Source of the DNA: Verrucomicrobia bacterium UBA1211
Lineage (GTDB): Bacteria; Verrucomicrobiota; Kiritimatiellia; RFP12; UBA1067
Length of the DNA stretch: 57,210 nt
NCBI GenBank assembly: GCA_002309585.1
Contig: DBXN01000140.1
Span: forward strand, 23,780-80,989
Direction: 5' to 3'
In this document: positions 1 to 57,210 of the stretch, piece after piece
Layout: the number at the start of each line of letters is the position of its first letter
Numbering within the stretch: position 1 is the first letter of the stretch
Made by a program: the position numbers and the translations under genes
Notes under the pieces: generated by a model
Told to the model about the DNA's origin: nothing
What the model saw: only the letters and a program-made list of their open reading frames with translations
Databases searched by the model: none

Positions 1-64
1 GTCTGCAGCGGATGGTCGGCTGCCGTCAAAGACGGGTATGCCGCAGGTCTTCGATTCCCGGCCT

Positions 65-106
65 CTTGACCTTTGGATTTGACCTTCGACCTTTCACCTT
101 TTTAGG
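65..106 (+). repeat. In-phase heptamer array CTTGACC TTTGGAT TTGACCT TCGACCT TTCACCT TTTTAGG upstream of tatA
   Basis: Read directly from the sequence. Six consecutive 7-nt units. Confidence 0.7.
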
Positions 107-116
107 TGTGTCTTGT

Positions 117-632
117 ATGGCGAGTGTTCCTTTTTTTGCGATGATCTTCGAATCTGTCGGAGCGGGTGAATGGGTTGTCCTGTTCGCCGTGGTCCTGATT
201 GTGGTCGGCCCGAAACGTCTGCCGGAGGTGGCGCGTAAACTGGGCCGCATGACGGAGATGTTCCGCCGAGCGGCGGACGAGTTCCGTCGGCAGCTGCTGA
301 CCATGGATCAGGAACCGGTGACGCCGCCGCCGGATCCGTCGGCGACGGATGTGGACGGCGTGCCGCAGGGAACCGATGGGGACACCTCCTCGGTCGATGA
401 TCCCTATCATCTGCCGGACACGGCCGATTATCCCGGAAATGAGGATCAGGTGGAGGCGTGGTCCTCCACCCAGCTATCCGATATCCCGCCCGATCCCGCC
501 CCGCAGAGTGATGCGGCGGCGGAACCGGTTGTGGATCGCGCGGTGGCCGATGCCGCCGTGGCGGAATCTTTCCGTCCGCAGGAGGAGCCGGCCCCCGCCG
601 CCGAACCGCAGAAAGAGGGGGCCTCCGCATGA
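117..632 (+). CDS. tatA: Twin-arginine translocase subunit, TatA/TatB family, with a ~100 aa acidic/Pro-rich tail
   Basis: N-terminal TM helix plus amphipathic helix: GAGEWVVLFAVVLIVVGPKRLPEVARKLGRMTEMFRRAADEFRR. The stop overlaps the tatC start (ATGA at 629-632). I trimmed the ORF-track start at 12 to the ATG at 117; the ATG at 141 is also possible. Confidence 0.75.
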   Translation: MASVPFFAMIFESVGAGEWVVLFAVVLIVVGPKRLPEVARKLGRMTEMFRRAADEFRRQLLTMDQEPVTPPPDPSATDVDGVPQGTDGDTSSVDDPYHLPDTADYPGNEDQVEAWSSTQLSDIPPDPAPQSDAAAEPVVDRAVADAAVAESFRPQEEPAPAAEPQKEGASA

Positions 633-1456
633 AGATCGGCCGTTTCACATTGGGCAAGCCCGCCGGAGAGACGAAGCCCGAGGATGAGTATAACGACCCG
701 CCGCGTCCCTTCATGGAGCACCTGATCGATCTGCGGGATTGCCTGATCCACTGCGCGGTGACATGGGTGGCCTCGGTCATTTTGGTGATCCCGCTGGCGC
801 CCCACATCCTCAAGTGGATGCAGGCGCCGGTCACGAAGCTTTTCAAATTGGAGAAATACAGCGATCTCGCGGGACGGATCCCGGCGCCCCTCCAAACGAT
901 GGAGGCGACCGGCGGTTTCGAGGTCCTCTTCAAGATCATGCTTTGGGGTGGAACGACCCTCTCTCTCCCGTTGCTCTTCTTTTTCATCTCCCGTTTTGTT
1001 TTTCCGGGTCTGAAACGGAGCGAGCGGACCATTATCCTCTTCTGCCTTTTCACCTCGACCTTCCTCTTTTTGGGCGGTGTCTGGATGGCCTATTCGGCGA
1101 CCCTTTCGATCGCGTTGGATGTGCTGCTCAAGGTGAACCGTTGGATGAATATGGATCTTGCCTTCTTCAACACCATGCCCTATATCACATTGGTGATGAA
1201 GACGCTGGTCGCTTTCGGTTTGGCTTTTCAGATGCCGTTGTTGCTTTTGGCGCTCGGCTGGTTTGGGATCATCACCTCCAAGATGCTCGCGGAGAAGTGG
1301 CGGCTGGCCATTGTCATCGTCTTTGTCCTCGCGATGGTGCTGACCCCTCCCGATCCCGTCTCGCAGATTGTGATGGCCATCCCGATGCTCGGTCTCTATT
1401 GGCTCTGTATCTGGCTGATCCGTCTGCGGGAACTTGCCAAGAGGAAGAGAGATTAA
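629..1456 (+). CDS. tatC: Twin-arginine translocase subunit TatC
   Basis: Six-TM protein with a TatC-like N-terminus (PFMEHLIDLRDCLI). It lies immediately after, and is translationally coupled to, the tatA-like gene. Confidence 0.85.
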   Translation: MKIGRFTLGKPAGETKPEDEYNDPPRPFMEHLIDLRDCLIHCAVTWVASVILVIPLAPHILKWMQAPVTKLFKLEKYSDLAGRIPAPLQTMEATGGFEVLFKIMLWGGTTLSLPLLFFFISRFVFPGLKRSERTIILFCLFTSTFLFLGGVWMAYSATLSIALDVLLKVNRWMNMDLAFFNTMPYITLVMKTLVAFGLAFQMPLLLLALGWFGIITSKMLAEKWRLAIVIVFVLAMVLTPPDPVSQIVMAIPMLGLYWLCIWLIRLRELAKRKRD

Positions 1457-1525
1457 CAGGTTAAACGGTGTAGGGGCCTGGTGCGCGTGGGGCGGTGTGT
1501 GGCGTTGGACAAAAGGGAGAATCGG

Positions 1526-2113
1526 ATGGCGAGAAAAGCGGAACAACGGCGGACGACCCGTGAGACCGATGTCCGGGTCGTGTTGAATCTGGACGGAACA
1601 GGAGTGGCGGAGATCGCCACCGGGATCGGTTTCTTCGATCACATGCTTGAACTTTTCGCGCGTCACGCACTGGTCGATCTGACGGTACAGGCGAAGGGCG
1701 ATCTGAATGTCGATTACCATCACACGGTCGAGGATATCGGCCTGGTTTTGGGCGCCTGTATTCGGGAGGCGTTGGGGGATCGGCGCGGCATCCGCCGTTA
1801 CGGTTTCTTCCTGCTGCCGATGGATGAGGCGTTGTGCGAGGCGGCGCTCGATCTGGGTGGCCGGCCTTTCCTGGTTTTCGCCTCCGCGATGAAACATGCT
1901 TTTGTGCGCGATTTCGAGGTGAAACTGCTGGAGGAGTTCTTCCGCGCGCTGGCGGTTGAGGCGAAGATGAACATCCATCTCCGCCAAGTCTATGGTGACG
2001 AGGCGCACCATGTCTGCGAAGGGATTTTCAAAGGCTTTGCCCGCGCGTTCAGGATGGCGGTCGAGCCGGATCCCCGCGAGACCGGCATCCCGTCCAGCAA
2101 GGGTGTGCTGTAA
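1526..2113 (+). CDS. hisB: Imidazoleglycerol-phosphate dehydratase
   Basis: [16 protein letters not shown]...[15 protein letters not shown]...[14 protein letters not shown] are diagnostic IGPD motifs. Start set at MARKAEQ (ATG 1526). Confidence 0.9.
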
Positions 2114-2169
2114 GAAAGATTAGAAGGCTAAAGGATTAAAAGGTTAAAGAGGGAAACGGGGAAGAGGGG
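2114..2169 (+). repeat. Heptamer array: TAAAGG-type units followed by GGGGA-type units
   Basis: GAAAGAT TAGAAGG CTAAAGG ATTAAAA GGTTAAA GAGGGAA ACGGGGA AGAGGGG, in one phase, between hisB and the methyltransferase gene. Confidence 0.75.
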
Positions 2170-2171
2170 CT

Positions 2172-3389
2172 GTGAAAAACATCCGCATTACCGATTGCCG
2201 ATTTAGACACGGAACCGATTCCTTTTGGGGCGGCGAGATCGTGGTGCATTCCCATTCCGGGTTGCACGCCACGGAACGGCTGCTGATCGAGCGGCTGAAG
2301 ATGCTGAAAGCGCCGCCGGCCCGTTTGCTGATCGCTGGCAACCGAACGGGCGTGACCGCACTTGTCGCCGCCCATCTTTTCCCCGAATGTGAGATCGTCT
2401 GCCATGCGTTCGATCTCCATCATGCTCGGGCAATCGAGCGGAATCTGTTGACGAATGGCTTGCGCGCGAAACTGGTTTGCGATCCGGGTGTGAAGCTCTT
2501 TTCCATGACCGATCCGCCCATTCCGAAAAAACCGGTTTTCCGGACGGTCCAGGTGGCCTGTACGGCCGATATCCCCGAAGGGCCGTACGATGCGGCGGTT
2601 CTGATGTTTACACACGGGATGATGACCACCGAACTGCTGTTTGATCAGCTGGAGGATATCCATCGCCAGCTGCGGCTGGGGGGCGAGTTTGTCATTGCGG
2701 CGGAAGGAGATACGGCGATCCTGTATAAACAGTATCGGGGTATTTTCGGCTCGTTCACAACGGTTTTTGACCGGAAGAAGGTCCATTGCGCGGTCATGCG
2801 GAAGCGGGGGGAGTTGGAGAAGCCTCGCACCTTCAGCGCGACCTTCGAGGCGTCGCTTCCCGGTTGCCCGCCGATCACGCTCTGTTCGTTGCCGGGCGTC
2901 TTCTGCCATCGCCGCCCCGACATGGGCGGACTTGCGTTGGCGGAGATCGCGCGGGGCGAGATTCGGGCGAATCAGAAGGTCCTCGATATGGGATGTGGAT
3001 GCGGGATGGTCGGTTGCCTGCTGGCGGCGTGCGTGCCGTCGCTCCGGGTCACGTTTCTGGATTCCCATGCGCGCGCGATGGCCGCTACCGCGCGCAACAT
3101 CCAGACGCTTGGCCTTCAGAACACCGCATTGGTTCTGGCGGATGAGGGATACGCCGAACATGGCTTTGACCTGTTTGTCGGAAACCCGCCGTACTATTCC
3201 GATTTCAAGATCGCCGATGTTTTCCTTGAGACGGCCTTCGAGACGCTGCACCGCGGAGCGGTTTGCCTGACGGTCGCCAAAACCGCCAACGCCTTGAGCG
3301 AGCACCAGATGGAGTGCTTCGGCAACGTGACGCCGACCTCCCGGCGCGGTTACCAGGTGTTGAAAAGCGTGAGGGGCGCACGGCCGTAG
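2172..3389 (+). CDS. Two-domain class I SAM-dependent methyltransferase, RsmC/RlmG-like (rRNA guanine-N2)
   Basis: C-terminal half has VLDMGCGCGMVG (SAM motif I) and FVGNPPYY (NPPY N-methyltransferase motif IV). A degenerate N-terminal MTase-like half resembles RsmC/RlmG. GTG start. Confidence 0.6.
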   Translation: MKNIRITDCRFRHGTDSFWGGEIVVHSHSGLHATERLLIERLKMLKAPPARLLIAGNRTGVTALVAAHLFPECEIVCHAFDLHHARAIERNLLTNGLRAKLVCDPGVKLFSMTDPPIPKKPVFRTVQVACTADIPEGPYDAAVLMFTHGMMTTELLFDQLEDIHRQLRLGGEFVIAAEGDTAILYKQYRGIFGSFTTVFDRKKVHCAVMRKRGELEKPRTFSATFEASLPGCPPITLCSLPGVFCHRRPDMGGLALAEIARGEIRANQKVLDMGCGCGMVGCLLAACVPSLRVTFLDSHARAMAATARNIQTLGLQNTALVLADEGYAEHGFDLFVGNPPYYSDFKIADVFLETAFETLHRGAVCLTVAKTANALSEHQMECFGNVTPTSRRGYQVLKSVRGARP

Positions 3390-3401
3390 ACGAGTCGGCG
3401 G

Positions 3402-4565
3402 CTACCCTTTGATCTTGCGGATGCGGCGCTCGGAGCGGGGCAGACGGATTTTGAAACAGGTTCCGGTTCCCGGTTTGCTGGCAATCTCAATTTCGCCGCC
3501 GTGGTCCTCGATGATGCGCTGGACGATCATCAACCCCAATCCCGTGCCGCTCGCCTTGGTGGTGTGGTAGGCTTCGAAGATCCGTCCCATCTCTTTCGGG
3601 TCGATACCGGTACCCGAGTCGATAATCGAGATGTCCACAAAGATGTCGCCCACGCCGAAGACCACCTTCAGCGCACCGCCGTCGGGCATCGCCTCCAGCG
3701 CGTTCTTGAAGAGGTTGAAGAAGACCTGTTTGATTTGCGACCGGTCCAGAAGGACTTCGGGAATCTGTGCGGGCATATCGACCGAGACGGTGATCCGGCG
3801 GTTTTCAAATTCGGTTTTCAGCAGACGGAGTGTCTCTTGGAGAACCTTTTCGGGCTTTTCAGGCTCAAGGATCGGTTTGCCCGGACGGATCGCCCGGAGA
3901 AACTGCGAGATGATCGTATCGAGCCGCGAGACTTCGGTCTGGGCGACATCAACTAATTCCGAAAGGGAATTGCGGATGTCATCCGGAAGATCGCGCAGTT
4001 CCCGCGAAAGAAGCTGGAGATGGATGGTGAGGGCGTTGAGCGGATTGCCGATCTCATGCGCCACGCTGGCGGCCAGCAGCTTGATCGCGTTCAGCCGTTC
4101 GCTCTCCAGGGTCGATGCCTCTTGCTTGCGGTCGCGGGTGATGTCGCGCAGGATCACCAGAACGCCCCGTTCGGGCAGGCTTGACTCATCCATCGGGACG
4201 GCGTAAACACTCACGAAACGGTGTTCGGGATAGAAGACTTCGACTTCACGGGTGACCATCCGTGCCCATCCGGTTTCCACGTCGGGCATATCCAGCAGAT
4301 GTTCCCAATCCCACTCGCGGAGAAGACGGACAATGGAACGTCCCCGGCCCCTTTCGGGATCCAGGCCGGTCATCTGCTCGGTCGCCTTGTTGGCGTAGAG
4401 GAGTTTGCCATCATTGTCGATCACCATGACGCCTTCCTGAATCGTCTGGAAGATCGTTTCGAGAAAACCCCGTTCCTGCGCCAGACGCACCATCTGGGCC
4501 TGAAGACTTTCCGAATCGAGTTTGTCGATCCGGGCGACGAGACGGTCAAAAAATCCTGATGCCAT
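3402..4565 (-). CDS. Cytoplasmic PAS-domain sensor histidine kinase with no adjacent response regulator
   Basis: PAS-like N-terminus (IQEGVMVIDNDGKLLYANKATEQMTG), H-box SVAHEIGNPLNAL, N-box FKNALEAM, G-boxes DSGTGI and GTGLGL. No TM segments. Confidence 0.8.
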   Translation of the reverse strand: MASGFFDRLVARIDKLDSESLQAQMVRLAQERGFLETIFQTIQEGVMVIDNDGKLLYANKATEQMTGLDPERGRGRSIVRLLREWDWEHLLDMPDVETGWARMVTREVEVFYPEHRFVSVYAVPMDESSLPERGVLVILRDITRDRKQEASTLESERLNAIKLLAASVAHEIGNPLNALTIHLQLLSRELRDLPDDIRNSLSELVDVAQTEVSRLDTIISQFLRAIRPGKPILEPEKPEKVLQETLRLLKTEFENRRITVSVDMPAQIPEVLLDRSQIKQVFFNLFKNALEAMPDGGALKVVFGVGDIFVDISIIDSGTGIDPKEMGRIFEAYHTTKASGTGLGLMIVQRIIEDHGGEIEIASKPGTGTCFKIRLPRSERRIRKIKG

Positions 4566-4626
4566 AGGTTCTCCCGTTAGTCGAACGAATCACCGCACCG
4601 CCACTCCACTTGACCATCAGACTTCA

Positions 4627-7626
4627 TTACCGGGAAAGCTCCATTTTGATCTGGTCGAGGAATCCCGGATCCGACTCGATGTTTTTTCCGGAGGTTGCGC
4701 TGTCCAGCAGAAACTGCTGGATGAATGTGGCGGTGTCGACCGAGACGTTTCCGCTTTTCACGGTGATGGGAATCATGAGCGACTGGGAGCGGTAAATGTC
4801 GTCTTTGATGAAAAGCTTCGGAATCATCTTCCTCAAATTCGGTCCCATTTCCAATTCGACATCCTTCATGTACAGATTGAGTTTCGCGTTCAGCTGCCGT
4901 TCGGGCGGCTGATGCAGATCCGCTTCCAGCTGATGGACATCAAGGGAGATATTGCCCCGCTTGATCTTGCAGCCGGCGAAAAGCGGGGTCACATTTGCCA
5001 GAACCTGATCGAGCATCGGCTGGGTCAGGTTCACGCGGTCCAGCACGCGTGTCCGCTCCGGAAGCTTGAAGAGCGTGGTGTCGGCGGTTCGGCTGAGGGT
5101 CGGCGCAAGATTCAATTTGCCGTTGTTGAGTTGCGGCGTGTAGGAGAGGGCGAGGTTTCCCTTCTCCAATGTGCAGGCGATCTCCGATGCGCCCGCGTAG
5201 AGGCCGAACCCTTCCGCCGATTGAAGATGGACACTTCCTTTTCCCTTTCCGTTCAACAGAAAGGTGTCCAGCCCGCATCCGAGCGGCGCCTGGAGCTGAA
5301 TCTTCCGTTTGGTCCGGCCGGAGAGGAAGAAGCCGTTGATCGCCTGGGTATTCAACAGCCGGGTGATGGCGGTGAAGTCTGGGGCCCAGGTTCCGGCGAT
5401 GTTCACCAGACAGGTGTTGAACGGATCGGCGATCTGTCCCGAAAGTTCACATTCGCCCAAGACGCCCCGATAGGCGAATGTTTTCAACGGGAAGGCCTTG
5501 CCGTCTGGAGGGATGTCTATTGTCAGCCGTGCCCACCCCTTTTTCTCGGTGAAGACCTTGACCTCGCTTCGCGAGAAACTGCCGATGCCCGAGAAGATCG
5601 TATCGGTCCGAAGAAGATCGTTCCCCGCCGTGCCTTGGGATAGCCGGCTTTCAAACCGGAGATCGGGGATGGACCAGACGCCATTGACGGTCGGAATGGT
5701 GACGGTCTGGAGCAGTCCGTTGAACAATGCCTTGGCTTGGCCGCCGGAGATCTCGGCGGTGCCGTTCAACAGCAGGTCACCTTGCGCGGTCAGTAACCGT
5801 TTCCGGGTTTCGGGTGCGAGCGCGCCGCCCAGAAGATTCGCCCATTCCGCGACGGGGACCTTGGTGTTGATCTTGAAACCCCGGAGCAGGGTCAGGACGG
5901 ATGCGTCGTCCCACGCCAACCGTTGCCAGCCGCCGCTGAGAATCCCGGAGGGAACTTTCAATTCAAACGCCCCTTCGTTGAATTCGCGTTTCAGGGCACC
6001 GTTCGCTTGGAACGGCGTGGAGCCTTTCAATGTGAGCGATCCTTGCGGGATCGACAGTTGCCGGTCAGGCGCGGGGGTGACGGTGAAGGCCTTCGCTTTC
6101 ATCAAAACGGCGAGGTTCATCCGTTCGCCCTGCCGTTGTGTCCCGGCATGGAGGAAGAGACTCCCCGACAAAGCGGGTGAGTTGGGGAAGAGGGTGTGGT
6201 AATCCGTGTGAAACCGTCCAAGGTCCATATTGCCCGTGACGGTCAGGGCGTCAAGGGGACCTTTCCCGGAAAGTTCTGCGAAGGCACTTTTGAACGAAAA
6301 GGCAGAGACTTCGGGAAGATGGCTTTTGTCATGCGGGATAGACGCCCTGAAGGTCATGACCGGTTGCTGACGAGGTACGACACGCCCCGCGGGTGAACTC
6401 CAGGCGAGCGCGTCGGCGACCGCCTTGACGTTAACGGAACAGGTCTCGTCATCCGACACGAGATCCCCCTGGAGATCGATTGCCCCCGACTCAACGTTGA
6501 GTGTGGCGGGGATGTCCCATACCGCGCCGAAATCTTTGATGAGTTCCGGCAGCTTGAGTGTGGCGCGCCCGCCCAGTTTCCCGGTACGGTTGAACCCGGT
6601 GTCGTTTTTCGTCAAGGCGCCCTCCAGCCGGACCGCGAGCCAGGGCGATTCAAGGGTCAGGGGTGAGAAACGGATCGCTTGGGCATCGATTGAGAAATCG
6701 GCGTTGAGATCGACCGTGGCGGGAGGAGAGGGTTGGTGATCTCCCGTCTGAACCGAGAAACGGGTCAGCGTTAGGGTACTCTTCCCCGAACAGTCGTTCG
6801 TGCCGCTCATACGCAGGTTGAAGTCGCCGTGGGCGAGGCCTTCCATCCGCATTGGCACACCCGCGAAGGGTTCAACAAAGGGACGGAGGGCCGAGGCGTC
6901 AACCTGTTTGAGCGAGAATGCGAGCGTCTGTTCCGTTTCCGAGTCGGGGTTCTCTTCAGCGAAGTCCTTCAGACTTTTCAGATCGCCCTCGGCGGAGAGT
7001 TGGCCGCCGCCCGCCTGCGCCGTTCCCCGGAAATGGAAGGGCTTCCAGAACGAGGGCATATCGATGGAGGCGTTCAGGTGGGTGAAGGGGATGGCTTGCT
7101 GGCCATCCGTCGCGCGGGACCAGATGAGGGTGCCGTCCTCAATCGTTCCGCGTCCGGCGAGGTCCGCGACCGGAAGGATAAGCCCATCGCCGGATTCCGC
7201 CGCAAGGGCATCCGGGTCGGGAAAGGCGATGACACATTCGGGACGGGTCAACTGGAGATGGCCGAGGTTGAGGCGGCCGATCGGAAAGACCTGGAAGAAG
7301 AAACGGTCGGAGGTCAGCTTCGGGCAGGTGATCCGGATGCCGTCTCGGGGAAGGGCCAGGGCCGCATCCTTTATCTCCAACGGCGTGAACCATCCGACCT
7401 CCAGCGAGGAACAGGTGAACGTCGAAGGGGCGATCCGCTTGTTGACATAGGCGAGAATCTTCTGCCGTCCACTCGCGGAGGTGAACGCTTTCGGTAACAG
7501 GGCAAAGGCAATCGCCAAGGGAATAAGCAGGGCCAGCAAGATTTTGACGGTTGTGCCGAAACACCCCGTCCGTTTCCGCAGATCCTGTTCCTCGTCATCG
7601 TCTGGGGCAATACGGTCAAAGTCCAT
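4627..7626 (-). CDS. Large envelope protein with N-terminal membrane anchor, AsmA/TamB-like (tentative)
   Basis: This is the 3' two-thirds of the 1501 aa ORF-track entry 4627..9132. The part above 7626 is antisense to argG. MDFDRIAP...TTVKILLALLIPLAIAFALL gives one TM anchor followed by ~950 aa of beta-rich, low-complexity-free sequence. Alternative start at 7692. Confidence 0.45.
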   Translation of the reverse strand: MDFDRIAPDDDEEQDLRKRTGCFGTTVKILLALLIPLAIAFALLPKAFTSASGRQKILAYVNKRIAPSTFTCSSLEVGWFTPLEIKDAALALPRDGIRITCPKLTSDRFFFQVFPIGRLNLGHLQLTRPECVIAFPDPDALAAESGDGLILPVADLAGRGTIEDGTLIWSRATDGQQAIPFTHLNASIDMPSFWKPFHFRGTAQAGGGQLSAEGDLKSLKDFAEENPDSETEQTLAFSLKQVDASALRPFVEPFAGVPMRMEGLAHGDFNLRMSGTNDCSGKSTLTLTRFSVQTGDHQPSPPATVDLNADFSIDAQAIRFSPLTLESPWLAVRLEGALTKNDTGFNRTGKLGGRATLKLPELIKDFGAVWDIPATLNVESGAIDLQGDLVSDDETCSVNVKAVADALAWSSPAGRVVPRQQPVMTFRASIPHDKSHLPEVSAFSFKSAFAELSGKGPLDALTVTGNMDLGRFHTDYHTLFPNSPALSGSLFLHAGTQRQGERMNLAVLMKAKAFTVTPAPDRQLSIPQGSLTLKGSTPFQANGALKREFNEGAFELKVPSGILSGGWQRLAWDDASVLTLLRGFKINTKVPVAEWANLLGGALAPETRKRLLTAQGDLLLNGTAEISGGQAKALFNGLLQTVTIPTVNGVWSIPDLRFESRLSQGTAGNDLLRTDTIFSGIGSFSRSEVKVFTEKKGWARLTIDIPPDGKAFPLKTFAYRGVLGECELSGQIADPFNTCLVNIAGTWAPDFTAITRLLNTQAINGFFLSGRTKRKIQLQAPLGCGLDTFLLNGKGKGSVHLQSAEGFGLYAGASEIACTLEKGNLALSYTPQLNNGKLNLAPTLSRTADTTLFKLPERTRVLDRVNLTQPMLDQVLANVTPLFAGCKIKRGNISLDVHQLEADLHQPPERQLNAKLNLYMKDVELEMGPNLRKMIPKLFIKDDIYRSQSLMIPITVKSGNVSVDTATFIQQFLLDSATSGKNIESDPGFLDQIKMELSR

Positions 7627-7788
7627 GTCCCATATTATCGCATAATCGCACGGCGTGAACCAAGTAAAAGTTTTCCGTTCCGGGCATATCATCAACCGCC
7701 GAACCGTTCCTTCCAACTTTCCATTGATTTTCTCCCCTAAAAAGCGTACCTTATCGTGGATTTTCCATTCAATCAAGGAGAGAAGAAT

Positions 7789-9030
7789 ATGGCATTGACA
7801 TTGGCTGATTTGAAGGGCAAAACCGCAGGCGTGTGCGTTTCGGGCGGATTGGATAGCCGGACGATCTCGAAAGTCCTGGTTGAGGCGGGCGTGAACGTGA
7901 TCGCCTTTTCCGCGGATGTGGGCCAGCCGGATGAGAAGGATATCAACGACATCCGGAAGCGGATGGCGCCGTGCGGCGTGGATACCGTGATCGTCGATCT
8001 GAAGGAAGAGATGGCGAAGGCCTGTTTTGAGGCGATCGAAGCCCAGGCGATGTATGATGGTGGGTATTGGAACTCGACCGGCATCGCGCGTGCCGTGACG
8101 GTCCGTGGGTTGATCCCGGAGATGAAGAAGCGGAAGTGCACGGTCCTCATCCACGGCGCGACCGGCCGCGGCAATGACCAGATGCGTTTCGAGCGTTACA
8201 CCAATGTCCTCGCGCCCTCCATGCGGGTTTACTCCCCCTGGCGTGACGCCGAGCTCCTGAAGCGTTTTCCCGGCCGGACCCAGATGGTCGAATTCCTCGC
8301 CAAGTACGGAATCAAGGCGTTTGTCGGCACGAAGAAAAAGTATTCGACCGACAGTAACCTCGCCGGTCTCTCGCACGAGGCGGAGGATCTGGAGAGCATG
8401 GAGACCTCGATGCTGATCGTCAAGCCGACGATGGGTGTCTGGCCGCAGGAGGCTCCGGATAAGGTTGAGAAATTCACGGTCCGGTTTGAGAAGGCCCGTG
8501 CCGTTCAGATCAACGGCAAGGATGTGACCCCGCTGGAGGCGATGTTGCTGGCGAACAAGATTGGCGGCCGGAACGGTATCGGCATGAAGCACGCCCTTGA
8601 GAACCGGATCATCGGGACCAAGAGCCGCGGCGTGTATGAGGCGCCGGGCATGGAAGTGTTGGCGACCGCTCTCCGTTACCTCTATCAGGCGACGATGGAC
8701 CGCCGCGCGACCCTGCTCTTCATGCAGCTCTCGAAGCTGGTGGCCGACCAGATCTATGACGGCCGTTATTACGATCCCGCCACGCAGGCTGCGCGCGCCG
8801 CGATCGGTGTCTTCGCGAAGCACGCCACCGGTACGGTCGAGGTTGGCCTTTACAAAGGCAACATCTTCTTCAACGCGCTCTCCGGATGCAAGGCCACCAT
8901 CTACAATGAGGCCGACTCCTCGATGGAGGCCAGCAACGGACTGAATCCCGTCAGCTCGCAGGGCTTCGCGGAGATTCAGAGTGTTGAGGCGCTGATGTTG
9001 GCGAAGGCCGGTCAGATCGTTTCGAAATAG
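7789..9030 (+). CDS. argG: Argininosuccinate synthase
   Basis: GVCVSGGLDSRT (ATP PPi-loop) and HGATGRGNDQMRFE are classic ArgG motifs. AGGAG precedes the ATG at 7789. Confidence 0.9.
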   Translation: MALTLADLKGKTAGVCVSGGLDSRTISKVLVEAGVNVIAFSADVGQPDEKDINDIRKRMAPCGVDTVIVDLKEEMAKACFEAIEAQAMYDGGYWNSTGIARAVTVRGLIPEMKKRKCTVLIHGATGRGNDQMRFERYTNVLAPSMRVYSPWRDAELLKRFPGRTQMVEFLAKYGIKAFVGTKKKYSTDSNLAGLSHEAEDLESMETSMLIVKPTMGVWPQEAPDKVEKFTVRFEKARAVQINGKDVTPLEAMLLANKIGGRNGIGMKHALENRIIGTKSRGVYEAPGMEVLATALRYLYQATMDRRATLLFMQLSKLVADQIYDGRYYDPATQAARAAIGVFAKHATGTVEVGLYKGNIFFNALSGCKATIYNEADSSMEASNGLNPVSSQGFAEIQSVEALMLAKAGQIVSK

Positions 9031-9113
9031 GCAACGGGAAACTGGGATGCGGAGGCGAAATGGATTCGGAAAGTCCGATTGCCTTCGCTCCTGATCAACG
9101 AACGGAGTGCCAC

Positions 9114-10109
9114 ATGGCCAATATTGAGACACGGTATTTGGGACTTCATCTGAAAAACCCCCTGATCGCCAGTTCCGGTCCGCTCACCCGCCAGCCGGGT
9201 AGCGTGGCGATGCTGGAGGATGCCGGCATCGCCGCCGTGGTGCTTCGTTCGATTTTCGAAGAACAGATCACCGCCGAGACCTCCTCCATGTACGCCGCGC
9301 TGGAGAACGAGACCAGCGCGTTCGCGTTGGAGTATCTGCGGGCTGACCTGCCCGGCCAGCTGGGGCCGGAAGAGTACTTGCGCCGGCTGGACGCGATCCG
9401 CAAACGGGTGAAGATCCCCGTCATTGCCAGCTGTAACTGCCTGTCGAAGGCGAAGTGGATCGCCTATGCCCGCAAGATCGCGCAGACCGGTGCCGACGCG
9501 CTGGAGCTCAACCTCTACCACATGCCCGTCGATCCGGAAGAAACCTCTGAACAGATCGAGGCGCGCAATGTGGATCTGGTCCGTGCGGTGATCAATGAGG
9601 TGAAGATCCCGATCGCCGTCAAGCTCAGCTACCACTATACCGCCTTGCCCGCTTATGTCAGGAAACTCGACCGGGCGGGGGTGAAGGGCGTTGTCCTGTT
9701 CAATCGGTTTCTCCAAACCGATGTCGATATCAACCGGGAGCGGATCTTCTACGCACCCAACTACTCCTCGCCCAATGTCCTGCACTCCCAACTCCGCTGG
9801 GCCGCCGTCCTCCGTAACTTCATCCATGCCGATATCGGCATCAGTGGGGGAATCCATTCGGGCGACGATCTGGTCAAGGCGTTGCTGGTAGGCGCGAATG
9901 TGGGCATGATCTGTTCCGTCCTGCATCTTCACCCTGATGCCTCCCGCACGATCAACCAGATTCTCACCCGGTTGCAGGAGTGGATGGTGGACAAGGGATA
10001 TGCGGATCTCGATGCTTTCCGTGGGAAACTCCGCGAGACCAACCTGCATGACGGGAGGGGATTTGAGCGCGCCCAGTATGTGAAGGCCGCGACCGAACTC
10101 TTCACCTGA
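9114..10109 (+). CDS. Dihydroorotate dehydrogenase-like TIM-barrel flavoprotein
   Basis: YLGLHLKNPLIASSGPLT at the N-terminus and GISGGIHSGDDLVKALLVGA near the C-terminus match the DHOD/PyrD-like family. The exact activity is not assignable. Confidence 0.6.
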   Translation: MANIETRYLGLHLKNPLIASSGPLTRQPGSVAMLEDAGIAAVVLRSIFEEQITAETSSMYAALENETSAFALEYLRADLPGQLGPEEYLRRLDAIRKRVKIPVIASCNCLSKAKWIAYARKIAQTGADALELNLYHMPVDPEETSEQIEARNVDLVRAVINEVKIPIAVKLSYHYTALPAYVRKLDRAGVKGVVLFNRFLQTDVDINRERIFYAPNYSSPNVLHSQLRWAAVLRNFIHADIGISGGIHSGDDLVKALLVGANVGMICSVLHLHPDASRTINQILTRLQEWMVDKGYADLDAFRGKLRETNLHDGRGFERAQYVKAATELFT

Positions 10110-10117
10110 TTCGCGCC

Positions 10118-10906
10118 ATGTTCGACGCCCATGCCCATCTTCAGGATACCCGCCTGTCGGGAAATCGCGAAGTGGTCCTCCGCAGGGCGGCGGAGACGGG
10201 CGTGACGGGTGTTTGCTGTTGCGCCACCTCGCCTGCGGACTGGGACGCGGTCGCCGCCTTCATCCGGGATCCTACTCCGTTTGTGGTGGTGCCCGCATTT
10301 GGCGTTCACCCCTGGTATGCTGAAAACTTGCCGGCGGACTGGCTGGAACGGCTCAACCGGACATTGGACGCGCATCCCGCCGCCGCATTGGGGGAGGTTG
10401 GACTGGACGGGATCCGCAAGTCAATCCCGTTTGAGGTCCAGCGGCAATGCCTTGTATCCCAATTGGAGCTTGCCGCCTGCCACCGTATCCCTGTTGTCCT
10501 CCATGGCGCACGGGCGTGGGAGCCGCTTCTGGAGACGATCCGCCCCTTCCGTGAAAAGATTCCCGGTTTTCTGATCCACGGGTTCAGCGGTTCCCCTGAT
10601 CAGATGAGGCGTTTTCTCGATTTGGGCGCCGCGATTTCAATCGCGGGTTCGGTCTGTAACCCTCAGGCCAAGAAGATCCGCGCCGCCGCCAAGGAGTTGC
10701 CCGATAGCCAGCTCTTGATTGAAACCGATTCTCCCGATCTTTTCCCCGTCGGCGGTACGTCGCTTCCCGGCACCCCGGCAGGGAAACCGGTCAACCATCC
10801 CGCCAATCTCAGGCAGGTCCTCGAAACCGTGGCCGCGCTGCGCGATGCCACGCCCGATGCGATCGCGGATCTTACCGGCGCAAACGCCCGCCGCATTCTT
10901 CTGTAG
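10118..10906 (+). CDS. TatD-family metal-dependent hydrolase
   Basis: MFDAHAHL (HxH metal site), VLHGARA, LIETDSPDL. Confidence 0.8.
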   Translation: MFDAHAHLQDTRLSGNREVVLRRAAETGVTGVCCCATSPADWDAVAAFIRDPTPFVVVPAFGVHPWYAENLPADWLERLNRTLDAHPAAALGEVGLDGIRKSIPFEVQRQCLVSQLELAACHRIPVVLHGARAWEPLLETIRPFREKIPGFLIHGFSGSPDQMRRFLDLGAAISIAGSVCNPQAKKIRAAAKELPDSQLLIETDSPDLFPVGGTSLPGTPAGKPVNHPANLRQVLETVAALRDATPDAIADLTGANARRILL

Positions 10907-10939
10907 CGTTGAGGGGTGACCCGTGTCCTGTGTGGGGGC

Positions 10940-12226
10940 TTATCCGTAGGTCAGCCAGACGAAGAGGGCACCGGCGACGAGTGCCGCCAGCGTGAAGGGA
11001 ATGCTGATCCGCATGAAATCCGAGAAGGAGACGGCGATCTCCCGTTTCCGAAGGATGCCCAGCGCCACGACATTTGCGGAGGCTCCGATGGGGGTGATAT
11101 TCCCGCCCAGGCACGCCCCGATCAGCAGGGCGAAGAGCATCAGCGGAACGGAGACGTGGAGCTGGTCCGCCAGCCGCTGCGCGACGGGGAGCATCACCAG
11201 CAGGAAGGGGACGTTGTCGACAAAGCCCGAAACCAGCACCGAAAAGAGCACCATGCAGGCGAAGGCGAGGAAGACCGAGCCGCCCAACGCGACAGACATC
11301 CATTGCCCCAGTTTGTCCAGCCAACCGGAGGCGCCCAGTCCGCCTGCCAGCACAAACACACCGATCAGAAAGAGGGCGGTGTCCCAATCCATTGTCCGCA
11401 GTAGCGGCCGGACCCTTCCCCACTTCGCCATGAAGCGGTACCAGATCAGCCCCACAATCGCCAACAGCAGGGTGTAGCTTCCCGCGAACCAGTTGAATCC
11501 CGGATCGACCACGGAGGCCATCGACAGTCCTCCGATCAGCAGGACCAGCAAAATGGTCGGCACCCATGACCGCGCCTTTTCGTTAAACGCCAGAGATTCC
11601 CTCGTGTTCCATTTCCGGAAGACAAAAAAGAGAATGACCAGCGAGGCGAGTGCTCCGGCTTGAATCGCAAAAAAGATGCTGGGTTTTCCCTGATAGATAA
11701 AGAAATCCCAGAACCCCATCTTCATAAAACCCGCCAGAATCATGCTCGGCGGATCGCCGACCATTGTCGCCGTTCCCTGCACGTTGCTGCTGATGGCGAT
11801 GCCGATCAGCAATGGCGCGGGATTCATCTTCAGTCGCTCCGAGAGGCTTAGCGCCACGGGAGCGAGCAGCAACACCACGGCCACGTTCTCGACAAAGATG
11901 GAGATGACTCCGGATAAGGCGCAGAGCGCGAGCATCGCCATGCGGGTTGAGGGCATCCGTTCCACCAGTGCCTGCGCGATGACAACCGGGACACGCGACT
12001 GGAGGAAAAGGTCAGCCAGTACCAGCGTTCCGCAAAAGAGACCGATCACGTTCCAGCTGATCATCTCAAACAGCGCATCCCGCCACGGCGTCACGCCCGC
12101 CAGAATCAGAAGGAGCGCCCCTCCGCAGGCCGTCCATGAACGGCGGTTCGGGAAAACCACAAACAGGGTGTAGCTCAAGGCGAAAACCAGCAAGCTGATC
12201 CATTCAGGGGTAAAAAAACGTCGCAT
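10940..12226 (-). CDS. ArsB/NhaD (IT superfamily) anion or citrate-type permease
   Basis: About 12 TM helices throughout, with internal two-fold architecture and glycine-rich hairpin-like segments (GDPPSMILAG, GGNITPIGASAN). Confidence 0.6.
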   Translation of the reverse strand: MRRFFTPEWISLLVFALSYTLFVVFPNRRSWTACGGALLLILAGVTPWRDALFEMISWNVIGLFCGTLVLADLFLQSRVPVVIAQALVERMPSTRMAMLALCALSGVISIFVENVAVVLLLAPVALSLSERLKMNPAPLLIGIAISSNVQGTATMVGDPPSMILAGFMKMGFWDFFIYQGKPSIFFAIQAGALASLVILFFVFRKWNTRESLAFNEKARSWVPTILLVLLIGGLSMASVVDPGFNWFAGSYTLLLAIVGLIWYRFMAKWGRVRPLLRTMDWDTALFLIGVFVLAGGLGASGWLDKLGQWMSVALGGSVFLAFACMVLFSVLVSGFVDNVPFLLVMLPVAQRLADQLHVSVPLMLFALLIGACLGGNITPIGASANVVALGILRKREIAVSFSDFMRISIPFTLAALVAGALFVWLTYG

Positions 12227-12299
12227 CGCTAATCGTTCCTCATGTTCGTCCTTACTTTAACATAAATCCGGGATGACAGAAAGCAAAACTAGGGCTTTT

Positions 12300-12348
12300 G
12301 TTCCCGCTCACCGCTATTTTCCGTTTCCTCGTTCATCTTTAATCTTTC
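12300..12348 (-). repeat. Inverted copy of the TAAAG/GGGAAC heptamer module
   Basis: Plus strand reads GTTCCCG CTCACCG CTATTTT CCGTTTC CTCGTTC ATCTTTA ATCTTTC (7 units). The reverse complement resembles the 2114-2169 array. Confidence 0.65.
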
Positions 12349-12404
12349 TGTGGCCGCTTGGATGTGTATAATAATCAATCGGTATTTATGAAAGGAGAGG
12401 ATGT

Positions 12405-13529
12405 ATGCCGCGTATTTCGTTTGAGGGGAATTTGGGTGTGACGAGAAGGGGATTTGTCGGTCTTTTGGCGGCGTCGGTGTCGCTGTGCGCGGGCCATCCG
12501 CTTTGGGCCGAGACGCCCGACGCGAAGAAGGCGGAGCTGTTGAAGTGGTTTTTGGACAACGAATATGGCCATGCGCCGTTAGAGCGTCCGCAGGATATGG
12601 CCTTCGAGGGTAACAGCATCCTTTTCGGCGGGGGCAAGATGAAGGTGAATCTGACGGTGGCTCTCCCGAAAGGCGCGTCAAAGGAGAAACCCTGCCCCGT
12701 TCTCCTGATGGGCGACTTCCGGACCTGGAATAACGGGATGCGCGACGACGCGGGCTCCCTCAGGCAGAAGAAGCAGCAGGATGACATCGACGCCTGCGCA
12801 ACGGAGCGAGGCTATGCGGTGGTCCACTACGACCTCAACGAGGCCGCGCCCGACCAGCCGCGCCGCAAATATCTGGAGGCGCTGAAGAAGGCGGGCAAGC
12901 CCTTGCCCCCCTACGCCTACGGTCTTTTCGACGTGTATGGCGGCGAGGCGGATCGGACGGATACGAGCTGGGGAACGATCCGCGCGTGGGCCTGGTGCCA
13001 CAGCCGCGTGTTGGACTGGATCGAGACGCAACCGGCGCTTGACGCCAAGCGCGTCGCGGTGCTCGGTCACTCCCGCCTCGGCAAGACCGCGCTCTGCGCC
13101 GGGGTGACGGATGCCCGTTTCAAGGTGGTCTACTCCAACGCCTCCGGCTGCGGCGGCGCGAAACTGAACCGCATGGATTTGCCCAAGAGCGAACATATCC
13201 ACCAGATCACGAACGGTTTCCCGTACTGGTTCTGCCGGGCGTTCAATCAGTGGCGGAACCGTGATCGGGAAATCCCTCACGATCAGGATGAGTGGATGGG
13301 GCTGATCGCGTCACCCACGCGCTACCTCTATGTGGCGAGCGGTTCGGCGGACCACTGGGCCGGTCCCGCGGGCGAGAAGGCTGCGGCTGAGGGCGCGGCG
13401 AAGGCGTGGGAGGCTCTTGGTCTCAAGGGCATGGGGGACCATGTGGGCTACCACTGCCACGAGGGCCCGCACGATCTGGGTGTCCGGGACATCAACCTCT
13501 TCCTCGATTTCTGCGACAAGAGATTGTGA
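12405..13529 (+). CDS. Secreted alpha/beta-hydrolase, CE15 glucuronoyl-esterase-like
   Basis: Tat-like signal TRRGFVGLLAA. FLDNEYGHAP N-terminal motif and the nucleophile elbow GHSRLGKTAL resemble the CE15 GCSRxGK motif. Confidence 0.5.
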   Translation: MPRISFEGNLGVTRRGFVGLLAASVSLCAGHPLWAETPDAKKAELLKWFLDNEYGHAPLERPQDMAFEGNSILFGGGKMKVNLTVALPKGASKEKPCPVLLMGDFRTWNNGMRDDAGSLRQKKQQDDIDACATERGYAVVHYDLNEAAPDQPRRKYLEALKKAGKPLPPYAYGLFDVYGGEADRTDTSWGTIRAWAWCHSRVLDWIETQPALDAKRVAVLGHSRLGKTALCAGVTDARFKVVYSNASGCGGAKLNRMDLPKSEHIHQITNGFPYWFCRAFNQWRNRDREIPHDQDEWMGLIASPTRYLYVASGSADHWAGPAGEKAAAEGAAKAWEALGLKGMGDHVGYHCHEGPHDLGVRDINLFLDFCDKRL

Positions 13530-13660
13530 GAAGAGGGGAACGGGGAAGAGGGAATAGGGAAGAGAAACGAGACGAACGGCGGGGTGAAATTTCATAATGG
13601 CATAATGCCATAATTTCACAATTCCAGAATGGAAACGCTCAACGCTCAACCCGCAACTGC
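13530..13660 (+). repeat. Modular intergenic element: GGGGAAC heptamers, palindromic GTGAAATTTCATAATGGCAT/AATGCCATAATTTCAC core, CTCAACG heptamers
   Basis: Shares the core and the terminal CTCAACGCTCAAC with the elements at 18.5, 23.6 and 50.1 kb. Confidence 0.75.
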
Positions 13661-13721
13661 CCCCGCCCCCCGTTATTCTCATTTACTTTCCCGCGCTCAC
13701 GCGGGCGGGGGCCGGGGGCTC

Positions 13722-14885
13722 TTAATCTTCAATGAGTGCGGGGTAGATCCAGGCCGTGACGGCGGCGCACTCAATCCCGAAGGGCAGGTAGCCGGCGAAT
13801 CCGAGGATCGGCATCTCCCAGATCTGGAAGGCGTGGACATAGGGGACGGCATAGATCCACTTGGCGAGGCTGTGCCAGTTCCACGTCTCCCACGCCAGTC
13901 CGCAGATCAGGGCGGCAAAGGCGAACCGGACGAAGATGCGCCAGTCGCCGAGGGCGACCGTGTCCGCCACGCTCTTTTCCTTCAGGACGATCTGCACGAC
14001 CAGGAAGAGGCAGAGCGGGGAGATCCAGAGGAGCGGGTAGGTGAATTGCGGGAAGAAGACGATGCCCGTCAGACCGACCATCGCCAACAGGAAGATCGCG
14101 GCCGCGATCCACGATCTGCGGATGTCGATGCGGGCCATGCCGCACTGTCGGCGGTCAGAGAAGGCGGGGAAGGTGTGCAGCCACGCCGCGACCGCGCAGA
14201 CTGCGGGAAGCACCGATGAGAAACTGCAGGTGGCGAAGAGGGTGTATTCGCCCGCGCTCATCTCCTGCACTCCTTGGTAGTACCAGTTCCAGACGAAACG
14301 GTTGAGGTATTCGAAGAACCACCAGAAGACCGAGCTGACGGGGAAAGTCAGGAGATAGGGGAGGGTGTGGCGGGTGAGCGGCGATGAGCCCGAACGCCGG
14401 ACGCACAGACCGTTCATCAGAAGGATGAAACCCGCCCAGAGGATCAGGTAGGTGTGGCGCTGCCCTTTGGCGAACCACGGGAAGCGGTTCCAAGCGAGGA
14501 TCCAGCCGCCCAGACAGAGGATCAACCCGATCCAGCCGAAGAGGGGGAACGGATGCGGGCGCTGCTTTTCCGGTGCGGGATCGGTCGATCCCACGGGCGG
14601 GAAAAACGCCCGTTTGATGAAGGGGAAGACCACCAGAAGGATAAAGCCGAGCATTACCAGGAAGACCGGCCACGAGAAGGGGCAGCGCATGTTCCAAAGC
14701 CGTTCGGGGATGGCTCCCCAATCCTCCGTGCGCGGCGGAAAGGCCTTGACGCCCGCCAGAACCGCCTCGCGTCCGCTTACGGCGGCGCAGAACCACGGGA
14801 CGCCGAAAAGAAAGACCGCCAAGAACAGATAGTGCACGATTCGTTTCATCACACAGGATGTCTTCACCTTCTTCATGGCGGACAT
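13722..14885 (-). CDS. Polytopic integral membrane protein of unknown function
   Basis: Trp/Phe-rich ORF of 387 aa with about 10 hydrophobic segments. Codon usage is consistent with neighbours. I recognise no family. Confidence 0.5.
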   Translation of the reverse strand: MSAMKKVKTSCVMKRIVHYLFLAVFLFGVPWFCAAVSGREAVLAGVKAFPPRTEDWGAIPERLWNMRCPFSWPVFLVMLGFILLVVFPFIKRAFFPPVGSTDPAPEKQRPHPFPLFGWIGLILCLGGWILAWNRFPWFAKGQRHTYLILWAGFILLMNGLCVRRSGSSPLTRHTLPYLLTFPVSSVFWWFFEYLNRFVWNWYYQGVQEMSAGEYTLFATCSFSSVLPAVCAVAAWLHTFPAFSDRRQCGMARIDIRRSWIAAAIFLLAMVGLTGIVFFPQFTYPLLWISPLCLFLVVQIVLKEKSVADTVALGDWRIFVRFAFAALICGLAWETWNWHSLAKWIYAVPYVHAFQIWEMPILGFAGYLPFGIECAAVTAWIYPALIED

Positions 14886-15029
14886 AGTAGTGGAATCCGC
14901 CGACCCGTTGCAAGGTTAAAAGGTGTCGGGATTGGGGCTAGTTGCCGGAAGTCTGATGGCTGAAGTCCGATATCGTTCGGCTGATCGGCAGGGTGCTGGC
15001 AGGACGTTTGCGCGAAAGGGCAATCGCAA

Positions 15030-15084
15030 TTTTCCATCGCTAATGGAAAAATCGCATTCAATTCTCCAGTAGTGATGGAAAAAT
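15030..15084. promoter_or_regulatory. Three copies of ATGGAAAA: one inverted pair forming an 8 bp palindrome, plus a direct copy
   Basis: TTTTCCAT (15030-15037), CGCTA, ATGGAAAA (15043-15050), and ATGGAAAAAT again at 15075-15084. Located ~150 nt upstream of the minus-strand membrane protein gene. Confidence 0.3.
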
Positions 15085-15226
15085 GAACGATGGGTGAATG
15101 CTGTGGAGATGTCCATGACAAACCGGGTGCCATTGTTTTGAGTTGTATCTAAATCAGAATTATTGCGAAACGGTTTGCCTATATTTTTAAAACGGATACA
15201 ACTTGTAATACCAACCTTACTATTAT

Positions 15227-15251
15227 CGGCGGACAATCACCCGCCGTTTAT
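15227..15251 (+). terminator. Weak terminator-like hairpin in the AT-rich orphan region
   Basis: CGGCGG-ACAATCAC-CCGCCG followed by TTTAT. The stem is 6 bp and the U-tract is short. There is no annotated plus-strand gene upstream. Confidence 0.25.
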
Positions 15252-15554
15252 AGTACCGGTATAAACAACTCACGTTTCTTCTCATTAAGAGACGGTGGTT
15301 CACAAGATGATCGAAATTGGGCGATGAAAAGATTTACCTGAAGGTGGAAATCATGCTAAAATATAAACCATAAAAGCCCTTGGCAGTGATCGTTTTTACG
15401 TGGACTCCTTCTCGCCATGGCGGGATTGGGTGTCCATTCCGACGCGCTTAAACGCTGCGACACCATTGGGGAGGATGACCGGATGGTGCCGGGTGTTCAG
15501 GAAAAGGGTTGAGGGATCGTTCAGAGGTTAAACGTTGAGTGTTGGGGAGGGGAG

Positions 15555-16844
15555 ATGAACCTGATTGACAGACGGACGTTTCTTTCGCGGGGAGTCGCAG
15601 CTGCCGGGATCTGGGGATCGGGCATGGACGTTTGGGCCGAGATGGCGCGGCATCCGCTCGCGGGCGGGATCATGCCGAAATGGGAGAAAGGCCATTTCCG
15701 TATCCATATTCTTTACAACGGGCGATCGGAAACCACCTTCCACGTGTTTCCCGACGGAACCTCGCTCCTGATTGACTGCGGCGACTTGATCATTGGCGGA
15801 CGTGACGTGACACCGCATCTTCCCGATGACTCCCGCCGTGCCGGCGAATGGGCCGCCCGTTATATCCTGCGTGAGAATCCAAACGGGAAGAAGGTCGATT
15901 ACTTCCTGCTTACGCACTATCACAATGACCACTCGGGCATGCCTGGGGCGGGCGCGAAAAAGAGTGCGAACGGCCAATACTGGCTGAGCGGGATCGGTGA
16001 GGCGATGGATCATCTCGACTTCGGTACGTTCATCGACCGCTCTTGGCCCGATACGAATGATCCAACCCCGCGGGAGGACTCCTATGACGGGGGCGCGGTG
16101 GGACATATCCGGCTCGTCTATCGAGAGGCTGAGCGCAGGGGTATCAAAGTCGAACGCTTCCGGCTGGAGAAGGGATCGGACCAGATCCGTCCCCTTCACG
16201 GCGGATGCGCCTCTTTTGGGTTTACACCGCTCTGCGCGCGCGGATGTGTGCTCAAGCGCGATGGTACGGTTCTTGATCTCGGAACGCTCGGCGGTCCGAA
16301 GGGAACGCGTAATGGTTTCGACGAAAACGCGCTTTCGATCGGGATGGTTCTCTCGCTGGGTGACTTTCGCTATTTCACGGCGGGTGACTTCTCCGGAGGT
16401 ATCAAGCGGGAGGACGGGACCCACGCGGACTTTGAGGACGCGCTTGCGCCGGAGTGCCCGCAGGTCGATGTTGCCAAGGCCAACCACCACGGTCATCACA
16501 CGATGCCGCTCTCGCTTGTGAACGCGCTTAGGGCGCGTGTGGTTCTGGCGGGCGTGTGGCATGCGCAGCACATGAACCGGCCCACCATGCGGAGGCTCGC
16601 ACAGGCCAAGTGGCCGTGCCTCTACGCGCCGGGCATGTTCCCGAAACTGCGTAGGGAGGCGGATGCCGATGAACCGTGGCTGAAGGAGATCGCGCCGGAG
16701 GCGTTCGAGGGTGCCCATGCGGTGGTGGATGTGGCGCCGGACGGCAAAACCTACCAACTGATGATGGTCTCCGCCGCCGATGAATCCAACCGCATTCTCG
16801 GCGCCTACGATTTCAAAACCGCCGACAAGACCTCCGTGCGTTAG
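15555..16844 (+). CDS. Tat-exported metallo-beta-lactamase-fold hydrolase
   Basis: Twin-arginine signal DRRTFLSRGVAAAG. MBL motif LLTHYHNDHSG, with a later HHGHH cluster. Confidence 0.7.
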   Translation: MNLIDRRTFLSRGVAAAGIWGSGMDVWAEMARHPLAGGIMPKWEKGHFRIHILYNGRSETTFHVFPDGTSLLIDCGDLIIGGRDVTPHLPDDSRRAGEWAARYILRENPNGKKVDYFLLTHYHNDHSGMPGAGAKKSANGQYWLSGIGEAMDHLDFGTFIDRSWPDTNDPTPREDSYDGGAVGHIRLVYREAERRGIKVERFRLEKGSDQIRPLHGGCASFGFTPLCARGCVLKRDGTVLDLGTLGGPKGTRNGFDENALSIGMVLSLGDFRYFTAGDFSGGIKREDGTHADFEDALAPECPQVDVAKANHHGHHTMPLSLVNALRARVVLAGVWHAQHMNRPTMRRLAQAKWPCLYAPGMFPKLRREADADEPWLKEIAPEAFEGAHAVVDVAPDGKTYQLMMVSAADESNRILGAYDFKTADKTSVR

Positions 16845-16930
16845 TGTGGCAAGAAAGGAAGAGATGAAACGGATTGCCGATAGCGTTACGGTGGTACCGG
16901 CTGTGCCCACAGAATGAATGAAAGGATGAT

Positions 16931-18421
16931 ATGAGAATGAATCGGATGATCGGTTTGGTCGCGGCGGTGGCCGCGTTACAGATGTCGGTCTGCCTGACGG
17001 CGGAAGCGGCACAGACCTTCTCATGGGACAAAAACAACTGGGTGGCGTTTGACGATACCGTCACCGCCACCGTGGAGTGTCCCGACCCTGCGGCGGCGGA
17101 GTGGGTGAAGACCCATTTCGCAGAGTGGTACGGTGCGCATGCCCCGAACGTGACGGGCGGAACGACCGGACTTGCCCTTCAGGCGGGGGACGAGGCGTAT
17201 GCCGCGGAGGTGAACGCGGATGGCGTGAAGATCCATGCGCGCACCTTGGCGGGCGCGCGGTGGGCCACCTACACGCTGCGACAGATCGCGATCGCGAAGC
17301 GCGGCACCTTCAAGACGGAAGGGATGCTTCTTCCGACGATGAAAATCTCCGACGCGCCGCATCTTCCGTTCCGCGCTATCCATTTCTGCTGGTTCCCCGA
17401 GGTCCGGCCTCAGCAGATCGAACGCGCCATCCGCCTCGCGGCGCTGATGAAGTTCAACTACGCGATCATCGAGCCGTGGGGAATGTACAAGAGCGAGAAG
17501 CACCCCTGGTGGCCCTGGCCGCAGGCGAACATGACCAAGGCGGAGGTCAGCCGCCTCGTTGCCATCGGTAAGGATATCGGTATCACCCTCATCCCGCAGA
17601 TCAACTGCTATGGCCACGCCTCTTCCTCGCGGGGCTGCACGATCAAGCACAGCGCGCTCGACATCCATCCCGAATACGAACCGCTTTTCGAGCCGGGGGG
17701 ATGGAATTGGTGTCTCTCGAATCCGGAGACGCAGCGCGTTCTGCGCGAGTTGATCGCCGAAATGCACGAGAACTTCGGCAATCCCCCTTACTTCCACATC
17801 GGGTGTGACGAGGCGGAGCGGCAGAGCTGTCCCGAGTGCGTCAAGACGCCGAACGGCGAATTGGTGCTGAAGCACATCACGGGGTTGGCGGAGTTCGTCA
17901 AGTCGCGCGGGGCGCGCGCGATGATGTGGCACGACATGCTGCTTGACCGGGCGGATTTCCGCTGGAAGGGTTTTACCGTATGCGGCAACAAGGAGACGGG
18001 GGCGATTCTTGACAAACTCCCCAAGGACATCATCATCTGCGACTGGCAGTATCAGGACACCGCGCAGCATGAGAAAGGCGCGCTGACTGATTGGCCCACG
18101 ATGACCTATTTCAAGGAACAGGGGTTTTCGGTCGCCTGTTGCCCGTGGATGAACGACAAGTCGATGAAACCGATGGCGGACCACATCGTCAAGATCGGCG
18201 GATTCGGGTTCATCGAGACGACGTGGCATCATCTGCGCGGTTCCGAATGGCAGAAGATGTACATGGGGGCCGCCTATGCCGCATGGGGATCGCCCGTCTC
18301 GCACGATGTTTCCTTCCAGCGTTCGCTGCGCCTTGTCGGACAGGACATGAAGGTGACCGACTACCTCGACACCGGCTTCCTGAACTATCAGGTCTCTCCC
18401 GGTTGGTGGGTGAACAACTGA
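16931..18421 (+). CDS. GH20-like beta-N-acetylhexosaminidase
   Basis: Sec signal. TIM-barrel start FRAIHFCWF and catalytic-region FHIGCDEAE (GH20 D-E pair). Confidence 0.65.
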   Translation: MRMNRMIGLVAAVAALQMSVCLTAEAAQTFSWDKNNWVAFDDTVTATVECPDPAAAEWVKTHFAEWYGAHAPNVTGGTTGLALQAGDEAYAAEVNADGVKIHARTLAGARWATYTLRQIAIAKRGTFKTEGMLLPTMKISDAPHLPFRAIHFCWFPEVRPQQIERAIRLAALMKFNYAIIEPWGMYKSEKHPWWPWPQANMTKAEVSRLVAIGKDIGITLIPQINCYGHASSSRGCTIKHSALDIHPEYEPLFEPGGWNWCLSNPETQRVLRELIAEMHENFGNPPYFHIGCDEAERQSCPECVKTPNGELVLKHITGLAEFVKSRGARAMMWHDMLLDRADFRWKGFTVCGNKETGAILDKLPKDIIICDWQYQDTAQHEKGALTDWPTMTYFKEQGFSVACCPWMNDKSMKPMADHIVKIGGFGFIETTWHHLRGSEWQKMYMGAAYAAWGSPVSHDVSFQRSLRLVGQDMKVTDYLDTGFLNYQVSPGWWVNN

Positions 18422-18600
18422 GGTAAGGGAATGAGTGACGAGTGACGGTTAATGAGTGACGGGTGACGAGAGCGAATGAAGAACGGGGGATTATGGCATT
18501 ATGGCAATGTGGCATTATGGCATTATGAAAATGTGGCGGAGTGAAATTCCATAATGGCTTAATGTCATAATTCCAGAATGAAACCTCAACGCTCAACGAT
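18422..18600 (+). repeat. Modular intergenic element, copy A: GTGACGR heptamers (18428-18490), WTRTGGCA octamers (18491-18586), CTCAACG units
   Basis: Its ~150 nt core is >90% identical by eye to 23505-23664. Confidence 0.85.
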
Positions 18601-18659
18601 TCAAGGGTGACGATATGGTGACGAAAGACAACACGGGATTACGGTCTCGGACTGATGTG

Positions 18660-19706
18660 ATGAAGATGGACAGGCGGGGATTTCTTGCCGGAATCGCCGC
18701 GGTGGGGGTGGTGGGTGCCATCCGGGCCGGGGCGGAGACCCCGGTGGGGGAGCCGCGCCCGCTCAAGGTTTGCGTTTTCTCGGACATCCATTATGAACGC
18801 AACCAATGGACGAACACGGAGAACACATCCTTTCTCGAACGCATCATGGCGCGCGCGGAACGCGAGCGGTGTGATATGATGATCCACTGCGGTGACTTCA
18901 TGCATGGTGTCCGAAAGGATTGGCAGAAGGAGTATCTCAAGCTGTATGGCAGCTCCGCGATTCCCGGTTACCACATTCTCGGCAACCATGACCAGGACCA
19001 GAACGACTATCGCGAGACGTGCGAGGCCTACCGAATGCCTGCCGGCCACTACTCGTTCGACAAGGGCGGTTTTCGGTTCGTGATCGCCGATCCCAACTAT
19101 ATCCGATTGGCAGACGGTAAGTTCGTCCATTACGGGAACGGCAACTATTTCAAGCCCGGCGAGGGCGCGTCGACGACATGGATTCCCCCTGAGGAGATGG
19201 AGTGGCTTCGGGCGACCATCGTCGGCTCGCCGCTTCCCTGCGTTGTCCTTTCACACCAGAGCTTTGAACGGGGACGGTGCGATCCGGTGAAAAACGCCGC
19301 CGAGGTGCGCGCGATCTTCAGCGAGGCGAACGCGAAACGGTCCGGGACCGTCCGGCTCGTGATGAATGGGCATCTTCACACCGACCATCTCCGTATTCTC
19401 GACGGCATCCTCTATTGGGATGTCAACAGCGCCAATTACCAGTGGTACGGCAAGGTTCACGACAAATATCCCGCCGACTATGTGGCGAACCATCGCGGCG
19501 CGCCGCATACCCTTGGATGGACCGCTCCGCTCTCCGGAATCCTTTCCCTTTGGCCGAATGGCCGCATCCGGATCGAAGGATCAAAGGCCGGGTGGCTGTT
19601 CGGGGTGACACCCAAAGATGCGGGGTATCCGCTCTGCGACAGCGACGGGCGCGAGACCTATCCGGCCATCCAGACCGCAGACGTTTCCTTCAACCTGCCG
19701 TCCTGA
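18660..19706 (+). CDS. Tat-exported calcineurin-like metallophosphoesterase
   Basis: MKMDRRGFLAGIAAVG signal. VFSDIHYE, CGDFMH, GNHD, NGHLH metallophosphatase motifs. Start trimmed from 18615. Confidence 0.75.
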   Translation: MKMDRRGFLAGIAAVGVVGAIRAGAETPVGEPRPLKVCVFSDIHYERNQWTNTENTSFLERIMARAERERCDMMIHCGDFMHGVRKDWQKEYLKLYGSSAIPGYHILGNHDQDQNDYRETCEAYRMPAGHYSFDKGGFRFVIADPNYIRLADGKFVHYGNGNYFKPGEGASTTWIPPEEMEWLRATIVGSPLPCVVLSHQSFERGRCDPVKNAAEVRAIFSEANAKRSGTVRLVMNGHLHTDHLRILDGILYWDVNSANYQWYGKVHDKYPADYVANHRGAPHTLGWTAPLSGILSLWPNGRIRIEGSKAGWLFGVTPKDAGYPLCDSDGRETYPAIQTADVSFNLPS

Positions 19707-20040
19707 CGCGCGCTACTTACCTTCTCCGATTAACGTCTTAGCTTCAATTCCCCACTTCATGGGCGTTGTGCTCCGTCGTGTCTCACCCGGGCCCGCAACG
19801 AACGCGGCGTTTACGGGACAGCGTGTACATCGCCGCCAGACTCTCGGCGGGGGAGAAGTGCGCTCCGCGATTCTTTTGATAATATGCTTTCTTTATGCGG
19901 TTTTGAGGTATTATACTTGTCAATGTGTTTAAATCCCGTTGGTTGCATTGTGATTGGTTCGGTACGCTCGCCGCTTGATCGCAGAGGTTGAGGCGGCGGT
20001 GTGATTGCTTTGAAACGGTGAGGGAAAGGACTGTGCGATC

Positions 20041-21369
20041 ATGAATAGGGTGATGGGGATCTTGGGCGCATCGGCACTGTGCGTATGTGTCGGGAGTGGG
20101 GAAACCGCCGTGAAACCGCCGGCCGAGCGGATGGACCGCTCGAAACTGCTCATCGGTGCGTACTGTCTGCAGGCCAACGCCCGGACCGATGCGCATATCC
20201 AGGCGATCCGCGACTGCGGGGTGGACTTCATTATCGGTGTTCCGGCTGACGACCGCGCCACCCTCGACCAGTTCGCCAAATACGGAGTCGGGGCGATCGT
20301 GAACGGCGTCGTCCCCAGCTGGTGGGGCGGCGACGGCGAGCGCGCGGGAAAGATGCGGGAGGTGAACCCACCTGATCGATACGCGGCGGGGGCCAAGGCC
20401 TTCAAAGACCACCCCGCAGTCTGGGCGGTGGATATCGGCGACGAACCTTCCGCGCTCGATTTTCCCTACTACGGCGAGGTTGTGCGGCAGTTGAACAAGG
20501 CTCTTCCCGGTATGCCGCTCTATCTAAACCTCTATCCCAACTACGCGAGTGTGGCGCAGAATACGGGGAAGCAGACCGTCAACCAGCTCGGCACGCCGAC
20601 CTATACCGAACACATCGCGGCCTACTGTCGCGATGTCCCGCTCGACTACATCTCTTATGACTTTTATCCCTACGTCGGCCCTGCCGGGATCGATCGGTTC
20701 CTCTCGAAGATGTACGACAACTTCCTCGATGTCTCTGGGGCGTGCCGTCGCACCAAGCGTGCCTTCTGGTACATTCCGCAGGTGAACACCCGCGAGAATT
20801 TGCCCTCCACCAGCGAAAACTGTCTGCGTTTCCAGGCGTATGCGGCGATGAGTTTCGGAGCGGAGGTGATCACCTGGGCCTGTTGGTGCAAGGGGTGGTG
20901 GACCGACAACGTCCTTGATGCGGAGGGGAAGCAGACGGGACAGTACGCGAAGCTCCAGCGGGTCAACGCCGAACTGAAGCGGCTCGGTCCCGCGTACATG
21001 GCGTTCAGGAACGTCGCCACTCACTTTGTCGGATTCCCTGAGACCTCACCCCGGAATCCCACGCTCCCGTTTACCCGTACCGACGCGCTTGACGCTGGCG
21101 GATTCACGGCGCTTCGCGCCTCCAACGGCGCGGCGTTGTTAGTCGGGGAGATGGTCGCACGGGATCCGGAGGGCAAGGCCCGGGCGCTCTTTGTGACGGC
21201 GGCGGACGATCCGTGCGATGAGCGCCATGCCACGTTTGATATCGTTTTCCGCGCGAAAGCGGCGAAGACGTTCGGTGGACAGGGGCCTGTTCCTGTGCGG
21301 CGGCTTGACGACGGGCGATTCGCCGTCGCGATCGCCTCGTGCGCGGGGGTACTTCTGGTGGCGGAGTGA
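20041..21369 (+). CDS. Secreted putative TIM-barrel glycoside hydrolase, family uncertain
   Basis: Signal peptide. Alternating beta/alpha pattern with DIGDEPS and LNLYPNY, reminiscent of GH42/GH35-type barrels. Weak call. Confidence 0.35.
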   Translation: MNRVMGILGASALCVCVGSGETAVKPPAERMDRSKLLIGAYCLQANARTDAHIQAIRDCGVDFIIGVPADDRATLDQFAKYGVGAIVNGVVPSWWGGDGERAGKMREVNPPDRYAAGAKAFKDHPAVWAVDIGDEPSALDFPYYGEVVRQLNKALPGMPLYLNLYPNYASVAQNTGKQTVNQLGTPTYTEHIAAYCRDVPLDYISYDFYPYVGPAGIDRFLSKMYDNFLDVSGACRRTKRAFWYIPQVNTRENLPSTSENCLRFQAYAAMSFGAEVITWACWCKGWWTDNVLDAEGKQTGQYAKLQRVNAELKRLGPAYMAFRNVATHFVGFPETSPRNPTLPFTRTDALDAGGFTALRASNGAALLVGEMVARDPEGKARALFVTAADDPCDERHATFDIVFRAKAAKTFGGQGPVPVRRLDDGRFAVAIASCAGVLLVAE

Positions 21370-21422
21370 CGGGTGATCCCTGATACTCAGATTCGGTTGA
21401 AAAAGAGAAGTGAGGAAAGAAA

Positions 21423-23495
21423 ATGAAAAAACAACTGTTGTCGATGGTGTTGGTTCTGATGGGCGGGCTTTGCATGGCCGCCGATGATGGTGTGTGGATG
21501 TGGTATCCCGGCGAGTATGGGATTTGGCGCGGGAACGCGCTGCAGTTCGAGCGGCTTCAGTGGGGGGCGGAGTTGCCGCCTTTCTGGCCGAGTTACGGAT
21601 TTTATCCCGTTGTCGAGTTTTCCGCGCAATTCGATCTGGCGGAGGCGGAACGGGTCGAGATGACGGCGGATGGCGGATTCACCGTGAATGTGAATGGCCG
21701 TGACTGTGTCGCCCCGCTCGGCCGTGTGGATGTGCCGAAAGGACGCGTCACGATCAAGGTGAAAGTCGGGAACAACCTCCGGCCACCCGCGCTGCTCGTC
21801 AAGGGTAAGACCGTCAAGAGCGGTGAGGCGTGGAAGGTCGGATGGTATCCGGACGATCCGGCGGCATTGCCCGTCGAGTTCGACCGGGCGTTCGCCGATG
21901 CCGGGAACAAGCCGGGCGATTGGAAGCTGCGGCGCGAGCCTGCCGTGCCGGTTCAGATCCGGAAGCTTGACGGAGGGGCATTGCTCGCCGACTTCGGCCG
22001 GGAGACCTACGGGTACTTGGTCTTGACGGACATCAAAGGCGAGGGCGCGGTCAAGATCATCTATGCCGAGAGCGAGAAGGAGGCGCTGGATGAGGCACCC
22101 GCGCGTCCGCAGGACTGTATGGAGTTCGTCTCCTTGGGCGCGAAGGATGCGCCGAAATGCGTGTGGAAAAAGGGACGGGGTTTCCGTTACGTGTTTCTGC
22201 GTCCGTTCGAGGGAAATCTCTCCATAGGCGGCATCGCGATGGAGCGGGAGTTGCCGCGCGCCTCCAGACGCGGGGCGTTCCGGTGCAATGACGAGCGGGT
22301 GAACGCGATTTGGGATGTCGCCGCCGATACGCTGGAGTTGACCTGCCGGGAGGTCTTCATCGAGGGCGTGAAGCGTGACCATTGGGTCTGGAGCGGCGAC
22401 GCGGTTCAGAGTTTCCTGATGAACTACTATCTTTCGGGTGACTACGAGGGGTGCCGTGACACGCTCTGGTGCGTTCGCGGCAAGGATCCCGTGGTGAAAC
22501 ACCTGAACGGCATCATGGACTACTCCTTCCTTTGGTTCGACGCGGTGGCGACCTACGTGCTCTATTCCGGCGATCAGCGGTTTCTGCAACAGGCGAAGCC
22601 GCGCATGGACTCCCTGATGCGTTGGTGTCAGTCACGTCTCGATGCGAAGGGGCGTCCGGTGAACCAGCCGGGTGATTGGATCTTCATCGACTGGGCGCCC
22701 GAAGCCCTGCACAACGCGGGTGGGGTGTGCGCCTTCGAGATGATGGTCTACGCGCGGGCACTGGAGACGATGGTGATGACGGAGCCGCCTGAACAGAACT
22801 TCACCCTCGCTTCGGTGGCCCAAAAGGTCAAATCCGAGGTCAAAACCCTTTTCTGGAGTGAGGAGAACGGCTGTCTCATGCACCTGTTCAAGAATGACGG
22901 GACGCTTGATCCGCAGGTAACGCGTTATCCGAACATCTTCGGGCTCAAGTGGGGCTACTTCAACGACAGCGAGCGGGAGCGGGTTCTGAAGGGTGTGATG
23001 TTCAACGACAAGGTGATGAAGATCCAGACGCCCTACATGCGGTTTTACGAATTGGAGGCGTTGTGCGCGCTCGGGATGCAGAAGCAGGTTCTGGGCGAGA
23101 TCAGGGATTACTGGGGCGGAATGCTCGATCTGGGGGCGACGAGTTTCTGGGAACTCTACAATCCCGCCGAGAGCGGCGACCAGCACTATGCCATGTACGG
23201 CCGGCCTTACGGGAAGAGCCTCTGCCATGCGTGGGGTGCCTCGCCGATCTATCTGTTGGGACGGTACTTCCTCGGCGTGGAGCCGACCGAACCGGGATTC
23301 GCCGCCTACACGGTCAAACCCGTTCTCGGCGGGCTTGAATGGATGACGGGCAAGGTCCCGACACCCACGGGCGATATCGAGGTTACGGTCAAAGACGGCG
23401 CTGTCACGGTCAAAGGCAACGGCGGAAAGGGCAAGCTGGTGTGGAACGGCAAGAGCGTCCCCATTCCGGTCAATGAGACCGTTATGGTAGAGTGA
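21423..23495 (+). CDS. Six-hairpin glycosidase, GH78 alpha-L-rhamnosidase-like
   Basis: Signal peptide. C-terminal region FWELYNP...SLCHAWGASPIYLLGRYFLGVEPTEPGF is typical of the rhamnosidase (alpha/alpha)6 catalytic plus C-terminal domains. Confidence 0.5.
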   Translation: MKKQLLSMVLVLMGGLCMAADDGVWMWYPGEYGIWRGNALQFERLQWGAELPPFWPSYGFYPVVEFSAQFDLAEAERVEMTADGGFTVNVNGRDCVAPLGRVDVPKGRVTIKVKVGNNLRPPALLVKGKTVKSGEAWKVGWYPDDPAALPVEFDRAFADAGNKPGDWKLRREPAVPVQIRKLDGGALLADFGRETYGYLVLTDIKGEGAVKIIYAESEKEALDEAPARPQDCMEFVSLGAKDAPKCVWKKGRGFRYVFLRPFEGNLSIGGIAMERELPRASRRGAFRCNDERVNAIWDVAADTLELTCREVFIEGVKRDHWVWSGDAVQSFLMNYYLSGDYEGCRDTLWCVRGKDPVVKHLNGIMDYSFLWFDAVATYVLYSGDQRFLQQAKPRMDSLMRWCQSRLDAKGRPVNQPGDWIFIDWAPEALHNAGGVCAFEMMVYARALETMVMTEPPEQNFTLASVAQKVKSEVKTLFWSEENGCLMHLFKNDGTLDPQVTRYPNIFGLKWGYFNDSERERVLKGVMFNDKVMKIQTPYMRFYELEALCALGMQKQVLGEIRDYWGGMLDLGATSFWELYNPAESGDQHYAMYGRPYGKSLCHAWGASPIYLLGRYFLGVEPTEPGFAAYTVKPVLGGLEWMTGKVPTPTGDIEVTVKDGAVTVKGNGGKGKLVWNGKSVPIPVNETVMVE

Positions 23496-23664
23496 CGAGT
23501 GACGGGTGACGGGTGACGAGAGTGAATGAAGAATGGGTGATTATGGCATTATGGAAATATGGCAATGTGGCATTATGGCATCATGAAAATGTGGCGGAGT
23601 GAAATTCCATAATGGCTTAATGTCATAATTTCAGAATGAAACCCTCAACCCTCAACACTCAACT
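23493..23664 (+). repeat. Modular intergenic element, copy B
   Basis: Same module order as copy A, with one extra 8-nt unit in the octamer array. It starts at the TGA of the preceding gene. Confidence 0.85.
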
Positions 23665-23676
23665 GAAAGGTGAGAC

Positions 23677-25863
23677 ATGGGGAAGATGTTAGGCCTGATG
23701 AGCGTTGTTTGCGCGGTCTCTGTGCTGGCGGCGCGCGGTGCGGATGCGTCCGATGCGTTCGCGTTGCCGCGCGCGGCGTTCGGACGCTACTATCGGCAGA
23801 TCACGGGGAAGGATGCCCCTGCGGAAGCGGTCACCTTCGCGATCAACCCCGCCGTGTCGGAAAAGGGCAGGGATGCCTACCGTATCGTGTCGGGGGAGGT
23901 CGGCGTGACGATCACGGGTTCGAACCTGCGTAGCGTCTGGTACGGACTTTACGACCTGCTGGAACGGCGCGGCGGTTGCCGCTGGTTCTGGGACGGTGAC
24001 CGGGTTCCGAGGAAGGATGCGATCGATCTCTCCGGTCTGGATGTGCGGGAGGAGGCGCATTTCGAATATCGCGGGATCCGTTACTTCGCGCATCGCGGCC
24101 TGACCCGCTTCCAGGCGGAGCATTGGGGTCCGGAGGAGTGGCGCCGCGAGATCGACTGGATTCTCAAGCGGCGGCTCAACGTCTTCATGCTCCGCATCGG
24201 GCAGGATGACCTCTTTCAGCTCACCTTTCCGGACATTTGCGCCTATCCGGATCCCTCAAAGCCGCTTCCCGGAGCCGGGAAGGGATATGACGACCGTTCC
24301 CTGTTCTGGAGTCTTCAGTTTCGCGGGGAACTGCGCAAGCGGCTTCAGAAATACGCCTTTGAGCGCGGGTTGTTGATCCCGGAAGATTTCGGTACCATGT
24401 CACACTGGTACTCGCGTACGCCGGAGGATTTTCTCGATAAACAGCAGCCACCGTTTCTGCCGCAGGAGGTGAGCCACTACAGTGAACGCAACGGCCGTGT
24501 CTGGGATATCCGAGAAGATAAGTGGGCCGACGCGTACTGGAAGCTGACCAGGACCGCCGTTGCACAATACGGGACAGGTGCGCCCCCACCGCAGTTGCTG
24601 CATACTATCGGGCTCGGTGAACGCCGGTGCTATAAAGACCGCCAGCGGAATTTCGACCTGAAAATCAAAGCGCTCGACATGTTTCTCGCCCGTGCCCATC
24701 GCGATTATCCCGATTCCAAGGTGTTGATCGCCGGCTGGGATTTCTACAGCACCTGGAAGCCGGAAGAGGTCAAGGCGCTGCTGCCGCGCCTCGACCCGCA
24801 ACGGGATATCATCTGGGACTACGAGGCGGATGTGCCGTATGGCGGAAACCACTTTCTGAATTGGGGCCTTGTGGGCCAATTCCCGTACACCTACTCGATT
24901 TTCCTCGCCTATGAGAAGGCGCTTGATGCGCGGGCGAACTATCCGCTCATTGAGGAGCGGCAGAAGATGGTGCAGGATGACCCGTTCTGCAAGGGTTACA
25001 TTTTCTGGCCGGAATCCAGCCATACCGATACGCTTTGCCTCCGGTTCTTCACAGCCAACGCTTGGTCCGCGAAACCCGTGCCGCACGGTGATGTGCTGGC
25101 TGAGATGTGCGCGAGTCGCTACGGGGAACATGCCGCATTGATGAAGGCCGCATGGAAGGCAGCGCTTCCCGCGTCCTATCTCAGGGACTGGGGACAGAAC
25201 TATTCGCGGGCGGTGCTTTCCATCGGCAATGAGGTGAAAGATCATTCGGCGTTGATCGCGAAGTGGGTGAAACCTGTCGCCGAGGCGGAAGAGGTGTTTG
25301 GCTTGCTCGCTTATTCGCCGTGGGACGATGCGTTCATCCGCCGCGACGCGATCGATATCGCCCGTATGGCGCTGGATCGCCTGATCGCTCTGCGCATTTT
25401 TGAATTCAGCCGGGATTTCACCGCCTGGCGCCACGGGCAACGTGATGGCGGGGACTTGCCCGCGCGAACGGAGCGTATCGCGACCCTGTGCGACCGGATG
25501 GCCGATCTGCTCGCGCTCGATACGGACTATTCGCTCTGGGAGTCCTACCTGCGGCTCGATGCCGTGGAGAAAGTCCGCAATCCCGCGTTCACCAAGACGC
25601 TCTTTGAAAACGCCTCATGCGACTACTGCCGCAGCCACCAGTACGAGTTGGCGCGGCACTGGTACGCGCCCCATGTGCGGCGCGTTGCGGAGACGCTGGC
25701 AAAGGCGGTCGCCGCCGGTGATCGGAAGATGACCATTTCCGGTAATGCGGAGCGGGAACGGCTTGAACTCAAGGAGAAACCGCTGGAATCCCTGCGCCCG
25801 ACCCTTCCGCGGACGGAAGAGAGCTTCCGAAACGTTTTGCGCGGGATAACCGGTGGGCTGTGA
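23677..25863 (+). CDS. GH89-like alpha-N-acetylglucosaminidase (NAGLU family)
   Basis: Signal peptide. FEYRGIRYF...WGPEEWRREIDWILKRRLNVFMLRIGQD resembles the start of the NAGLU TIM-barrel, followed by a long helical C-terminal domain. Confidence 0.5.
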   Translation: MGKMLGLMSVVCAVSVLAARGADASDAFALPRAAFGRYYRQITGKDAPAEAVTFAINPAVSEKGRDAYRIVSGEVGVTITGSNLRSVWYGLYDLLERRGGCRWFWDGDRVPRKDAIDLSGLDVREEAHFEYRGIRYFAHRGLTRFQAEHWGPEEWRREIDWILKRRLNVFMLRIGQDDLFQLTFPDICAYPDPSKPLPGAGKGYDDRSLFWSLQFRGELRKRLQKYAFERGLLIPEDFGTMSHWYSRTPEDFLDKQQPPFLPQEVSHYSERNGRVWDIREDKWADAYWKLTRTAVAQYGTGAPPPQLLHTIGLGERRCYKDRQRNFDLKIKALDMFLARAHRDYPDSKVLIAGWDFYSTWKPEEVKALLPRLDPQRDIIWDYEADVPYGGNHFLNWGLVGQFPYTYSIFLAYEKALDARANYPLIEERQKMVQDDPFCKGYIFWPESSHTDTLCLRFFTANAWSAKPVPHGDVLAEMCASRYGEHAALMKAAWKAALPASYLRDWGQNYSRAVLSIGNEVKDHSALIAKWVKPVAEAEEVFGLLAYSPWDDAFIRRDAIDIARMALDRLIALRIFEFSRDFTAWRHGQRDGGDLPARTERIATLCDRMADLLALDTDYSLWESYLRLDAVEKVRNPAFTKTLFENASCDYCRSHQYELARHWYAPHVRRVAETLAKAVAAGDRKMTISGNAERERLELKEKPLESLRPTLPRTEESFRNVLRGITGGL

Positions 25864-25930
25864 GCGGTGTTGGGGCGGGTGTCGAGGAACTGATACGGCC
25901 ATTTCAATGATCGGCCGATAGGGGGTTCGC

Positions 25931-28846
25931 ATGAAACGTGTCGTGATGTTGGCTGTGCTGATTGCGGGGACATGGGCGCGTGCGGCAATGCCCGCCGGTT
26001 TTACCGATGATCTGGATGCGGCGTTGGCGGCGGCCGGTGATCAACCTCAAAAAACGGTGCTGGCCCTTTTCACCGGAAGTGACTGGTGCGCGATGGGCAG
26101 GCGTCTTGAGCGCGAGGTGCTGTCGGACCGGGAATTTCTCCGTCAGGCGGAACAGCGTTTCATCTGCGTTTACATGGATTCGCCGAATGACATTTCCCTT
26201 TTATCGGAACCGGCGCGCATCGGCAACCCCAAGTGGGCGGAACGGTATGCCATTGCCGACTATCCGACCGTTTTGCTTCTGGATCCGGCCGGCAAGATCC
26301 TCGCGCGGACTGGTTACCGACCGGGAGGCGCCGAGGCGTATCTCCGTCACCTCTCGGAACTCCTTGAACGGGCACCCCTCGTCACCCGGTACCTGACACC
26401 CTATCGGGAGGAGTTTGATGCTTTGCGGAAAACGTCCGATACCTTTATGAGGGATACGGAGAGCCGGTCTAAACGGGCGAAAGAGGCGTTACGTTTCCGC
26501 TCCCAGGCCAAAGAGATTAGGAAACGGTTCCGCGCGGAGAAGGTCCCGGAACCGCTTGCGGCGGAAGCGGAGGCGTTTCTTGAGGAGATGCTGGCCTTTA
26601 TCCGCGATCTGCGTCTGTTGAACGAGAATGGCGGTTATCCGCCGCCGAAGCCGGAAGGGGAGCCGGTTCTGGTTCCGCCGCAACCGGAGGATGCGAACGT
26701 CGAAACGGCCTACTGCCGGGATGTGGCGCTTCCGTTCTGGCGCAGGCAGATCGTCGAGACCTTCCATCCCCCGGCGGAGATATCCGCCGACGTCAGCAAC
26801 CGCATCGCGCGTATACGGGAAGCGCTCGCACTCCGGCTGGCGACGGGTTATCCGGAATTCCCGACAGGCCGCGATTTAAATGACGCCGAAGAACTGTGGG
26901 ACAAGAAGTGCCGGGATGCCGGTGTCACGCTGGCCTACTATCTCAATCAGGATAATTTCAGCTGGTACAGGAAGGGGACGCAGATCCACAAAGAGGGGAT
27001 CGCCGCGCATGACGATGCGGCGGAACCGATGCTGGGTTTCCTCTTGCGGCGGAGCGCGGCGCTGGACGCGAGAGCGCGGTATGAGTATGATACGAACCAG
27101 ACGAAGGTCATGAGCGAGTCCGAGCCGATCTTCCGGGAGTATGCGGCGGCTTTCGCCCGTGTCGCGCCGATCTTCAAGGCGGCCGACCGCCGGATCGCCG
27201 AGAATCTGGATGTGATGGGAATGTTGCCGTCGGAGGCGCCGGCGCTGCTGGAGAATCCCTATCTGGGTCTCTGCAAGAAAGCGGCGGTATGCAGGGAGGA
27301 TGCCTTTCTGGCGCGCGGCCGCGGCTGGTCGAAGGATGTGACCCAGGAAGGGTGGATCGGCTGGGAAAAAAAGAACGCCGAGACCGAGAAGTATCTTCTT
27401 GAGGCGGTCAGGATGCGTCCCGGGGCCGCCCGTCCGGCGATGATGCTTGCGGATCTGTATGGCCGCTGGGGAGGCCGGGGAGACGCCTTTTACTGGTTCA
27501 ACCGCGGGGTCTCGAACTCCCTTGATCAGGCGGTCCCGTTTCTGATGGATGTCCTCAAGCATCAAACTACCCGGTGGGGCGGTTCGCGGGATATCCTCTA
27601 CGGGGTCGCCACCCAGGCCGTTTCATCGGTCCGGACGGACTCGACCTTCGCATACCGGACGGCGGCCTGCGCGTTGGACCGGATCTTTATCTATGAGGTG
27701 GAGCATCTTCCGCAGACCAATCTGGTCAACCGTATTGTCAAAACGGAAACGGCCGAGGCGTTTTACCGGATGTTCGACGCCTACGCCGCCGCGGGGGAAC
27801 AGCCGTTCATGCCCTCTCCGGACCACTTTCGGGGGATGGGACTCGCCTTCGCGATGCAGCGTGGTGAGTGGGGGAAGGCCCGCGAATATGTCCGTGGCAT
27901 GGGTCAGCCCCTGGTCTTTAAGCATGACGCATACTGGTTGAATCTCCGCGTCCCGCGCCAGGAATATTTCCACATCGGTTCTCCCCGCCCCGATTATTTG
28001 CATACGGTCAACCTGTTTGTCGCGATCGGCCAGAACCGGCACCGTGAAGCGCTTTTCGCGGCGGAGGAGATGGCGGGCCGGAACCAGCATGAAGCCGCCC
28101 TTGCGCAGTATGAGAAGTTGCTCAAAGAGAACCTTTCATGGGAAGAACGCAATGTCGTTTCGCGGCATCTTTTCCTCGAACGGCTGAGGTTTCAGGAGTC
28201 CGCCGGGGGATGGGTGGATGTCATGCCGTCGCAACGGGGTTCCGAAGCGTGGAGTCTGGGCGCATTCGTTCAGATCGGTTCGGACGGATGGGCGCGGCCC
28301 GACAGGAAGACCGACTGTTTCCGTTATCGCACCGAAATCCCCCTGCCGTGGCGGAATGTGGAGTATGAGGCGACCGTCCATTTTGAACGGAAAGATCCTG
28401 ACCAGAAGGTCTGGACGATCGGCTGGGGACTGGGGCGTTGGAATTTGGGAACCAAGCAGATTTGGTATGGACAGTCCTGGGCCTTTCCCTATGTCCATTT
28501 CCGGCGAGATGCGAAGGGTGACCATGTCGCGATCGAGTCGATGAATCCCGCCAACTACAAAACAAACGGTGGCTCGGTCGCCAATGACGGAACCTGCGCT
28601 GAATATACGGTCTACAAAGGAGATCTCGCCTCCTCCGACACGCACACCTTTAGCCTCAAGACCACGCATGACGCATTCATCTTCACGGTTGACGGCCAGC
28701 GTGTCCTGACCATCCCCACCGAGGAGATCATCACCTTCACCCCGTACCGCCAACGTCTCAATCCCTACGACAACACCTTCCCGGTCTGGAAACTTTCCAC
28801 CAACACCGCCTTCTCCGCTTACCGTTACAGGCGGATAACGCCTTAG
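25931..28846 (+). CDS. Secreted 971 aa multidomain protein: monothiol thioredoxin-like N-domain, helical middle, lectin/glucanase-like C-domain
   Basis: Signal peptide. LALFTGSDWCAMGRRLEREV matches thioredoxin-fold proteins, but CxxC is reduced to CAMG. The C-terminus is beta-rich (WTIGWGLGRW...FIFTVDGQRV). Confidence 0.5.
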   Translation: MKRVVMLAVLIAGTWARAAMPAGFTDDLDAALAAAGDQPQKTVLALFTGSDWCAMGRRLEREVLSDREFLRQAEQRFICVYMDSPNDISLLSEPARIGNPKWAERYAIADYPTVLLLDPAGKILARTGYRPGGAEAYLRHLSELLERAPLVTRYLTPYREEFDALRKTSDTFMRDTESRSKRAKEALRFRSQAKEIRKRFRAEKVPEPLAAEAEAFLEEMLAFIRDLRLLNENGGYPPPKPEGEPVLVPPQPEDANVETAYCRDVALPFWRRQIVETFHPPAEISADVSNRIARIREALALRLATGYPEFPTGRDLNDAEELWDKKCRDAGVTLAYYLNQDNFSWYRKGTQIHKEGIAAHDDAAEPMLGFLLRRSAALDARARYEYDTNQTKVMSESEPIFREYAAAFARVAPIFKAADRRIAENLDVMGMLPSEAPALLENPYLGLCKKAAVCREDAFLARGRGWSKDVTQEGWIGWEKKNAETEKYLLEAVRMRPGAARPAMMLADLYGRWGGRGDAFYWFNRGVSNSLDQAVPFLMDVLKHQTTRWGGSRDILYGVATQAVSSVRTDSTFAYRTAACALDRIFIYEVEHLPQTNLVNRIVKTETAEAFYRMFDAYAAAGEQPFMPSPDHFRGMGLAFAMQRGEWGKAREYVRGMGQPLVFKHDAYWLNLRVPRQEYFHIGSPRPDYLHTVNLFVAIGQNRHREALFAAEEMAGRNQHEAALAQYEKLLKENLSWEERNVVSRHLFLERLRFQESAGGWVDVMPSQRGSEAWSLGAFVQIGSDGWARPDRKTDCFRYRTEIPLPWRNVEYEATVHFERKDPDQKVWTIGWGLGRWNLGTKQIWYGQSWAFPYVHFRRDAKGDHVAIESMNPANYKTNGGSVANDGTCAEYTVYKGDLASSDTHTFSLKTTHDAFIFTVDGQRVLTIPTEEIITFTPYRQRLNPYDNTFPVWKLSTNTAFSAYRYRRITP

Positions 28847-28888
28847 TCTGACGTCTGATGTCCGATGTTCCAACCACCTAACCATCCC
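28847..28888 (+). repeat. Heptamer array TCTGACG TCTGATG TCCGATG TTCCAAC CACCTAA CCATCCC
   Basis: Immediately after the stop of the 971 aa gene. Confidence 0.6.
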
Positions 28889-28970
28889 ATGGCTTTGGCT
28901 GATTTATTGTGGCGGAAAGGGGCGCCGCTGTGTTAAAATAATTGCACTTTTTGAACGATGCGGAGGGATT

Positions 28971-30575
28971 ATGGGAATGCGCGTCGAATCGTGTGACTTT
29001 TTTATTGTCGGAAGCGGGATCGCGGGATTGATGAGCGCGTTATACCTGGCGCCGTATGGCCAGGTCTTGCTGGTGACAAAGAAGAAGCTCGATGATTGCA
29101 ACACCAACCACGCGCAGGGCGGGATCGCCTGCGTGATGGAGTTGGAGGACAGTTTCGATCAGCATATCGCCGATACGCTGATCGCGGGGGCGGGTTTGTG
29201 CGACGAGGAGGTGGTCCGGACGATCGTCTCCAGCGGTCCCGCCCGAATCGCCGATCTGGAGAAGCTGGGGGTCTCGTTCAACGGGCGGCCGGACGGCCAG
29301 CCGGGGTATGACCTGGGCCGCGAGGGGGGACACTCCCGCCGGCGTATCCTCCACGCGGGGGACATCACCGGCCAGCGGGTTGAGGCGGTGCTGGTCGAGC
29401 GGGTCCGGAAGAACCGGAACATCAAGGTCTGCGAGTTCTCGATGGTGATCGACCTGATCACCTCCAAGTTCCTGAAGCGTGAAGGTGAGAACCGCTGTCT
29501 GGGCGCCTATGTGTTCGATGAGCGGAAGGGGGAGATCTACGCGGTCCGGTCGCCGAACACGATTCTGGCAACGGGCGGGTGCGGCAAGGTCTATCTCTAC
29601 ACCTGCAATCCCGATATCGCGACCGGAGACGGGATCGCGCTCGCGTGGCGAGCGGGTGCGCAGATCGCGAACATGGAGTTCATCCAGTTCCATCCGACCT
29701 GTCTCTACCATCCGCAGGCGAAGCGGTTTCTGATCAGTGAGGCGGTCCGTGGCGAGGGCGCGGAACTGGTGGATATCGACGGCAAGCCCTTCATGAAGAA
29801 GTACGATCCGCGCGGGGCGTTGGCGCCGCGCGACATCGTGGCGCGGGCGATCGACTCGGAGATGAAGCGGACCGGCGCGCCGTACTGCGCGTTGGATATC
29901 CGGCACAAGGGCAAGGCCTTCCTGAAGGAGCGCTTCCCGAACATCTACAACACCTGCCTCTCGTTCGGGATCGACATGGCGAAGGACCTGATCCCGATCG
30001 TGCCGGCGGCCCATTACTGCTGCGGCGGCGTGCGGGCGGGGGTGGACGGCAAGACTTCGCTGCCTGGGCTTTCGGCGGTTGGAGAGACGGCCTGCACGGG
30101 TCTGCACGGGGCCAACCGGCTGGCCAGCAACTCCCTGCTGGAGGCGGTTGTCTGCGCGTATGAGAACGCGCGGCGCGTGGCGGAACTGCCCCGGACACTC
30201 CCCGACCACCTTCGTATTCCCGACTGGCAGTACGGGACGGCGGTGGCGAGTGACGAGGCGGTCATGGTGGCGCATAACTGGATGGAGGCGCGGACCTGCA
30301 TGTGGGACTATGTCGGCATCGTCCGGACCAACAAGCGGCTGGAGCGCGCGCGCCACCGGATCAAGAATCTCCGCAAAGAGATCCGGGAGTACTATTTCGA
30401 CTATCTGGTGACGCCCGACACGCTGGAGCTGCGGAACCTGGCCTTGGTCGGGGAACTGATCATCACCTGCGCGATGCGCCGCAAGGAGTCGCGGGGACTG
30501 CACTACACGCTGGATTATCCCGAGACGCGCCGGACGGCGCGCGATACGGTCATTGTCCGGGGTTCCCATTTCTAA
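28971..30575 (+). CDS. nadB: L-aspartate oxidase
   Basis: FIVGSGIAGL FAD motif, HAQGGIA, HPTCLYHP, LHGANRLASNSLLE. Confidence 0.9.
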   Translation: MGMRVESCDFFIVGSGIAGLMSALYLAPYGQVLLVTKKKLDDCNTNHAQGGIACVMELEDSFDQHIADTLIAGAGLCDEEVVRTIVSSGPARIADLEKLGVSFNGRPDGQPGYDLGREGGHSRRRILHAGDITGQRVEAVLVERVRKNRNIKVCEFSMVIDLITSKFLKREGENRCLGAYVFDERKGEIYAVRSPNTILATGGCGKVYLYTCNPDIATGDGIALAWRAGAQIANMEFIQFHPTCLYHPQAKRFLISEAVRGEGAELVDIDGKPFMKKYDPRGALAPRDIVARAIDSEMKRTGAPYCALDIRHKGKAFLKERFPNIYNTCLSFGIDMAKDLIPIVPAAHYCCGGVRAGVDGKTSLPGLSAVGETACTGLHGANRLASNSLLEAVVCAYENARRVAELPRTLPDHLRIPDWQYGTAVASDEAVMVAHNWMEARTCMWDYVGIVRTNKRLERARHRIKNLRKEIREYYFDYLVTPDTLELRNLALVGELIITCAMRRKESRGLHYTLDYPETRRTARDTVIVRGSHF

Positions 30576-30578
30576 GCG

Positions 30579-31661
30579 ATGAAGACCTCCGATTTCCACT
30601 ATGACCTGCCGCAGGAGTTGATTGCCCAGGAGCCGCCTGCCGAACGCGGCCAGTCGCGGATGATGGTGCTCCATCGTCAGGACGGGCGGTTGGAGCATCG
30701 GCACATTGCGGATATCGTGGACTATCTGGATGCGAACGATCTGCTGGTGGTCAATGACACGAAGGTTTTCCCCGCCCGAATCAAGGGACAGTGGTCGGAC
30801 ACGGGCGGCGCGCTGGAGTTGCTGTTGCTGGAGCCCCTACCCGTGCCGGGGGAGCGGGTCGGCGCGGCGGAGGAGGTGACCTGCTGGTCCTGCATCAGCG
30901 GTTCGGGACGCCCGGTCAGGGTTGGGTTGCGTGCCCGGTTCGCGGAGGACCATCTGGAGGCGGAGATCCTGGAGAAGACGGGGGAGGGGACCTGCCGGGT
31001 TCTCTTTCTGGCGGACGGTCCGCTGATGGGGATTTTGGACCGGTACGGTTTGACCCCTGTCCCGCCCTACATCCATCGGTCGGGCGATCCGCGTCAGGCG
31101 CGGCTGGACCGGGAGCGGTATCAGACCATCTATGCCCGCGAAGTGGGGGCGGTCGCCGCCCCGACGGCGGGTCTGCACTTTTCGGAGGCGATCCTTCAGC
31201 GGCTCGCCGAGAAGGGCGTGCAACGGGCGTCGGTCACACTGCATGTCGGCCCCGGCACCTTCAAGCCGGTCAAGTGCGAGACGGTGGAGGATCACCGGAT
31301 GGATGCCGAGCGGTATACCGTTTCGGAAGAGACGGCGCGGGCGATCGCCGCCTGCCGGGCGCGGGGCGGACGGGTTGTGGCGGTCGGAAGCACCAGCGTG
31401 CGGACCCTGGAGACCGTTGCGGCGGCGCACGACGGGACAGTTGTGGCGGAACATGGAAGCAGTTCGATCTTCATCTATCCACCCTTCACCTTCCGGGTGA
31501 CCGATGTGATGCTGACCAATTTCCATCTGCCGCAATCGACGCTGCTGATGATGGTCTCGGCCTTGGCGGGGCGGGAGCGGATCCTTTCCGCCTATCAAGA
31601 GGCGATCCGTGAACGGTATCGGTTCTTCAGCTACGGGGATTGCATGCTGATTGTGGGTTGA
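30579..31661 (+). CDS. queA: S-adenosylmethionine:tRNA ribosyltransferase-isomerase
   Basis: MKTSDFHYDLPQELIAQEP, PPYI, AAPTAGLHF, VGSTSVRTLE. Confidence 0.9.
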   Translation: MKTSDFHYDLPQELIAQEPPAERGQSRMMVLHRQDGRLEHRHIADIVDYLDANDLLVVNDTKVFPARIKGQWSDTGGALELLLLEPLPVPGERVGAAEEVTCWSCISGSGRPVRVGLRARFAEDHLEAEILEKTGEGTCRVLFLADGPLMGILDRYGLTPVPPYIHRSGDPRQARLDRERYQTIYAREVGAVAAPTAGLHFSEAILQRLAEKGVQRASVTLHVGPGTFKPVKCETVEDHRMDAERYTVSEETARAIAACRARGGRVVAVGSTSVRTLETVAAAHDGTVVAEHGSSSIFIYPPFTFRVTDVMLTNFHLPQSTLLMMVSALAGRERILSAYQEAIRERYRFFSYGDCMLIVG

Positions 31662-31809
31662 GGGTTGAGCGTTGAGAAAAGGTTAAAAAACTAAAGAGGG
31701 GAACGGGGAATGGGGAAGAGTGTTCAGTGAGCAGTGGTCAGTGTTCAGTGGTCAATGGGACAGTCGTGTGTCGCGTGTCCCGTCCCGCTCAACGCTCAAC
31801 GCTCAACCC
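31655..31809 (+). repeat. 155 nt modular element bounded by 22 nt inverted repeats (GGGTTGAGGGTTGAGCGTTGAG / CTCAACGCTCAACGCTCAACCC)
   Basis: 21 of 22 positions are complementary. The interior has GGTTAAAA, GGGGAAC x3, NNCAGTG x5 and a GGGACA/TGTCCC hairpin (31757-31781). Confidence 0.8.
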
Positions 31810-31884
31810 GCAACGTTCCTCGGGGAACGGGGAAGAGGACTTGACGTTTCTTGATTTTAGGTCGCGATAAAAGGGGATGATACG

Positions 31885-32556
31885 ATGCGGAACTTCAGAG
31901 TGGGGGCATGGATTATGTTTTTGGGCGGGATGGCGGCGGCAATCGCCATTCTGGCGTGGGGCATGAAGGACAGGCGGCCGGTTTTGGTCTGCCTGGGGGA
32001 CAGCCTGACCTCCTGCGGGGGAAAGGGAGGCCATTACAGCGACTGGCTGCAGCGACAGATGCCGGATGTCTGTGTGGTCGATGCGGGTATCGGCGGGGAT
32101 ACGCTCGACGGCGGCTTACGCCGTTATTCCAAGGATGTGCTGGAACGCCATCCCGATGTGGTTTTGATCGCATTGGGGGCGAATGATTTCTGGCGCAATT
32201 CCCGGACGGTCAAAGAGATGTTCGCCGATCTGGAGTCTATGATCGTCCAGGCGAAGGCGATAGGTTGCGAGGTGGTTGTGGCCGGCTGTTTCGGGAAGCG
32301 TGACTTCTGGAACGAGATCTGCACGGAATTCAGCGCGTCGCGGTTCAAACTCGCGTCGGACATGGGTGCGGCGGAGGAGGCGCTTTGCCGAAAATACAAG
32401 TGCCGTTACGTGCCGAACATGCAGGTGGATGTGAAACCCAACCGTCTCGCGCCGTTCTGGGATGAGACCGATCATCCGAACAAGGCCGGAAATGAGCAGG
32501 TCGCGCTCCGTCTCCTTCCCGCGCTTCGTAAAGCGGTGGCTGCGAAGCGGAAGTGA
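31885..32556 (+). CDS. SGNH/GDSL-family hydrolase with N-terminal anchor
   Basis: Block I LGDSLT, block III GGDT, block V-region GANDF, and late DxxH-like DHPN. Confidence 0.7.
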   Translation: MRNFRVGAWIMFLGGMAAAIAILAWGMKDRRPVLVCLGDSLTSCGGKGGHYSDWLQRQMPDVCVVDAGIGGDTLDGGLRRYSKDVLERHPDVVLIALGANDFWRNSRTVKEMFADLESMIVQAKAIGCEVVVAGCFGKRDFWNEICTEFSASRFKLASDMGAAEEALCRKYKCRYVPNMQVDVKPNRLAPFWDETDHPNKAGNEQVALRLLPALRKAVAAKRK

Positions 32557-32623
32557 ATGGGACACTGCGATTGGCGGATTCAGGATCTGGGGTTGTCGGG
32601 AGAGATCGGGAAAGGGGTTTGAA

Positions 32624-35449
32624 ATGAAAAGCGGTTTGGGAATCTGGGTTGCGGCGGTATGTGCGGGATGGTCGCTTCGGGCGGACGAGGTGCTGACGCT
32701 GGGGTGGCGGTTCGCGAAGGAAACGGATCGGAATCTGTCGGCGGAAAAGATAGATTTCGACGACTCGGCTTGGCGGGAGGTCCGGGTGCCGCATGACTGG
32801 GCGATTTCAGGGCCGTTCGACCCCAAGGGAAACGGCGGGACCGGGAAGTTGCCGTGGCAGGGGGTCGGCTGGTATCGGAAGACCCTGGAACTGGCCGCGT
32901 CGGATGCGGGGAAGTGCGTTTATCTCGATTTTGATGGTGTGATGGCTTCGCCCCAAGTCTATGTGAACGGTCAGCTGGCGGGCGGTTGGGATTACGGATA
33001 CATGAGCTTCCGGGTGGATGCGACGCCGTATGTGAAGTTCGGAGAGAAGAATGTGATCGCGGTGCGGGTTTCGACCCTTGACCACCGTTCGCGGTGGTAT
33101 CCCGGGGCGGGCATCTACCGCAAGGTCGTCTTGCGGATTCAGAATTCTTCCCATTTCGCCTATCACGGTATCCAGATCACGACGCCGGAGGTGGAGAAGG
33201 ATCGCGCGACGGTGACGGTGAAGTGGGAGATTGAACAGGCGCCCCTTGACGCGGCGGTTGCGGTGAAACTCATGCGGAAGGGGATTGTCGCCGCGGAGAG
33301 TTCCGCGTTTGCCTCGGCGGGCAGTCTGAATCTGACGGTCGGAACACCCGCGCTTTGGGATGTCGAGTCGCCCAACCTCTACACGGCGGCGGTGGCGCTG
33401 AAATCGGCGGCGGGCGAGACGTTGGCGGAGGAGCGGATCCGCTTCGGCATCCGGACCATCGCGTTTCCGGTTGCGACCGGTCCGTTGGCGAATGACTGGG
33501 CGGCGAACGGGTTTCACCTGAACGGGCGGCGGGTTCAGATGCGCGGCGTCAACCTCCATTCCGATCTCGGATTGCTGGGCATGGCGTTTGACCGGTCGGC
33601 GATGCGGCGGCAGCTGTCGATCATGAAGGCGATGGGCGTGAACGCCCTGCGGACCAGCCACAACGCGCCGGCGCCGGAGGTTTTGGATCTGTGCGACGAG
33701 ATGGGTATTCTGGTGTGGGATGAGTGCTTCGACAAGTGGGACGGAACGGCGGGACGCAAATCGAACGAGAAGCTGGAGCCGTATGTGGCGCGGAATCTCC
33801 AGGCCTTTGTGAAGCGGGACCGGAACCATCCCTCGGTGGTGGTCTGGTCGATGAGCAACGAGATCGGGAAGGGCAAGCCCGATGATCCGAAGAACAATGG
33901 GCTGACCCGTGCGCGGTGCGCTCTCTTCCGTGAGAAAATGCGGGAACTGGACACAACCCGCCCCATCGGGAATGGAAACATCTACTTCATGTCCTACAAG
34001 GATGTCCTCGATGACGGCATCTATGACGATCTGGATATCACCGGGTGGAACTACGGCGGCTGTTACCGTCCGGTCAAGGAGAAGTATCCGACGAAGCCGC
34101 TCGTCTATTCGGAGTCGGCGTCTGCATACAGCTCATACGGTTTTTATATCAACCCGCCTCCGACGGGTAAACGGGAACTGCGCACCAACCAGTATCAGGT
34201 CGATTCGTATGACCACAATGCGGGGCCCGACATTGCGGATGTCGAATTCGACCGCATGGAACGCGACCGCTACGTCTGCGGCGAGTTTGTCTGGACCGGT
34301 TTCGATTATCTGGGCGAACCCACCCCTCACGCCGATTCCCGTTCGTCCTATTTCGGGATCGTCGATCTGACGGGCGTCCCGAAGGATCGCTATTACCTCT
34401 ACCGGAGTTATTGGAATCCCCAGGCTGACACCCTCCACATCCTGCCGCATTGGAACTGGGCGGGGCTGGAAGGTAAGTCGGTTCCCGTCTACGTCTACAC
34501 CAGCGGCGACTCTGCGGAACTTTTCCTCAACGGGCGTTCACTGGGCATCCGCAAAAAGGATGGGCAATCGCTGCCCGGCTTCACGAATCTCATGACGAAA
34601 GCGGCGGTGACGGCCTCCTCCGTCGAGGACGACAAGGGGAATTTCGCGAAGTTGGCGATCGATGGCGATTCCGCGACACGCTGGTGCGCGGCGACGCGGC
34701 ATCTGCCGGAATGGATTCAGTTCGATCTGGGCGAACCCAAGACCTTCCGCTATCTCGCGATCGAATTCGAGTTTGAGTATGCCCTGTATGCCTTCGAGGC
34801 GCAGGTGTCGGCCGATGGCGAGCGGTGGGAGACGGTTTTCGCCAAGAAGGCGGGCGAGACAAAGCCGATCGCGCTTGAGAAGCCGGTGACCGCGCGGTAT
34901 GTGAAAGTGACGGTGACGGAGGTGCAGAAGGGGTATTTCGCGTCGATCCGCGATGTGTACGCGAGTCCGGATCCGATTCCGACGCTCTCGCAGCCCTATT
35001 ATCGGATCTGCGACAAATACCGGTTGCGTTGGCTGGATGTGCCGTATGAGCCGGGTGAACTGAAGGTGATCGCCTATAAGGACGGTAAACGGCTGGGCGA
35101 GAAGACAATGCGGACGGCGGGCGAGCCGGCGGCGCTGAAACTGACGGTCGAGCCGAAGTATTCGGATGACGAAGACGAATTGATCTGGGTCCAGATCGAT
35201 GCGCTGGACGCGAAAGGTGTCCGGAATCCGTTGGCTATGAACCGTCTCCAGTTCAAGCTGGAGGGCAACGGTACGATTCTGGGTGTCGGGAACGGTAATC
35301 CCCATGCGTTTGAGGCATTCACCGAGACCGCCTCGCATCCGCTCTTCTATGGGAAGGCGATGGCGGTGATCCGCCGGGACACTCCGGGACCGTTGTCTCT
35401 GACCGTCACATCGGAGGGTTTAACCGCCGCGACCGTGACGCTTCCTTAA
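32624..35449 (+). CDS. GH2 beta-galactosidase/glucuronidase-type enzyme with an inserted F5/8 type C (discoidin) domain
   Basis: WREVRVPHDW, RTSHNAPAPE, NHPSVVVWSMSNE (acid/base region), and AIDGDSATRWCA, typical of the discoidin domain. Start trimmed from 32462 to the ATG at 32624, which precedes a signal peptide. Confidence 0.8.
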   Translation: MKSGLGIWVAAVCAGWSLRADEVLTLGWRFAKETDRNLSAEKIDFDDSAWREVRVPHDWAISGPFDPKGNGGTGKLPWQGVGWYRKTLELAASDAGKCVYLDFDGVMASPQVYVNGQLAGGWDYGYMSFRVDATPYVKFGEKNVIAVRVSTLDHRSRWYPGAGIYRKVVLRIQNSSHFAYHGIQITTPEVEKDRATVTVKWEIEQAPLDAAVAVKLMRKGIVAAESSAFASAGSLNLTVGTPALWDVESPNLYTAAVALKSAAGETLAEERIRFGIRTIAFPVATGPLANDWAANGFHLNGRRVQMRGVNLHSDLGLLGMAFDRSAMRRQLSIMKAMGVNALRTSHNAPAPEVLDLCDEMGILVWDECFDKWDGTAGRKSNEKLEPYVARNLQAFVKRDRNHPSVVVWSMSNEIGKGKPDDPKNNGLTRARCALFREKMRELDTTRPIGNGNIYFMSYKDVLDDGIYDDLDITGWNYGGCYRPVKEKYPTKPLVYSESASAYSSYGFYINPPPTGKRELRTNQYQVDSYDHNAGPDIADVEFDRMERDRYVCGEFVWTGFDYLGEPTPHADSRSSYFGIVDLTGVPKDRYYLYRSYWNPQADTLHILPHWNWAGLEGKSVPVYVYTSGDSAELFLNGRSLGIRKKDGQSLPGFTNLMTKAAVTASSVEDDKGNFAKLAIDGDSATRWCAATRHLPEWIQFDLGEPKTFRYLAIEFEFEYALYAFEAQVSADGERWETVFAKKAGETKPIALEKPVTARYVKVTVTEVQKGYFASIRDVYASPDPIPTLSQPYYRICDKYRLRWLDVPYEPGELKVIAYKDGKRLGEKTMRTAGEPAALKLTVEPKYSDDEDELIWVQIDALDAKGVRNPLAMNRLQFKLEGNGTILGVGNGNPHAFEAFTETASHPLFYGKAMAVIRRDTPGPLSLTVTSEGLTAATVTLP

Positions 35450-36024
35450 CGTTCTACCAGTGCTTCGCGGAGGGCCGATTCGGAAATGGCTCCTTCGCGG
35501 AGCACCGTCATGCGGTTCTCGGGGTCGATTTTGACGACGGTGCTCGCGATACCGCCGGGGGAGATGCCGCCGTCGATGATGAGGTCGGCTTCCAGACCGA
35601 CATCTTTCAGCGCTTCCGCCGCGGAGCAGGCGGGCATCTGACCGCTGAGATTCGCGCTCGTCACGCGCAGCACACCGCCGCACGCTTTCAGTAGCTGGCG
35701 TGTCGCGTCATGGTCCGGCACACGGAAGCCTTCATACCCCTCCCCGCAGGGCAGCACGAGGGTCAATGCGCCGGGCCAGAAGGTCTCCGCCAGTTTGAGA
35801 GCCGCATCGGGAAGCGTGGCGCCGAAGGCGCGGACCGACGCGAGGTCCGCCGCCAGCAGCGCGATCGGTTTGTCAGTCGGGCGGCCTTTGATCTGGCGGA
35901 TGCGGCGGACCGCGCCCGGACAATCGGGTTTCGCGCCGATGCCGTAGACGGTGTCGGTCGGAAGGATCACGACGCCGCCCGCATCGAGAATCCGTTGCGC
36001 ATGGATGAGTTTCGTGTTTTCCAT
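35446..36024 (-). CDS. tsaC: L-threonylcarbamoyladenylate synthase (TsaC/YrdC type)
   Basis: VVILPTDTVYGIGA, GRPTDKPIALL, LRVTSANLSG. Its ATG shares one nucleotide with the TGA of the upstream gene (TGATG at 36022-36026). Confidence 0.8.
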   Translation of the reverse strand: MENTKLIHAQRILDAGGVVILPTDTVYGIGAKPDCPGAVRRIRQIKGRPTDKPIALLAADLASVRAFGATLPDAALKLAETFWPGALTLVLPCGEGYEGFRVPDHDATRQLLKACGGVLRVTSANLSGQMPACSAAEALKDVGLEADLIIDGGISPGGIASTVVKIDPENRMTVLREGAISESALREALVER

Positions 36025-38783
36025 CACTTCTCCACCTTCTGCAACCGGCAGGCATCGCACCGCTCCAGGATGAAAGGCGGTTTCTTCCAGCCCCGGTAAT
36101 CCGTGTTCCAGATCACGGTATTGTCCTCGAAGATGATCTCGTCTGTCGAGAGCGCATAGAGCAACGGGACATCGAATGTCTCGAACCGGTTTCCGGTGAT
36201 CGTGAAGTGGCGGTGGTAGTGCCGTTTCTGGCTATTCTGATCCCGGATCATCGGATAGGCGGAGAGAATGCCGTTGCAGAACTGGAAGACCGAGGTCAGA
36301 CAGTTGCGGAAACGGTTCCCTCGGACGGTGACCTGTTCGCATGCGCCGGATTCGTACCACCCCTGCGCGTCACCCGCGAAGAGGATGGCGGAACCGGAGA
36401 CATGGTCGAAGTCGTTGTCCTCCACCAGCACGGAACGGGGTGTGGTGAAGAGCGCGCCGCGGGCGCGGTTGTTCCGCACCACATTTCCCCGGAAGATCAC
36501 GCTCGGTTGATAATCGGCGTTCTCCACGGCATCGCCCACGCCCAACCCGTCAGGGATCGGGGCGGAGAGGGTTAGGGTGAGTTCGCGGTCATCATGTCTC
36601 ACGATGCCGGCCACTTGACATTCAGGGCCGTTCTCCAGCGTTTTGCCCCGGATGAAGCGCAGGGTGTCGCGGAGGTTGAAGACATCGAAGCCGTAGGCCT
36701 GGCCATGCATATAACGGCAACGGATCCGTCTGTTGTCCTCCACGGCGGTGATACCGAGACAGGTGGAGTGGACGTTGATGGCGTCATCCATCATCGTCTC
36801 AAAAAGGCAGTTTTCGACTGTCACCTCCCCTTTGACGTTGGAGAAATGCGAGGCGTCCGCATGGAGAGTGGTGACCCGTTTGGAGCCGGGGGGGGGAAAA
36901 CAACCCGATTGGCCGTCCAGCGCCTTGCCGGTACCGCGCCAAATGATGTTCTCGGACATCTGCGCGATGACGCCCATGCCCCATGCGGTATGGATCGCGA
37001 TATTCTCCAGAACCGTGTCTTTCGCGTGGTCGATCACGATGGCGGGATAGGGCCGGCGTTCGGGACGCAGACAGACGATGTCCCCGACTTGGGCGCCGGC
37101 CCCGACTTTTGAGAAATCATACGGACAGACCAGGGTTCCGTCCGGACGTTCCGCCTCCACCGTGCCGAAGTAGGCGACATCGCAGGAACGTTCCACGATT
37201 TCGTGCGTGCTGCCCCGGAAGAGCATACTCGAACTGACCGGTGAGGTCCACCCTTCGCCAACAGCCAAAATATGCCCATTATTGACCCAGTAGGGGAAGA
37301 GGGTTTTGTCGATGGTTCCAAGCGTCTTGCCCGCTTCAAATCCGGTGATGGTCATCTCGGAGAGGAAGGGACGGGACCAATCCATCGTCAGGTTCTTGAG
37401 GGTAACCCGATTGGCGCGGAGGATCGCCGCGCCGAGGGTCGCACCGTGGAAAATCAGATGCGCCCCGTTTCCCTGCACGGTCAAATCTGACACGTCGGAG
37501 AAGGGCAGGTTGACCGGATGGGTGGGCGACTGGTCATGGTTGGAGATGAAGAACGCCATCTCCCGTCCCATTCCCACGCCGAAGTGATAGTCGCCCTTCT
37601 CCAGCTCGATCGTGCCGCCCCCCAACCGGCGGATTGCATCGATGGCGGAGAAGAAGGCGGCGGAACAGTCGCGGCCGTCCGGAGCGATGTGAAAAACACG
37701 CTCGCTTCCCTGTTTGGGGAAGAGTGCCAATGCCCATGCCGCCAGCCGTTTCCCCAGCGCTTCCTTCTCCGGCGGATGGATGTTTCCCGACGAGCAGATG
37801 TCCGCGCATTTGACGGCTGTGACATGTGGACAACGTTCGGGAACGCGGAGCTGTGCGGCCTGGATCGCTTTCCATGCCGCATCTTTCCTGTGATCGTAAT
37901 CCGCGATCTGGATGACGGCGAACGGCAGGTCCGGATGAAGCAGATCTTTCCGCCATTGCCCGATCATGGCCGCCAGCAGGTCCGCATAGACGGCGTATTC
38001 ACCCTTGCCGGTGTTGCTTTCACCCTGATACCAGAGAACGCCGGAGACCGGATAGGTGCCGATGAGCCGGAACGCCTTTTCGTACAGGATACCGGGACGG
38101 TTCCACTTTGAGAAGTAGGCGTGGGTGGCGTCGAAATGAAGCTCCTCCTTGGGCAGGACGAAGGCCGGCTGGTTCGCCAACGCGGCGGGCATCCAACTTT
38201 GGATGATGGATGCGCCCTGGTAGACGTTGATCAAACCGATCGCGATTCCTTTTTTAGCCTGCAGGGTCCGGCCGAAGTGGTAACCGATCGCCGACCAATT
38301 GCCGGCGTCGTTTTTCGTGCAGGGGACCCATCCGTCCTCCGGGGTGTGGGGTTCCGGTTCGGGGCGTGGCAGGGAGAACGAACGCATTAAAGGAAGATCC
38401 TCATACCGCTCCTTCGCGGTGTCCGATTCTCCCAATTTGAACTGCATGTTGGATTGGCCCGCCAATAGATAGACCTCCCCGACATAGATGTCCTCAAATG
38501 TGACCGTCCGTCCGTCGAGCGTGAGGTCCAGCGTGTAGGGGCCCCCATACGGTTCAGCCGGAAGTTCAAGGGACCAGTTCCCGTTTGCTGCAACCGCCTC
38601 GGCCCGTTTCCCGTTGAACACGGCAAGGGCTTTGCCCTCACCCGTGCCGTGGATACGGATCGGTCTTCCCGCCGCGAAGACCATGTGGGAGGAGAAAATC
38701 GGGGCGGGTTTCATCTCCGCTTTCGTGCCGGTGGCGGCGAGTGAGAAAAGAATGGTCAGGATGCATGTCGCGCGTTTTGTCAT
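36024..38783 (-). CDS. Secreted fusion: sialate O-acetylesterase-like domain plus right-handed beta-helix domain (GH110-like, tentative)
   Basis: The N-terminal ~330 aa carry GEVYLLAGQSNM and WYQGESN, typical of sialate 9-O-acetylesterases. The C-terminal ~580 aa begin GGTIELEKGDYHF...FISNHDQ and continue with repeated beta-helix turns. Confidence 0.6.
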   Translation of the reverse strand: MTKRATCILTILFSLAATGTKAEMKPAPIFSSHMVFAAGRPIRIHGTGEGKALAVFNGKRAEAVAANGNWSLELPAEPYGGPYTLDLTLDGRTVTFEDIYVGEVYLLAGQSNMQFKLGESDTAKERYEDLPLMRSFSLPRPEPEPHTPEDGWVPCTKNDAGNWSAIGYHFGRTLQAKKGIAIGLINVYQGASIIQSWMPAALANQPAFVLPKEELHFDATHAYFSKWNRPGILYEKAFRLIGTYPVSGVLWYQGESNTGKGEYAVYADLLAAMIGQWRKDLLHPDLPFAVIQIADYDHRKDAAWKAIQAAQLRVPERCPHVTAVKCADICSSGNIHPPEKEALGKRLAAWALALFPKQGSERVFHIAPDGRDCSAAFFSAIDAIRRLGGGTIELEKGDYHFGVGMGREMAFFISNHDQSPTHPVNLPFSDVSDLTVQGNGAHLIFHGATLGAAILRANRVTLKNLTMDWSRPFLSEMTITGFEAGKTLGTIDKTLFPYWVNNGHILAVGEGWTSPVSSSMLFRGSTHEIVERSCDVAYFGTVEAERPDGTLVCPYDFSKVGAGAQVGDIVCLRPERRPYPAIVIDHAKDTVLENIAIHTAWGMGVIAQMSENIIWRGTGKALDGQSGCFPPPGSKRVTTLHADASHFSNVKGEVTVENCLFETMMDDAINVHSTCLGITAVEDNRRIRCRYMHGQAYGFDVFNLRDTLRFIRGKTLENGPECQVAGIVRHDDRELTLTLSAPIPDGLGVGDAVENADYQPSVIFRGNVVRNNRARGALFTTPRSVLVEDNDFDHVSGSAILFAGDAQGWYESGACEQVTVRGNRFRNCLTSVFQFCNGILSAYPMIRDQNSQKRHYHRHFTITGNRFETFDVPLLYALSTDEIIFEDNTVIWNTDYRGWKKPPFILERCDACRLQKVEK

Positions 38784-38901
38784 CGTCTCTGTCCTTTGCG
38801 GATTGCCAAAAGAATCGGTTATTAGTTTAAGGGAATCGGATAGGGTTGACGAGTCAAAATGGATGAGGAGCCTTCAACCGAAAAGTTGCGGATACGACCC
38901 G

Positions 38902-38930
38902 TTGCGTGGCGGGGTGGGGTGTGGTAAACT
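38902..38930 (+). promoter_or_regulatory. Candidate sigma70-type promoter for the APE-like operon
   Basis: TTGCGT (38902-38907), 17 nt spacer, TAAACT (38925-38930), about 40 nt before the start at 38972. Pattern match only. Confidence 0.3.
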
Positions 38931-38971
38931 ATCTTTGTTCGTGAGAGGATGGCGTTGCGGGACGGGATGGT

Positions 38972-40312
38972 GTGATGGCGAGTGAGGAAGAGAGCAGACG
39001 GGTAACGGAGTTTCAGACATCCGGCAGCACGGGTGTGCCTAAACGGATCGTCAAGACGGAGGCTTCGCTGGAGGCGGATGCCGCGTGTTTGGCGCGGACG
39101 TTTTCAGCATGGCTGAAGGCGCGTCCGACGGTCGTCTCAACCGTCCAGCCCCATCACATGTACGGCCAGCTCTGGCGGATTCGCATGCCCCAAGCCGCGG
39201 GATATCCGGTGGATCCCGCGATCGTCCTCTCTCCCGATGAGCTGCTGGCGCGGGTCGCGCGCTGTCCGGCGGTTCTCTTCGTAACGACGCCTTCCTTCCT
39301 TGAGAAGCTGGTTGACGATCCGATCGTCCGCGCGTTGCCCCGCCGGTTCGCCGGTGTGGTTACGTCCGGAAGCCTGTTGCGGCAACCGCTTTCCGCCCGC
39401 GTCGAAGCGCTGATGGGCGTCTCGCCGATCGAGATATTCGGAAGTACGGAGACGGGCAGCGTGGCCTGGCGCCAACAGTGTGACGGCGCGGCCTGGAGGG
39501 TTTTTGACGGGGTGGAGATCGCGGCTGAGCCGGATGGGAGGCTTCGGGTCGATTCCCCGTTCTGCGTGACGCGCCCCTTTGTGATGAGCGATGGCGTGAC
39601 GCTCCTTTCGCCCCGTTCCTTTCTGCTGGAGGGACGGCGGGACCGGTGCGTGAAGATCTTGGAAAGGATGGTCGCCTTGCCGCAGGTGGAGGCGGCGTTG
39701 CAGACCCATCCCTACATCGATTCGGCCCACGCGGTCGCGTCAGATACGGCGGTGCCGCGCATCTGGGTCTTGGCGACGTTGACCGATGCGGGAAAGGCGG
39801 CGTTGAAGGCATCGACCTATCATGATGTCATCCGCACCCTTTCCCTCGCGATGGGGGAATCCCTGCCGCCGCAGGCGGTTTTCCGCCGCATCCGGTTTGT
39901 CTCATCGCTTCCCTACAATCCTCAAGGAAAACTCACGCTTGAGCGGGTGCTTCCCCTGTTGAAATCCCCGCTTCAGGAACCGGTGGCGGAGGATTGGCGG
40001 TTCGATGGCGAGCGGTTGACCGCCAGTCTGACCTTCATTCCGGATGCCGTCTACTTCCAGGGGCATTTTCCCGGATTTGCGGTCCTGCCGGGTGTGGCGC
40101 AACTCTTCTTCATCCAGCGGTTTCTGGAGCACACCTTTCGGGTGTCGCCGTTTCCCGGCCGGTTGACGCGGTTGAAGTTTCTGAAACCGATCCTTCCGCG
40201 CCGGACGGTCCATTTTGAGCTCGAACGGCTATCCGGGGATCGCTTCTCCTTCCGTTTGTCAGACGGGCAGACGGCTTGCACATCGGGGGTGTTTGAATGC
40301 GGAACACCCTGA
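38972..40312 (+). CDS. Fusion of an N-terminally short adenylate-forming domain with a FabA/FabZ-type hot-dog dehydratase (ApeH+ApeI-like)
   Basis: Adenylation motifs TSGSTGVPK (residues 16-24), FGSTETG, GRRDRCVKI, PYNPQGKL. The C-terminal ~120 aa carry YFQGHFPGFAVLPGV (dehydratase His motif). Confidence 0.65.
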   Translation: MMASEEESRRVTEFQTSGSTGVPKRIVKTEASLEADAACLARTFSAWLKARPTVVSTVQPHHMYGQLWRIRMPQAAGYPVDPAIVLSPDELLARVARCPAVLFVTTPSFLEKLVDDPIVRALPRRFAGVVTSGSLLRQPLSARVEALMGVSPIEIFGSTETGSVAWRQQCDGAAWRVFDGVEIAAEPDGRLRVDSPFCVTRPFVMSDGVTLLSPRSFLLEGRRDRCVKILERMVALPQVEAALQTHPYIDSAHAVASDTAVPRIWVLATLTDAGKAALKASTYHDVIRTLSLAMGESLPPQAVFRRIRFVSSLPYNPQGKLTLERVLPLLKSPLQEPVAEDWRFDGERLTASLTFIPDAVYFQGHFPGFAVLPGVAQLFFIQRFLEHTFRVSPFPGRLTRLKFLKPILPRRTVHFELERLSGDRFSFRLSDGQTACTSGVFECGTP

Positions 40313-40992
40313 AGCCGGTTTGGATTGTCCCGGTCTATCGCCACGTTGAGCCGGTCCGGGAGGTGATCGCGCGCCTCCGGGAGACGCCGTATCCCGTGGT
40401 GGCGGTGGATGACGGAAACGACGTGCCGTTGGCCCTGCCGGATGTGACGGTGCTTCGTCATGCGCGGAATATGGGGAAAGGTGCGGCGATCGCGACGGCT
40501 CTGCGCTGGGCGGAGGGAGAGGGGTATACCCATGCGATCCAGATCGACGCGGATGGCCAGCATCGGATCGCGGACGCCTTGACGCTGGTGGAGAGGGCGG
40601 AGAAGGAACCCGAGGCGTTGATTTCGGGATTCCCCGTGTATGACGCGACGGTTCCCGCCGCGCGGGCGTCGGGACGGAAGGTGACCCGTTTTTTTCTCTG
40701 GCTGGAGACCGGTGTCCGCGATGAGGACGGTTTGTGCGGGTGTCGGGTTTATCCTGCGGCGCGTTCCGTGGCGCTTCTTCCGCTGCTCCGGTGCCGGCGG
40801 ATGGGGTTTGACGCCGAGATCGTTGTCCGCTGGCTTTGGAACGGCTGGCCGTTGCGTTCCCAACCGGTTCATGTGACCTATCCCGAGAATGGTGTTTCCA
40901 ACTTCCGGATGATTCGTGATAATATCGCTTTCTTCATGTTGCACGCCCGGCTCTGTTTCCTGCGGTTGTTCCGATGCTATAAACGGTGCTGA
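40297..40992 (+). CDS. Family 2 glycosyltransferase (ApeJ-like)
   Basis: Short GT-A protein: VPVYRH, VVAVDDGNDVP, IQIDADGQH (DxD). Overlaps the previous gene by 16 nt. Confidence 0.65.
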   Translation: MRNTLKPVWIVPVYRHVEPVREVIARLRETPYPVVAVDDGNDVPLALPDVTVLRHARNMGKGAAIATALRWAEGEGYTHAIQIDADGQHRIADALTLVERAEKEPEALISGFPVYDATVPAARASGRKVTRFFLWLETGVRDEDGLCGCRVYPAARSVALLPLLRCRRMGFDAEIVVRWLWNGWPLRSQPVHVTYPENGVSNFRMIRDNIAFFMLHARLCFLRLFRCYKRC

Positions 40993-41033
40993 AGGTGGGG
41001 GATGTGGATATGGACGGAGAGAGAGGAGAGAGA

Positions 41034-41450
41034 ATGGGTACGACCTATCGGCATTCGATCAAAATCCCGTTTTACGATGTGGATTCCATGCGGATCGTTT
41101 GGCATGGGCACTATGTGAAATATTTCGAAGAGGCGCGGTGCGGGTTCTTTGAACACCTCGGCATGACTTATGACGAGATGGAGCGGGCGGGATTTCTGAT
41201 TCCCGTGATCGGGCTGACGATCAAGTATGTACGGCCATGCGTCTTCGGGCAGACGATCTGGATCGATGTGACCGCCGACGAGACGAACGACAACCTGCTG
41301 GTTCTCTCCTATCTAGTCCGGGATGCCGCGACGGGCGAACGGATGTGTAAGGGAAGTACCCGTCACGCCGCCGTGAACCGCGATACGCGCGAACTGCTTT
41401 TTGAGTTGCCCGCTGAGTTTTTGCGGCGGATGAGGGGAGGTAAGGCATGA
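41034..41450 (+). CDS. 4HBT/YbgC-type acyl-CoA or acyl-ACP thioesterase (ApeK-like)
   Basis: YRHSIKIPFYDVDSMRIVWHGHYVKYFEEAR is the hot-dog thioesterase signature with a catalytic Asp. GGAGAG RBS before the ATG at 41034. Confidence 0.7.
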   Translation: MGTTYRHSIKIPFYDVDSMRIVWHGHYVKYFEEARCGFFEHLGMTYDEMERAGFLIPVIGLTIKYVRPCVFGQTIWIDVTADETNDNLLVLSYLVRDAATGERMCKGSTRHAAVNRDTRELLFELPAEFLRRMRGGKA

Positions 41451-42034
41451 GAAAATGGATTTGGCTGATGGTTGCGGCCTCTCTGGCGCTGACGCTGCGG
41501 GCGAAAGAACCGCCCGCCCGTTTCGTGTCGGCGGTGAGGCGCGCGTTGGATGCCGATGCGGAATGGACGATGGCGAAGACCACGGTCTCGCCGGCATTGA
41601 CGGTTGAATCGTCCGGGGTCGTCTCCTGTTTCGCGGGACGGGGAATCGTCTGGCAGATGCGCGAGCCGTTTATGCATGAGTATCGGATGACGACCAACAC
41701 GCTGGCGATCGTCTCGGAGCTCGGCACGGAGACGAAGGGGTTAAAGGATTTGCCGTATTACGCCTCGATCCGTCAGCAGACCGATCGCCTTCTGGCGGGA
41801 GAGACGGCGCCGTTCTCGGATGCCTTCAACTGGACGTGGGAAGAGGTCGGTACGGGATGGACGATGCGGCTTCTCCCGAAGCGGCGTCAATTTTCCCGAT
41901 GGGTCAAGCAGGTGACGATCTGGGGCGGAGAGGCCATCGACCGCACGGCGATTGTTTACGCGAGCGGCGATCAGGCGGATATCCGGTTCAAGGAAACGGG
42001 ACAGAAGCTGCACAAGCTATGGGAAACAGAGTGA
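41447..42034 (+). CDS. LolA-like periplasmic lipid or lipoprotein carrier (ApeL-like)
   Basis: Signal peptide, ~190 aa, beta-rich. Its position between the thioesterase and the MMPL exporter matches APE clusters. ATGA overlap with the previous gene. Direct sequence recognition is weak. Confidence 0.5.
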   Translation: MRKWIWLMVAASLALTLRAKEPPARFVSAVRRALDADAEWTMAKTTVSPALTVESSGVVSCFAGRGIVWQMREPFMHEYRMTTNTLAIVSELGTETKGLKDLPYYASIRQQTDRLLAGETAPFSDAFNWTWEEVGTGWTMRLLPKRRQFSRWVKQVTIWGGEAIDRTAIVYASGDQADIRFKETGQKLHKLWETE

Positions 42035-42050
42035 GGCGGGCGCGCATCGG

Positions 42051-44990
42051 ATGAAGAACGGACGGACAATCGGGCGTATCCTCTTCCTGCTGCTGTTGGC
42101 GGTGGGGGCGGGATTGCTGTTTTTTTGCTTCCCGCCAGCCATTGAAACCTCGTTGTTCGCGTTGATCGGGGAAAAGGATCTCAACGTGCCCGAGGCCATC
42201 CGGAACCGGAGCGCGACCCAGCTTCAGGTTCTTTTTTCCGCGCCGGATTTTGACCGGGCGCGGGCGGTGGCGGACCGGTTCCATGAAGCGCTGGACCGCT
42301 CGGATTTCGAATCAATCCGTTTCAAAACAGATGGCGACGAACTTCGGACCTATCTTGATTTCTACCGCAGTCACGCCGGGGGATTGGTGAGTGATGATGA
42401 CCGCAAGACGCTTCAGGCGGGGGAGGGAAAGCGGCTGGCGCTGCGGACGCTGCACCGTCTCTACGGTTCGCCCGCGCCCGCCCTTTTCCCGCTGGACGCC
42501 GATCCGTTCGGCGTGTTGGGCGGGTTCGCCGCATCCCTTCCGCTATCCTTCTCCGGATGGCAGCCGGACGAGGGTTATCTGACGGCGGAAAGGGATGGGT
42601 GCGTCCATCTGCTGATGGCGTTGACTCTGGCGGAGAAACGGGCGACGGATCTGGCCTGGCTCCCGCAGATGGTCGCACGGCTTCACGCCCTTCGCGATGC
42701 GCTCGCCGCGCCCGATGTGACGATTCGGTTCTGCGGGGTCCCGTTCCATACCGTTGAGGTTTCCGAACGTTGCCGGAAAGACATCCAGATTCTTTCCGCC
42801 TTTTCCATTGTCTTCATCCTGTGTGTGGCATGGATCGCATTCCGTTCCTTCCGATTCCTCCCGCTCTTTCTCTTCTCCCTCACGCTCTCCACATTGGGCG
42901 GATTGATTGCGCTGGGCGCGGTTTTCCGCACGATCCATCTGTTGGCATGCGTATTCGGAACCACGCTGCTCGGTTTGACGATCGATTACTCCTTCCATTG
43001 GCTGCTCGCCGCGCGCGGGACGGAACCGGTCGCGTCCGGCAAAATCACGCGAAATCTCTTCGCCTCCTATCTGACCACTGAGGTGACCTTCCTTCCGCTG
43101 GCCTTTTCCGGCTTGCCCGTGTTGGCCCAGATCGCGATTCTGATGGGAGCGGGATTGACCGTCGCCTTGATCACGATCCTGCTCTTCTATCCGGAACCGC
43201 AACCGATACCCGCATCGACTCCGGCGCATCTTCCGAATCTGCGGTGGCTGTTGCTGCCCTTGGCCATCCTGATCGTTTGGGGGTTTTTGAAAGTCCGTTT
43301 CCAGACACCCGTCGGGGAGTTGCACCAACCCTCGCCCGCGCTGATGGAGGCGGAACAGCTGTTCCGAACCCTGAGTGGCAGTGATGATACCGGCAAGGGG
43401 CTGCTGCTGGTGCGGGGCGGGACATTGGAGGAGGTTTTGGAACGCGAGGAGTCGATTCCCTTGCCGCCCGGTCTCCCGCGTCTTTCCCGTTTCCTTCCCT
43501 CCCGGTCGCGGCGGATCGCGGATGATGCGCTGGTCCAGCGCCTTTACCGTGAAGAGGGTGGCGATCTGGCGCGGAAACTGAAACTCGATAAGCCCCTTAT
43601 CCCGCCCTCGGCACCCGAGGATTGGAATCTCCAGACCCTGCCCCGGGCGTGGACCTCCGCTTTCCTCTATCCCTATGAGGGCGGTTTCTATTCCCTGATT
43701 CCGCAGGCCGATTCCCAAACGGTTCTGCCGCAGGGGGTCACCTTCTATGCGCCGCGCCAGATACTCTCCGACCTAATGGCGCGGTATGAGCGGTTGACCC
43801 GAAAATTCCTGTTGGTCACCGCCGTGGCGTTACTGGTCGTTTTGGGCGCGCTCTTCCGTCGGCGGATGCCCGTGATCGTATTGCCCTCCTTGGGCGCGAC
43901 GCTCGCAGTCTTCGCGGGCATCGCCCTTTCCGGACAATCCGTCAACCTCTTCCACCTCCTGGCCTGTTTCATGGTGATCGGGATGAGCTTGGATTACACC
44001 ATCTTTCTCGCTTCCGGTTTCCATCATGCCTTGAAATCGGTTTTCTGTTCCCTTCTGACCAGTTTGGCGGGTTTCGGCGCGTTGGCCTGCGTGGCTTTCC
44101 CGCTGGTCCGTTCGATCGGGCAGGCGTTGGGGATCGGGCTGTCGGTCTCCTTCCTGATCGCCTACGCGATGCTGCGTCCCGCGCCGGAACAGGTGGAACA
44201 GGGCGCGTCCCCGCTCGGGCTGACCCTCGCCTGGTGGGTCTACAGGCTCTTCGGTAAACGGGTGCTGGACGGATTGGGGGGGATGATCGCCGGATGTGTC
44301 TGGCTGACGAATCGCAAGGTACGATATGAGGCGAAGTCTCTGCCCCGCCTCCGTCTTTTCACGCAGGGGATGATCGACAAACTGGTGGTGATGGCCGACG
44401 GAAAGGATCAGCCGGTCGTTGAATTGGCGGGGGGGACGGGCGACGGCATCCGATTCTGTCAGGCGGTCGAGGCGAAGCGGGGCGTCTTCGTGATCTCTTC
44501 CCATCTGGGGACGGTTGAGGTGCTGCCCGCCCTGGCGCGATGCCCGGCGCATGTCCACGCCTTCATGAAGGTGGAGCAGACCGAGGTCTTCAATGCGTTC
44601 TACGCCTGCCGCGCCCATCGGCCGGAGGTCTCCATCCATCCGCTTGAGACCTTCGGGATCGGTGAGGTGTTCACCATCGGCGATTGGCTTGATCACGGCG
44701 ATTGCGTCCTGATGGCGGGGGATCGCGGCTACGGCAAATCGCGGAAACGGACCTTCCTCTCGCACGAGGCGGATTTCCCTGAAGGGGTGTTCCGGCTGGC
44801 GAAGGCGCTGGAGCATCCGGTCTTCTTCGTGGTGTGTGTCCGGGATGCGCCGAACCACTATCGGGTGGAGGTGCAGGAAGCGGAGGGCGGTGCCGACCTG
44901 CTTGACCAGTATATCGCTTTTCTGGAGCCGCTGGTGCGGCGTTATCGGGAACAATGGTTTAACTGGAGTGTGCCATGCGAGTCGGATTGA
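42051..44990 (+). CDS. MMPL/RND-type exporter fused to a C-terminal LPLAT (LpxL/HtrB-like) acyltransferase domain (ApeM plus acyltransferase)
   Basis: Two 6-TM bundles separated by soluble loops, as in COG4258-type exporters. From about nt 44200 there is a soluble domain with SSHLGTVEV and MAGDRGYG, resembling lysophospholipid/lipid A acyltransferases. Start trimmed to the ATG at 42051. Confidence 0.65.
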   Translation: MKNGRTIGRILFLLLLAVGAGLLFFCFPPAIETSLFALIGEKDLNVPEAIRNRSATQLQVLFSAPDFDRARAVADRFHEALDRSDFESIRFKTDGDELRTYLDFYRSHAGGLVSDDDRKTLQAGEGKRLALRTLHRLYGSPAPALFPLDADPFGVLGGFAASLPLSFSGWQPDEGYLTAERDGCVHLLMALTLAEKRATDLAWLPQMVARLHALRDALAAPDVTIRFCGVPFHTVEVSERCRKDIQILSAFSIVFILCVAWIAFRSFRFLPLFLFSLTLSTLGGLIALGAVFRTIHLLACVFGTTLLGLTIDYSFHWLLAARGTEPVASGKITRNLFASYLTTEVTFLPLAFSGLPVLAQIAILMGAGLTVALITILLFYPEPQPIPASTPAHLPNLRWLLLPLAILIVWGFLKVRFQTPVGELHQPSPALMEAEQLFRTLSGSDDTGKGLLLVRGGTLEEVLEREESIPLPPGLPRLSRFLPSRSRRIADDALVQRLYREEGGDLARKLKLDKPLIPPSAPEDWNLQTLPRAWTSAFLYPYEGGFYSLIPQADSQTVLPQGVTFYAPRQILSDLMARYERLTRKFLLVTAVALLVVLGALFRRRMPVIVLPSLGATLAVFAGIALSGQSVNLFHLLACFMVIGMSLDYTIFLASGFHHALKSVFCSLLTSLAGFGALACVAFPLVRSIGQALGIGLSVSFLIAYAMLRPAPEQVEQGASPLGLTLAWWVYRLFGKRVLDGLGGMIAGCVWLTNRKVRYEAKSLPRLRLFTQGMIDKLVVMADGKDQPVVELAGGTGDGIRFCQAVEAKRGVFVISSHLGTVEVLPALARCPAHVHAFMKVEQTEVFNAFYACRAHRPEVSIHPLETFGIGEVFTIGDWLDHGDCVLMAGDRGYGKSRKRTFLSHEADFPEGVFRLAKALEHPVFFVVCVRDAPNHYRVEVQEAEGGADLLDQYIAFLEPLVRRYREQWFNWSVPCESD

Positions 44991-46096
44991 CGGCGCTGGG
45001 TTTGGTTTGCGCGTTGGGGGATGATACCCGGACGATCTTGGAACGGGCGTTGGCCGGCGACACGTCCTTCATGCGGCCGTGGACGGGGGTGCTTCCCGCC
45101 GGCGCGGTTTCGCCTTTCGGGCGCGTCGATCTGCCGGAACCGGAGGAGGCGGCCGAGCCGCGCTGCGCTCGTCTGCTGCGGATGGCGGCGGATCAACTGG
45201 AACCGGAACTGGCCTCGCTCCGGCGGCGCGTCGCGTGGGAGAGGGTCGGGATTGTCCTGGGGAGCAGCAATTCGACGATGGAGGAGTTTACGCGGTGTCC
45301 TTCCGGCGGGATCGACATGGCGACGCCCGCGACCTTCCTGAAAGGGGTGCTGGGGACGGGCGGTCCCGCGTGGGTTGTCTCCACCGCCTGTTCCTCCAGC
45401 GCGAAAGCCTTCGCCTCGGCCCGCCGGCTGTTGGCGGGCGGGATTTGCGATGCGGTGATCGTGGGCGGGGCGGACAGTTTTTCGCGTGTGGTGGAGAACG
45501 GTTTTCTCGCGCTGGAGGCGTTGAGCGGCGAATTGGCCCAGCCGATGGGGAAGCGGCGGTCGGGGATCAATCTCGGCGAGGGGGCGGCGCTTTTCATCAT
45601 GGAGCGGGAGAACGGTCCGGTTTCCCTGCTCGGGATCGGCGAGAGTTCCGATGCCTATCACCTGACCGCGCCCCACCCGGAAGGGCGCGGCGCGGCCGAT
45701 GCGATGCGGGCGGCGTTGGCGGATGCGGGGTTGCCCCCGGGAGCCATCGGATATATCAACCTGCATGGGACGGGGACCGTCTATAACGACCGGATGGAAA
45801 GTCTTGCCATTCGCGATGTCTTCGGACTCTCCGTGCCCTGTTCCTCCACGAAGCCGATGACGGGCCACACCCTGGGCGCGGCGGGGGCGATTGAGGCGGG
45901 CCTTTGCTGGCTGATGCTTGATGCGGGTGACCGGCTGCTGCCGCACGTGTTCGACGGGGAGCGGGACGAGACGCTTCCGCCGCTTCCGCTGGTCGGGCTG
46001 AACGAGCGTCGGCCGTGTCGGACGGCGCTCTCCAACTCCTTCGCCTTCGGGGGAAGCAACGCGAGCCTGATTCTGGGAAGGGAAGATCATGGATAA
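44975..46096 (+). CDS. Beta-ketoacyl-ACP synthase with intact Cys-His-His triad (ApeO-like)
   Basis: VSTACSSSAKAF (Cys), SDAYHLTAP (His), NLHGTGT (His), KPMTGHTLGAAG, SFAFGGSNASL. Confidence 0.85.
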   Translation: MRVGLTALGLVCALGDDTRTILERALAGDTSFMRPWTGVLPAGAVSPFGRVDLPEPEEAAEPRCARLLRMAADQLEPELASLRRRVAWERVGIVLGSSNSTMEEFTRCPSGGIDMATPATFLKGVLGTGGPAWVVSTACSSSAKAFASARRLLAGGICDAVIVGGADSFSRVVENGFLALEALSGELAQPMGKRRSGINLGEGAALFIMERENGPVSLLGIGESSDAYHLTAPHPEGRGAADAMRAALADAGLPPGAIGYINLHGTGTVYNDRMESLAIRDVFGLSVPCSSTKPMTGHTLGAAGAIEAGLCWLMLDAGDRLLPHVFDGERDETLPPLPLVGLNERRPCRTALSNSFAFGGSNASLILGREDHG

Positions 46097-46544
46097 ACTG
46101 CCGCTGGAGAAGGTTCTGCCGCATCGGGCGCCGATGATTCTGCTGAGCGATTATGACCCCGATTCCTTTTCGGAGGAAGAGGTGAGCGCGTCGGTGACGG
46201 TGACGGACGGTGATGTCTTTTATGATGCCGCCTTGGAGGGCGTCCCCGCTTCGGTCGCGTTGGAGTATATGGCGCAGACCGTCGCCTGTTATGTCGGGCT
46301 GGTCCAGGTCCGCAATGGACGGGATCCCCGAATCGGGTTCGTGCTGGGGTCGCGGAAGATCGACATCACGATTCCCGTTTTCAAAAAGGGGGCGCGGTAT
46401 GGCATCCGCGCGCGGCTCCTCTTTACGGATGACGCCTTCGCCTCGTTTGAGACGGTCATCACCGATGCCGATGGCGGGGTTGTCGCCAGCGGGATCCTGA
46501 ACGCCTTTCAGCCGGAAGATCCGTACGCGCACGTTTCCCCTTGA
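46089..46544 (+). CDS. Hot-dog fold 3-hydroxyacyl-ACP dehydratase (ApeP-like)
   Basis: LPHRAPMILLSD N-terminal motif and ~150 aa size. Overlaps the KS gene by 8 nt. Confidence 0.6.
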   Translation: MDKLPLEKVLPHRAPMILLSDYDPDSFSEEEVSASVTVTDGDVFYDAALEGVPASVALEYMAQTVACYVGLVQVRNGRDPRIGFVLGSRKIDITIPVFKKGARYGIRARLLFTDDAFASFETVITDADGGVVASGILNAFQPEDPYAHVSP

Positions 46545-46618
46545 CTTATCGGCACCAGTTTAAGATACTCTTTTCCATCATCAATTTTGAATACGAATCC
46601 GGTCAGGAGAATTACGGG

Positions 46619-48154
46619 ATGAAGAGACAAATGTGGTATTATCGGATGGCGGAAGTGGCGGTTCTCTCCTTGGTGACGGGGATGACCGCATTGGGCGGCC
46701 AGATTTTCGACGGCGACGGTTCCGATGAGCCGGGTTTTGTTCCGCCGCCCCCGCGTAAAGAGGTCCCGCCGCCGCCCGCGAACATGTCCGGCGGCGAGAC
46801 GTTTGTTCCCTATCCGCCGCCGCCCGCGACGCCGATGTCCCGTTCCGAAAAGAAGAATCCGCCCAAACCCCCGACGATGTTCACCAAGCTGACCTCGCCG
46901 TATGGGGAGGTGGACTGGAATGCCCGCCCAAACGATCTGAACAATCTGCTGAAGTCGCTGAAGGGGATGGCGGATGTCGATTACGATTTCGAGGCGAAGT
47001 CGTTCTCCGAGATCGACGAGGATCCCGATCAGAATCCGATTCTCTACCGTTCCGGTCATTTCCACTGGAGCCTCAACGCGGGGGAGAAGAAAAAGCTCCG
47101 CGATTATCTGCTCCGGGGCGGGACGATCATCCTCAATGCGGGCATGGGATCCAAGCCGTTTTACGATTCGGCGATCCGGGTGCTGAATGAGGTCTTCCCC
47201 GAGGCGCCGGTGCAGCGGCTGAGCGCAGACCACCCGATCTTCCACGCCTACTACTCGCTGGACAAGGTGAACTACCGTCCGGGCGTCCGTGCCGTCTACA
47301 AGGGGAACGACCCGTGGCTGGACGGCGTGACCATTGACTGCCGGACGGTCGCGATCATCTCCCGGTTCGGGATGGAGGTCGGCTGGGATCCGCTGGAGGA
47401 TGACAACATCCTGGCGTATGAGCAGGAGTCCGCGCAACAGCTTGGGATGAACATTTTGAGTTACGCCAGCGCGATGCGTAACTGGACGCTGGAGAACATG
47501 AAGAAGACCAAATTCGAGGACTCGAAGCAGGTCTCCGACGCGGGATCGATGAATATCGCCCAGGTGATCTACAGCGGCGAATGGAAGACCCGTCACGTCG
47601 GCCTCTCGGTTCTGCTCTCGCAGTACAATGTCCAGACCGGCGTCCCGGTCAAATTCACGACGAAAGAGATGAAGCTGACCGATCCCAAACTCTTCGATTC
47701 GCCGATTCTCTATCTGACCGGGCATGAGACCTTCACCCTGAAGCCCGAGGAGATTACCGCGCTGAGGACCTATCTCAATGGCGGCGGGCTGCTTTTCGCC
47801 GAGGCCTGCTGCGGACGGAAGGCGTTTGATGTCTCCTTCCGCGCGATCATGTCGCAGGTTCTGCCCGGTGTCCAGCCGTCGATGCTGGGGCAGGGCCATC
47901 CGCTCTACAAGCTCCCCAACACCATCACTACCATGAAGGTGACGCCCGCCTGCGCCAAGTCATTCAACAACGCGCCGGCGATCGCCCCGCAGATTCTCAC
48001 CTGGATGGTGGACGGCAACCCCGCCGTGATCTACAGCCCGATCGGCATGGCGGGCGCCTGGGAACTTTCCCCCAACAAGTATTGCAACAGCTATCTAGAG
48101 GATGACGCCATCAAACTGGGCGTGAACATCCTGATTTACGCAAGCACAAGGTAA
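46619..48154 (+). CDS. Membrane-anchored protein with two tandem DUF4159-like domains
   Basis: Signal anchor and Pro-rich linker, then two copies of the pattern ...PILY(R/L)(S/T)GH..F.L...E...LR.YL..GG......C.G...FD.S.R......P. AGGAG before the ATG at 46619. Confidence 0.55.
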   Translation: MKRQMWYYRMAEVAVLSLVTGMTALGGQIFDGDGSDEPGFVPPPPRKEVPPPPANMSGGETFVPYPPPPATPMSRSEKKNPPKPPTMFTKLTSPYGEVDWNARPNDLNNLLKSLKGMADVDYDFEAKSFSEIDEDPDQNPILYRSGHFHWSLNAGEKKKLRDYLLRGGTIILNAGMGSKPFYDSAIRVLNEVFPEAPVQRLSADHPIFHAYYSLDKVNYRPGVRAVYKGNDPWLDGVTIDCRTVAIISRFGMEVGWDPLEDDNILAYEQESAQQLGMNILSYASAMRNWTLENMKKTKFEDSKQVSDAGSMNIAQVIYSGEWKTRHVGLSVLLSQYNVQTGVPVKFTTKEMKLTDPKLFDSPILYLTGHETFTLKPEEITALRTYLNGGGLLFAEACCGRKAFDVSFRAIMSQVLPGVQPSMLGQGHPLYKLPNTITTMKVTPACAKSFNNAPAIAPQILTWMVDGNPAVIYSPIGMAGAWELSPNKYCNSYLEDDAIKLGVNILIYASTR

Positions 48155-48262
48155 GGTTAAAAGATTAAGCAGGGGAACGGGGAATGGGGAACAGAGGGAA
48201 CAGGGAACAGGGAAGAGGGAATAGTGAACAGGGAAGAGAACGCTCAGCCCTCAACCCTCCTT
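48155..48262 (+). repeat. GGTTAAAAG module plus 13 in-phase heptamers (GGGGAAC ... CCTCAAC)
   Basis: 48172-48262: GGGGAAC GGGGAAT GGGGAAC AGAGGGA ACAGGGA ACAGGGA AGAGGGA ATAGTGA ACAGGGA AGAGAAC GCTCAGC CCTCAAC CCTCCTT. Confidence 0.9.
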
Positions 48263-48270
48263 TGTTGCGG

Positions 48271-49089
48271 ATGAAGCGGGTGAGAGAGACGGTCATGGCG
48301 ATACTCGCGTGTTGCGCGTTCGGCGCGTGGGGCGCGACCAAACAGGAGACGGCTTTTCTGTCGGTCTGGACGGTGCATAGCCAGTCGCCCGACAACCATG
48401 CGGCGGTCATCGCCGCCTGCCAGCGTGTCATGGACACCTCCGCCACCCTGGGTGAGTTCCTGCCGGTCGTCAAGACCTTGGCGGGATGGCATCTGCTCGC
48501 CTCAGGGAAAGAGGCCGATGCGATCCGGGTTTTGGAGAGTGTGCTGACAACAGACAAGAAGCCCGCGCCGATGGCCCGGTATGCCGACATCATGGCGCGG
48601 CGGTGGCTCTCCCGGCTGGACATCCGGAAGGTGGATGCCGCGTTGAAGAGCCACTACGCCGCGCATGTGGAATATCCCTCCTCCCTCGCACCGATTCTCT
48701 CGCTGCCCAAACCCGCCACGCCCGCGAAAACCGACCGGTTCGGCGATGGATGGATCTACCGGCTTTCGGGATTCAGCCGCCTGACCGATCTGAAGGCGCA
48801 GCGGTATGTGCTCTACAGCAAGACGCTCGGAACGTCGCTTTCCCGTTTGAGCGATCTGCCTTTTACCGCCTATTCTCCGCAGAAGTCCGTGACTTTCCTC
48901 AGCCGCAAGATGACCACGCCGCTGACGATCGAGATCGAGACCGTCGTGAACGGCGAGAAGCAGAAGGGCGTGGCGACCGAGGGCAACCTCTGCAATGGCG
49001 TCCGGTTCCTGAAACTCGCCTCCGACCTCCAGTTCGTCCTCTTCGCCGACAGCGAATGCGATTTCTGGCTTGTCTCAACGAAACGTTGA
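48271..49089 (+). CDS. Secreted hypothetical protein
   Basis: Signal-peptide-like MAILACCAFGAWG after the ATG at 48271. The upstream part of the track ORF (from 48184) is a translation of the heptamer repeat. No recognisable family. Confidence 0.4.
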   Translation: MKRVRETVMAILACCAFGAWGATKQETAFLSVWTVHSQSPDNHAAVIAACQRVMDTSATLGEFLPVVKTLAGWHLLASGKEADAIRVLESVLTTDKKPAPMARYADIMARRWLSRLDIRKVDAALKSHYAAHVEYPSSLAPILSLPKPATPAKTDRFGDGWIYRLSGFSRLTDLKAQRYVLYSKTLGTSLSRLSDLPFTAYSPQKSVTFLSRKMTTPLTIEIETVVNGEKQKGVATEGNLCNGVRFLKLASDLQFVLFADSECDFWLVSTKR

Positions 49090-49172
49090 GGGCAAGAGAC
49101 AATCACTGATCAATGATCACTGGACACTCTTCCCTCTTCCCTGTTCCCTATTTCCCGTTCCCTTTGTTTAAG
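49085..49172 (-). repeat. Inverted copy of the modular element: TTAAAC, GGGAAC-type heptamers, CAGTGAT units, CCCTCAAC
   Basis: The reverse complement reads CTTAAACAAAGGGAACGGGAAATAGGGAACAGGGAAGAGGGAAGAGTGTCCAGTGATCATTGATCAGTGATTGTCTCTTGCCCTCAAC. Confidence 0.8.
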
Positions 49173-49964
49173 TAATTCGGCGGCTTCGCGGCGGACATCG
49201 GGCATCATCGCCGATTCCGCAAGGGTCCGGAGGCGGGCCCGCTCCGCCTCCCCGATCCGGTTTTGACGGATCGCGATGCGGCATCGCATCAAGGTCAAAT
49301 CCTCCCGCTGGTACCGTTTCGCCGCCTTCGCTTCCAGCGCGGGCAGAGCGTCGGCCACGCTCTGCCACTCGCCGCACGCTTCAAGCAGTTGCAGGGCACG
49401 GAATGTCTGGGCATACGATTCTGAGGCGTTTTGGAGGGTCTGCGTTGAAAAGGCCCGGATCATCGGTGGCCAATCCGCGTGAAGGGCGATTTCGGCGAAG
49501 GCGAGTAGAAGCGGCGCGTCCGTTCCTCCGTATGCCGCGCCGAGGCGCAGGAAGTCGGCTTCCCGTTTGTCCGCCGCATAACGCTCCATCACCTCCGTGG
49601 CGAGCAGGTTGTCGCGGTGGCGGAGCAGGTAGGCCTCCGCCTCCCACTCGAAGTCGGGCCACGCCTTCTCCTCCCAGGCTAGGGCCAGATTCAGAAGGGC
49701 GGGATCGGAGGCGCGGTTCGCCCTCTTCCACGCTGCCAGGAGTTCCGACTTCTTTCCCTCCCTGACCGCCCGTCCGATCGCGTCTCCATAAACACGCCGG
49801 AAGGCAGACCAGTCGAGCGCCGGGGTCCCCTCCGGGAGAGCGGCCAAGATAAGCGGTGGCTCCGCCTGCTCCGGACAAGGTTTCTCCGTCTTCCCGCAGC
49901 CGGGGAGGACTACGCTTCCGAGAAACAGAAGGAAACCCCACGCAAAAATGGAATGGGTGGCCAT
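49110..49964 (-). CDS. Putative helical lipoprotein, unknown function
   Basis: Lipobox VVLPGC after a hydrophobic signal. The body is alpha-helical and Ala/Leu/Glu-rich. The last ~17 codons read into the repeat element. Confidence 0.45.
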   Translation of the reverse strand: MATHSIFAWGFLLFLGSVVLPGCGKTEKPCPEQAEPPLILAALPEGTPALDWSAFRRVYGDAIGRAVREGKKSELLAAWKRANRASDPALLNLALAWEEKAWPDFEWEAEAYLLRHRDNLLATEVMERYAADKREADFLRLGAAYGGTDAPLLLAFAEIALHADWPPMIRAFSTQTLQNASESYAQTFRALQLLEACGEWQSVADALPALEAKAAKRYQREDLTLMRCRIAIRQNRIGEAERARLRTLAESAMMPDVRREAAELLKQREREIGNREEGRVSSDH

Positions 49965-50109
49965 GGACCGGGAACGAGAGATCGCTGCATCCCCCGATCC
50001 TTTCTTATACGTTCTCCACCTGATGGTACTCATATCCCGATTCCCGTTTCAATTGCATGAAGAGGATATACCCAACCGGCGGCGTGAGGGAAGCCGGAAA
50101 TCGGGCAAA

Positions 50110-50192
50110 GTTATCATTCTGACATTATGCCATTATGAAATTTCACATTGCCACACTGCCATATTGCCACGATTTCACAATTCCACAATGGG
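50110..50192 (-). repeat. Octamer array YRNTGCCA, the reverse complement of the WTRTGGCA module, with a GAAATTTCAC core
   Basis: ACATTATG CCATTATG AAATTTCA CATTGCCA CACTGCCA TATTGCCA CGATTTCA CAATTCCA in one phase from 50122. Confidence 0.75.
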
Positions 50193-50375
50193 TGCATGGG
50201 TTGTTTTCCAGTTTCAGTCGGCATGGGTGAGAAACACAGATGCACACGATTCGAACTGCGCCACTTCTGCGCTTGAATAGGAGCGGAGGGTCAAGTAAAA
50301 TAAATGACCATTCCATCGGGGTGTCAGTTTGATTTTCGGTAGGGACATCGGTGGGAAGCGAGGTTTTGCGTTTAT

Positions 50376-51683
50376 ATGAGTGGTCCGGTGCATGAATTGG
50401 CAGAGAAGTTGAACGGGGTGTTGCAGGCGGATGGAAGCCCTCTTTTCCGTTTTCTTTCCGCGAAGGGACAGCGCGCGTTCTTCCCTTCCACGGGAATTTT
50501 GGGGCAGGGGGCGCAAGCCAAAGGGGCGGCGATTAACGCCACGATCGGAACTGCGTTCGAAGAGGACGGAACCCCTTTGTCGCTGGAGTGCGCGGAGCGG
50601 TTGACGGCCCTGCCTTCAACCGCCTTTCTCTATTCCCCGAGTTCGGGCGTGGCGGCGCTGCGGGATGTCTGGCGGGAGATGCTTTTCGAGAAGAACCCCT
50701 CGCTGAAGGGTAAACGGTTCAGCCATCCGGTTGTGACGCACGCATTGACGCACGGCCTTTTCGTGGCGGGCCATCTCTTCGTGGGGGAGGATGACGCGCT
50801 TATCCTGCCGAATCTCTATTGGGACAACTACGAGCTGCTTTTCTGCGAGGGCTACGGTGCCCGACTCGACCTCTTCCCGATGTTTACCGCCGCGGGCGCC
50901 TTCAACGCCGCCGCGATGGAAGCGAAACTGATGGAGTCCGGCGAGCGGAAGATCCTGCTGCTGAACTTCCCGAACAATCCGACGGGTTATACCGCCACCG
51001 AGTCGGATGCGGTGGCCATCACGGCCTCGATCCGCCGGGCGGCGGAGGCCGGCAAGAAGGTTGTCGTGATTCTGGATGACGCCTATTTCGGTCTGGTCTA
51101 CGAGGAGGGCGTCTGCAGGGAGTCGCTGTTTGTGCATCTGGCGGATCTCCATCCGAATGTCCTGGCGGTCAAGCTCGACGGCGCGACCAAAGAGGATTAC
51201 GTGTGGGGGGTCCGGGTCGGCTTCATCACTTTCGCCTCCCAAGGTGCGACGGATGAACAGTACAGGGCGCTGGAGGCGAAAGCTGCGGGAACGGTGCGCG
51301 GCACGGTCTCCAACTGCAGCAACATTGGCCAGCAGATGATGCTCAAGATTTACCGTGATCCCGACTACGTGACGCAGAAGAGAGAGAAGTACGCGATCCT
51401 GAACCGGCGGTACCAGACGATTAAGCGGGAACTCGCCGCCCATCCCGAGTATGCCGAGAGTTTCACGCGGATGCCCAGCAACTCCGGATATTTTATGTGC
51501 GTCAAGCCCATCGGGGTCGATGCGGAGTCGGTGCGCCGTTGCCTGATCGAGCGGTTCAGCACCGGTGTGATTGTGCTGAACGGGCTGATCCGATTGGCCT
51601 TCTCCTCGGTTCCGAACGCGGCTTTGCCGACGCTCTTCGCCAACATCGACGCGGCGGTGCGGTATCTCAAGGAGCGGGCGTGA
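50376..51683 (+). CDS. Class I/II PLP-dependent aminotransferase
   Basis: LLLNFPNNPTGYT, DDAYFGLVY, and a conserved Lys region (VKLDGATKED). About 435 aa. Confidence 0.8.
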   Translation: MSGPVHELAEKLNGVLQADGSPLFRFLSAKGQRAFFPSTGILGQGAQAKGAAINATIGTAFEEDGTPLSLECAERLTALPSTAFLYSPSSGVAALRDVWREMLFEKNPSLKGKRFSHPVVTHALTHGLFVAGHLFVGEDDALILPNLYWDNYELLFCEGYGARLDLFPMFTAAGAFNAAAMEAKLMESGERKILLLNFPNNPTGYTATESDAVAITASIRRAAEAGKKVVVILDDAYFGLVYEEGVCRESLFVHLADLHPNVLAVKLDGATKEDYVWGVRVGFITFASQGATDEQYRALEAKAAGTVRGTVSNCSNIGQQMMLKIYRDPDYVTQKREKYAILNRRYQTIKRELAAHPEYAESFTRMPSNSGYFMCVKPIGVDAESVRRCLIERFSTGVIVLNGLIRLAFSSVPNAALPTLFANIDAAVRYLKERA

Positions 51684-53752
51684 TGCGCGGGGCGGGCGGA
51701 ATGGCCGCGCTGTTCGCGCTGGCGGTCTGCGCTTGGGCGGAACCCCGTCCCGATCTCGTCGCGCGGGTGGCCGACGGCGAACTGAAAGAGGCACGCGCCT
51801 CCTGGTGGGGTTTCGATGCCGAGGACGCGACCCGCGCGCTTCAGGCGGCGATTCGTTCGCGTGTCCCCAAACTGATCATCGACAAAATGCCGAGTCCGTG
51901 GGTCGTCACGCCGTTGGAGGGCGTAAGCGACCAGACGCTCTTTTTCGAGCCGGGTACGGAGATTCGGGCGAAACCGGGGTGTTTCAAGGGAACCGGCGAT
52001 ATCCTCTTCTCCCTCAAATGCGTGACGAATGTCACCCTCTCGGGATATGGGGCGGTTTTGCGGATGCGGCGGGATGATTACGACAAGCCGCCCTATACCC
52101 ATGCCGAGTGGCGCCATACCCTTGCGATCCGCAGTTGCCGAAACATCAAGGTTTACGGTTTGACGTTGGCCGAGAGCGGCGGCGACGGCATCTATCTGGG
52201 CTCGGTCTCCGACAAATGGCCGAATACGGATGTCCATATCAAGGATGTCCTGTGCGATAAGAACTATCGTCAGGGAATCAGCGTGATCTCGGCCGACGGG
52301 CTTCTGATTGAGAATACTGTCATGCGCGGAACGCGCGGAACGGCGCCGCAGGCCGGAATCGATTTCGAGCCGAACCGGAACGGTGAGCGGCTTTCCCGTT
52401 GCGTGATGCGCGATTGCGTCACGGAGAACAACGAGGGCGACGGGTATCAGTTTTACCTGCCGAATCTGGTTCGTGATTCCGCGCCGCTGGACATCCGGCT
52501 GGAGCGGTGCCGTTCGACCGGCGACCGGAACGGATTCGATTTCACGACGGGGAATAGCGGTCCGCTCGCCGTGACGGGAAGTGTTACGGTCGCTGATTGC
52601 GTCTTCGAGCGTCCCCGGAATCAGGGGATCCGCATCACCGGCAAATCGGTCGAGGGACCTTCGATGCGGTTTGAACGTTGCCAGGTTCTTGATGTGCCCG
52701 CCGATCAGCGTTTTACCGATGTATCCCTTGCCGCGCGGAAGAAGGACCGGTTACCGCCGGGCGGGATTGTATTTGACCGGCTGACGGTCCGGCAGAGCGA
52801 GGCGCGGCCGTGGATCGCCCTGTGTAACGCAGGCCGGACCGGTGGGACAGTTGAGGCGCTTTCGGGCAGCGTGACGATCCGGGCGGAGGGCCGCGAGGAG
52901 ACGGTGCGTCTGGACGAGGCGTGGCGCCAGAAGGCCTTTCCACCCCGTTTCTCTGTCCGTATCCCCGAGGTGAAACACGATCTGAAGGATGCGGTCATGG
53001 TCGATCCTGAACCCGGGGCGATGCGGAAACATTCGATCCTCAAGATCCGGAACAACGCGCGTTATCTCTTCTTTGCGGAGAAAGGGCGCACCGTCCATTT
53101 CCTTGCCCGCCAGTTTCAGGTCGGGAAGTATCCGTTGTCGAAAAAGCCGATGTGGGTGGTGAGGCGCGATTGGAGCAAGACCGATTGGCGGTGTGGATTG
53201 ATGCCGTCCCGGAAGCCGACCGATAAACCGGATGGCGGTGTCACGTGGCTGGAGCAACTGCCGCTTCCCGGTTTTGAGTTGACGGAGGTTTCGGTTGTGG
53301 TTCCCGAACGCGGCTTCTATGCGCTGGAGGTGGATGTCGGGGCGAACGGTTTCGCGTTGGCGGCGGCCGACGTCCCGGTCGCGATCATGCTGGATGAGGG
53401 CGGGCAGGATCTCGTCTATACCCAGGGCGCGTTTTATCTCCCGGTGCCGAAGGGGACCGGGAAATTCGCGGTGGCGGTGTCGGGTGCGGATGATGTCGAG
53501 ACCGTCCAGGTGAAGCTATTTGATCCGGACGGAACGTTGGTTTGGCATCGGGACCCGGTGGGGGATTGGGAACGCTATGAGGCGCTGCATGACGAGGGGC
53601 TTGAGGGCGGTCTCTGGAAAGGCGAGCTGCTGCGTCCTTCCAAGGGCGTCCTGGAGGATTGCCGGATCGAGTTGTTCGGTCTCCCGCCCTATCTCTTCCT
53701 GACCGACAGCCGGTATTGGAGTTGGGGAATGGGGAGCGGGGAAGGGGAGTGA
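51683..53752 (+). CDS. Secreted right-handed parallel beta-helix repeat protein (polysaccharide lyase or hydrolase-like)
   Basis: Signal peptide after the ATG at 51683. That ATG shares one nt with the aminotransferase TGA. PbH1-like turns: GGDGIYLG, NYRQGISVIS, GIDFEPN, NEGDGYQFY. Confidence 0.6.
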   Translation: MRGAGGMAALFALAVCAWAEPRPDLVARVADGELKEARASWWGFDAEDATRALQAAIRSRVPKLIIDKMPSPWVVTPLEGVSDQTLFFEPGTEIRAKPGCFKGTGDILFSLKCVTNVTLSGYGAVLRMRRDDYDKPPYTHAEWRHTLAIRSCRNIKVYGLTLAESGGDGIYLGSVSDKWPNTDVHIKDVLCDKNYRQGISVISADGLLIENTVMRGTRGTAPQAGIDFEPNRNGERLSRCVMRDCVTENNEGDGYQFYLPNLVRDSAPLDIRLERCRSTGDRNGFDFTTGNSGPLAVTGSVTVADCVFERPRNQGIRITGKSVEGPSMRFERCQVLDVPADQRFTDVSLAARKKDRLPPGGIVFDRLTVRQSEARPWIALCNAGRTGGTVEALSGSVTIRAEGREETVRLDEAWRQKAFPPRFSVRIPEVKHDLKDAVMVDPEPGAMRKHSILKIRNNARYLFFAEKGRTVHFLARQFQVGKYPLSKKPMWVVRRDWSKTDWRCGLMPSRKPTDKPDGGVTWLEQLPLPGFELTEVSVVVPERGFYALEVDVGANGFALAAADVPVAIMLDEGGQDLVYTQGAFYLPVPKGTGKFAVAVSGADDVETVQVKLFDPDGTLVWHRDPVGDWERYEALHDEGLEGGLWKGELLRPSKGVLEDCRIELFGLPPYLFLTDSRYWSWGMGSGEGE

Positions 53753-53759
53753 CGGGACG

Positions 53760-54842
53760 ATGAGTTGCCCGAGAGAGCGGACACGGCGGATCCAAGTGGG
53801 GAATCTGGCGATCGGCGGCGGGGCGCCGGTGAGTGTCCAGACGATGGCGAACGCCGATCCGCATGATGCGGTGGCGCTTTTGGACCAGATCCGTGAAGCG
53901 GCGGATGCCGGATGCGATCTGGTCCGCCTGACGGTGCCCGACCCTGAGGCGGCGGTCGTCTTCGGGAAGGTCCGCGAGGCCTCCCCGCTCCCGCTTGTTG
54001 CGGATATCCATTTTGATTACCGGTTGGCGTTGGCCGCGTTGGATGCGGGTGCGGACGGGCTTCGGATCAACCCCGGTAATATCGGCGGGCCGGATAAGGT
54101 TCAGGCGGTGGTCGAGGCCGCGCGCAAACGGAACAATGTCCCGATCCGGATCGGGGTCAACGGCGGATCGCTTGAGAAAGAGGTTTTGGCGAAGTACGGC
54201 TCCGCTACGCCGGAGGCGCTGGTCGAGAGCGCGATGCGCCATGTCGCGCTGCTGGAGGCGGCGGAGTATCACGAGATTAAAATCTCTGTCAAGGCATCCG
54301 ATGTGCCGCGTACCCTGGCGGCCTATCGGCTGCTTTCAGCGCGGACCCGCTATCCGCTGCATCTGGGCGTGACGGAGGCGGGCACCTTCCTGCCGGGTAC
54401 GGTCCGTTCCTGTGTCGCGCTCGGCGCGCTGTTGCTGGAGGGAATCGGCGACACGATCCGCGTGTCGCTGACCGACCGTCCGGTGGAGGAGGTTCGGGTG
54501 GGGGTTGAGCTGTTGCGGAGTGTGGGATTGCGTGCGCCGGGCGCGTCGGTCACCTCCTGTCCGACCTGCGGACGGACGCAGGTCGATGTCGTCGGGATGG
54601 CGAAGGCGGTCGAGGCCCGGCTGGATCGTTTCTACCGCGCGCATCCCGATGCGCCGCGTCCCCATGTCGCAGTGATGGGGTGTGTGGTGAACGGACCCGG
54701 AGAGGCCAAAGGCGCGGACATCGCCGTCGCCGGTGGTAAGGGATGTTATGCGCTGTTCGTGAAGGGTGTGTTTGTCAAGACGTTGCCGGAGCATGAGACT
54801 TTGGCCGAGATCGAACGGCAGGTAGAGGAATATGAAGGTTAA
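53760..54842 (+). CDS. ispG: 4-hydroxy-3-methylbut-2-en-1-yl diphosphate synthase
   Basis: IQVGNLAIGGGAPVSVQTM, ADIHFDYRLA, INPGNIG, SCPTCGR...GCVVNGPGE (Fe-S Cys ligands). Confidence 0.9.
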   Translation: MSCPRERTRRIQVGNLAIGGGAPVSVQTMANADPHDAVALLDQIREAADAGCDLVRLTVPDPEAAVVFGKVREASPLPLVADIHFDYRLALAALDAGADGLRINPGNIGGPDKVQAVVEAARKRNNVPIRIGVNGGSLEKEVLAKYGSATPEALVESAMRHVALLEAAEYHEIKISVKASDVPRTLAAYRLLSARTRYPLHLGVTEAGTFLPGTVRSCVALGALLLEGIGDTIRVSLTDRPVEEVRVGVELLRSVGLRAPGASVTSCPTCGRTQVDVVGMAKAVEARLDRFYRAHPDAPRPHVAVMGCVVNGPGEAKGADIAVAGGKGCYALFVKGVFVKTLPEHETLAEIERQVEEYEG

Positions 54843-54890
54843 AAGATTAAAGGGTTAAAAGGTTAAAGAGGGGAACGGGGAATGGGGAAC
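54835..54890 (+). repeat. GGTTAAAAG units followed by GGGGAAC GGGGAAT GGGGAAC
   Basis: Begins inside the last codons of ispG. TAA recurs at 54840, 54848, 54856 and 54864. Confidence 0.8.
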
Positions 54891-54943
54891 GGATGTCGCG
54901 GATCTTTTCCTGACGGGACGGACGTGAGTTGACAGAGGAGGAG

Positions 54944-55525
54944 ATGATGAAGGATGCGTTGAAGTCGTATGCGGAGGCGCTGGCGGAGGCACTGGCGGCG
55001 AGTGATTGGGCGGCGTTGGAGCGGATCGGCGCGGTCTTGCTTGACGCGAAACAACAGGGGCGGACGGTCTACCTCTTCGGGAACGGCGGCAGTTCGGCGA
55101 CGGCCTCGCATGTGACCAACGACCTGCTGAAGGGGTGCCGTGTCGATGGACGGGTTGGGTTCAAGGCCTTCTGCCTGAGCGATTCCAGTACGCTGATGAC
55201 CTGTCTGGCGAACGATTTCGCGTATGAGGATGTCTATTCGATTCTGCTCCAGACCTACGCGCAGCCCGGCGATGTCGCCATCGCCTTCTCCGGCAGCGGT
55301 AACTCGCCGAATGTGGTGAAGGGTTTGATGACGGCCAGGGAGATGGGGTTGGTGACGGTCGGTCTTGGGGGACGTGACGGTGGGAGGATGAAGAGTTATT
55401 GCGACCACCTGCTGATCGCGCCTACGCAGTCGATGGAGATGCTGGAGGATCTGCATCTAATCTATTTCCACAATCTGGTTTGCGCGATGCGTGTCCGGCT
55501 TGGCGGGGGGAGCTGCGGATGCTGA
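54944..55525 (+). CDS. SIS-domain sugar-phosphate isomerase, GmhA (sedoheptulose-7-P isomerase)-like
   Basis: LFGNGGSSATASHVTNDL, AFSGSGNSPNV, and a late HLIYFH region. Start moved from the TTG at 54929 to the ATG after GAGGAGGAG. Confidence 0.7.
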   Translation: MMKDALKSYAEALAEALAASDWAALERIGAVLLDAKQQGRTVYLFGNGGSSATASHVTNDLLKGCRVDGRVGFKAFCLSDSSTLMTCLANDFAYEDVYSILLQTYAQPGDVAIAFSGSGNSPNVVKGLMTAREMGLVTVGLGGRDGGRMKSYCDHLLIAPTQSMEMLEDLHLIYFHNLVCAMRVRLGGGSCGC

Positions 55526-56415
55526 CGGGTGCCATCGATGGGGGCGGAACGAAGATCCTGACCGGCGTGGTGGCCGATGACGGTACCGTTGTGGCACGGC
55601 GGGAGGAGTTGGTGGTCTCCCGCGCGATCCCGGATTATTTCGCGCGGTGCGCGGCGATGTTGAAGGCGTGCGTGGCGGAGGCGGGTACCACGTTGGAGGC
55701 GTTGCGGGGTGTCGGGATGAGCGTGCCGGGCATGACCGATGGCCGCCAGGTGTTTGGGTCGCCCTCTGCCGGCTGGGGGGCGTTCTCGGCACTCGAACAA
55801 CTTCAGCCCCTGTTGGGTCTTCCCGCCGAGCGGATCCGTTTCGAGAACGATATTAACGCTTGCGCGCTGGCGGAACTTCGGCTGGGCGGAGGCGGCGATG
55901 ATTTTGTTTGGCTGACGGTGAGTACTGGGAATGGCGGGGCTGTGGTGGCGAACGGATTGCTGGTTCGGGGCCACCGTTTCTGCGCGGGGGAATTGGGTCA
56001 TCTCAAAGTCGAGTTTGACCATCCGTATCGATGCGGATGCGGCGCGATGGGCTGTCTGGAGGCGCATGCGTCGGGTCCGGCCATCGCGCGAATGGCGCAT
56101 GAGGCCGGTTTGTCGGTTGATGCGGCGGGATGCGCGGCGTTGGTCCGCGAGGGAAACGTCACGGCACGGCGGATCTACGATCGGGCAGGGCTCTATCTGG
56201 GGCGCGCGTTGGCGCAGGTTGCGAATGCGCTGAATATCGAGAAGGCCTATCTGGGGGGCGGCGTGTCGCGGTCGATCGATCTGCTGATGCCCGCGCTGAG
56301 GACGGAGTTTGACCGGTTGGTTCTGCCTCAATGCCGGGATGTGACGATTGAACGGACCCGGCTCGGGTGTGACGCATCGCTGCTGGGCGCGGCGAGCCTG
56401 TTCGGAAACGCATGA
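55519..56415 (+). CDS. ROK-family sugar kinase
   Basis: GAIDGGGTKI ATP motif, NDINACALAE, GELGH, and the Zn motif CGCGAMGCLE. Start ATG at 55519 overlaps the upstream stop (ATGCTGA). Confidence 0.7.
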   Translation: MLTGAIDGGGTKILTGVVADDGTVVARREELVVSRAIPDYFARCAAMLKACVAEAGTTLEALRGVGMSVPGMTDGRQVFGSPSAGWGAFSALEQLQPLLGLPAERIRFENDINACALAELRLGGGGDDFVWLTVSTGNGGAVVANGLLVRGHRFCAGELGHLKVEFDHPYRCGCGAMGCLEAHASGPAIARMAHEAGLSVDAAGCAALVREGNVTARRIYDRAGLYLGRALAQVANALNIEKAYLGGGVSRSIDLLMPALRTEFDRLVLPQCRDVTIERTRLGCDASLLGAASLFGNA

Positions 56416-56425
56416 GGATTGAGCG

Positions 56426-57210
56426 ATGATGAAACGATGGTGCGCGGGCGCGATCCTTGGGGTCGCATTGGTGGTGGCGTTGGCGTGGCGTTTGCCGAAA
56501 CTGGACGCGCGGCCGATGCATGGCGACGAGGCGAACCAGGCGGTCCGGACCGGACAGTTGATGGAGGGTGGGGGGTATCAGTACGATCCGACCGATCATC
56601 ATGGCCCGATCCTCTATTTCGCCGCGCTGCCCTTCTGCCGGGCGACGGCGAAGACCTTCGCGGAGACGACCGAATGGAACTTTCGGCTGGTTCCCGTCAC
56701 CTTCAGTCTGCTGACGCTTGTGCTGATGGCGCTGTTGGCGGGGAAACGGGAGGGGGAGAATCTCTATCTCAACAACGGCGGATTGCTGGCGGCATTGCTC
56801 TTGACCGCCTGTTCTCCGGCGATGGTCTACTATAACCGCTTTTTCATCCAGGAGTCGCAGTTGGTCGCCTTTCTGACGGGACTCTTTTTGTGCGGCTGCC
56901 GCTGTTCGGAGAGCGTGTCACCCCGCGCCCGTGTCGCCTGGGCGGTGGGGGGCGGCGTCTTCGCCGGACTGGCGATCGCCTCCAAGGAGACGGTGGTGCT
57001 TTCGTTTGCGGCGGCGGGTATCGCCGCATGGGCGGTCTTCGGCGTGAAACGGACGCTGACGGCGCTCTCGTGGCGCGAATGGGGATTCGCCGTTTTGGGC
57101 GCGGTGGCGGTGATCGTTCTCGCCTTCACCTCTGGCTTCACCCACATGCGCGGACTCTATGACGCGCTCTTCTCCACCGTTTCCGCCTATCTCCACCGGG
57201 CGACGGCGGT
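56426..57210 (+). CDS. Polytopic GT-C/ArnT-like membrane glycosyltransferase family protein (TIGR03663-like), 3' end outside the window
   Basis: This frame is absent from the ORF track because it stays open to the window end. MMKRWCAGAILGVALVV...PMHGDEANQAVRTGQLMEGGGYQYDPTDHHGPILYF is followed by further TM helices. Confidence 0.5.
   Translation, partial: MMKRWCAGAILGVALVVALAWRLPKLDARPMHGDEANQAVRTGQLMEGGGYQYDPTDHHGPILYFAALPFCRATAKTFAETTEWNFRLVPVTFSLLTLVLMALLAGKREGENLYLNNGGLLAALLLTACSPAMVYYNRFFIQESQLVAFLTGLFLCGCRCSESVSPRARVAWAVGGGVFAGLAIASKETVVLSFAAAGIAAWAVFGVKRTLTALSWREWGFAVLGAVAVIVLAFTSGFTHMRGLYDALFSTVSAYLHRATA

Follow-up and report, generated by a model that had tools for sequence, protein, structure and literature searches.

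In an uncultured rumen member of the Kiritimatiellae, two stretches of non-coding DNA of about 170 nt, nearly identical to each other and here called copies A and B, each end just ahead of a start codon, in both cases that of a gene for a secreted hydrolase. This arrangement raises the question whether the element is a shared switch of the two genes or a piece of dispersed, repetitive DNA. The whole stretch of DNA analyzed, 57,210 nucleotides long, is referred to below as the window; its best relatives are the MAGs UBA1200 and RGIG3692, with about 85% amino acid identity in the GH89 protein. The evidence described here indicates that the element is probably a composite member of a lineage-specific family of interspersed repeats, similar to REP, REPIN and BIME sequences and to STRR arrays. 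It is best regarded as a REP/BIME-like genomic repeat, and a function as a dedicated switch of the metallophosphoesterase and GH89 genes is not supported.

Anatomy and surroundings of copies A and B

Copy A (18433-18597) and copy B (23490-23656/63) match from end to end by MAFFT alignment, repeat finding and blastn. Their identity is 87-90% when gaps are counted and about 95% over aligned positions, with blastn E values of 1e-58 in a comparison of the two neighbourhoods and 1.8e-46 in a second blastn, in agreement with the two near-identical copies reported in the initial annotation. The main difference is, as had been noticed, one additional 8-nt unit in copy B (seven units at 23540-23595, against six at 18490-18537 in copy A). 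Apart from this, the copies differ by an indel of a single nucleotide and by substitutions at about seven positions.

Copy A has a GH20-like gene upstream and the metallophosphoesterase gene downstream, and copy B is preceded by a rhamnosidase-like gene and followed by a GH89/NAGLU-like gene, so that the description of the two gene pairs as unrelated holds. A blastn comparison of 16931-19706 with 21423-25863 gave nothing significant besides the element, all other matches having E values of at least 0.036. Local segmental duplication, considered from the outset as an explanation for the likeness of the copies, was thus rejected, because no coding flank is common to A and B.

The start of the metallophosphoesterase gene had been placed at ATG 18660. 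ATG 18615 is favored instead, since the 15 residues thereby added at the N terminus, MVTKDNTGLRSRTDVMKMDRRG, are retained in the reading frame of relatives; in UBA1200 (locus L001) and RGIG3692 (locus L002) the sequence is MKNSTGLR(C/Y)SADSMKIDRRG, preceded by an AAGGAGG Shine-Dalgarno sequence. With this start the CTCAAC array of copy A ends 17 nt upstream of the start codon, leaving only the Shine-Dalgarno sequence AAGGG in between, and that of copy B ends 13 nt upstream of ATG 23677; both distances fall within the 10-25 nt proposed earlier. At the other side, the 5' array of copy A starts 11 nt past the stop codon of the GH20 gene (18419-18421), and the first GAGTGAC unit of copy B itself provides the TGA stop codon (23493-23495) of the rhamnosidase-like gene. 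Both copies therefore fill the entire gap from stop codon to Shine-Dalgarno sequence, in sense orientation.

The modules follow the order [GAGTGAC]n, a spacer with GAATGAAGAA, [ATTATGGC]n, a core of about 40 nt (GTGAAATTYCATAATGGCWTAATGYCAKAAT), CAGAATGAAAC and [CTCAACN]n. They are listed below, where depths are multiples of the unique-flank depth (about 15 in X1), obtained from contig depths summed over copy A in four bovine or gut DNA metagenomes.

18433..18470, plus strand: 5' array of copy A, [GAGTGAC]~5 (TRF, period 7; ~10-16x in X1)
18471..18489, plus strand: spacer of copy A, GAGCGAATGAAGAACGGGG (A/B alignment; ~10-12x)
18490..18537, plus strand: left arm of copy A, six 8-mers ATTATGGC/AATGTGGC (TRF, period 8, 4.8-6 copies; 20-65x)
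18536..18584, plus strand: core (right arm) of copy A, GGCGGAGTGAAATTCCATAATGGCTTAATGTCATAATTCCAGAATGAAAC (nhmmer E 1.5e-17; invariant in the four-copy alignment)
18585..18597, plus strand: 3' array of copy A, CTCAACG CTCAAC (sequence)
23490..23520, plus strand: 5' array of copy B, [GAGTGAC]4.4 (sequence, TRF)
23540..23595, plus strand: left arm of copy B, seven 8-mers (sequence, alignment, TRF)
23594..23643, plus strand: core (right arm) of copy B (nhmmer E 1.6e-17)
23644..23663, plus strand: 3' array of copy B, [CTCAACN]3 (sequence, TRF)

The spacer is conserved in copy B and takes variant forms in other genomic copies, as seen in the loose-end consensuses GAGAAATGAAGAATGATGGGTGATTATGGC. The core, which is repeated more than any other module of the family, is itself periodic at 8 nt, and the 8-nt register continues over about 110 nt through both arms of the hairpin. 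Since the unit holds the near-palindrome CATWATG, the core and the 8-mer array before it are inverted complements; the left arm of copy A, as the inverted complement of the core units, pairs with 18550-18584 in the MFE fold. The core is AT-rich in a genome of 60% GC. The units CATAATG and ATTATGGC were found in non-coding sequence only, and their absence from coding DNA led to the rejection of a motif of the DNA-uptake-sequence type. Arrays of the CTCAAC type close the elements at 13638-13657, 23644-23663 and 31786-31815 as well.

Dispersal, copy number and strain variation

A profile of the core recovered exactly four copies in the window (A, B, C and G), all of them intergenic and sharing an invariant block of about 40 nt in the alignment. 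The partial relatives suspected near 13575-13660 and 50110-50192 correspond to core matches at 13572-13622 and, on the minus strand, 50109-50164. Three of the four copies (A, B and G) lie upstream of gene starts and one (C) does not. A further mosaic, element D, belongs to the same group of intergenic sequences.

13543..13651, plus strand: copy C, a 109-nt block (empty allele in other strains; core 13572-13622, nhmmer E 2.5e-14)
50109..50192, minus strand: copy G, core 50109-50164 plus left-arm 8-mer array (nhmmer E 1.1e-14; alignment)
31651..31815 (or 31648-31818), plus strand: sister mosaic element D (repeat finding, TRF; modules at 3-15x depth)

Copy C consists of the remainder of a purine array, a palindromic core present as a singlet (13578-13620), CAGAATGGAAAC and an array of CTCAAC units. 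In its 3' location, flanked by a stop codon and by a terminator hairpin that forms a separate GC-rich structure at 13659-13718, it has no gene start downstream. Copy G was also found in contigs of X3 and X7; 76 nt separate the end of its core from the start of the downstream gene 49110-50033, likewise on the minus strand. Element D is organized as [TTGAGGG]n, AAGGTTAA, [GGGGAAC]n, [AGTGGTC]n, a unique hairpin and [CTCAACG]n, and the 26-nt arrays at its two ends form an inverted-complement pair.

Nearly all longer intergenic spacers of the window are mosaics of AAGGTTAA, GGGGAAC, AGTGGTC, TTGAGGG and CTCAACN units. The modules keep one order relative to the upstream gene in all six co-directional spacers (6/6), and the mosaics begin at the stop codon of that gene or at most about 12 nt from it. 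Every one of the 22 arrays of period 7 or 8 detected by TRF in the window lies outside ORFs or at ORF edges. Sister arrays adjoin hisB, queA, ispG and a DUF4159 gene; the mosaics thus flank housekeeping genes and are not a feature of glycan genes. No transposase domain was found in any ORF of the window.

Metagenome depth sums may include related strains or species, and the copy numbers are therefore estimates, ranging from 30 to 150x by sample: relative to the unique flank, the core reached about 150x in both X1 and X2, compared with about 57x in X3 and 30-40x in X5. In each run 43 to 92 contigs contained the core, with many different neighbours and loose ends, and on dozens of contigs with unrelated flanks the core is conserved at about 90% identity. 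Other module types showed depths of 3-15x, the 7-nt flanking arrays being dispersed at about 5-15x. The depth of the left arm amounts to about 40% of that of the core, which suggests a mixture of doublets and singlets. The four copies in 57 kb, or about 70 per Mb, agree with a family size estimated roughly at 10^2 copies per genome. The Logan contig L079, from the same locus, breaks inside the core of copy B, as expected for a repeat.

A 32-mer pattern of the core had no matches in GTDB representative genomes, and the 13 matches of a 22-mer pattern there, in unrelated taxa, were judged to be due to chance; among the matches listed for an 18-mer in metagenome contigs only chance ones occurred, none extending past about 24 nt. 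The element was not matched in phage and plasmid collections, nor was it found by blastn or with the core profile in 78 related PVC loci. A longer profile gave weak matches to analogous elements in L001 (E 1e-4) and L003 (E 3e-4). A peptide from a spurious antisense ORF, used as a query against a protein collection, yielded no candidate contigs.

Strain variation was observed both for whole blocks and for array units. Near-identical contigs of four further, independent samples, X10, X7, X4 and X6, join position 13542 straight to 13652 and thus lack the copy C block; at this joint there are 0 letters in between and 0 shared letters, with 0-2 mismatches in the flanks. The 109-nt block, which includes non-repetitive sequence, is therefore present or absent as a unit, and in the empty allele the stop codon is followed by 20 nt and the GC-rich terminator hairpin. 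No target-site duplication was found at copy C, its flanks (GGGGAACG on one side and CGCAAC on the other) not being duplicated. A 9-nt direct repeat, GGGTGACGA, around copy A was considered as a target-site duplication and rejected, because copies B, C and G have none and the repeat is merely another GTGAC unit.

Arrays varied by 7 nt at 31786 in element D (X3) and by 7 nt at 23640 in the 3' array of copy B (X4), and by about 15 nt at 23488-23504 in the 5' array of copy B (X10 and X7). This growth and shrinkage by whole units fits replication slippage, and the slippage first deduced from copies A and B is now seen as whole-unit length differences between strains at orthologous loci. Copies A and B themselves appear fixed in all strains sampled.

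In the nearest relatives, UBA1200 and RGIG3692, the GH89 orthologs are preceded by a plain 45-nt spacer from which the element is absent. The interval that separates the GH89 and metallophosphoesterase orthologs holds, in UBA1200, an analogous mosaic of about 200 nt inserted within a GACGGTT array; in RGIG3692 it is an empty site. A 20-mer of the analogous element of UBA1200 is unique within that MAG. Of the 110 arrays of period 7 or 8 detected across related PVC loci totalling 840 kb, 82 fall in the 11% of sequence outside ORFs, an enrichment of about 24-fold, and their units are lineage-specific, each related lineage having its own.

The initial annotation had proposed either mobility or a shared regulatory function. 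The first part is sustained by the dispersal of the core (at 30-150x flank depth, on dozens of contigs), by the polymorphism of copy C and by the absence of the element in relatives. The second, a regulator shared by glycan genes, finds no support in the copy number, in the site of copy C, in the arrays next to hisB, queA and ispG, or in the Rfam and promoter scans described below; a small dedicated regulon would not have nearly so many copies.

Folding, possible functions and alternative readings

The inner part of copies A and B is predicted to form an imperfect hairpin of 90-100 nt. The fold of copy A has an energy of -33 kcal/mol and a z score of -3.9 against dinucleotide shuffles, compared with z -1.8 for copy B; the core of copy C, GTGAAATTTCATAATGGCATAATGCCATAATTTCAC, gave z -3.6, the rod of element D -82 kcal/mol and z -8.8, and copy G showed no significant fold against shuffles. 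The fold predicted for A and B draws both ends, the stop codon and the ribosome-binding site, together. Only one stem pair is altered on both sides between A and B, among the four copies compared, and the change from G-C to U-U is not compensatory.

The predicted folds of A, B and D are 12-26 kcal/mol more stable for the sense than for the antisense strand. In a control set of 82 co-directional spacers, those free of arrays showed the same sense bias (48/69, p 0.0003), copies A and B were placed at the 20th-24th percentile, and the bias followed G+T content (r -0.78). Ordinary co-directional spacers thus fold likewise, and the sense bias was dropped as a sign of RNA-level selection since it does not discriminate. 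A few low-depth RNA contigs, from four low-share RNA runs, carry the core with other flanks, weak evidence that some core copies are transcribed.

Searches for known regulatory features were negative. Rfam gave 0 matches at the gathering score across the whole window, and at E<=1 only sub-threshold chance matches to miRNA hairpin models (E 0.16-0.68). No copy contains a sigma-70-type pair of -35 and -10 boxes with 16-18 nt spacing and at least 9/12 matches, a consensus that may not be that of Kiritimatiellae. A scan for intrinsic terminators found none within the elements, whose hairpins are AU-rich and followed by CCAGAAUGAAAC.

These observations are best accommodated by a repeat family whose nucleus is the core of about 40 nt, either alone as a singlet or facing an inverted [ATTATGGC]n array to form the doublet hairpin of A and B. 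Independent 7-nt arrays (GAGTGAC, GGGGAAC-type and CTCAACN) surround the nucleus and give a BIME-like mosaic. Blocks are gained and lost as units with no target duplication, and arrays lengthen or shorten by whole units, as fits replication slippage. The family would have spread in trans, by an enzyme or by a template-switch or recombination route, and copies would be tolerated where they are co-transcribed in sense with the flanking genes, the RNA rod then bringing stop codon and ribosome-binding site together. By analogy with REPs, the elements may act as a generic barrier to 3' exonucleases or as processing sites; a barrier role is deduced from position, since A and B lie between stop codon and Shine-Dalgarno sequence like REPs in operons. 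As both copies are fixed and stand exactly before start codons, they may have a local effect on expression.

A bolder generalization, considered unlikely, would be that PVC bacteria of the ruminant gut (Kiritimatiellae and possibly Thermoguttaceae) harbor undescribed mobile mosaics of arrays and hairpins, written in a vocabulary of 7-9-nt units and moving as blocks with neither terminal inverted repeats (TIR) nor target-site duplications (TSD). The units would keep a fixed 5'-to-3' order and be paired with inverted complements. Movement would proceed through an enzyme or a template-switch route, some modules would perhaps be exchanged between phyla, and the RNA rods would insulate or couple cistrons.

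The remaining alternatives find less room. A portable, outward-facing promoter, like that of Neisseria Correia elements, in which TGTCATAAT of the core would serve downstream genes as an extended -10 box, appears quite improbable. An extended -10-like sequence of this kind can indeed be recognized within the core, where three CATAAT motifs occur, one of them after TG, in AT-rich DNA of a 60% GC genome, and three of four copies (A, B and G) are sense-oriented upstream of gene starts. However, the consensus scan retrieved no pair of boxes in any copy, with the reservation on Kiritimatiellae given above, and the RNA data are too thin to place transcription starts. Copy C, moreover, is directed towards a terminator that no gene follows, so a promoter or leader role is not general.

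The strict 8-nt periodicity over about 110 nt in both hairpin arms and the consistent order of module types in 6/6 co-directional spacers would also suit a distributed regulatory or architectural system in which each 7-8-nt unit is a binding site for one domain of a multi-domain nucleic-acid-binding protein. The TAACTGA heptamers had prompted the same proposal (PMC4679880). As binders one might imagine S1, cold-shock or CsrA-type proteins for RNA and a nucleoid protein for DNA, with little probability for the idea as a whole; no candidate protein was identified, and the unit sequences differ among closely related lineages, so that a binder would need fast co-evolution.

Pure slippage in situ, with independent expansion of motifs and with the likeness of A and B produced by gene conversion between nearby sites, would dispense with mobility. 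Unit numbers do vary between copies and between strains, arrays of 7-8 nt, each lineage having its own units, are frequent throughout the related MAG loci, and polymerase slippage was proposed for the excess of heptamers (PMC4692102). Slippage accounts for array length but not for dispersal, which makes this reading very improbable: about 90% identity is maintained in a specific, non-trivial core of 40 nt across dozens of contigs whose flanks are unrelated, and a 109-nt block with non-repetitive sequence comes and goes as a unit.

Finally, a dedicated cis-regulatory leader, whether riboswitch-like or a protein-binding RNA or DNA, that co-regulates secreted glycan hydrolase genes is suggested by the position of A and B, 17 and 13 nt before the starts of two such genes in one same-strand run, and by a hairpin in copy A more stable than shuffles, but it is scarcely credible given a core at 30-150x flank depth among many different flanks, a copy C between stop codon and terminator hairpin that four strains dispense with, GH89 upstream regions of the nearest relatives devoid of the element, sister arrays adjoining hisB, queA and ispG, no Rfam match, and a whole stem unit that differs between A and B.

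Comparison with known repeat systems

Under the REP/BIME-like reading, an uncultured rumen lineage of glycan degraders gains a repeat family of a kind not found described for it before, and dispersed palindromic repeats are joined with intergenic tandem arrays of heptamers and octamers, usually treated apart. In practice, the mosaics interrupt short-read assemblies at the junctions of operons, may be taken for regulatory leaders, extend the ends of ORFs and mark structural variation at the strain level. If the blocks are truly mobile with neither TIR nor TSD, they would offer a tractable case for the study of repeat spread in PVC bacteria.

Neisseria Correia/NEMIS elements, the pneumococcal BOX elements of A-B(n)-C structure and RUP are MITEs with an internal modular structure. 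They are non-coding, 100-200 nt long, high-copy and intergenic, with a variable number of internal modules, and they are co-transcribed and can affect mRNA processing. The present elements resemble them in size, non-coding nature, high copy number, intergenic location and variable internal module number. They differ in that the composites A, B and C show no significant TIR and no TSD, TIR-like end arrays being confined to element D. Alignment of end against end detected no terminal inverted repeats in A (p 0.90), B (p 0.13) or the indel unit of C (p 0.47). Of the MITE-like character proposed initially, the mobile and dispersed part is thus retained and the strict MITE part is not (TIR p 0.13-0.9, no TSD), a composite with no TIR and a polymorphic block with no TSD being outside that class.

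REP, REPIN and BIME sequences, known from Enterobacteria and Pseudomonas, have in common with the family a short, imperfectly palindromic nucleus, about 10^2 copies and a strictly extragenic location (Bertels & Rainey, 2011, PMC3116915; Di Nocera, 2013, PMC3733652). REP super-families carry an unpaired tetranucleotide tag, GTAG or CGTC, at one end of the palindrome (PMC3733652), and no GTAG/CTAC or CGTC/GACG tag is adjacent to the palindrome in the four copies. REPs are further characterized by a cognate RAYT gene, an IS200/IS605-like Y1 transposase flanked by the repeat; the window, the part of the genome covered here, has no ORF with a transposase domain. An imperfect palindrome of 20-40 nt, a high extragenic copy number (as estimated from metagenome depth) and inverted doublets are all present; with the tag missing, the family is filed as REP-like and not as REP. 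As in REP and REPIN sequences, singlets occur beside inverted doublets that fold into long hairpins (copy C as against A and B), target-site duplications are lacking, and the family is lineage-specific and evolves fast. As in BIMEs, the nucleus is combined with other short motifs into mosaics, often between co-directional genes. In contrast to REP and REPIN sequences, the arms are made of slipping tandem 8-nt units and the flanks of heptamer arrays.

Cyanobacterial STRR are intergenic tandem repeats of heptamers, and the present family likewise contains head-to-tail intergenic arrays of 7-8-nt units whose length varies between strains. The GGGAATC/GGGGAYT heptamers of Xanthomonas and Nostoc are intergenic, lie near the end of the upstream ORF and vary between close relatives (Rehm, 2015, PMC4692102), and the TAACTGA heptamers of Beggiatoaceae are found just upstream of start codons (MacGregor, 2015, PMC4679880). 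Common to these heptamers and the present arrays are a unit length of 7 nt, arrays of 2-10 copies that are strongly intergenic and sometimes form inverted pairs, a position near the 3' end of the upstream ORF or before start codons, length variation among close relatives, and no tie to a functional class of genes. Here, by contrast, several unit types including 8-mers are arranged in a fixed order around a conserved, non-tandem core, and the composite is dispersed as a block.

A parallel to this nesting is offered by the small dispersed repeats (SDR) of Nostoc, which Elhai is said, with a citation in PMC3116915, to have described in 2008 as nested in tandem heptamers. Both systems place small, conserved, dispersed units within heptamer arrays, and insertion inside an array is illustrated here by L001 compared with L002. 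They belong to different phyla and their sequences are unrelated, the present family being built around a core of about 40 nt with 8-nt periodicity.

Filled and empty spacers

The same orthologous gene pair is separated by a mosaic of about 200 nt in UBA1200 (locus L001, 8167-8457) and by none in RGIG3692 (locus L002, 8176-8268). The UBA1200 mosaic comprises ACGGTTGG arrays, a CGCAAAG module and 8-mers of the AATTGGCA type. It sits within a GACGGTT array, whose sequence is found alike on either side of the insertion.

A 25-nt non-coding module from this mosaic, CTATGCGNNCTTTGCGGCTAAAAAA, was used as a query. It is absent from the window. Among the GTDB loci L213 and L219-L225, exact matches come from several MAGs of Kiritimatiellia and from two of Planctomycetota, namely a Thermoguttaceae MAG and RUG11551; the module usually follows its inverted [CGCAAAGTN]n array. 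This presence in two phyla could reflect horizontal spread, a common mobile element or mis-binning.

An array also marks a rearrangement relative to the window. In one contig of metagenome sample X7, the end of the metallophosphoesterase gene (19708) is followed by a single A and then by the GAGTGAC array of repeat copy B (23489), so that 3.78 kb carrying the genes at 20041-21369 and 21423-23495 are missing. Because the junction falls in TGACG/GAGTGAC-like sequence, this join is a strain-level structural variant at an array.

Gene ends and starts beside the arrays

Arrays overlap the 3' ends of two ORFs, whose final 10-20 codons or so are translated purine-rich array, with a GAGTGAC or AGTGATC unit providing the stop:

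53723-53752, array overlapping the end of ORF 51497-53752
49110-49165, minus strand, array overlapping the end of ORF 49110-50033

Examples of the array-encoded C-termini of these ORFs are ...WGMGSGKGE* and ...EREIGNREEGRVSSDH*. Several first-array units (GAGTGAC, TTGAGGG and AAGGTTAA) contain a stop codon, and in five of the seven spacers checked all three frames are closed by a stop no more than about 45 nt from the upstream stop codon.

A GC-rich inverted repeat, GCCCCCGCCCCCCG...CGGGCGGGGGCCGGGGGC (13659-13718), separates the convergent genes 12405-13529 and 13722-14885 and is likely to act as a bidirectional terminator; its depth in the metagenomes is raised about 3-15-fold. The metallophosphoesterase carries a conserved 15-residue extension N-terminal to its twin-arginine motif (MKMDRRGFL), and its start is probably the upstream ATG at 18615, which has a Shine-Dalgarno sequence, and not 18660, the ATG preferred in the initial note.

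Other genes of the window include a same-strand run that resembles a biosynthetic cluster of the aryl-polyene or lipid type:

38972-48154, AMP-binding enzyme, GT2, thioesterase, MMPL-like transporter, ketosynthase, ApeP-like dehydratase and DUF4159 protein

A Pfam search with the 1501-residue product of ORF 4627-9132 (minus strand) gave no match.

Arrays of the GGGGAAC type

Four sites in the window carry (GGGGAAC)n-type arrays, which are at about 15 times the flank depth in the metagenomes:

13530-13564, (GGGGAAC)n-type array
31698-31717, (GGGGAAC)n-type array
48173-48238, (GGGGAAC)n-type array
54870-54892, (GGGGAAC)n-type array

With at least four G-runs, these arrays are formally capable of G-quadruplex formation. 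In type they match the GGGAATC/GGGGAYT heptamers that have been studied in Xanthomonas and Nostoc (PMC4692102).

Follow-up and report, generated by a model that had tools for sequence, protein, structure and literature searches.

Does the seven-gene operon found in an uncultured rumen member of the Kiritimatiellia encode a self-contained minimal pathway, or is it one part of a larger cluster whose other genes lie elsewhere in the genome? The operon occupies positions 38972-46544 of the + strand in a 57,210-nt stretch of DNA (the window) from Verrucomicrobia bacterium UBA1211 (GCA_002309585.1, contig DBXN01000140.1, 23,780-80,989 of the forward strand; Verrucomicrobiota; Kiritimatiellia; RFP12; UBA1067). 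The ORF listing gave seven tightly packed genes, all on the + strand, and separate gene prediction on two Logan contigs reproduced both the ORFs and the overlaps given in the initial annotation (g1/g2, 16 nt; g3/g4, 4 nt; g5/g6, 16 nt; g6/g7, 8 nt). The predicted genes are as follows.

38972/38975-40312, +: g1, an ApeH-type adenylating enzyme (acyl-ACP synthetase) fused to an ApeI hot-dog dehydratase (Pfam AMP-binding, AMP-binding_C, FabA/ApeI-like)
40297-40992, +: g2, family-2 glycosyltransferase, counterpart of the E. coli ApeJ N-terminal half (Pfam Glycos_transf_2, E 7e-12)
40986/41034-41450, +: g3, 4HBT-fold thioesterase, ApeK (Pfam 4HBT_2, E 3e-14/4HBT)
41447-42034, +: g4, LolA-like periplasmic lipid carrier, ApeL (NCBIfam LolA2_flexi, weak, E 1e-4)
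41952/42051-44990, +: g5, fusion of an RND/MMPL exporter, ApeM, and a C-terminal LpxL/LpxM-type acyltransferase (Pfam MMPL; NCBIfam lauroyl acyltransferase)
44975-46096, +: g6, ApeO-type elongating ketosynthase (KS; N and C ketoacyl-synt domains; NF006618, 410 bits)
46089-46544, +: g7, ApeP hot-dog dehydratase (Pfam ApeP-like, 58.7 bits)

The operon and its flanking genes recur in the same arrangement in independent assemblies (L067, L068 and L156-L158), and misassembly was therefore ruled out.

The gene roles of ape clusters have been described (PMC8253772), and the initial annotation had proposed synteny with apeH-apeP. This was borne out by tblastn, which returned the order G-H-I-J-K-L-M-O-P-Q-R in Leclercia and other proteobacterial loci, and the Pfam search suggested at the same time found AMP-binding, FabA, Glycos_transf_2, 4HBT and MMPL matches in the predicted genes. 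In g1, residues 6-320 are 34% identical to residues 130-438 of Leclercia ApeH (E 2e-33), and residues 347-438 share 28% identity with Leclercia ApeI (E 4e-8). The C-terminal domain matches Pfam ApeI-like/FabA at E 2e-3, below Pfam's cut-off; in the precomputed matches for the Logan contigs it is listed without a below-cut-off mark. The ApeH part opens directly at the TSGSTGxPK motif, and about 129 residues present at the N-terminus of proteobacterial ApeH are missing; g1 is thus a predicted adenylating enzyme of the ApeH type, N-terminally shorter than the canonical form. The g2 product is 38-43% identical to the proteins at the ApeJ position of proteobacterial loci and scores 66 bits, below cut-off, against NCBIfam PpgS-like. 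The likely start of g3 is the ATG at 41034; its product has 138 aa in the Logan gene calls and is 34-44% identical to proteins at the ApeK positions.

A profile of 12 g4 orthologues matched an 'outer membrane lipocarrier LolA family protein' (PDB 8t5j, E 1.2e-13). The acyltransferase domain of g5 (about 44199-44990), which corresponds to the C-terminal half of ApeJ in E. coli, gave a profile match to LpxM (5kn7, E 6e-6). Its HX4E motif lies at about 44502-44519, H102 and E107 are invariant, and Enterobacterales have two separate genes that each match one half of g5 (tblastn). The best PDB matches of g6 were ApeO of Xenorhabdus doucetiae (XdApeO, 6qsp_A; 291 bits, E 1e-85) and of Acinetobacter baumannii (AbApeO, 7f28_B). 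Alignment to FabF confirmed that this single KS keeps its Cys-His-His triad, as proposed earlier, together with the Lys. The best PDB match of g7 was 6qsr_B (E 2.6e-16, residues 4-143), so that both members of the ApeI/ApeP hot-dog dehydratase pair are present, in the C-terminal domain of g1 and in g7. By homology, all seven predicted proteins are orthologues of canonical Ape proteins.

We then searched the window for the other components of such a pathway. In a phmmer search of all six-frame fragments of the 57-kb window with E. coli AcpP, FabG and FabF, g6 alone matched, and tblastn with ACP1, ACP2, ApeG, the ketoreductase (KR), KS2, the chain-length-factor-type partner (CLF) and the acyltransferase (AT) of a complete relative found nothing further. 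The earlier observation that ACP, KR, second KS and CLF genes are missing from the window was thus confirmed. It is an argument for an autonomous seven-gene system, in which one KS, the dehydratases, the glycosyltransferase and the acyltransferase would modify a FAS-derived acyl-ACP and a glycolipid other than an aryl polyene would be exported. The operon also has its own conserved upstream leader, and dedicated ACPs were located nowhere for the window lineage, as such a system would have it. ApeO-type KSs, however, act as heterodimers with ApeC (PMC8358021), and both a sister genome and a second locus of the same species argue against autonomy.

The sister genome is the nearest relative, L149 (contig JAGCZJ010000253.1 of MAG GCA_017960125.1). 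Window positions 38902-46519 are collinear with L149 604-8226 at 75.2% DNA identity (blastn), and the operon proteins are 66-85% identical. In L149, the orthologues of g1-g7, including a PF03279 domain in that of g5, are followed contiguously by KR (ApeQ), KS (ApeR), a Ketoacyl-synt_2 CLF (ApeC) and an acyltransferase (ApeD), so that all eleven genes are contiguous. The two ends of the homology define two further features.

38902-38971, +: conserved upstream leader, at which DNA homology to L149 begins
46520-46569, +: rearrangement junction; L149 homology stops at window position 46519

The leader contains an extended -10-like sequence, TGGTAAACT, at 38922-38930, and no full match was obtained in a sigma-70 consensus scan; it may act as a promoter.

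The second locus was found in L153, L154, L155, L159 and L160, where a GFO_IDH_MocA gene is followed by KR-KS-CLF-AT. The KR start codon is the precise point at which its homology to L149 begins (L153 1717 = L149 8272; 80.8% identity). The L153 KS scored 477 bits against AbApeR (7f27), the CLF (PF13723) matched the ApeC chains 7f28_A and 6qsp_B and has no Cys at the active site, and adh_short/KR domains were found in the KR. The lipid-anchoring and export module is likewise divided, with g2, g3, g4 and g5 in the window and ApeD (PF01553) at this locus. MAG GCA_017958965.1 contains both contig 111, which matches window 41510-49319 at 98.95% identity, and contig 43, with the KR-KS-CLF locus, and both loci are present in Logan sample SRR5324824. 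The ApeC, ApeR and ApeQ partners that are absent from the window are thus present in a conspecific MAG and sample, and the core genes do not share one locus. These alignments indicate that Q-R-C-D has persisted as a separate operon downstream of the GFO_IDH_MocA gene, on another contig of the conspecific MAG. Apart from a 68-nt repeat, Q-R-C-D matched neither the 10.7 kb downstream of g7 nor the remaining window sequence.

The four genes are intact and conserved (dN/dS 0.07-0.24), and a functional separation of the two halves is therefore hard to reconcile with the data. We accordingly regard the autonomous seven-gene system as very unlikely. Neither the self-contained minimal variant nor the short FAS-derived lipid product of the initial annotation was supported, given the contiguous H/I-J-K-L-M-O-P-Q-R-C-D set of L149 and the separate Q-R-C-D operon that accompanies the window locus in MAG GCA_017958965.1 and sample SRR5324824. 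That annotation had itself named a different operon split, with the missing genes adjacent, as a case that would refute it, and essentially this case was found: KR, KS and CLF exist, but elsewhere in the genome.

The two loci are linked by binning into one MAG, by co-occurrence in a sample and by matching divergence rather than by a closed genome. MAGs can be chimeric, many Kiritimatiellia occupy rumen samples, and an L149-type organism was found in samples of the same study. The KR-KS-CLF-AT contig could then have come from another related Kiritimatiellia species sharing the samples, the window organism truly lacking these genes. The stand-alone Q-R-C-D block is, however, not of the L149 type (81% identity, a different upstream gene), and its breakpoint is complementary to that of the window. 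The two loci are also equally distant from L149 at synonymous sites (pS 0.47-0.57 for g1-g7 and 0.46 pooled for Q-R-C-D), with the same GC3 offset of about -0.06. Both co-occur in an unrelated Logan run and have in common a short species-specific intergenic repeat, which among 2.5 Mb of fetched loci occurred only in the window and L153. No contig joining apeP to the KR variant of the second locus was seen. A binning artefact is thus highly improbable.

At the junction, g7 ends in seven codons and a stop that bear no relation to the 15-codon tail of L149 ApeP, and the g7 stop sits within a promoter-like TTGACT-17-GATACT upstream of a DUF4159 gene (ATG at 46619). Alignment with L149 indicates that the window lineage underwent a rearrangement which severed the cluster right at the 3' terminus of apeP. 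If this break had disabled the pathway, the seven genes would now be heading towards pseudogenisation. The loss of the native apeP tail and the unaccounted-for ACP and ApeG fit such decay, as do the apeO pseudogene fragments in a related MAG (L065) and the within-species dN/dS of g5-g7 (0.16-0.35, from few sites), which is somewhat above that of the neighbouring DUF4159 gene. On the other hand, the ApeP core aligns to 6qsr_B through residue 143, so the altered tail falls outside the matched core. At least five independent assemblies from different studies have all seven ORFs intact, with translationally coupled overlaps, and the KS triad and HX4E motif are kept. Relative to L149, dN/dS is 0.06-0.22 across g1-g7 (g1, 0.19), well under 1, indicating purifying selection on all seven genes. 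Decay is thus quite unlikely. Taken together, these findings make it probable that the operon represents the genes apeH/I-J-K-L-M-O-P of an aryl-polyene (APE)-type type II polyketide/lipid pathway, split over at least two loci in a rumen Kiritimatiellia species.

We thus assign the operon to the known APE family, as one piece of an otherwise ordinary pigment-lipid gene cluster that has been split. As in the ape clusters (apeA-apeR) of E. coli CFT073, X. doucetiae and A. baumannii, orthologues of ApeH, I, J, K, L, M, O and P occur in the same order, ApeO has its triad, the CLF lacks the Cys, and ApeI and ApeP form a hot-dog pair; ApeQ, R, C and D are present as well, here at the trans locus. 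ApeR is 54-61% identical between phyla. In contrast to those clusters, that of the window species is divided between at least two loci, ApeH is fused to ApeI and about 129 N-terminal residues shorter, ApeA, ApeB (methyltransferase) and ApeN (DUF3261) are lacking, and ApeE/F/G were not found adjoining apeH; relative to E. coli, the acyltransferase half of ApeJ is joined to ApeM. ApeN was detected neither in the window nor among the mapped Kiritimatiellia loci. The host also differs, being an anaerobic gut bacterium of the PVC group in which the cluster is known from genes alone. Flexirubin and xanthomonadin clusters and FAS II likewise combine type II KS, KR and DH chemistry with a LolA-like/RND export module, and the best NCBIfam match of g4 was flexirubin LolA2. 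However, DarA/DarB, ammonia-lyase and halogenase are absent here, and the affinities of the KSs lie with ApeO and ApeR rather than with FabF or FabB.

For Kiritimatiellae RFP12 MAGs, antiSMASH-type 'arylpolyene' calls have been reported (PMC10904984). The contiguous Kiritimatiellia set (for example L149 and the 'Candidatus Spyradenecus'/Lentisphaeraceae MAGs L003-L007, L069, L164 and L232+L231) has the same H-I and M-acyltransferase fusions and the same H/I-J-K-L-M-O-P order as the window, but runs directly on into Q-R-C-D. All but L149 begin with ACP-ACP-ApeG, and some also have an ApeO-ApeP fusion. Splits into two to four loci are common among gut Kiritimatiellia, many MAGs having at least two. 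In two-locus variants (for example CAKTUI01, L008+L187; UBA1731, L015+L172), E-F-G-H/I-L-M-O lies on one contig and P-(Q)-R-C-D-(Q)-J on another. As in the window species, one pathway is dispersed over loci of the same genome; in these variants, however, the break falls after apeO and not, as in the window lineage, after apeP, the ACPs remain with apeH, and the glycosyltransferase and thioesterase are placed differently. In some relatives, apeO-P and apeR-C pairs are located among the ilvBN and ribBA housekeeping genes.

ACP and ApeG genes were found neither in the window, nor at the second locus, nor adjoining g1 in L149. A protein search with ApeG gave only eight matches, all in other lineages, and every other sampled Kiritimatiellia locus has ACP-ACP-ApeG directly upstream of apeH/I. 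The missing block could be a true loss in the window lineage; we would expect the carrier proteins (ApeE/F) and ApeG elsewhere in the genome of the window species. That the window/L149 lineage genuinely lost the tandem ACPs and ApeG, and that its dispersed APE machinery runs on the housekeeping FAS ACP, seems rather unlikely. If true, then together with the apeO-P and apeR-C pairs among housekeeping genes, it would mean that gut Kiritimatiellia are unclustering a 'secondary-metabolite' cluster into a core envelope-lipid pathway.

By analogy with E. coli, Xenorhabdus and Acinetobacter, the divided pathway would begin with ApeH adenylating an aryl acid and loading it onto ACP. ApeO, dependent on the trans-encoded ApeC, would extend the chain together with ApeR; ApeQ would reduce, and the ApeI/ApeP pair dehydrate, to give a conjugated polyene. 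ApeK, the family-2 glycosyltransferase, the LpxL-like domain and ApeD may attach the polyene to a glycolipid anchor, and ApeL and ApeM would carry the product to the outer membrane.

The split APE cluster opens no new mechanism. It illustrates that a reading limited to one window can mistake part of a dispersed cluster for a minimal pathway of a new kind, and cluster-based genome mining, for example with distance-limited antiSMASH rules, will under- or mis-call split APE pathways. In gut and rumen Kiritimatiellia, APE-type clusters are frequently arranged in two to four loci, with lineage-specific fusions (ApeH-ApeI, ApeM-acyltransferase and sometimes ApeO-ApeP).

Seven ORFs with high third-position GC occupy window 38972-46544 on the + strand. 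The same genes were called independently on two Logan metagenome contigs of identical sequence, and the exact proteins were present in runs SRR094926 and SRR5324824. The DNA comes from an uncultured Kiritimatiellia bacterium of the gut or rumen, and every close relative is likewise a MAG of such an organism. Adjacent genes overlap by 16 nt (g1/g2), 4 nt (g3/g4), 16 nt (g5/g6), and 8 nt (g6/g7). Each gene was assigned with Pfam and NCBIfam profiles as follows.

Genes of the operon (window 38972-46544) and their Pfam and NCBIfam assignments
g1, + strand: AMP-binding, AMP-binding_C, and FabA/ApeI-like domains
g2, + strand: Glycos_transf_2
g3, + strand: 4HBT_2
g4, + strand: LolA2_flexi, weak match
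g5, + strand: MMPL, with a lauroyl-acyltransferase-like region at the C-terminus
g6, + strand: ketoacyl-synt N and C domains; NF006618, 410 bits
g7, + strand: ApeP-like, 58.7 bits

Among solved structures, g6, a ketosynthase (KS), best matched X. doucetiae ApeO (6qsp_A, 291 bits) and A. baumannii ApeO (7f28_B), and g7 best matched 6qsr_B; the identities of the 6qsp and 7f28 entries as aryl-polyene (Ape) proteins were confirmed in PMC8358021. Residues 6-320 of g1 aligned with residues 130-438 of Leclercia ApeH (34% identity), and residues 347-438 with ApeI (28% identity). Profiles built from orthologues matched g4 to the solved LolA-family lipocarrier 8t5j (E 1e-13) and the C-terminal domain of g5 to LpxM 5kn7 (E 6e-6); the HX4E motif is invariant in this domain, and 4/12 orthologues reached Pfam Lip_A_acyltrans. 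The top NCBIfam match of g2, GalNAc-phosphoprenol synthase, fell under the cut-off. Judged by sequence, we take the profile and direct matches to solved Ape proteins as decisive for placing the predicted products in the Ape family. We rejected a lipid cluster of another KS-containing type, such as a ladderane cluster, as the Kuenenia match was just 35% identical and without synteny.

When mapped onto proteobacterial loci retrieved with the ApeR-like KS, the proteins of the window fell in the order G-H-I-J-K-L-M-O-P-Q-R (letters denote ape genes), in agreement with the E. coli gene table of PMC8253772, and the initial annotation was thus correct in describing the operon as syntenic with apeH-apeP. 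Unlike the canonical cluster, the window has two fusions, H-I and M-acyltransferase, the halves of g5 mapping to two proteobacterial genes, ApeM and the acyltransferase half of ApeJ. ApeH also differs from its canonical counterpart in that it begins at the TSGSTGxPK motif (window 38972-39020); all Kiritimatiellia homologues lack about 129 residues present at the N-terminus of proteobacterial ApeH, and they share both fusions and the short ApeH. Misassembly was rejected, because the same junctions occur in at least five assemblies.

The operon is flanked upstream by a divergent sialate-esterase/GLAA-B gene, separated from g1 by a 188-nt spacer, and downstream by a DUF4159 gene. Scans of the operon ends found neither a consensus sigma-70 promoter ahead of g1 nor a terminator behind g7, and Rfam and tRNA scans over the window gave no matches. 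Glycan-degradation genes are abundant around the operon (window 28971-38783 and 51497-53752), including a GDSL esterase, a 995-aa GH2 with an F5/8 type C domain, a SASA sialate esterase with GLAA-B barrels, and beta-helix proteins; housekeeping genes lie between them (an NadB-like FAD flavoprotein, a QueA-type queuosine-synthesis gene, a Sua5/YciO/YrdC-family gene, and ispG).

Complete Kiritimatiellia clusters have the arrangement ACP-ACP-ApeG-H/I-(J-K)-L-M-O-P-KR-KS-CLF-AT, as seen from Pfam analysis of one such locus (L005) and from locus maps. A phmmer search of six-frame fragments of the window for ACP, ketoreductase (KR), and KS, with E. coli AcpP, FabG, and FabF as queries, returned g6 alone, and tblastn of the proteins of a complete relative against the 57-kb window found nothing besides g6. 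The absence of an ACP, an SDR ketoreductase, a second KS, and a CLF from the window was thereby borne out. So was the claim that the single KS keeps its catalytic triad, since Cys, His, and His, as well as Lys, are all kept in the alignment of g6 with FabF. No remnants of ApeG were found upstream of g1, nor any of KR, KS, or CLF downstream of g7.

The closest relative found was MAG GCA_017960125.1, whose g6 is 82% identical to that of the window. On its contig JAGCZJ010000253.1 (L149), H/I-J-K-L-M-O-P is followed directly by KR, KS, Ketoacyl-synt_2, and Acyltransferase. Window 38902-46519 is collinear with L149 (75.2% DNA identity), and homology ends at apeP codon 144, past which apeP of the window has 7 unrelated codons and a stop. 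This stop sits within the only promoter-like site at the operon ends, TTGACT-17-GATACT, before the DUF4159 gene. The match between the core of ApeP and its solved homologue extends through residue 143 and thus does not take in the replaced tail. An operon in decay is unlikely, because at least five assemblies show all seven ORFs intact, each of g1-g7 has a dN/dS of 0.06-0.22 against L149, and the ApeP core is kept; within the species, dN/dS is 0.16-0.35, on few sites. After the contiguous cluster, L149 carries a DUF6088/AbiEii toxin-antitoxin pair (11645-13244), which hints at mobile DNA beside the cluster end.

A query with the ApeR-like KS of L149 returned a 93%-identical protein. In the five contigs that carry it (L153, L154, L155, L159, and L160), KR-KS-CLF-AT, that is, apeQ-apeR-apeC-apeD (Q-R-C-D), forms a stand-alone operon behind a GFO_IDH_MocA gene. 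The KR start codon is the exact point at which homology of this operon to L149 sets in (80.8% identity), and this point is the complement of the breakpoint in the window. The KS of L153 matched AbApeR (7f27) with 477 bits, and its CLF, which is without the catalytic Cys, matched the ApeC chains of 7f28 and 6qsp. In MAG GCA_017958965.1 (NCBI; cluster look-ups), the second locus is on contig 43, and contig 111 is 98.95% identical to window 41510-49319, apeP-DUF4159 junction included. Both loci were also present in Logan run SRR5324824. Relative to L149, pS was similar for the two loci (0.47-0.57 for g1-g7; 0.46 pooled for Q-R-C-D), and GC3 was shifted by about -0.06 in both; dN/dS of Q-R-C-D was 0.07-0.24. 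From the co-binning, the co-occurrence in SRR5324824, the similar pS, the GC3 shift, and a shared A/T-rich repeat, we assigned the second locus to the species of the window.

This short intergenic repeat, AAGGTTAAA-like units followed by GAGGGGAACGGGGAA, lies directly after stop codons (window 2124-2147 and 54835-54866, also 13531-13552; L153 1573-1596). Among 2.5 Mb of fetched loci it is confined to the window and L153, which makes it a candidate terminator or REP-like element specific to the species. A 68-nt intergenic element with a GC-rich hairpin (GCCCCCGCCC...GGGCGGGGGC) is 88% identical between window 13645-13712 and L154 6356-6422, and had no Rfam match.

We then considered the tandem ACPs and ApeG (E-F-G). 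Neither ACP nor ApeG was found in the 677 nt upstream of g1 in L149, i.e. up to the contig end, and the 188-nt spacer of the window holds no ACP-ACP-ApeG remnants. A protein search with ApeG gave at least eight matches, all from other lineages, and the three contexts inspected were contiguous E-F-G-H/I. An ACP2 alignment scan of genome-collection contigs, which are without the species of the window (best match 61% for g6 and 78% for the second, ApeR-like KS), placed E-F-G directly before apeH/I in all other Kiritimatiellia loci retrieved and found no orphan copy. Because E-F-G is joined to apeH/I in all these other loci, the lineage of the window and L149 has either moved these three genes or lost them. 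The closest lineage whose cluster is complete (L232) has a predicted lipoprotein of 125 aa (694-1071; signal peptide ending ...LLTSGC) ahead of the tandem ACPs. This protein may correspond to ApeA or ApeN, and no homologue was found in the window.

Cluster splitting is common in gut Kiritimatiellia. In many MAGs (for example, CAKTUI01, JBNMKZ01, UBA1731, RUI187, and MAG46), E-F-G-H/I-L-M-O and P-(Q)-R-C-D-(Q)-J lie on separate contigs, and some other clusters break after apeL. Among about 300 loci examined, no second species had the exact arrangement of the window, H/I-J-K-L-M-O-P alone. ApeO proteins of RGIG3692 and UBA1200 are sister to that of the window in the tree; in both genomes apeO-apeP follows ilvB-ilvN and apeR-apeC follows ribBA, the ape genes standing as two-gene pairs amid housekeeping genes (L001/L002 10001-11564; L161/L162 9995-11828). 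In many relatives, ApeO and ApeP form one fused protein of 520-560 aa with a KS and an ApeP-like domain (for example, L005 9977-11638; proteins P0004, P0006, P0007, and others). A Hadza-gut Kiritimatiellaeota MAG has an apeO pseudogene (L065 10001-10502) made up of two pieces (identity to g6, 71% and 57%), with a truncated N-terminus and about 110 codons deleted internally.

In characterized systems, the starter, 4-hydroxybenzoate or a similar aryl acid, is activated by ApeH and loaded onto ACP (PMC8253772), elongation is carried out by the ApeO-ApeC heterodimer, whose throughput ApeR raises (PMC8358021), and the Xenorhabdus product has a galactosamine-phosphate-glycerol moiety (bioRxiv 10.1101/2020.12.19.423268). 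By analogy, ApeH would load an activated aryl acid onto ACP, ApeO-ApeC would elongate it with throughput raised by ApeR, and reduction by ApeQ and dehydration by ApeI/ApeP would give a polyene, which ApeK, the acyltransferases, and the GT would attach to an anchor before export of the lipid by ApeL and ApeM. On this scheme, the window would supply the starter-activating enzyme, the elongating KS, the two dehydratases, the thioesterase, and the larger part of the anchoring/export module, and the second locus would contribute the KR, the CLF partner of ApeO, ApeR, and ApeD. Neither locus alone looks sufficient. Arylpolyene calls of the antiSMASH type in gut Kiritimatiellae (RFP12) MAGs have already been published (PMC10904984), and the operon belongs to a known family, as a new, split member with fusions specific to its lineage; it does not represent a new kind of system. 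What interest remains comes from the carrier proteins, found at neither locus, and from the loss of clustering of a classic BGC across the clade.

Follow-up and report, generated by a model that had tools for sequence, protein, structure and literature searches.

Intergenic spacers in a Kiritimatiellae genome carry copies of a dispersed mosaic repeat built from heptamer and octamer arrays

The spacer between a DUF4159 gene and a gene for a 272-aa protein consists largely of short tandem repeats, which raises the question of whether such repeats are independent microsatellites or parts of a structured element and, in the latter case, what kind of element this is. We analyzed the whole 57,210-nt stretch of DNA around this spacer (the window); the data comprise these 57 kb of one genome, that of a Kiritimatiellae bacterium whose habitat was probably a rumen or gut, and a few overlapping strain contigs. 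The letters at 48172-48262 match those quoted in the original prediction exactly, and TRF identified a period-7 array at 48173-48235 (8.7 copies, 79% matches) with an additional 21-nt higher-order period. The thirteen units proposed to keep one phase do so only in part: a 3-nt offset, AGA (48193-48195), separates (GGGGAAY)3 from (GGGAASA)n. Any 91 nt can be divided into 13 heptamers. Arrays were present at all the remaining sites that had been listed, with one (12290-12350) degenerate. Recurrence from spacer to spacer was thus borne out, but to place arrays in almost every spacer longer than 40 nt was too strong, as 11 of the 23 spacers of at least 40 nt held clear arrays and three held weak ones.

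Same-base autocorrelation in the spacers was maximal at lag 7 (0.343 vs 0.262 in shuffles, z=10.5) and had a z of 9.2 at lag 8; coding DNA showed period 3 only. When non-redundant arrays of period 7 or 8 with at least 2.8 copies were counted, 21 of 23 fell in non-coding DNA, which makes up 6.6% of the window, and the remaining two at the 3' ends of ORFs. Enrichment over shuffled sequence, which had been proposed as a check, was therefore present in the window, with 21 spacer arrays against 0.04 +/- 0.2 (maximum 1) in 100 dinucleotide-shuffled versions of the spacers. The arrays have the properties of long simple sequence repeats (5-11-nt units, an excess over composition, richness in heptamers and a bias to non-coding DNA). 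Furthermore, the same arrays were found in the Logan assemblies of SRR5324824 and SRR094926 and in ENA ERZ28653429, ERZ27257298 and ERZ27256983, and because these five independent assemblies agree, we rejected an assembly artefact. A coding reading was rejected since most words contain stop codons and, at the focal array, since the orthologue of the downstream gene starts at the position equivalent to 48271/48295. CRISPR arrays were rejected because the repeats have no unique spacers between them. Rfam 15 gave no matches at gathering score and ARAGORN no tRNA or tmRNA genes anywhere in the window. Inside the array spacers, consensus scans revealed neither canonical intrinsic terminators nor sigma-70 promoters, with counts no higher than the shuffle expectation, and a sigma-54 promoter reading of the TGGCA-containing units was dismissed on inspection as the spacing is wrong.

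A single dispersed mosaic repeat, lineage-specific and roughly 60-200 nt long, is present in the spacers as complete or partial copies (Table 1). Its modules are A (AAGGTTAA), B (GGGGAAY), C (GTGACGR) or the alternative S (NNCAGTG), D (ATTATGGC) with its inverse D', and E (CTCAACG) with its inverse E'; in each of them a 7- or 8-nt unit is repeated in a short tandem run, and the order in the full element is E'-A-B-(C|S)-D-D'-E. Module B, one of at least seven modules, comprises 2 to about 10 units without a preference for four. The module "grammar" of the original prediction arises because the spacers carry copies of one composite with that internal order. All multi-module spacers of the window keep this order, as does one extra sister-strain spacer, except that spacer 31662-31884 is irregular, with an inverted E array at its start and a second B array beyond E.

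Table 1. Array-bearing spacers and associated features of the window
Position	Strand	Feature	Context
65..106	+	F array (TTGACCT/TCGACCT/TTCACCT)	upstream of tatA
1453..1469	+	two A-like units	overlap tatC TAA stop
2114..2171	+	A-B spacer	hisB to methyltransferase gene
12290..12350	-	degenerate A-B copy, read directly from the sequence	upstream of minus-strand transporter gene 10940-12226
13530..13657	+	B-D'-E composite; predicted folds of the region z -3.6 and -4.3	directly after stop of glucuronyl-esterase-like gene
13659-13719		GC-rich hairpin	next to the B-D'-E composite
15505..15550	+	fragments TTGAGGG..., AGGTTAAA, CGTTGAGTGTTG	just upstream of gene 15555
18431..18600	+	composite C (GTGACGR), linker GAGAGCGAATGAAGAA, D x5, D' (CATAATGN), E (CTCAACG)	flanked by GH20 and metallophosphatase genes
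21364..21377	+	two C units	contain stop codon of gene 20041-21369
23490..23664	+	second C-D-D'-E composite	between rhamnosidase and NAGLU-like genes; first C unit supplies TGA stop
28845..28868	+	G array (TCTGACG/TCTGATG/TCCGATG)	directly after stop codon
31651..31835	+	most complete copy, E'-A-B-S-small hairpin-E-B; E' TTGAGSG x3, S NNCAGTG x5, E CGCTCAA x4	E' supplies queA TGA stop
48152..48262	+	focal spacer A-B-E: A, AAGGTTAA-like, 48152-48168, TAA stop included; B, GGGGAAY x3 then GGGAASA x6-7, 48171-48238; E, CYCARCC, 48239-48262	between DUF4159 gene and 272-aa gene
49084..49163	-	B-S-E copy; palindrome CTCAACGAAACGTTGAG spans stop codon of convergent plus-strand gene	3' end of minus-strand gene 49110-50033
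50108..50200	-	D-D' copy	upstream of minus-strand gene 49110-50033
53723..53749	+	B array GGGGAAT GGGGAGC GGGGAAG GGG	3' end of beta-helix protein gene
54834..54893	+	A x4 then B x3	first A unit supplies ispG TAA stop

That these are members of one structured family and not independent microsatellites, as had been proposed, is supported by near-identical composites that lie between unrelated genes and share their module junctions. The composites at 18431-18600 and 23490-23664 lie 5 kb from each other and share 86-95% identity across about 190 nt, non-tandem linkers included; one copy has an extra 8-nt unit, and the flanking genes are unrelated. Moreover, AGGGGAACGGGGAATGGGGAA occurs exactly in three spacers. 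Further evidence comes from inverted arrays that form predicted hairpins and from a locked orientation. Without exception among 13 spacers, the purine-rich strand coincides with the coding strand of the neighboring gene (binomial about 1e-4), so array orientation relative to genes is not random; as most window genes are on the plus strand, gene orientation is separated from replication orientation by three minus-strand copies only, each beside a minus-strand gene. Wherever the flanking genes are co-directional or convergent, the first unit either includes the upstream stop codon or sits 0-10 nt away from it, and the arrays extend from there as far as the ribosome-binding site that serves the following gene.

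The strongest predicted RNA fold, with -82 kcal/mol and z -7.2, belongs to the copy at 31651..31835; E' (31651-31676) and E (31788-31813), which are 92% complementary, pair in the 26-bp stem that closes it. The D/D' hairpin of the composite at 18431..18600 is predicted at -32.8 kcal/mol (z -3.9). However, no significant fold was predicted for spacers with direct arrays only, among them the focal spacer (on either strand), and hairpins are therefore not the common denominator of the family. The focal spacer contains a quadruplex (G4) motif at 48172-48198; four of the eight B arrays have at least four tracts of three or more G, and the others have two or three.

We also compared the arrays between strains and relatives. 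At 31651..31835, two strain contigs (97.5-98.7% identical) have gained one E' unit and lost one B unit, and the B array of one strain has two units only; such gains and losses of whole units are a signature of slipped-strand mispairing. In strains at 99.1-99.5% identity, the spacer at 54834..54893 keeps its number of units and differs by one substitution, and that at 2114..2171 is identical in two other contigs (L275 and L276). Strain rearrangement breakpoints fall inside array spacers. One contig (L278), with a synteny break at 50241, brings a new neighbor on the left and lengthens the right side by about 0.9 kb; its extra spacer uses the words of the window without a change in their order, B-C-linker-E. 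Apart from this one, contigs encoding the terminal genes of the window do not extend past its ends. Short-read contigs break off at the arrays, which prevented extension; in SRR5324824, every Logan contig terminates within an array spacer.

Relatives at 89% and 82% protein identity had no period-7/8 arrays in stretches of 10-21 kb. In the 89% relative, the focal junction is occupied by a TSCPD gene and a gap of 12 nt; the element at 31651..31835 is absent from contig L144, and the queA-lipase gap of a relative at 79% measures 22 nt. In a sister species (about 86% nucleotide identity) the queA-lipase spacer is again built from arrays at the same site, with unrelated octamers. Thus, the words are not conserved even between sister species, which argues against a conserved sequence code. 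On sequence comparison, the family is young. Its complete loss in close relatives would fit a dispensable element, and would equally fit fast-evolving functional elements.

Tandem heptamer arrays have been reported from bacterial intergenic DNA since 1990. A likeness to the STRR sequences of cyanobacteria had been proposed, and it applies to the kind of repeat but not to the classical units, which are absent as arrays. STRR1-3, the subject of Mazel and colleagues in 1990, reportedly have the units CCCCAGT, TTGGTCA and CAACAGT; in these forms they had no two-unit matches beyond chance in the window, and a single match fell in coding DNA. The window arrays resemble cyanobacterial STRR in being tandem heptanucleotide units that are dispersed, intergenic and variable between species, and Nostoc, Microcoleus, Stigonema and their relatives often carry GGGGAAY arrays that match module B exactly. 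They differ in host, which belongs to the Kiritimatiellae (its closest named homologues are in Kiritimatiellae MAGs) and is not a heterocystous cyanobacterium, in including octamer modules, and in joining modules into one composite of locked order and orientation. REP, BIME and REPIN sequences of enterobacteria and pseudomonads and the MIRU of mycobacteria are species-specific, dispersed, strictly extragenic mosaics of a small number of motifs. They form hairpins, lie in 3'-UTRs or between cistrons oriented to transcription, and are rearrangement hot spots, and the copy number of MIRU varies. The REP motif is a single imperfect palindrome of 20-40 nt and the MIRU unit measures 40-100 nt. The window element is likewise extragenic, dispersed and a mosaic of few motifs, but each of its motifs is itself a 7-8-nt tandem array and its hairpins come from inverted arrays only.

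Heptamers outside cyanobacteria are already published. For Kiritimatiellae or other PVC bacteria, in both of which such arrays occur, no description of them was found in the literature searched, and within that scope the suggestion that no equivalent had been described for this type of genome stands. Heptanucleotide long simple repeats are reported by Mrazek et al. (2007). Rehm et al. (2015, PMC4692102) described G4-forming heptamers, GGGAATC and GGGGA(C/T)T, in Xanthomonas and Nostoc, which are transcribed and whose G-rich strand is the sense strand, at a distance of up to about 40 nt beyond stop codons. The unit of module B is nearly the same, and its arrays in the window share both this strand and this position; they differ in having no four-unit preference, and the quadruplex is here a prediction from the sequence motif. 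TAACTGA heptamers of marine Beggiatoaceae (MacGregor 2015, PMC4679880) are direct, intergenic and gene-oriented, carry stop codons such that three units stop all three frames, and overlap the upstream stop; modules A, C, E', F and G likewise bear stops. Those arrays, however, repeat one word mainly just upstream of start codons, whereas in the window many words fill the spacer serially. Four- and five-heptamer elements in Geobacter metallireducens and (GATAGRA)n in Chloroflexus occur in tens of copies scattered through one genome and are, like those of the window, dispersed, in part as inverted pairs, and absent from sister species, but they use a single word, lie partly within genes and have no described multi-module order. 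Given these published dispersed heptamers, the window arrays are a new, unusually mosaic variant of a documented kind.

A small survey also located arrays in Gemmatimonadota, Longimicrobium and rumen MAGs, and period 7 dominated in other array-rich genomes. We discarded a cross-phylum orientation rule for GGGGAAY arrays, as their orientation (on rough ORF calls) was mixed. A metagenome scan with the conserved D/D' hairpin turn GTGAAATTYCATAATGGC returned 120 loci, none with arrays; the matches were to a coding ...GVKFHNG... motif of solute-binding proteins, or chance. Twenty matches to (GGGGAAY)3 in viral contigs have no bearing on the Kiritimatiellae lineage.

We consider it somewhat likelier than not, at a probability of roughly 0.55, that the family is a dispersed, lineage-specific, REP/BIME-like mosaic repeat that is transcribed, evolves by slippage and is semi-selfish. 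Such an element would be co-transcribed as 3'-UTR or intercistronic RNA, with long hairpins arising from inverted arrays and perhaps quadruplexes from G-rich ones. It would be tolerated in one orientation only, by analogy with REP/BIME or MIRU, and would act at most as generic punctuation at mRNA 3' ends, in processing or in decoupling neighboring genes, presumably carrying no sequence-specific code. It would have spread by recombination or a trans-acting enzyme, with fast evolutionary replacement; no target-site duplication was seen at the element copies.

The elements could instead be selected for structure, with E'/E and D/D' hairpins and G4-prone GGGGAAY arrays serving as factor-independent terminators, RNase III processing sites or 3'-end stabilizers, a reading that deserves consideration though we think it distinctly the less probable; that arrays set the relative expression of neighboring genes, and that the family is maintained for this, is a suggestion we hold just as tentatively. 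The strong predicted hairpins, the G3+ tracts in half of the B arrays, a sense-strand G-richness close to stops as in Rehm et al. (PMC4692102), the locked orientation and spacers devoid of canonical hairpin-plus-T-run terminators all agree with this. However, the other half of the B arrays has fewer than four tracts, down to two units in one strain, direct-array-only spacers have no significant predicted fold, the same gene junctions in close relatives do without any such element, and GGGGAAY orientation is mixed across phyla. The family might also be a MITE- or REPIN-like composite ended by E'/E, moved in trans by a transposase whose gene lies elsewhere; partial copies would then be decayed insertions. 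We regard this as unlikely: although the 26-bp terminal inverted arrays, the near-identical copies between unrelated genes, the presence or absence of the element at one junction in different species and the synteny breaks at spacers would suit it, both inverted ends occur in one copy only, the 57-kb window contains no gene for a transposase, RAYT or reverse transcriptase, and constant abutment on stop codons in a locked orientation is unusual for simple cut-and-paste. No target-site duplication is recognizable either, and the 22-nt gap of the 79% relative is too diverged to define insertion boundaries.

Polymerase slippage, whose preferred unit in many bacteria is the heptamer, could also build arrays independently in each unconstrained spacer, with mutational bias yielding similar words. 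Whole-unit changes between strains, different words at the same site in sister species and the dominance of period 7 elsewhere point that way, as does the proposal, attributed to Mrazek, that 7 nt corresponds to a polymerase footprint. Such a by-product of mutation is nevertheless very improbable, since long composites with non-tandem linkers are common to distant spacers (three instances), module order is constant and orientation uniform in 13 of 13, and arrays are absent from relatives that resemble this bacterium in GC content and lifestyle. Each unit might be bound by a protein with affinity for single-stranded RNA or DNA, such as a cold-shock-domain protein, one heptamer per protein, with arrays loading chaperones or regulators onto intercistronic RNA; both parts of this proposal seem to us remote. 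A heptamer has the size of the cold-shock-protein footprint discussed by MacGregor (PMC4679880), and orientation-locked direct arrays with a purine-rich sense strand and no predicted structure would be suitable, but no candidate binder was identified, several words would require several binders, and the words differ between sister species. A broader version, to which we give little credence, regards the array series as a code punctuating operon RNA; a lineage-specific mechanism would write and renew this code, and unit-wise binders would read it. Stop-rich A, C and E' would mark the end of the upstream gene, followed by G-rich B and the D/D' hairpin and then by C-rich E at the next ribosome-binding site; the readers would be cold-shock-domain proteins or a quadruplex- or dsRNA-specific factor, one unit per protein. 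Sister species would then share the design with different words because word sets co-evolve with their readers.

Beyond the host group, what is new is the organization: a mosaic dispersed in one genome that runs from stop codon to ribosome-binding site with module order and transcriptional orientation fixed. At an orthologous junction the array-built design is kept between sister species while the words are fully replaced, and slightly more distant relatives are missing the whole family. Together, word replacement and family loss narrow the options: a selfish family that renews itself rapidly fits the data, as does a reader-writer system, but a conserved sequence code does not. In practical terms, the arrays cause short-read assemblies of this lineage to break up and act as markers of rearrangement breakpoints, and their whole-unit variation could serve strain typing.

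Tandem arrays of 7- and 8-nt units occupied the spacers of the window far more often than expected by chance. The gene map was built from GC3-supported ORFs and corrected by Pfam matches and gene calls from matching public contigs; in its final version, non-coding DNA made up 6.6% of the window yet held 21 of the 23 non-redundant period-7/8 arrays of at least 2.8 copies, the remaining two lying at the very 3' termini of ORFs, whereas dinucleotide shuffles of the spacers (n=100) gave a mean of 0.04 arrays and a maximum of 1. Same-base autocorrelation of the spacers, computed on an early gene map, was maximal at lag 7 (0.343 versus 0.262 after dinucleotide shuffling, z=10.5), with a second peak at lag 8 (z=9.2) and echoes at lags 14 and 16; coding DNA showed period 3 only. 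Thus, the shuffle and autocorrelation results demonstrate that the arrays are real, and the intergenic enrichment expected by the original prediction holds in the window. The sequence it quoted for 48172-48262 matched exactly on re-reading, but its thirteen units in one phase hide a 3-nt offset at 48193-48195. Tandem Repeats Finder (TRF) reported 8.7 copies of period 7 at 48173-48235 (79% matches) plus a 21-nt higher-order period, and detected a period-7 or period-8 array at each of the other predicted sites, although the claim that almost every spacer is so built was overstated: of the 23 spacers measuring 40 nt or more, 11 clearly and 3 weakly contained arrays. Several arrays have a higher-order period that spans exactly three units (21 nt where the unit is a heptamer, 24 nt where it is an octamer), and its TRF score beats that of the basic period.

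The arrays are not assembly artefacts, as they recur in independent Logan, ENA and NCBI assemblies: the matching sequence was 100% identical to the window in Logan assemblies SRR5324824 and SRR094926 (the latter presumably a cow-rumen data set), and 97.5-99.5% identical in ENA assemblies ERZ28653429, ERZ27257298 and ERZ27256983 and one NCBI MAG. All SRR5324824 contigs started and ended within array spacers (about 49-13572, 23611-31721 and 50201-54886), as happens when a genome has further copies of its repeats at other places. QueA, the DUF4159 protein and IspG had their closest named homologues in Kiritimatiellae MAGs, and MAGs from sheep rumen and goat gut supplied related array-bearing loci.

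Modules were defined by a scan that required two or more tandem units and tolerated no more than one mismatch in each, and a single partial order, E'-A-B-(C or S)-D-D'-E, accommodates every tabulated spacer, in agreement with the fixed order originally proposed. An additional spacer, absent from the window, conforms to it as well: in a sister strain (L278, 99.1% identical) the aminotransferase gene has another left neighbour, and the intervening sequence runs from a stop codon through a long B array, a C array, the same GAATGAAGAA linker as in the window and an E array to ATG. This first case of B and C together independently confirms vocabulary and order. The two C-D-D'-E spacers are flanked by four unrelated genes and are 86-95% identical to each other across ~190 nt, including the non-tandem linkers GAGNGAATGAAGAAYGGGKG and GGAGTGAAATTCC; the exact string AGGGGAACGGGGAATGGGGAA is common to three spacers. 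The genes flanking arrays are ordinary and mutually unrelated (tatAC, hisB, queA, nadB, ispG, glycoside hydrolases, a Bat/DUF4159 operon and an aryl-polyene-like cluster). The alignments thus show why module order is constant: the proposed grammar reflects how the parts of one dispersed composite element follow each other, and most spacers carry some portion of that element.

Array modules, module series in spacers, stop codons within arrays, and related loci (window positions; L-numbers are loci of other genomes)
Feature	Position	Strand	Content
Module A			unit AAGGTTAA
Module B			unit GGGGAAY
Module C			unit GTGACGR
Module S			unit NNCAGTG
Module D			unit ATTATGGC
Module D'			inverse of D
Module E			unit CTCAACG
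Module E'			inverse of E
Module F			unit TTGACCT
Module G			unit TCTGACG
Spacer	2114		A-B
Spacer	54834		A-B
Spacer (focal)	48152	+	A-B-E
Spacer	13530		B-D'-E
Spacer	18431		C-D-D'-E
Spacer	23490		C-D-D'-E
Spacer	31651		E'-A-B-S-hairpin-E-B
Spacer	49163 to 49084	minus	B-S-E
Spacer	50200 to 50108	minus	D-D'
queA TGA stop			within first E' unit
ispG TAA and tatC TAA stops			within A units
Rhamnosidase gene TGA stop			within C unit
TGA stop of gene	20041-21369		within C unit
Stop codon of gene	48271-49089		in single E' unit within palindrome CTCAACGAAACGTTGAG
Three-unit higher-order periods (TRF)	48173-48238; 18490-18537; 23544-23595; L029:1416-1467		
Composite or inverted array spacers, other phyla	L056:90-300; L024:1129-1370; L045:115-232; L076; L033		

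Wherever a spacer contained asymmetric modules (13 of 13), its purine-rich strand coincided with the coding strand of the gene next to it (probability about 1e-4 if orientation were random), and the three minus-strand copies among them each adjoined minus-strand genes, which argues for orientation being tied to gene direction and not to replication direction. The upstream stop codon lay 0-10 nt before the array or within it, and E arrays ended 8-14 nt upstream of the next start codon, beside a GGTGA-type ribosome-binding site; arrays thus occupy the interval between the stop codon and the ribosome-binding site. The first-placed modules A, C, E', G and F each contain TAA or TGA, so with a period of 7 or 8 three units stop all three frames, as likewise noted for the TAACTGA repeats of Beggiatoaceae (MacGregor 2015, PMC4679880).

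Inverted arrays have hairpin potential. The most complete copy (31645-31820) has a predicted fold of -82 kcal/mol (z=-7.2) closed by a 26-bp E'/E stem, and three of the four D/D' copies gave hairpins with z=-3.9, -3.6 and -2.25, the remaining one not being significant. Neither canonical intrinsic terminators nor sigma-70-type promoters were found within the arrays, and Rfam and ARAGORN gave no matches on the window. A very stable GC-rich hairpin at 13659-13719 (-40 kcal/mol, z -4.3), between convergent genes and adjoining the B-D'-E composite, may resemble a terminator that works in both directions and lacks a T-run.

Array content turned over rapidly between lineages. Among strains 97.5-98.7% identical, the sole differences in the queA-lipase spacer were one 7-nt E' unit gained and one 7-nt B unit lost, and the paralogous C-D-D'-E copies were one 8-nt unit apart, both signatures of slipped-strand change; A-B spacers showed no unit changes among strains at 99.1-100% identity. 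In the sister species L272 (~86% nucleotide identity in flanking genes) the queA-lipase spacer was also array-built (L272:1172-1354), from the unrelated octamers GGTAGTGC and GGTAGTTA arranged around a 36-nt hairpin, CTTGCCCTCCGTAGCCGCCGAAAGCGCGTAGGAGGG; the entire 76-nt block is duplicated, and none of the L272 octamer words is present in the window. The array-built design therefore persists while its words turn over. Further away the family was missing: a relative with 79% QueA identity had a queA-lipase gap of 22 nt and zero period-7/8 arrays in 13.8 kb, and relatives with 89% and 82% DUF4159 identity lacked genuine period-7/8 arrays across 10-21 kb (two-copy 8-mers only by TRF). In the 89% relative (L266:11546-11803 versus window 48155-48270), the DUF4159 gene is separated from the 272-aa gene by a 12-nt gap and an 81-aa TSCPD-domain gene, where the window has a 116-nt array spacer and no TSCPD gene. 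A relative of 83% nucleotide identity (L277) had no heptamer arrays and instead REP-like hairpins, with two copies of GGTAGGGCGCGTTCTCCGAACGCGCCGC upstream of ispG (L277:6795-6963). Its MAG, GCA_017960125.1, also holds a contig whose IspG is identical to that of the window (DNA 99.5% identical), and thus looks like a two-species mixture.

Synteny with near-identical strains (97.5-99.1%) broke inside array spacers at window positions 28957 (L143:1-1238 aligning upstream of it) and 50241 (L278:1-503 versus 49738-50240), with other neighbouring genes joined at the break. The arrays may act as recombination junctions; alternatively, a chimeric contig may account for such a break.

STRRs are repeats of heterocystous cyanobacteria. 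The proposed likeness to them extends to tandem, intergenic heptamers but not to the units, since the three classical STRR units are not present as arrays in the window. Geobacter metallireducens has four- and five-heptamer elements, and Chloroflexus has (GATAGRA)n. G4-forming GGGAATC/GGGGA(C/T)T repeats of Xanthomonas and Nostoc are transcribed and vary in length among close relatives (Rehm et al. 2015, PMC4692102), and Mrazek et al. (2007), as cited by others, reported heptanucleotides as the commonest class of long simple repeats in many genomes, with slippage as the proposed cause. Among the papers listed by a full-text search of one library, none described such arrays for Kiritimatiellae, Verrucomicrobia or Planctomycetes, in keeping with the original remark on PVC-like genomes, but dispersed heptamer arrays are documented in several other groups. 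Intergenic heptamer repeats are thus an already-known bacterial kind, and what is new here is their unusually mosaic form.

A scan for (GGGGAAY)3, in which each species was represented by a single genome, gave at least 120 loci. Among the matches listed, about half were from filamentous cyanobacteria and others from Gemmatimonadota, Longimicrobium, Lysobacterales, Kiritimatiellae and rumen MAGs, Verrucomicrobia, Planctomycetes and Chloroflexia; period 7 dominated their tandem repeats, and of 436 period-7/8 arrays 26% had a different array within 40 nt and 22% were paired with an inverted array no more than 300 nt away. In the window such clustering is stronger, as 17 of 23 arrays adjoin a different array. 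Composite or inverted array spacers of other phyla include a Planctomycetaceae series GCGAGGR-GGGGAAY-CTCCTCG-CTCNACA followed by ATG (L056), four to five distinct arrays in succession in Brevifollis, ATTGTGGA / AATTCCAC in a Verrucomicrobia MAG, and ACACAGAG / TCTCTGTG and GGGGAAC / TTCCCCG in Longimicrobium. Orientation of GGGGAAY arrays relative to genes, from rough ORF calls among the matches listed, was mixed across phyla, and the sense-strand rule is thus particular to the family of this lineage.

The prediction of a structured element family rather than random microsatellites is borne out by composites with shared linkers, fixed order and orientation, and hairpin-forming inverted arrays. 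We favour, with a probability of roughly 0.55, a largely selfish intergenic repeat of REP/BIME-like kind, which changes by slippage and of which only one orientation is tolerated. Co-transcription of the arrays with neighbouring genes, a role in mRNA punctuation and the means by which the element would spread are putative parts of this model. Selection for structure is a less probable account: it would fit the strong E'/E and D/D' hairpins and the formal quadruplex motif (at least four G3+ tracts) in 4 of 8 B arrays, but spacers with direct arrays only, including the focal one on either strand, had no significant fold (z -1.1 to +1.3).

A MITE seems unlikely, as no transposase, and likewise no RAYT or reverse transcriptase, is encoded in the 57-kb window. 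Slippage alone would account for whole-unit gain and loss between strains, but composites whose non-tandem linkers are common to separate spacers, together with the uniform orientation, make it very improbable, and we give slightly less credence still to arrays serving as protein-binding sites. A cluster resembling aryl-polyene or lipid biosynthesis (38972-46544; AMP-binding/ApeI-like, glycosyltransferase, thioesterase, MMPL-like, ketoacyl synthase and ApeP-like dehydratase genes) has tight or overlapping junctions without arrays. Two AT-richer spacers, 14886-15554 (669 nt) and 19707-20040 (334 nt), have no long ORF, almost no arrays and no Rfam match within them, and may contain promoters or small RNA genes.
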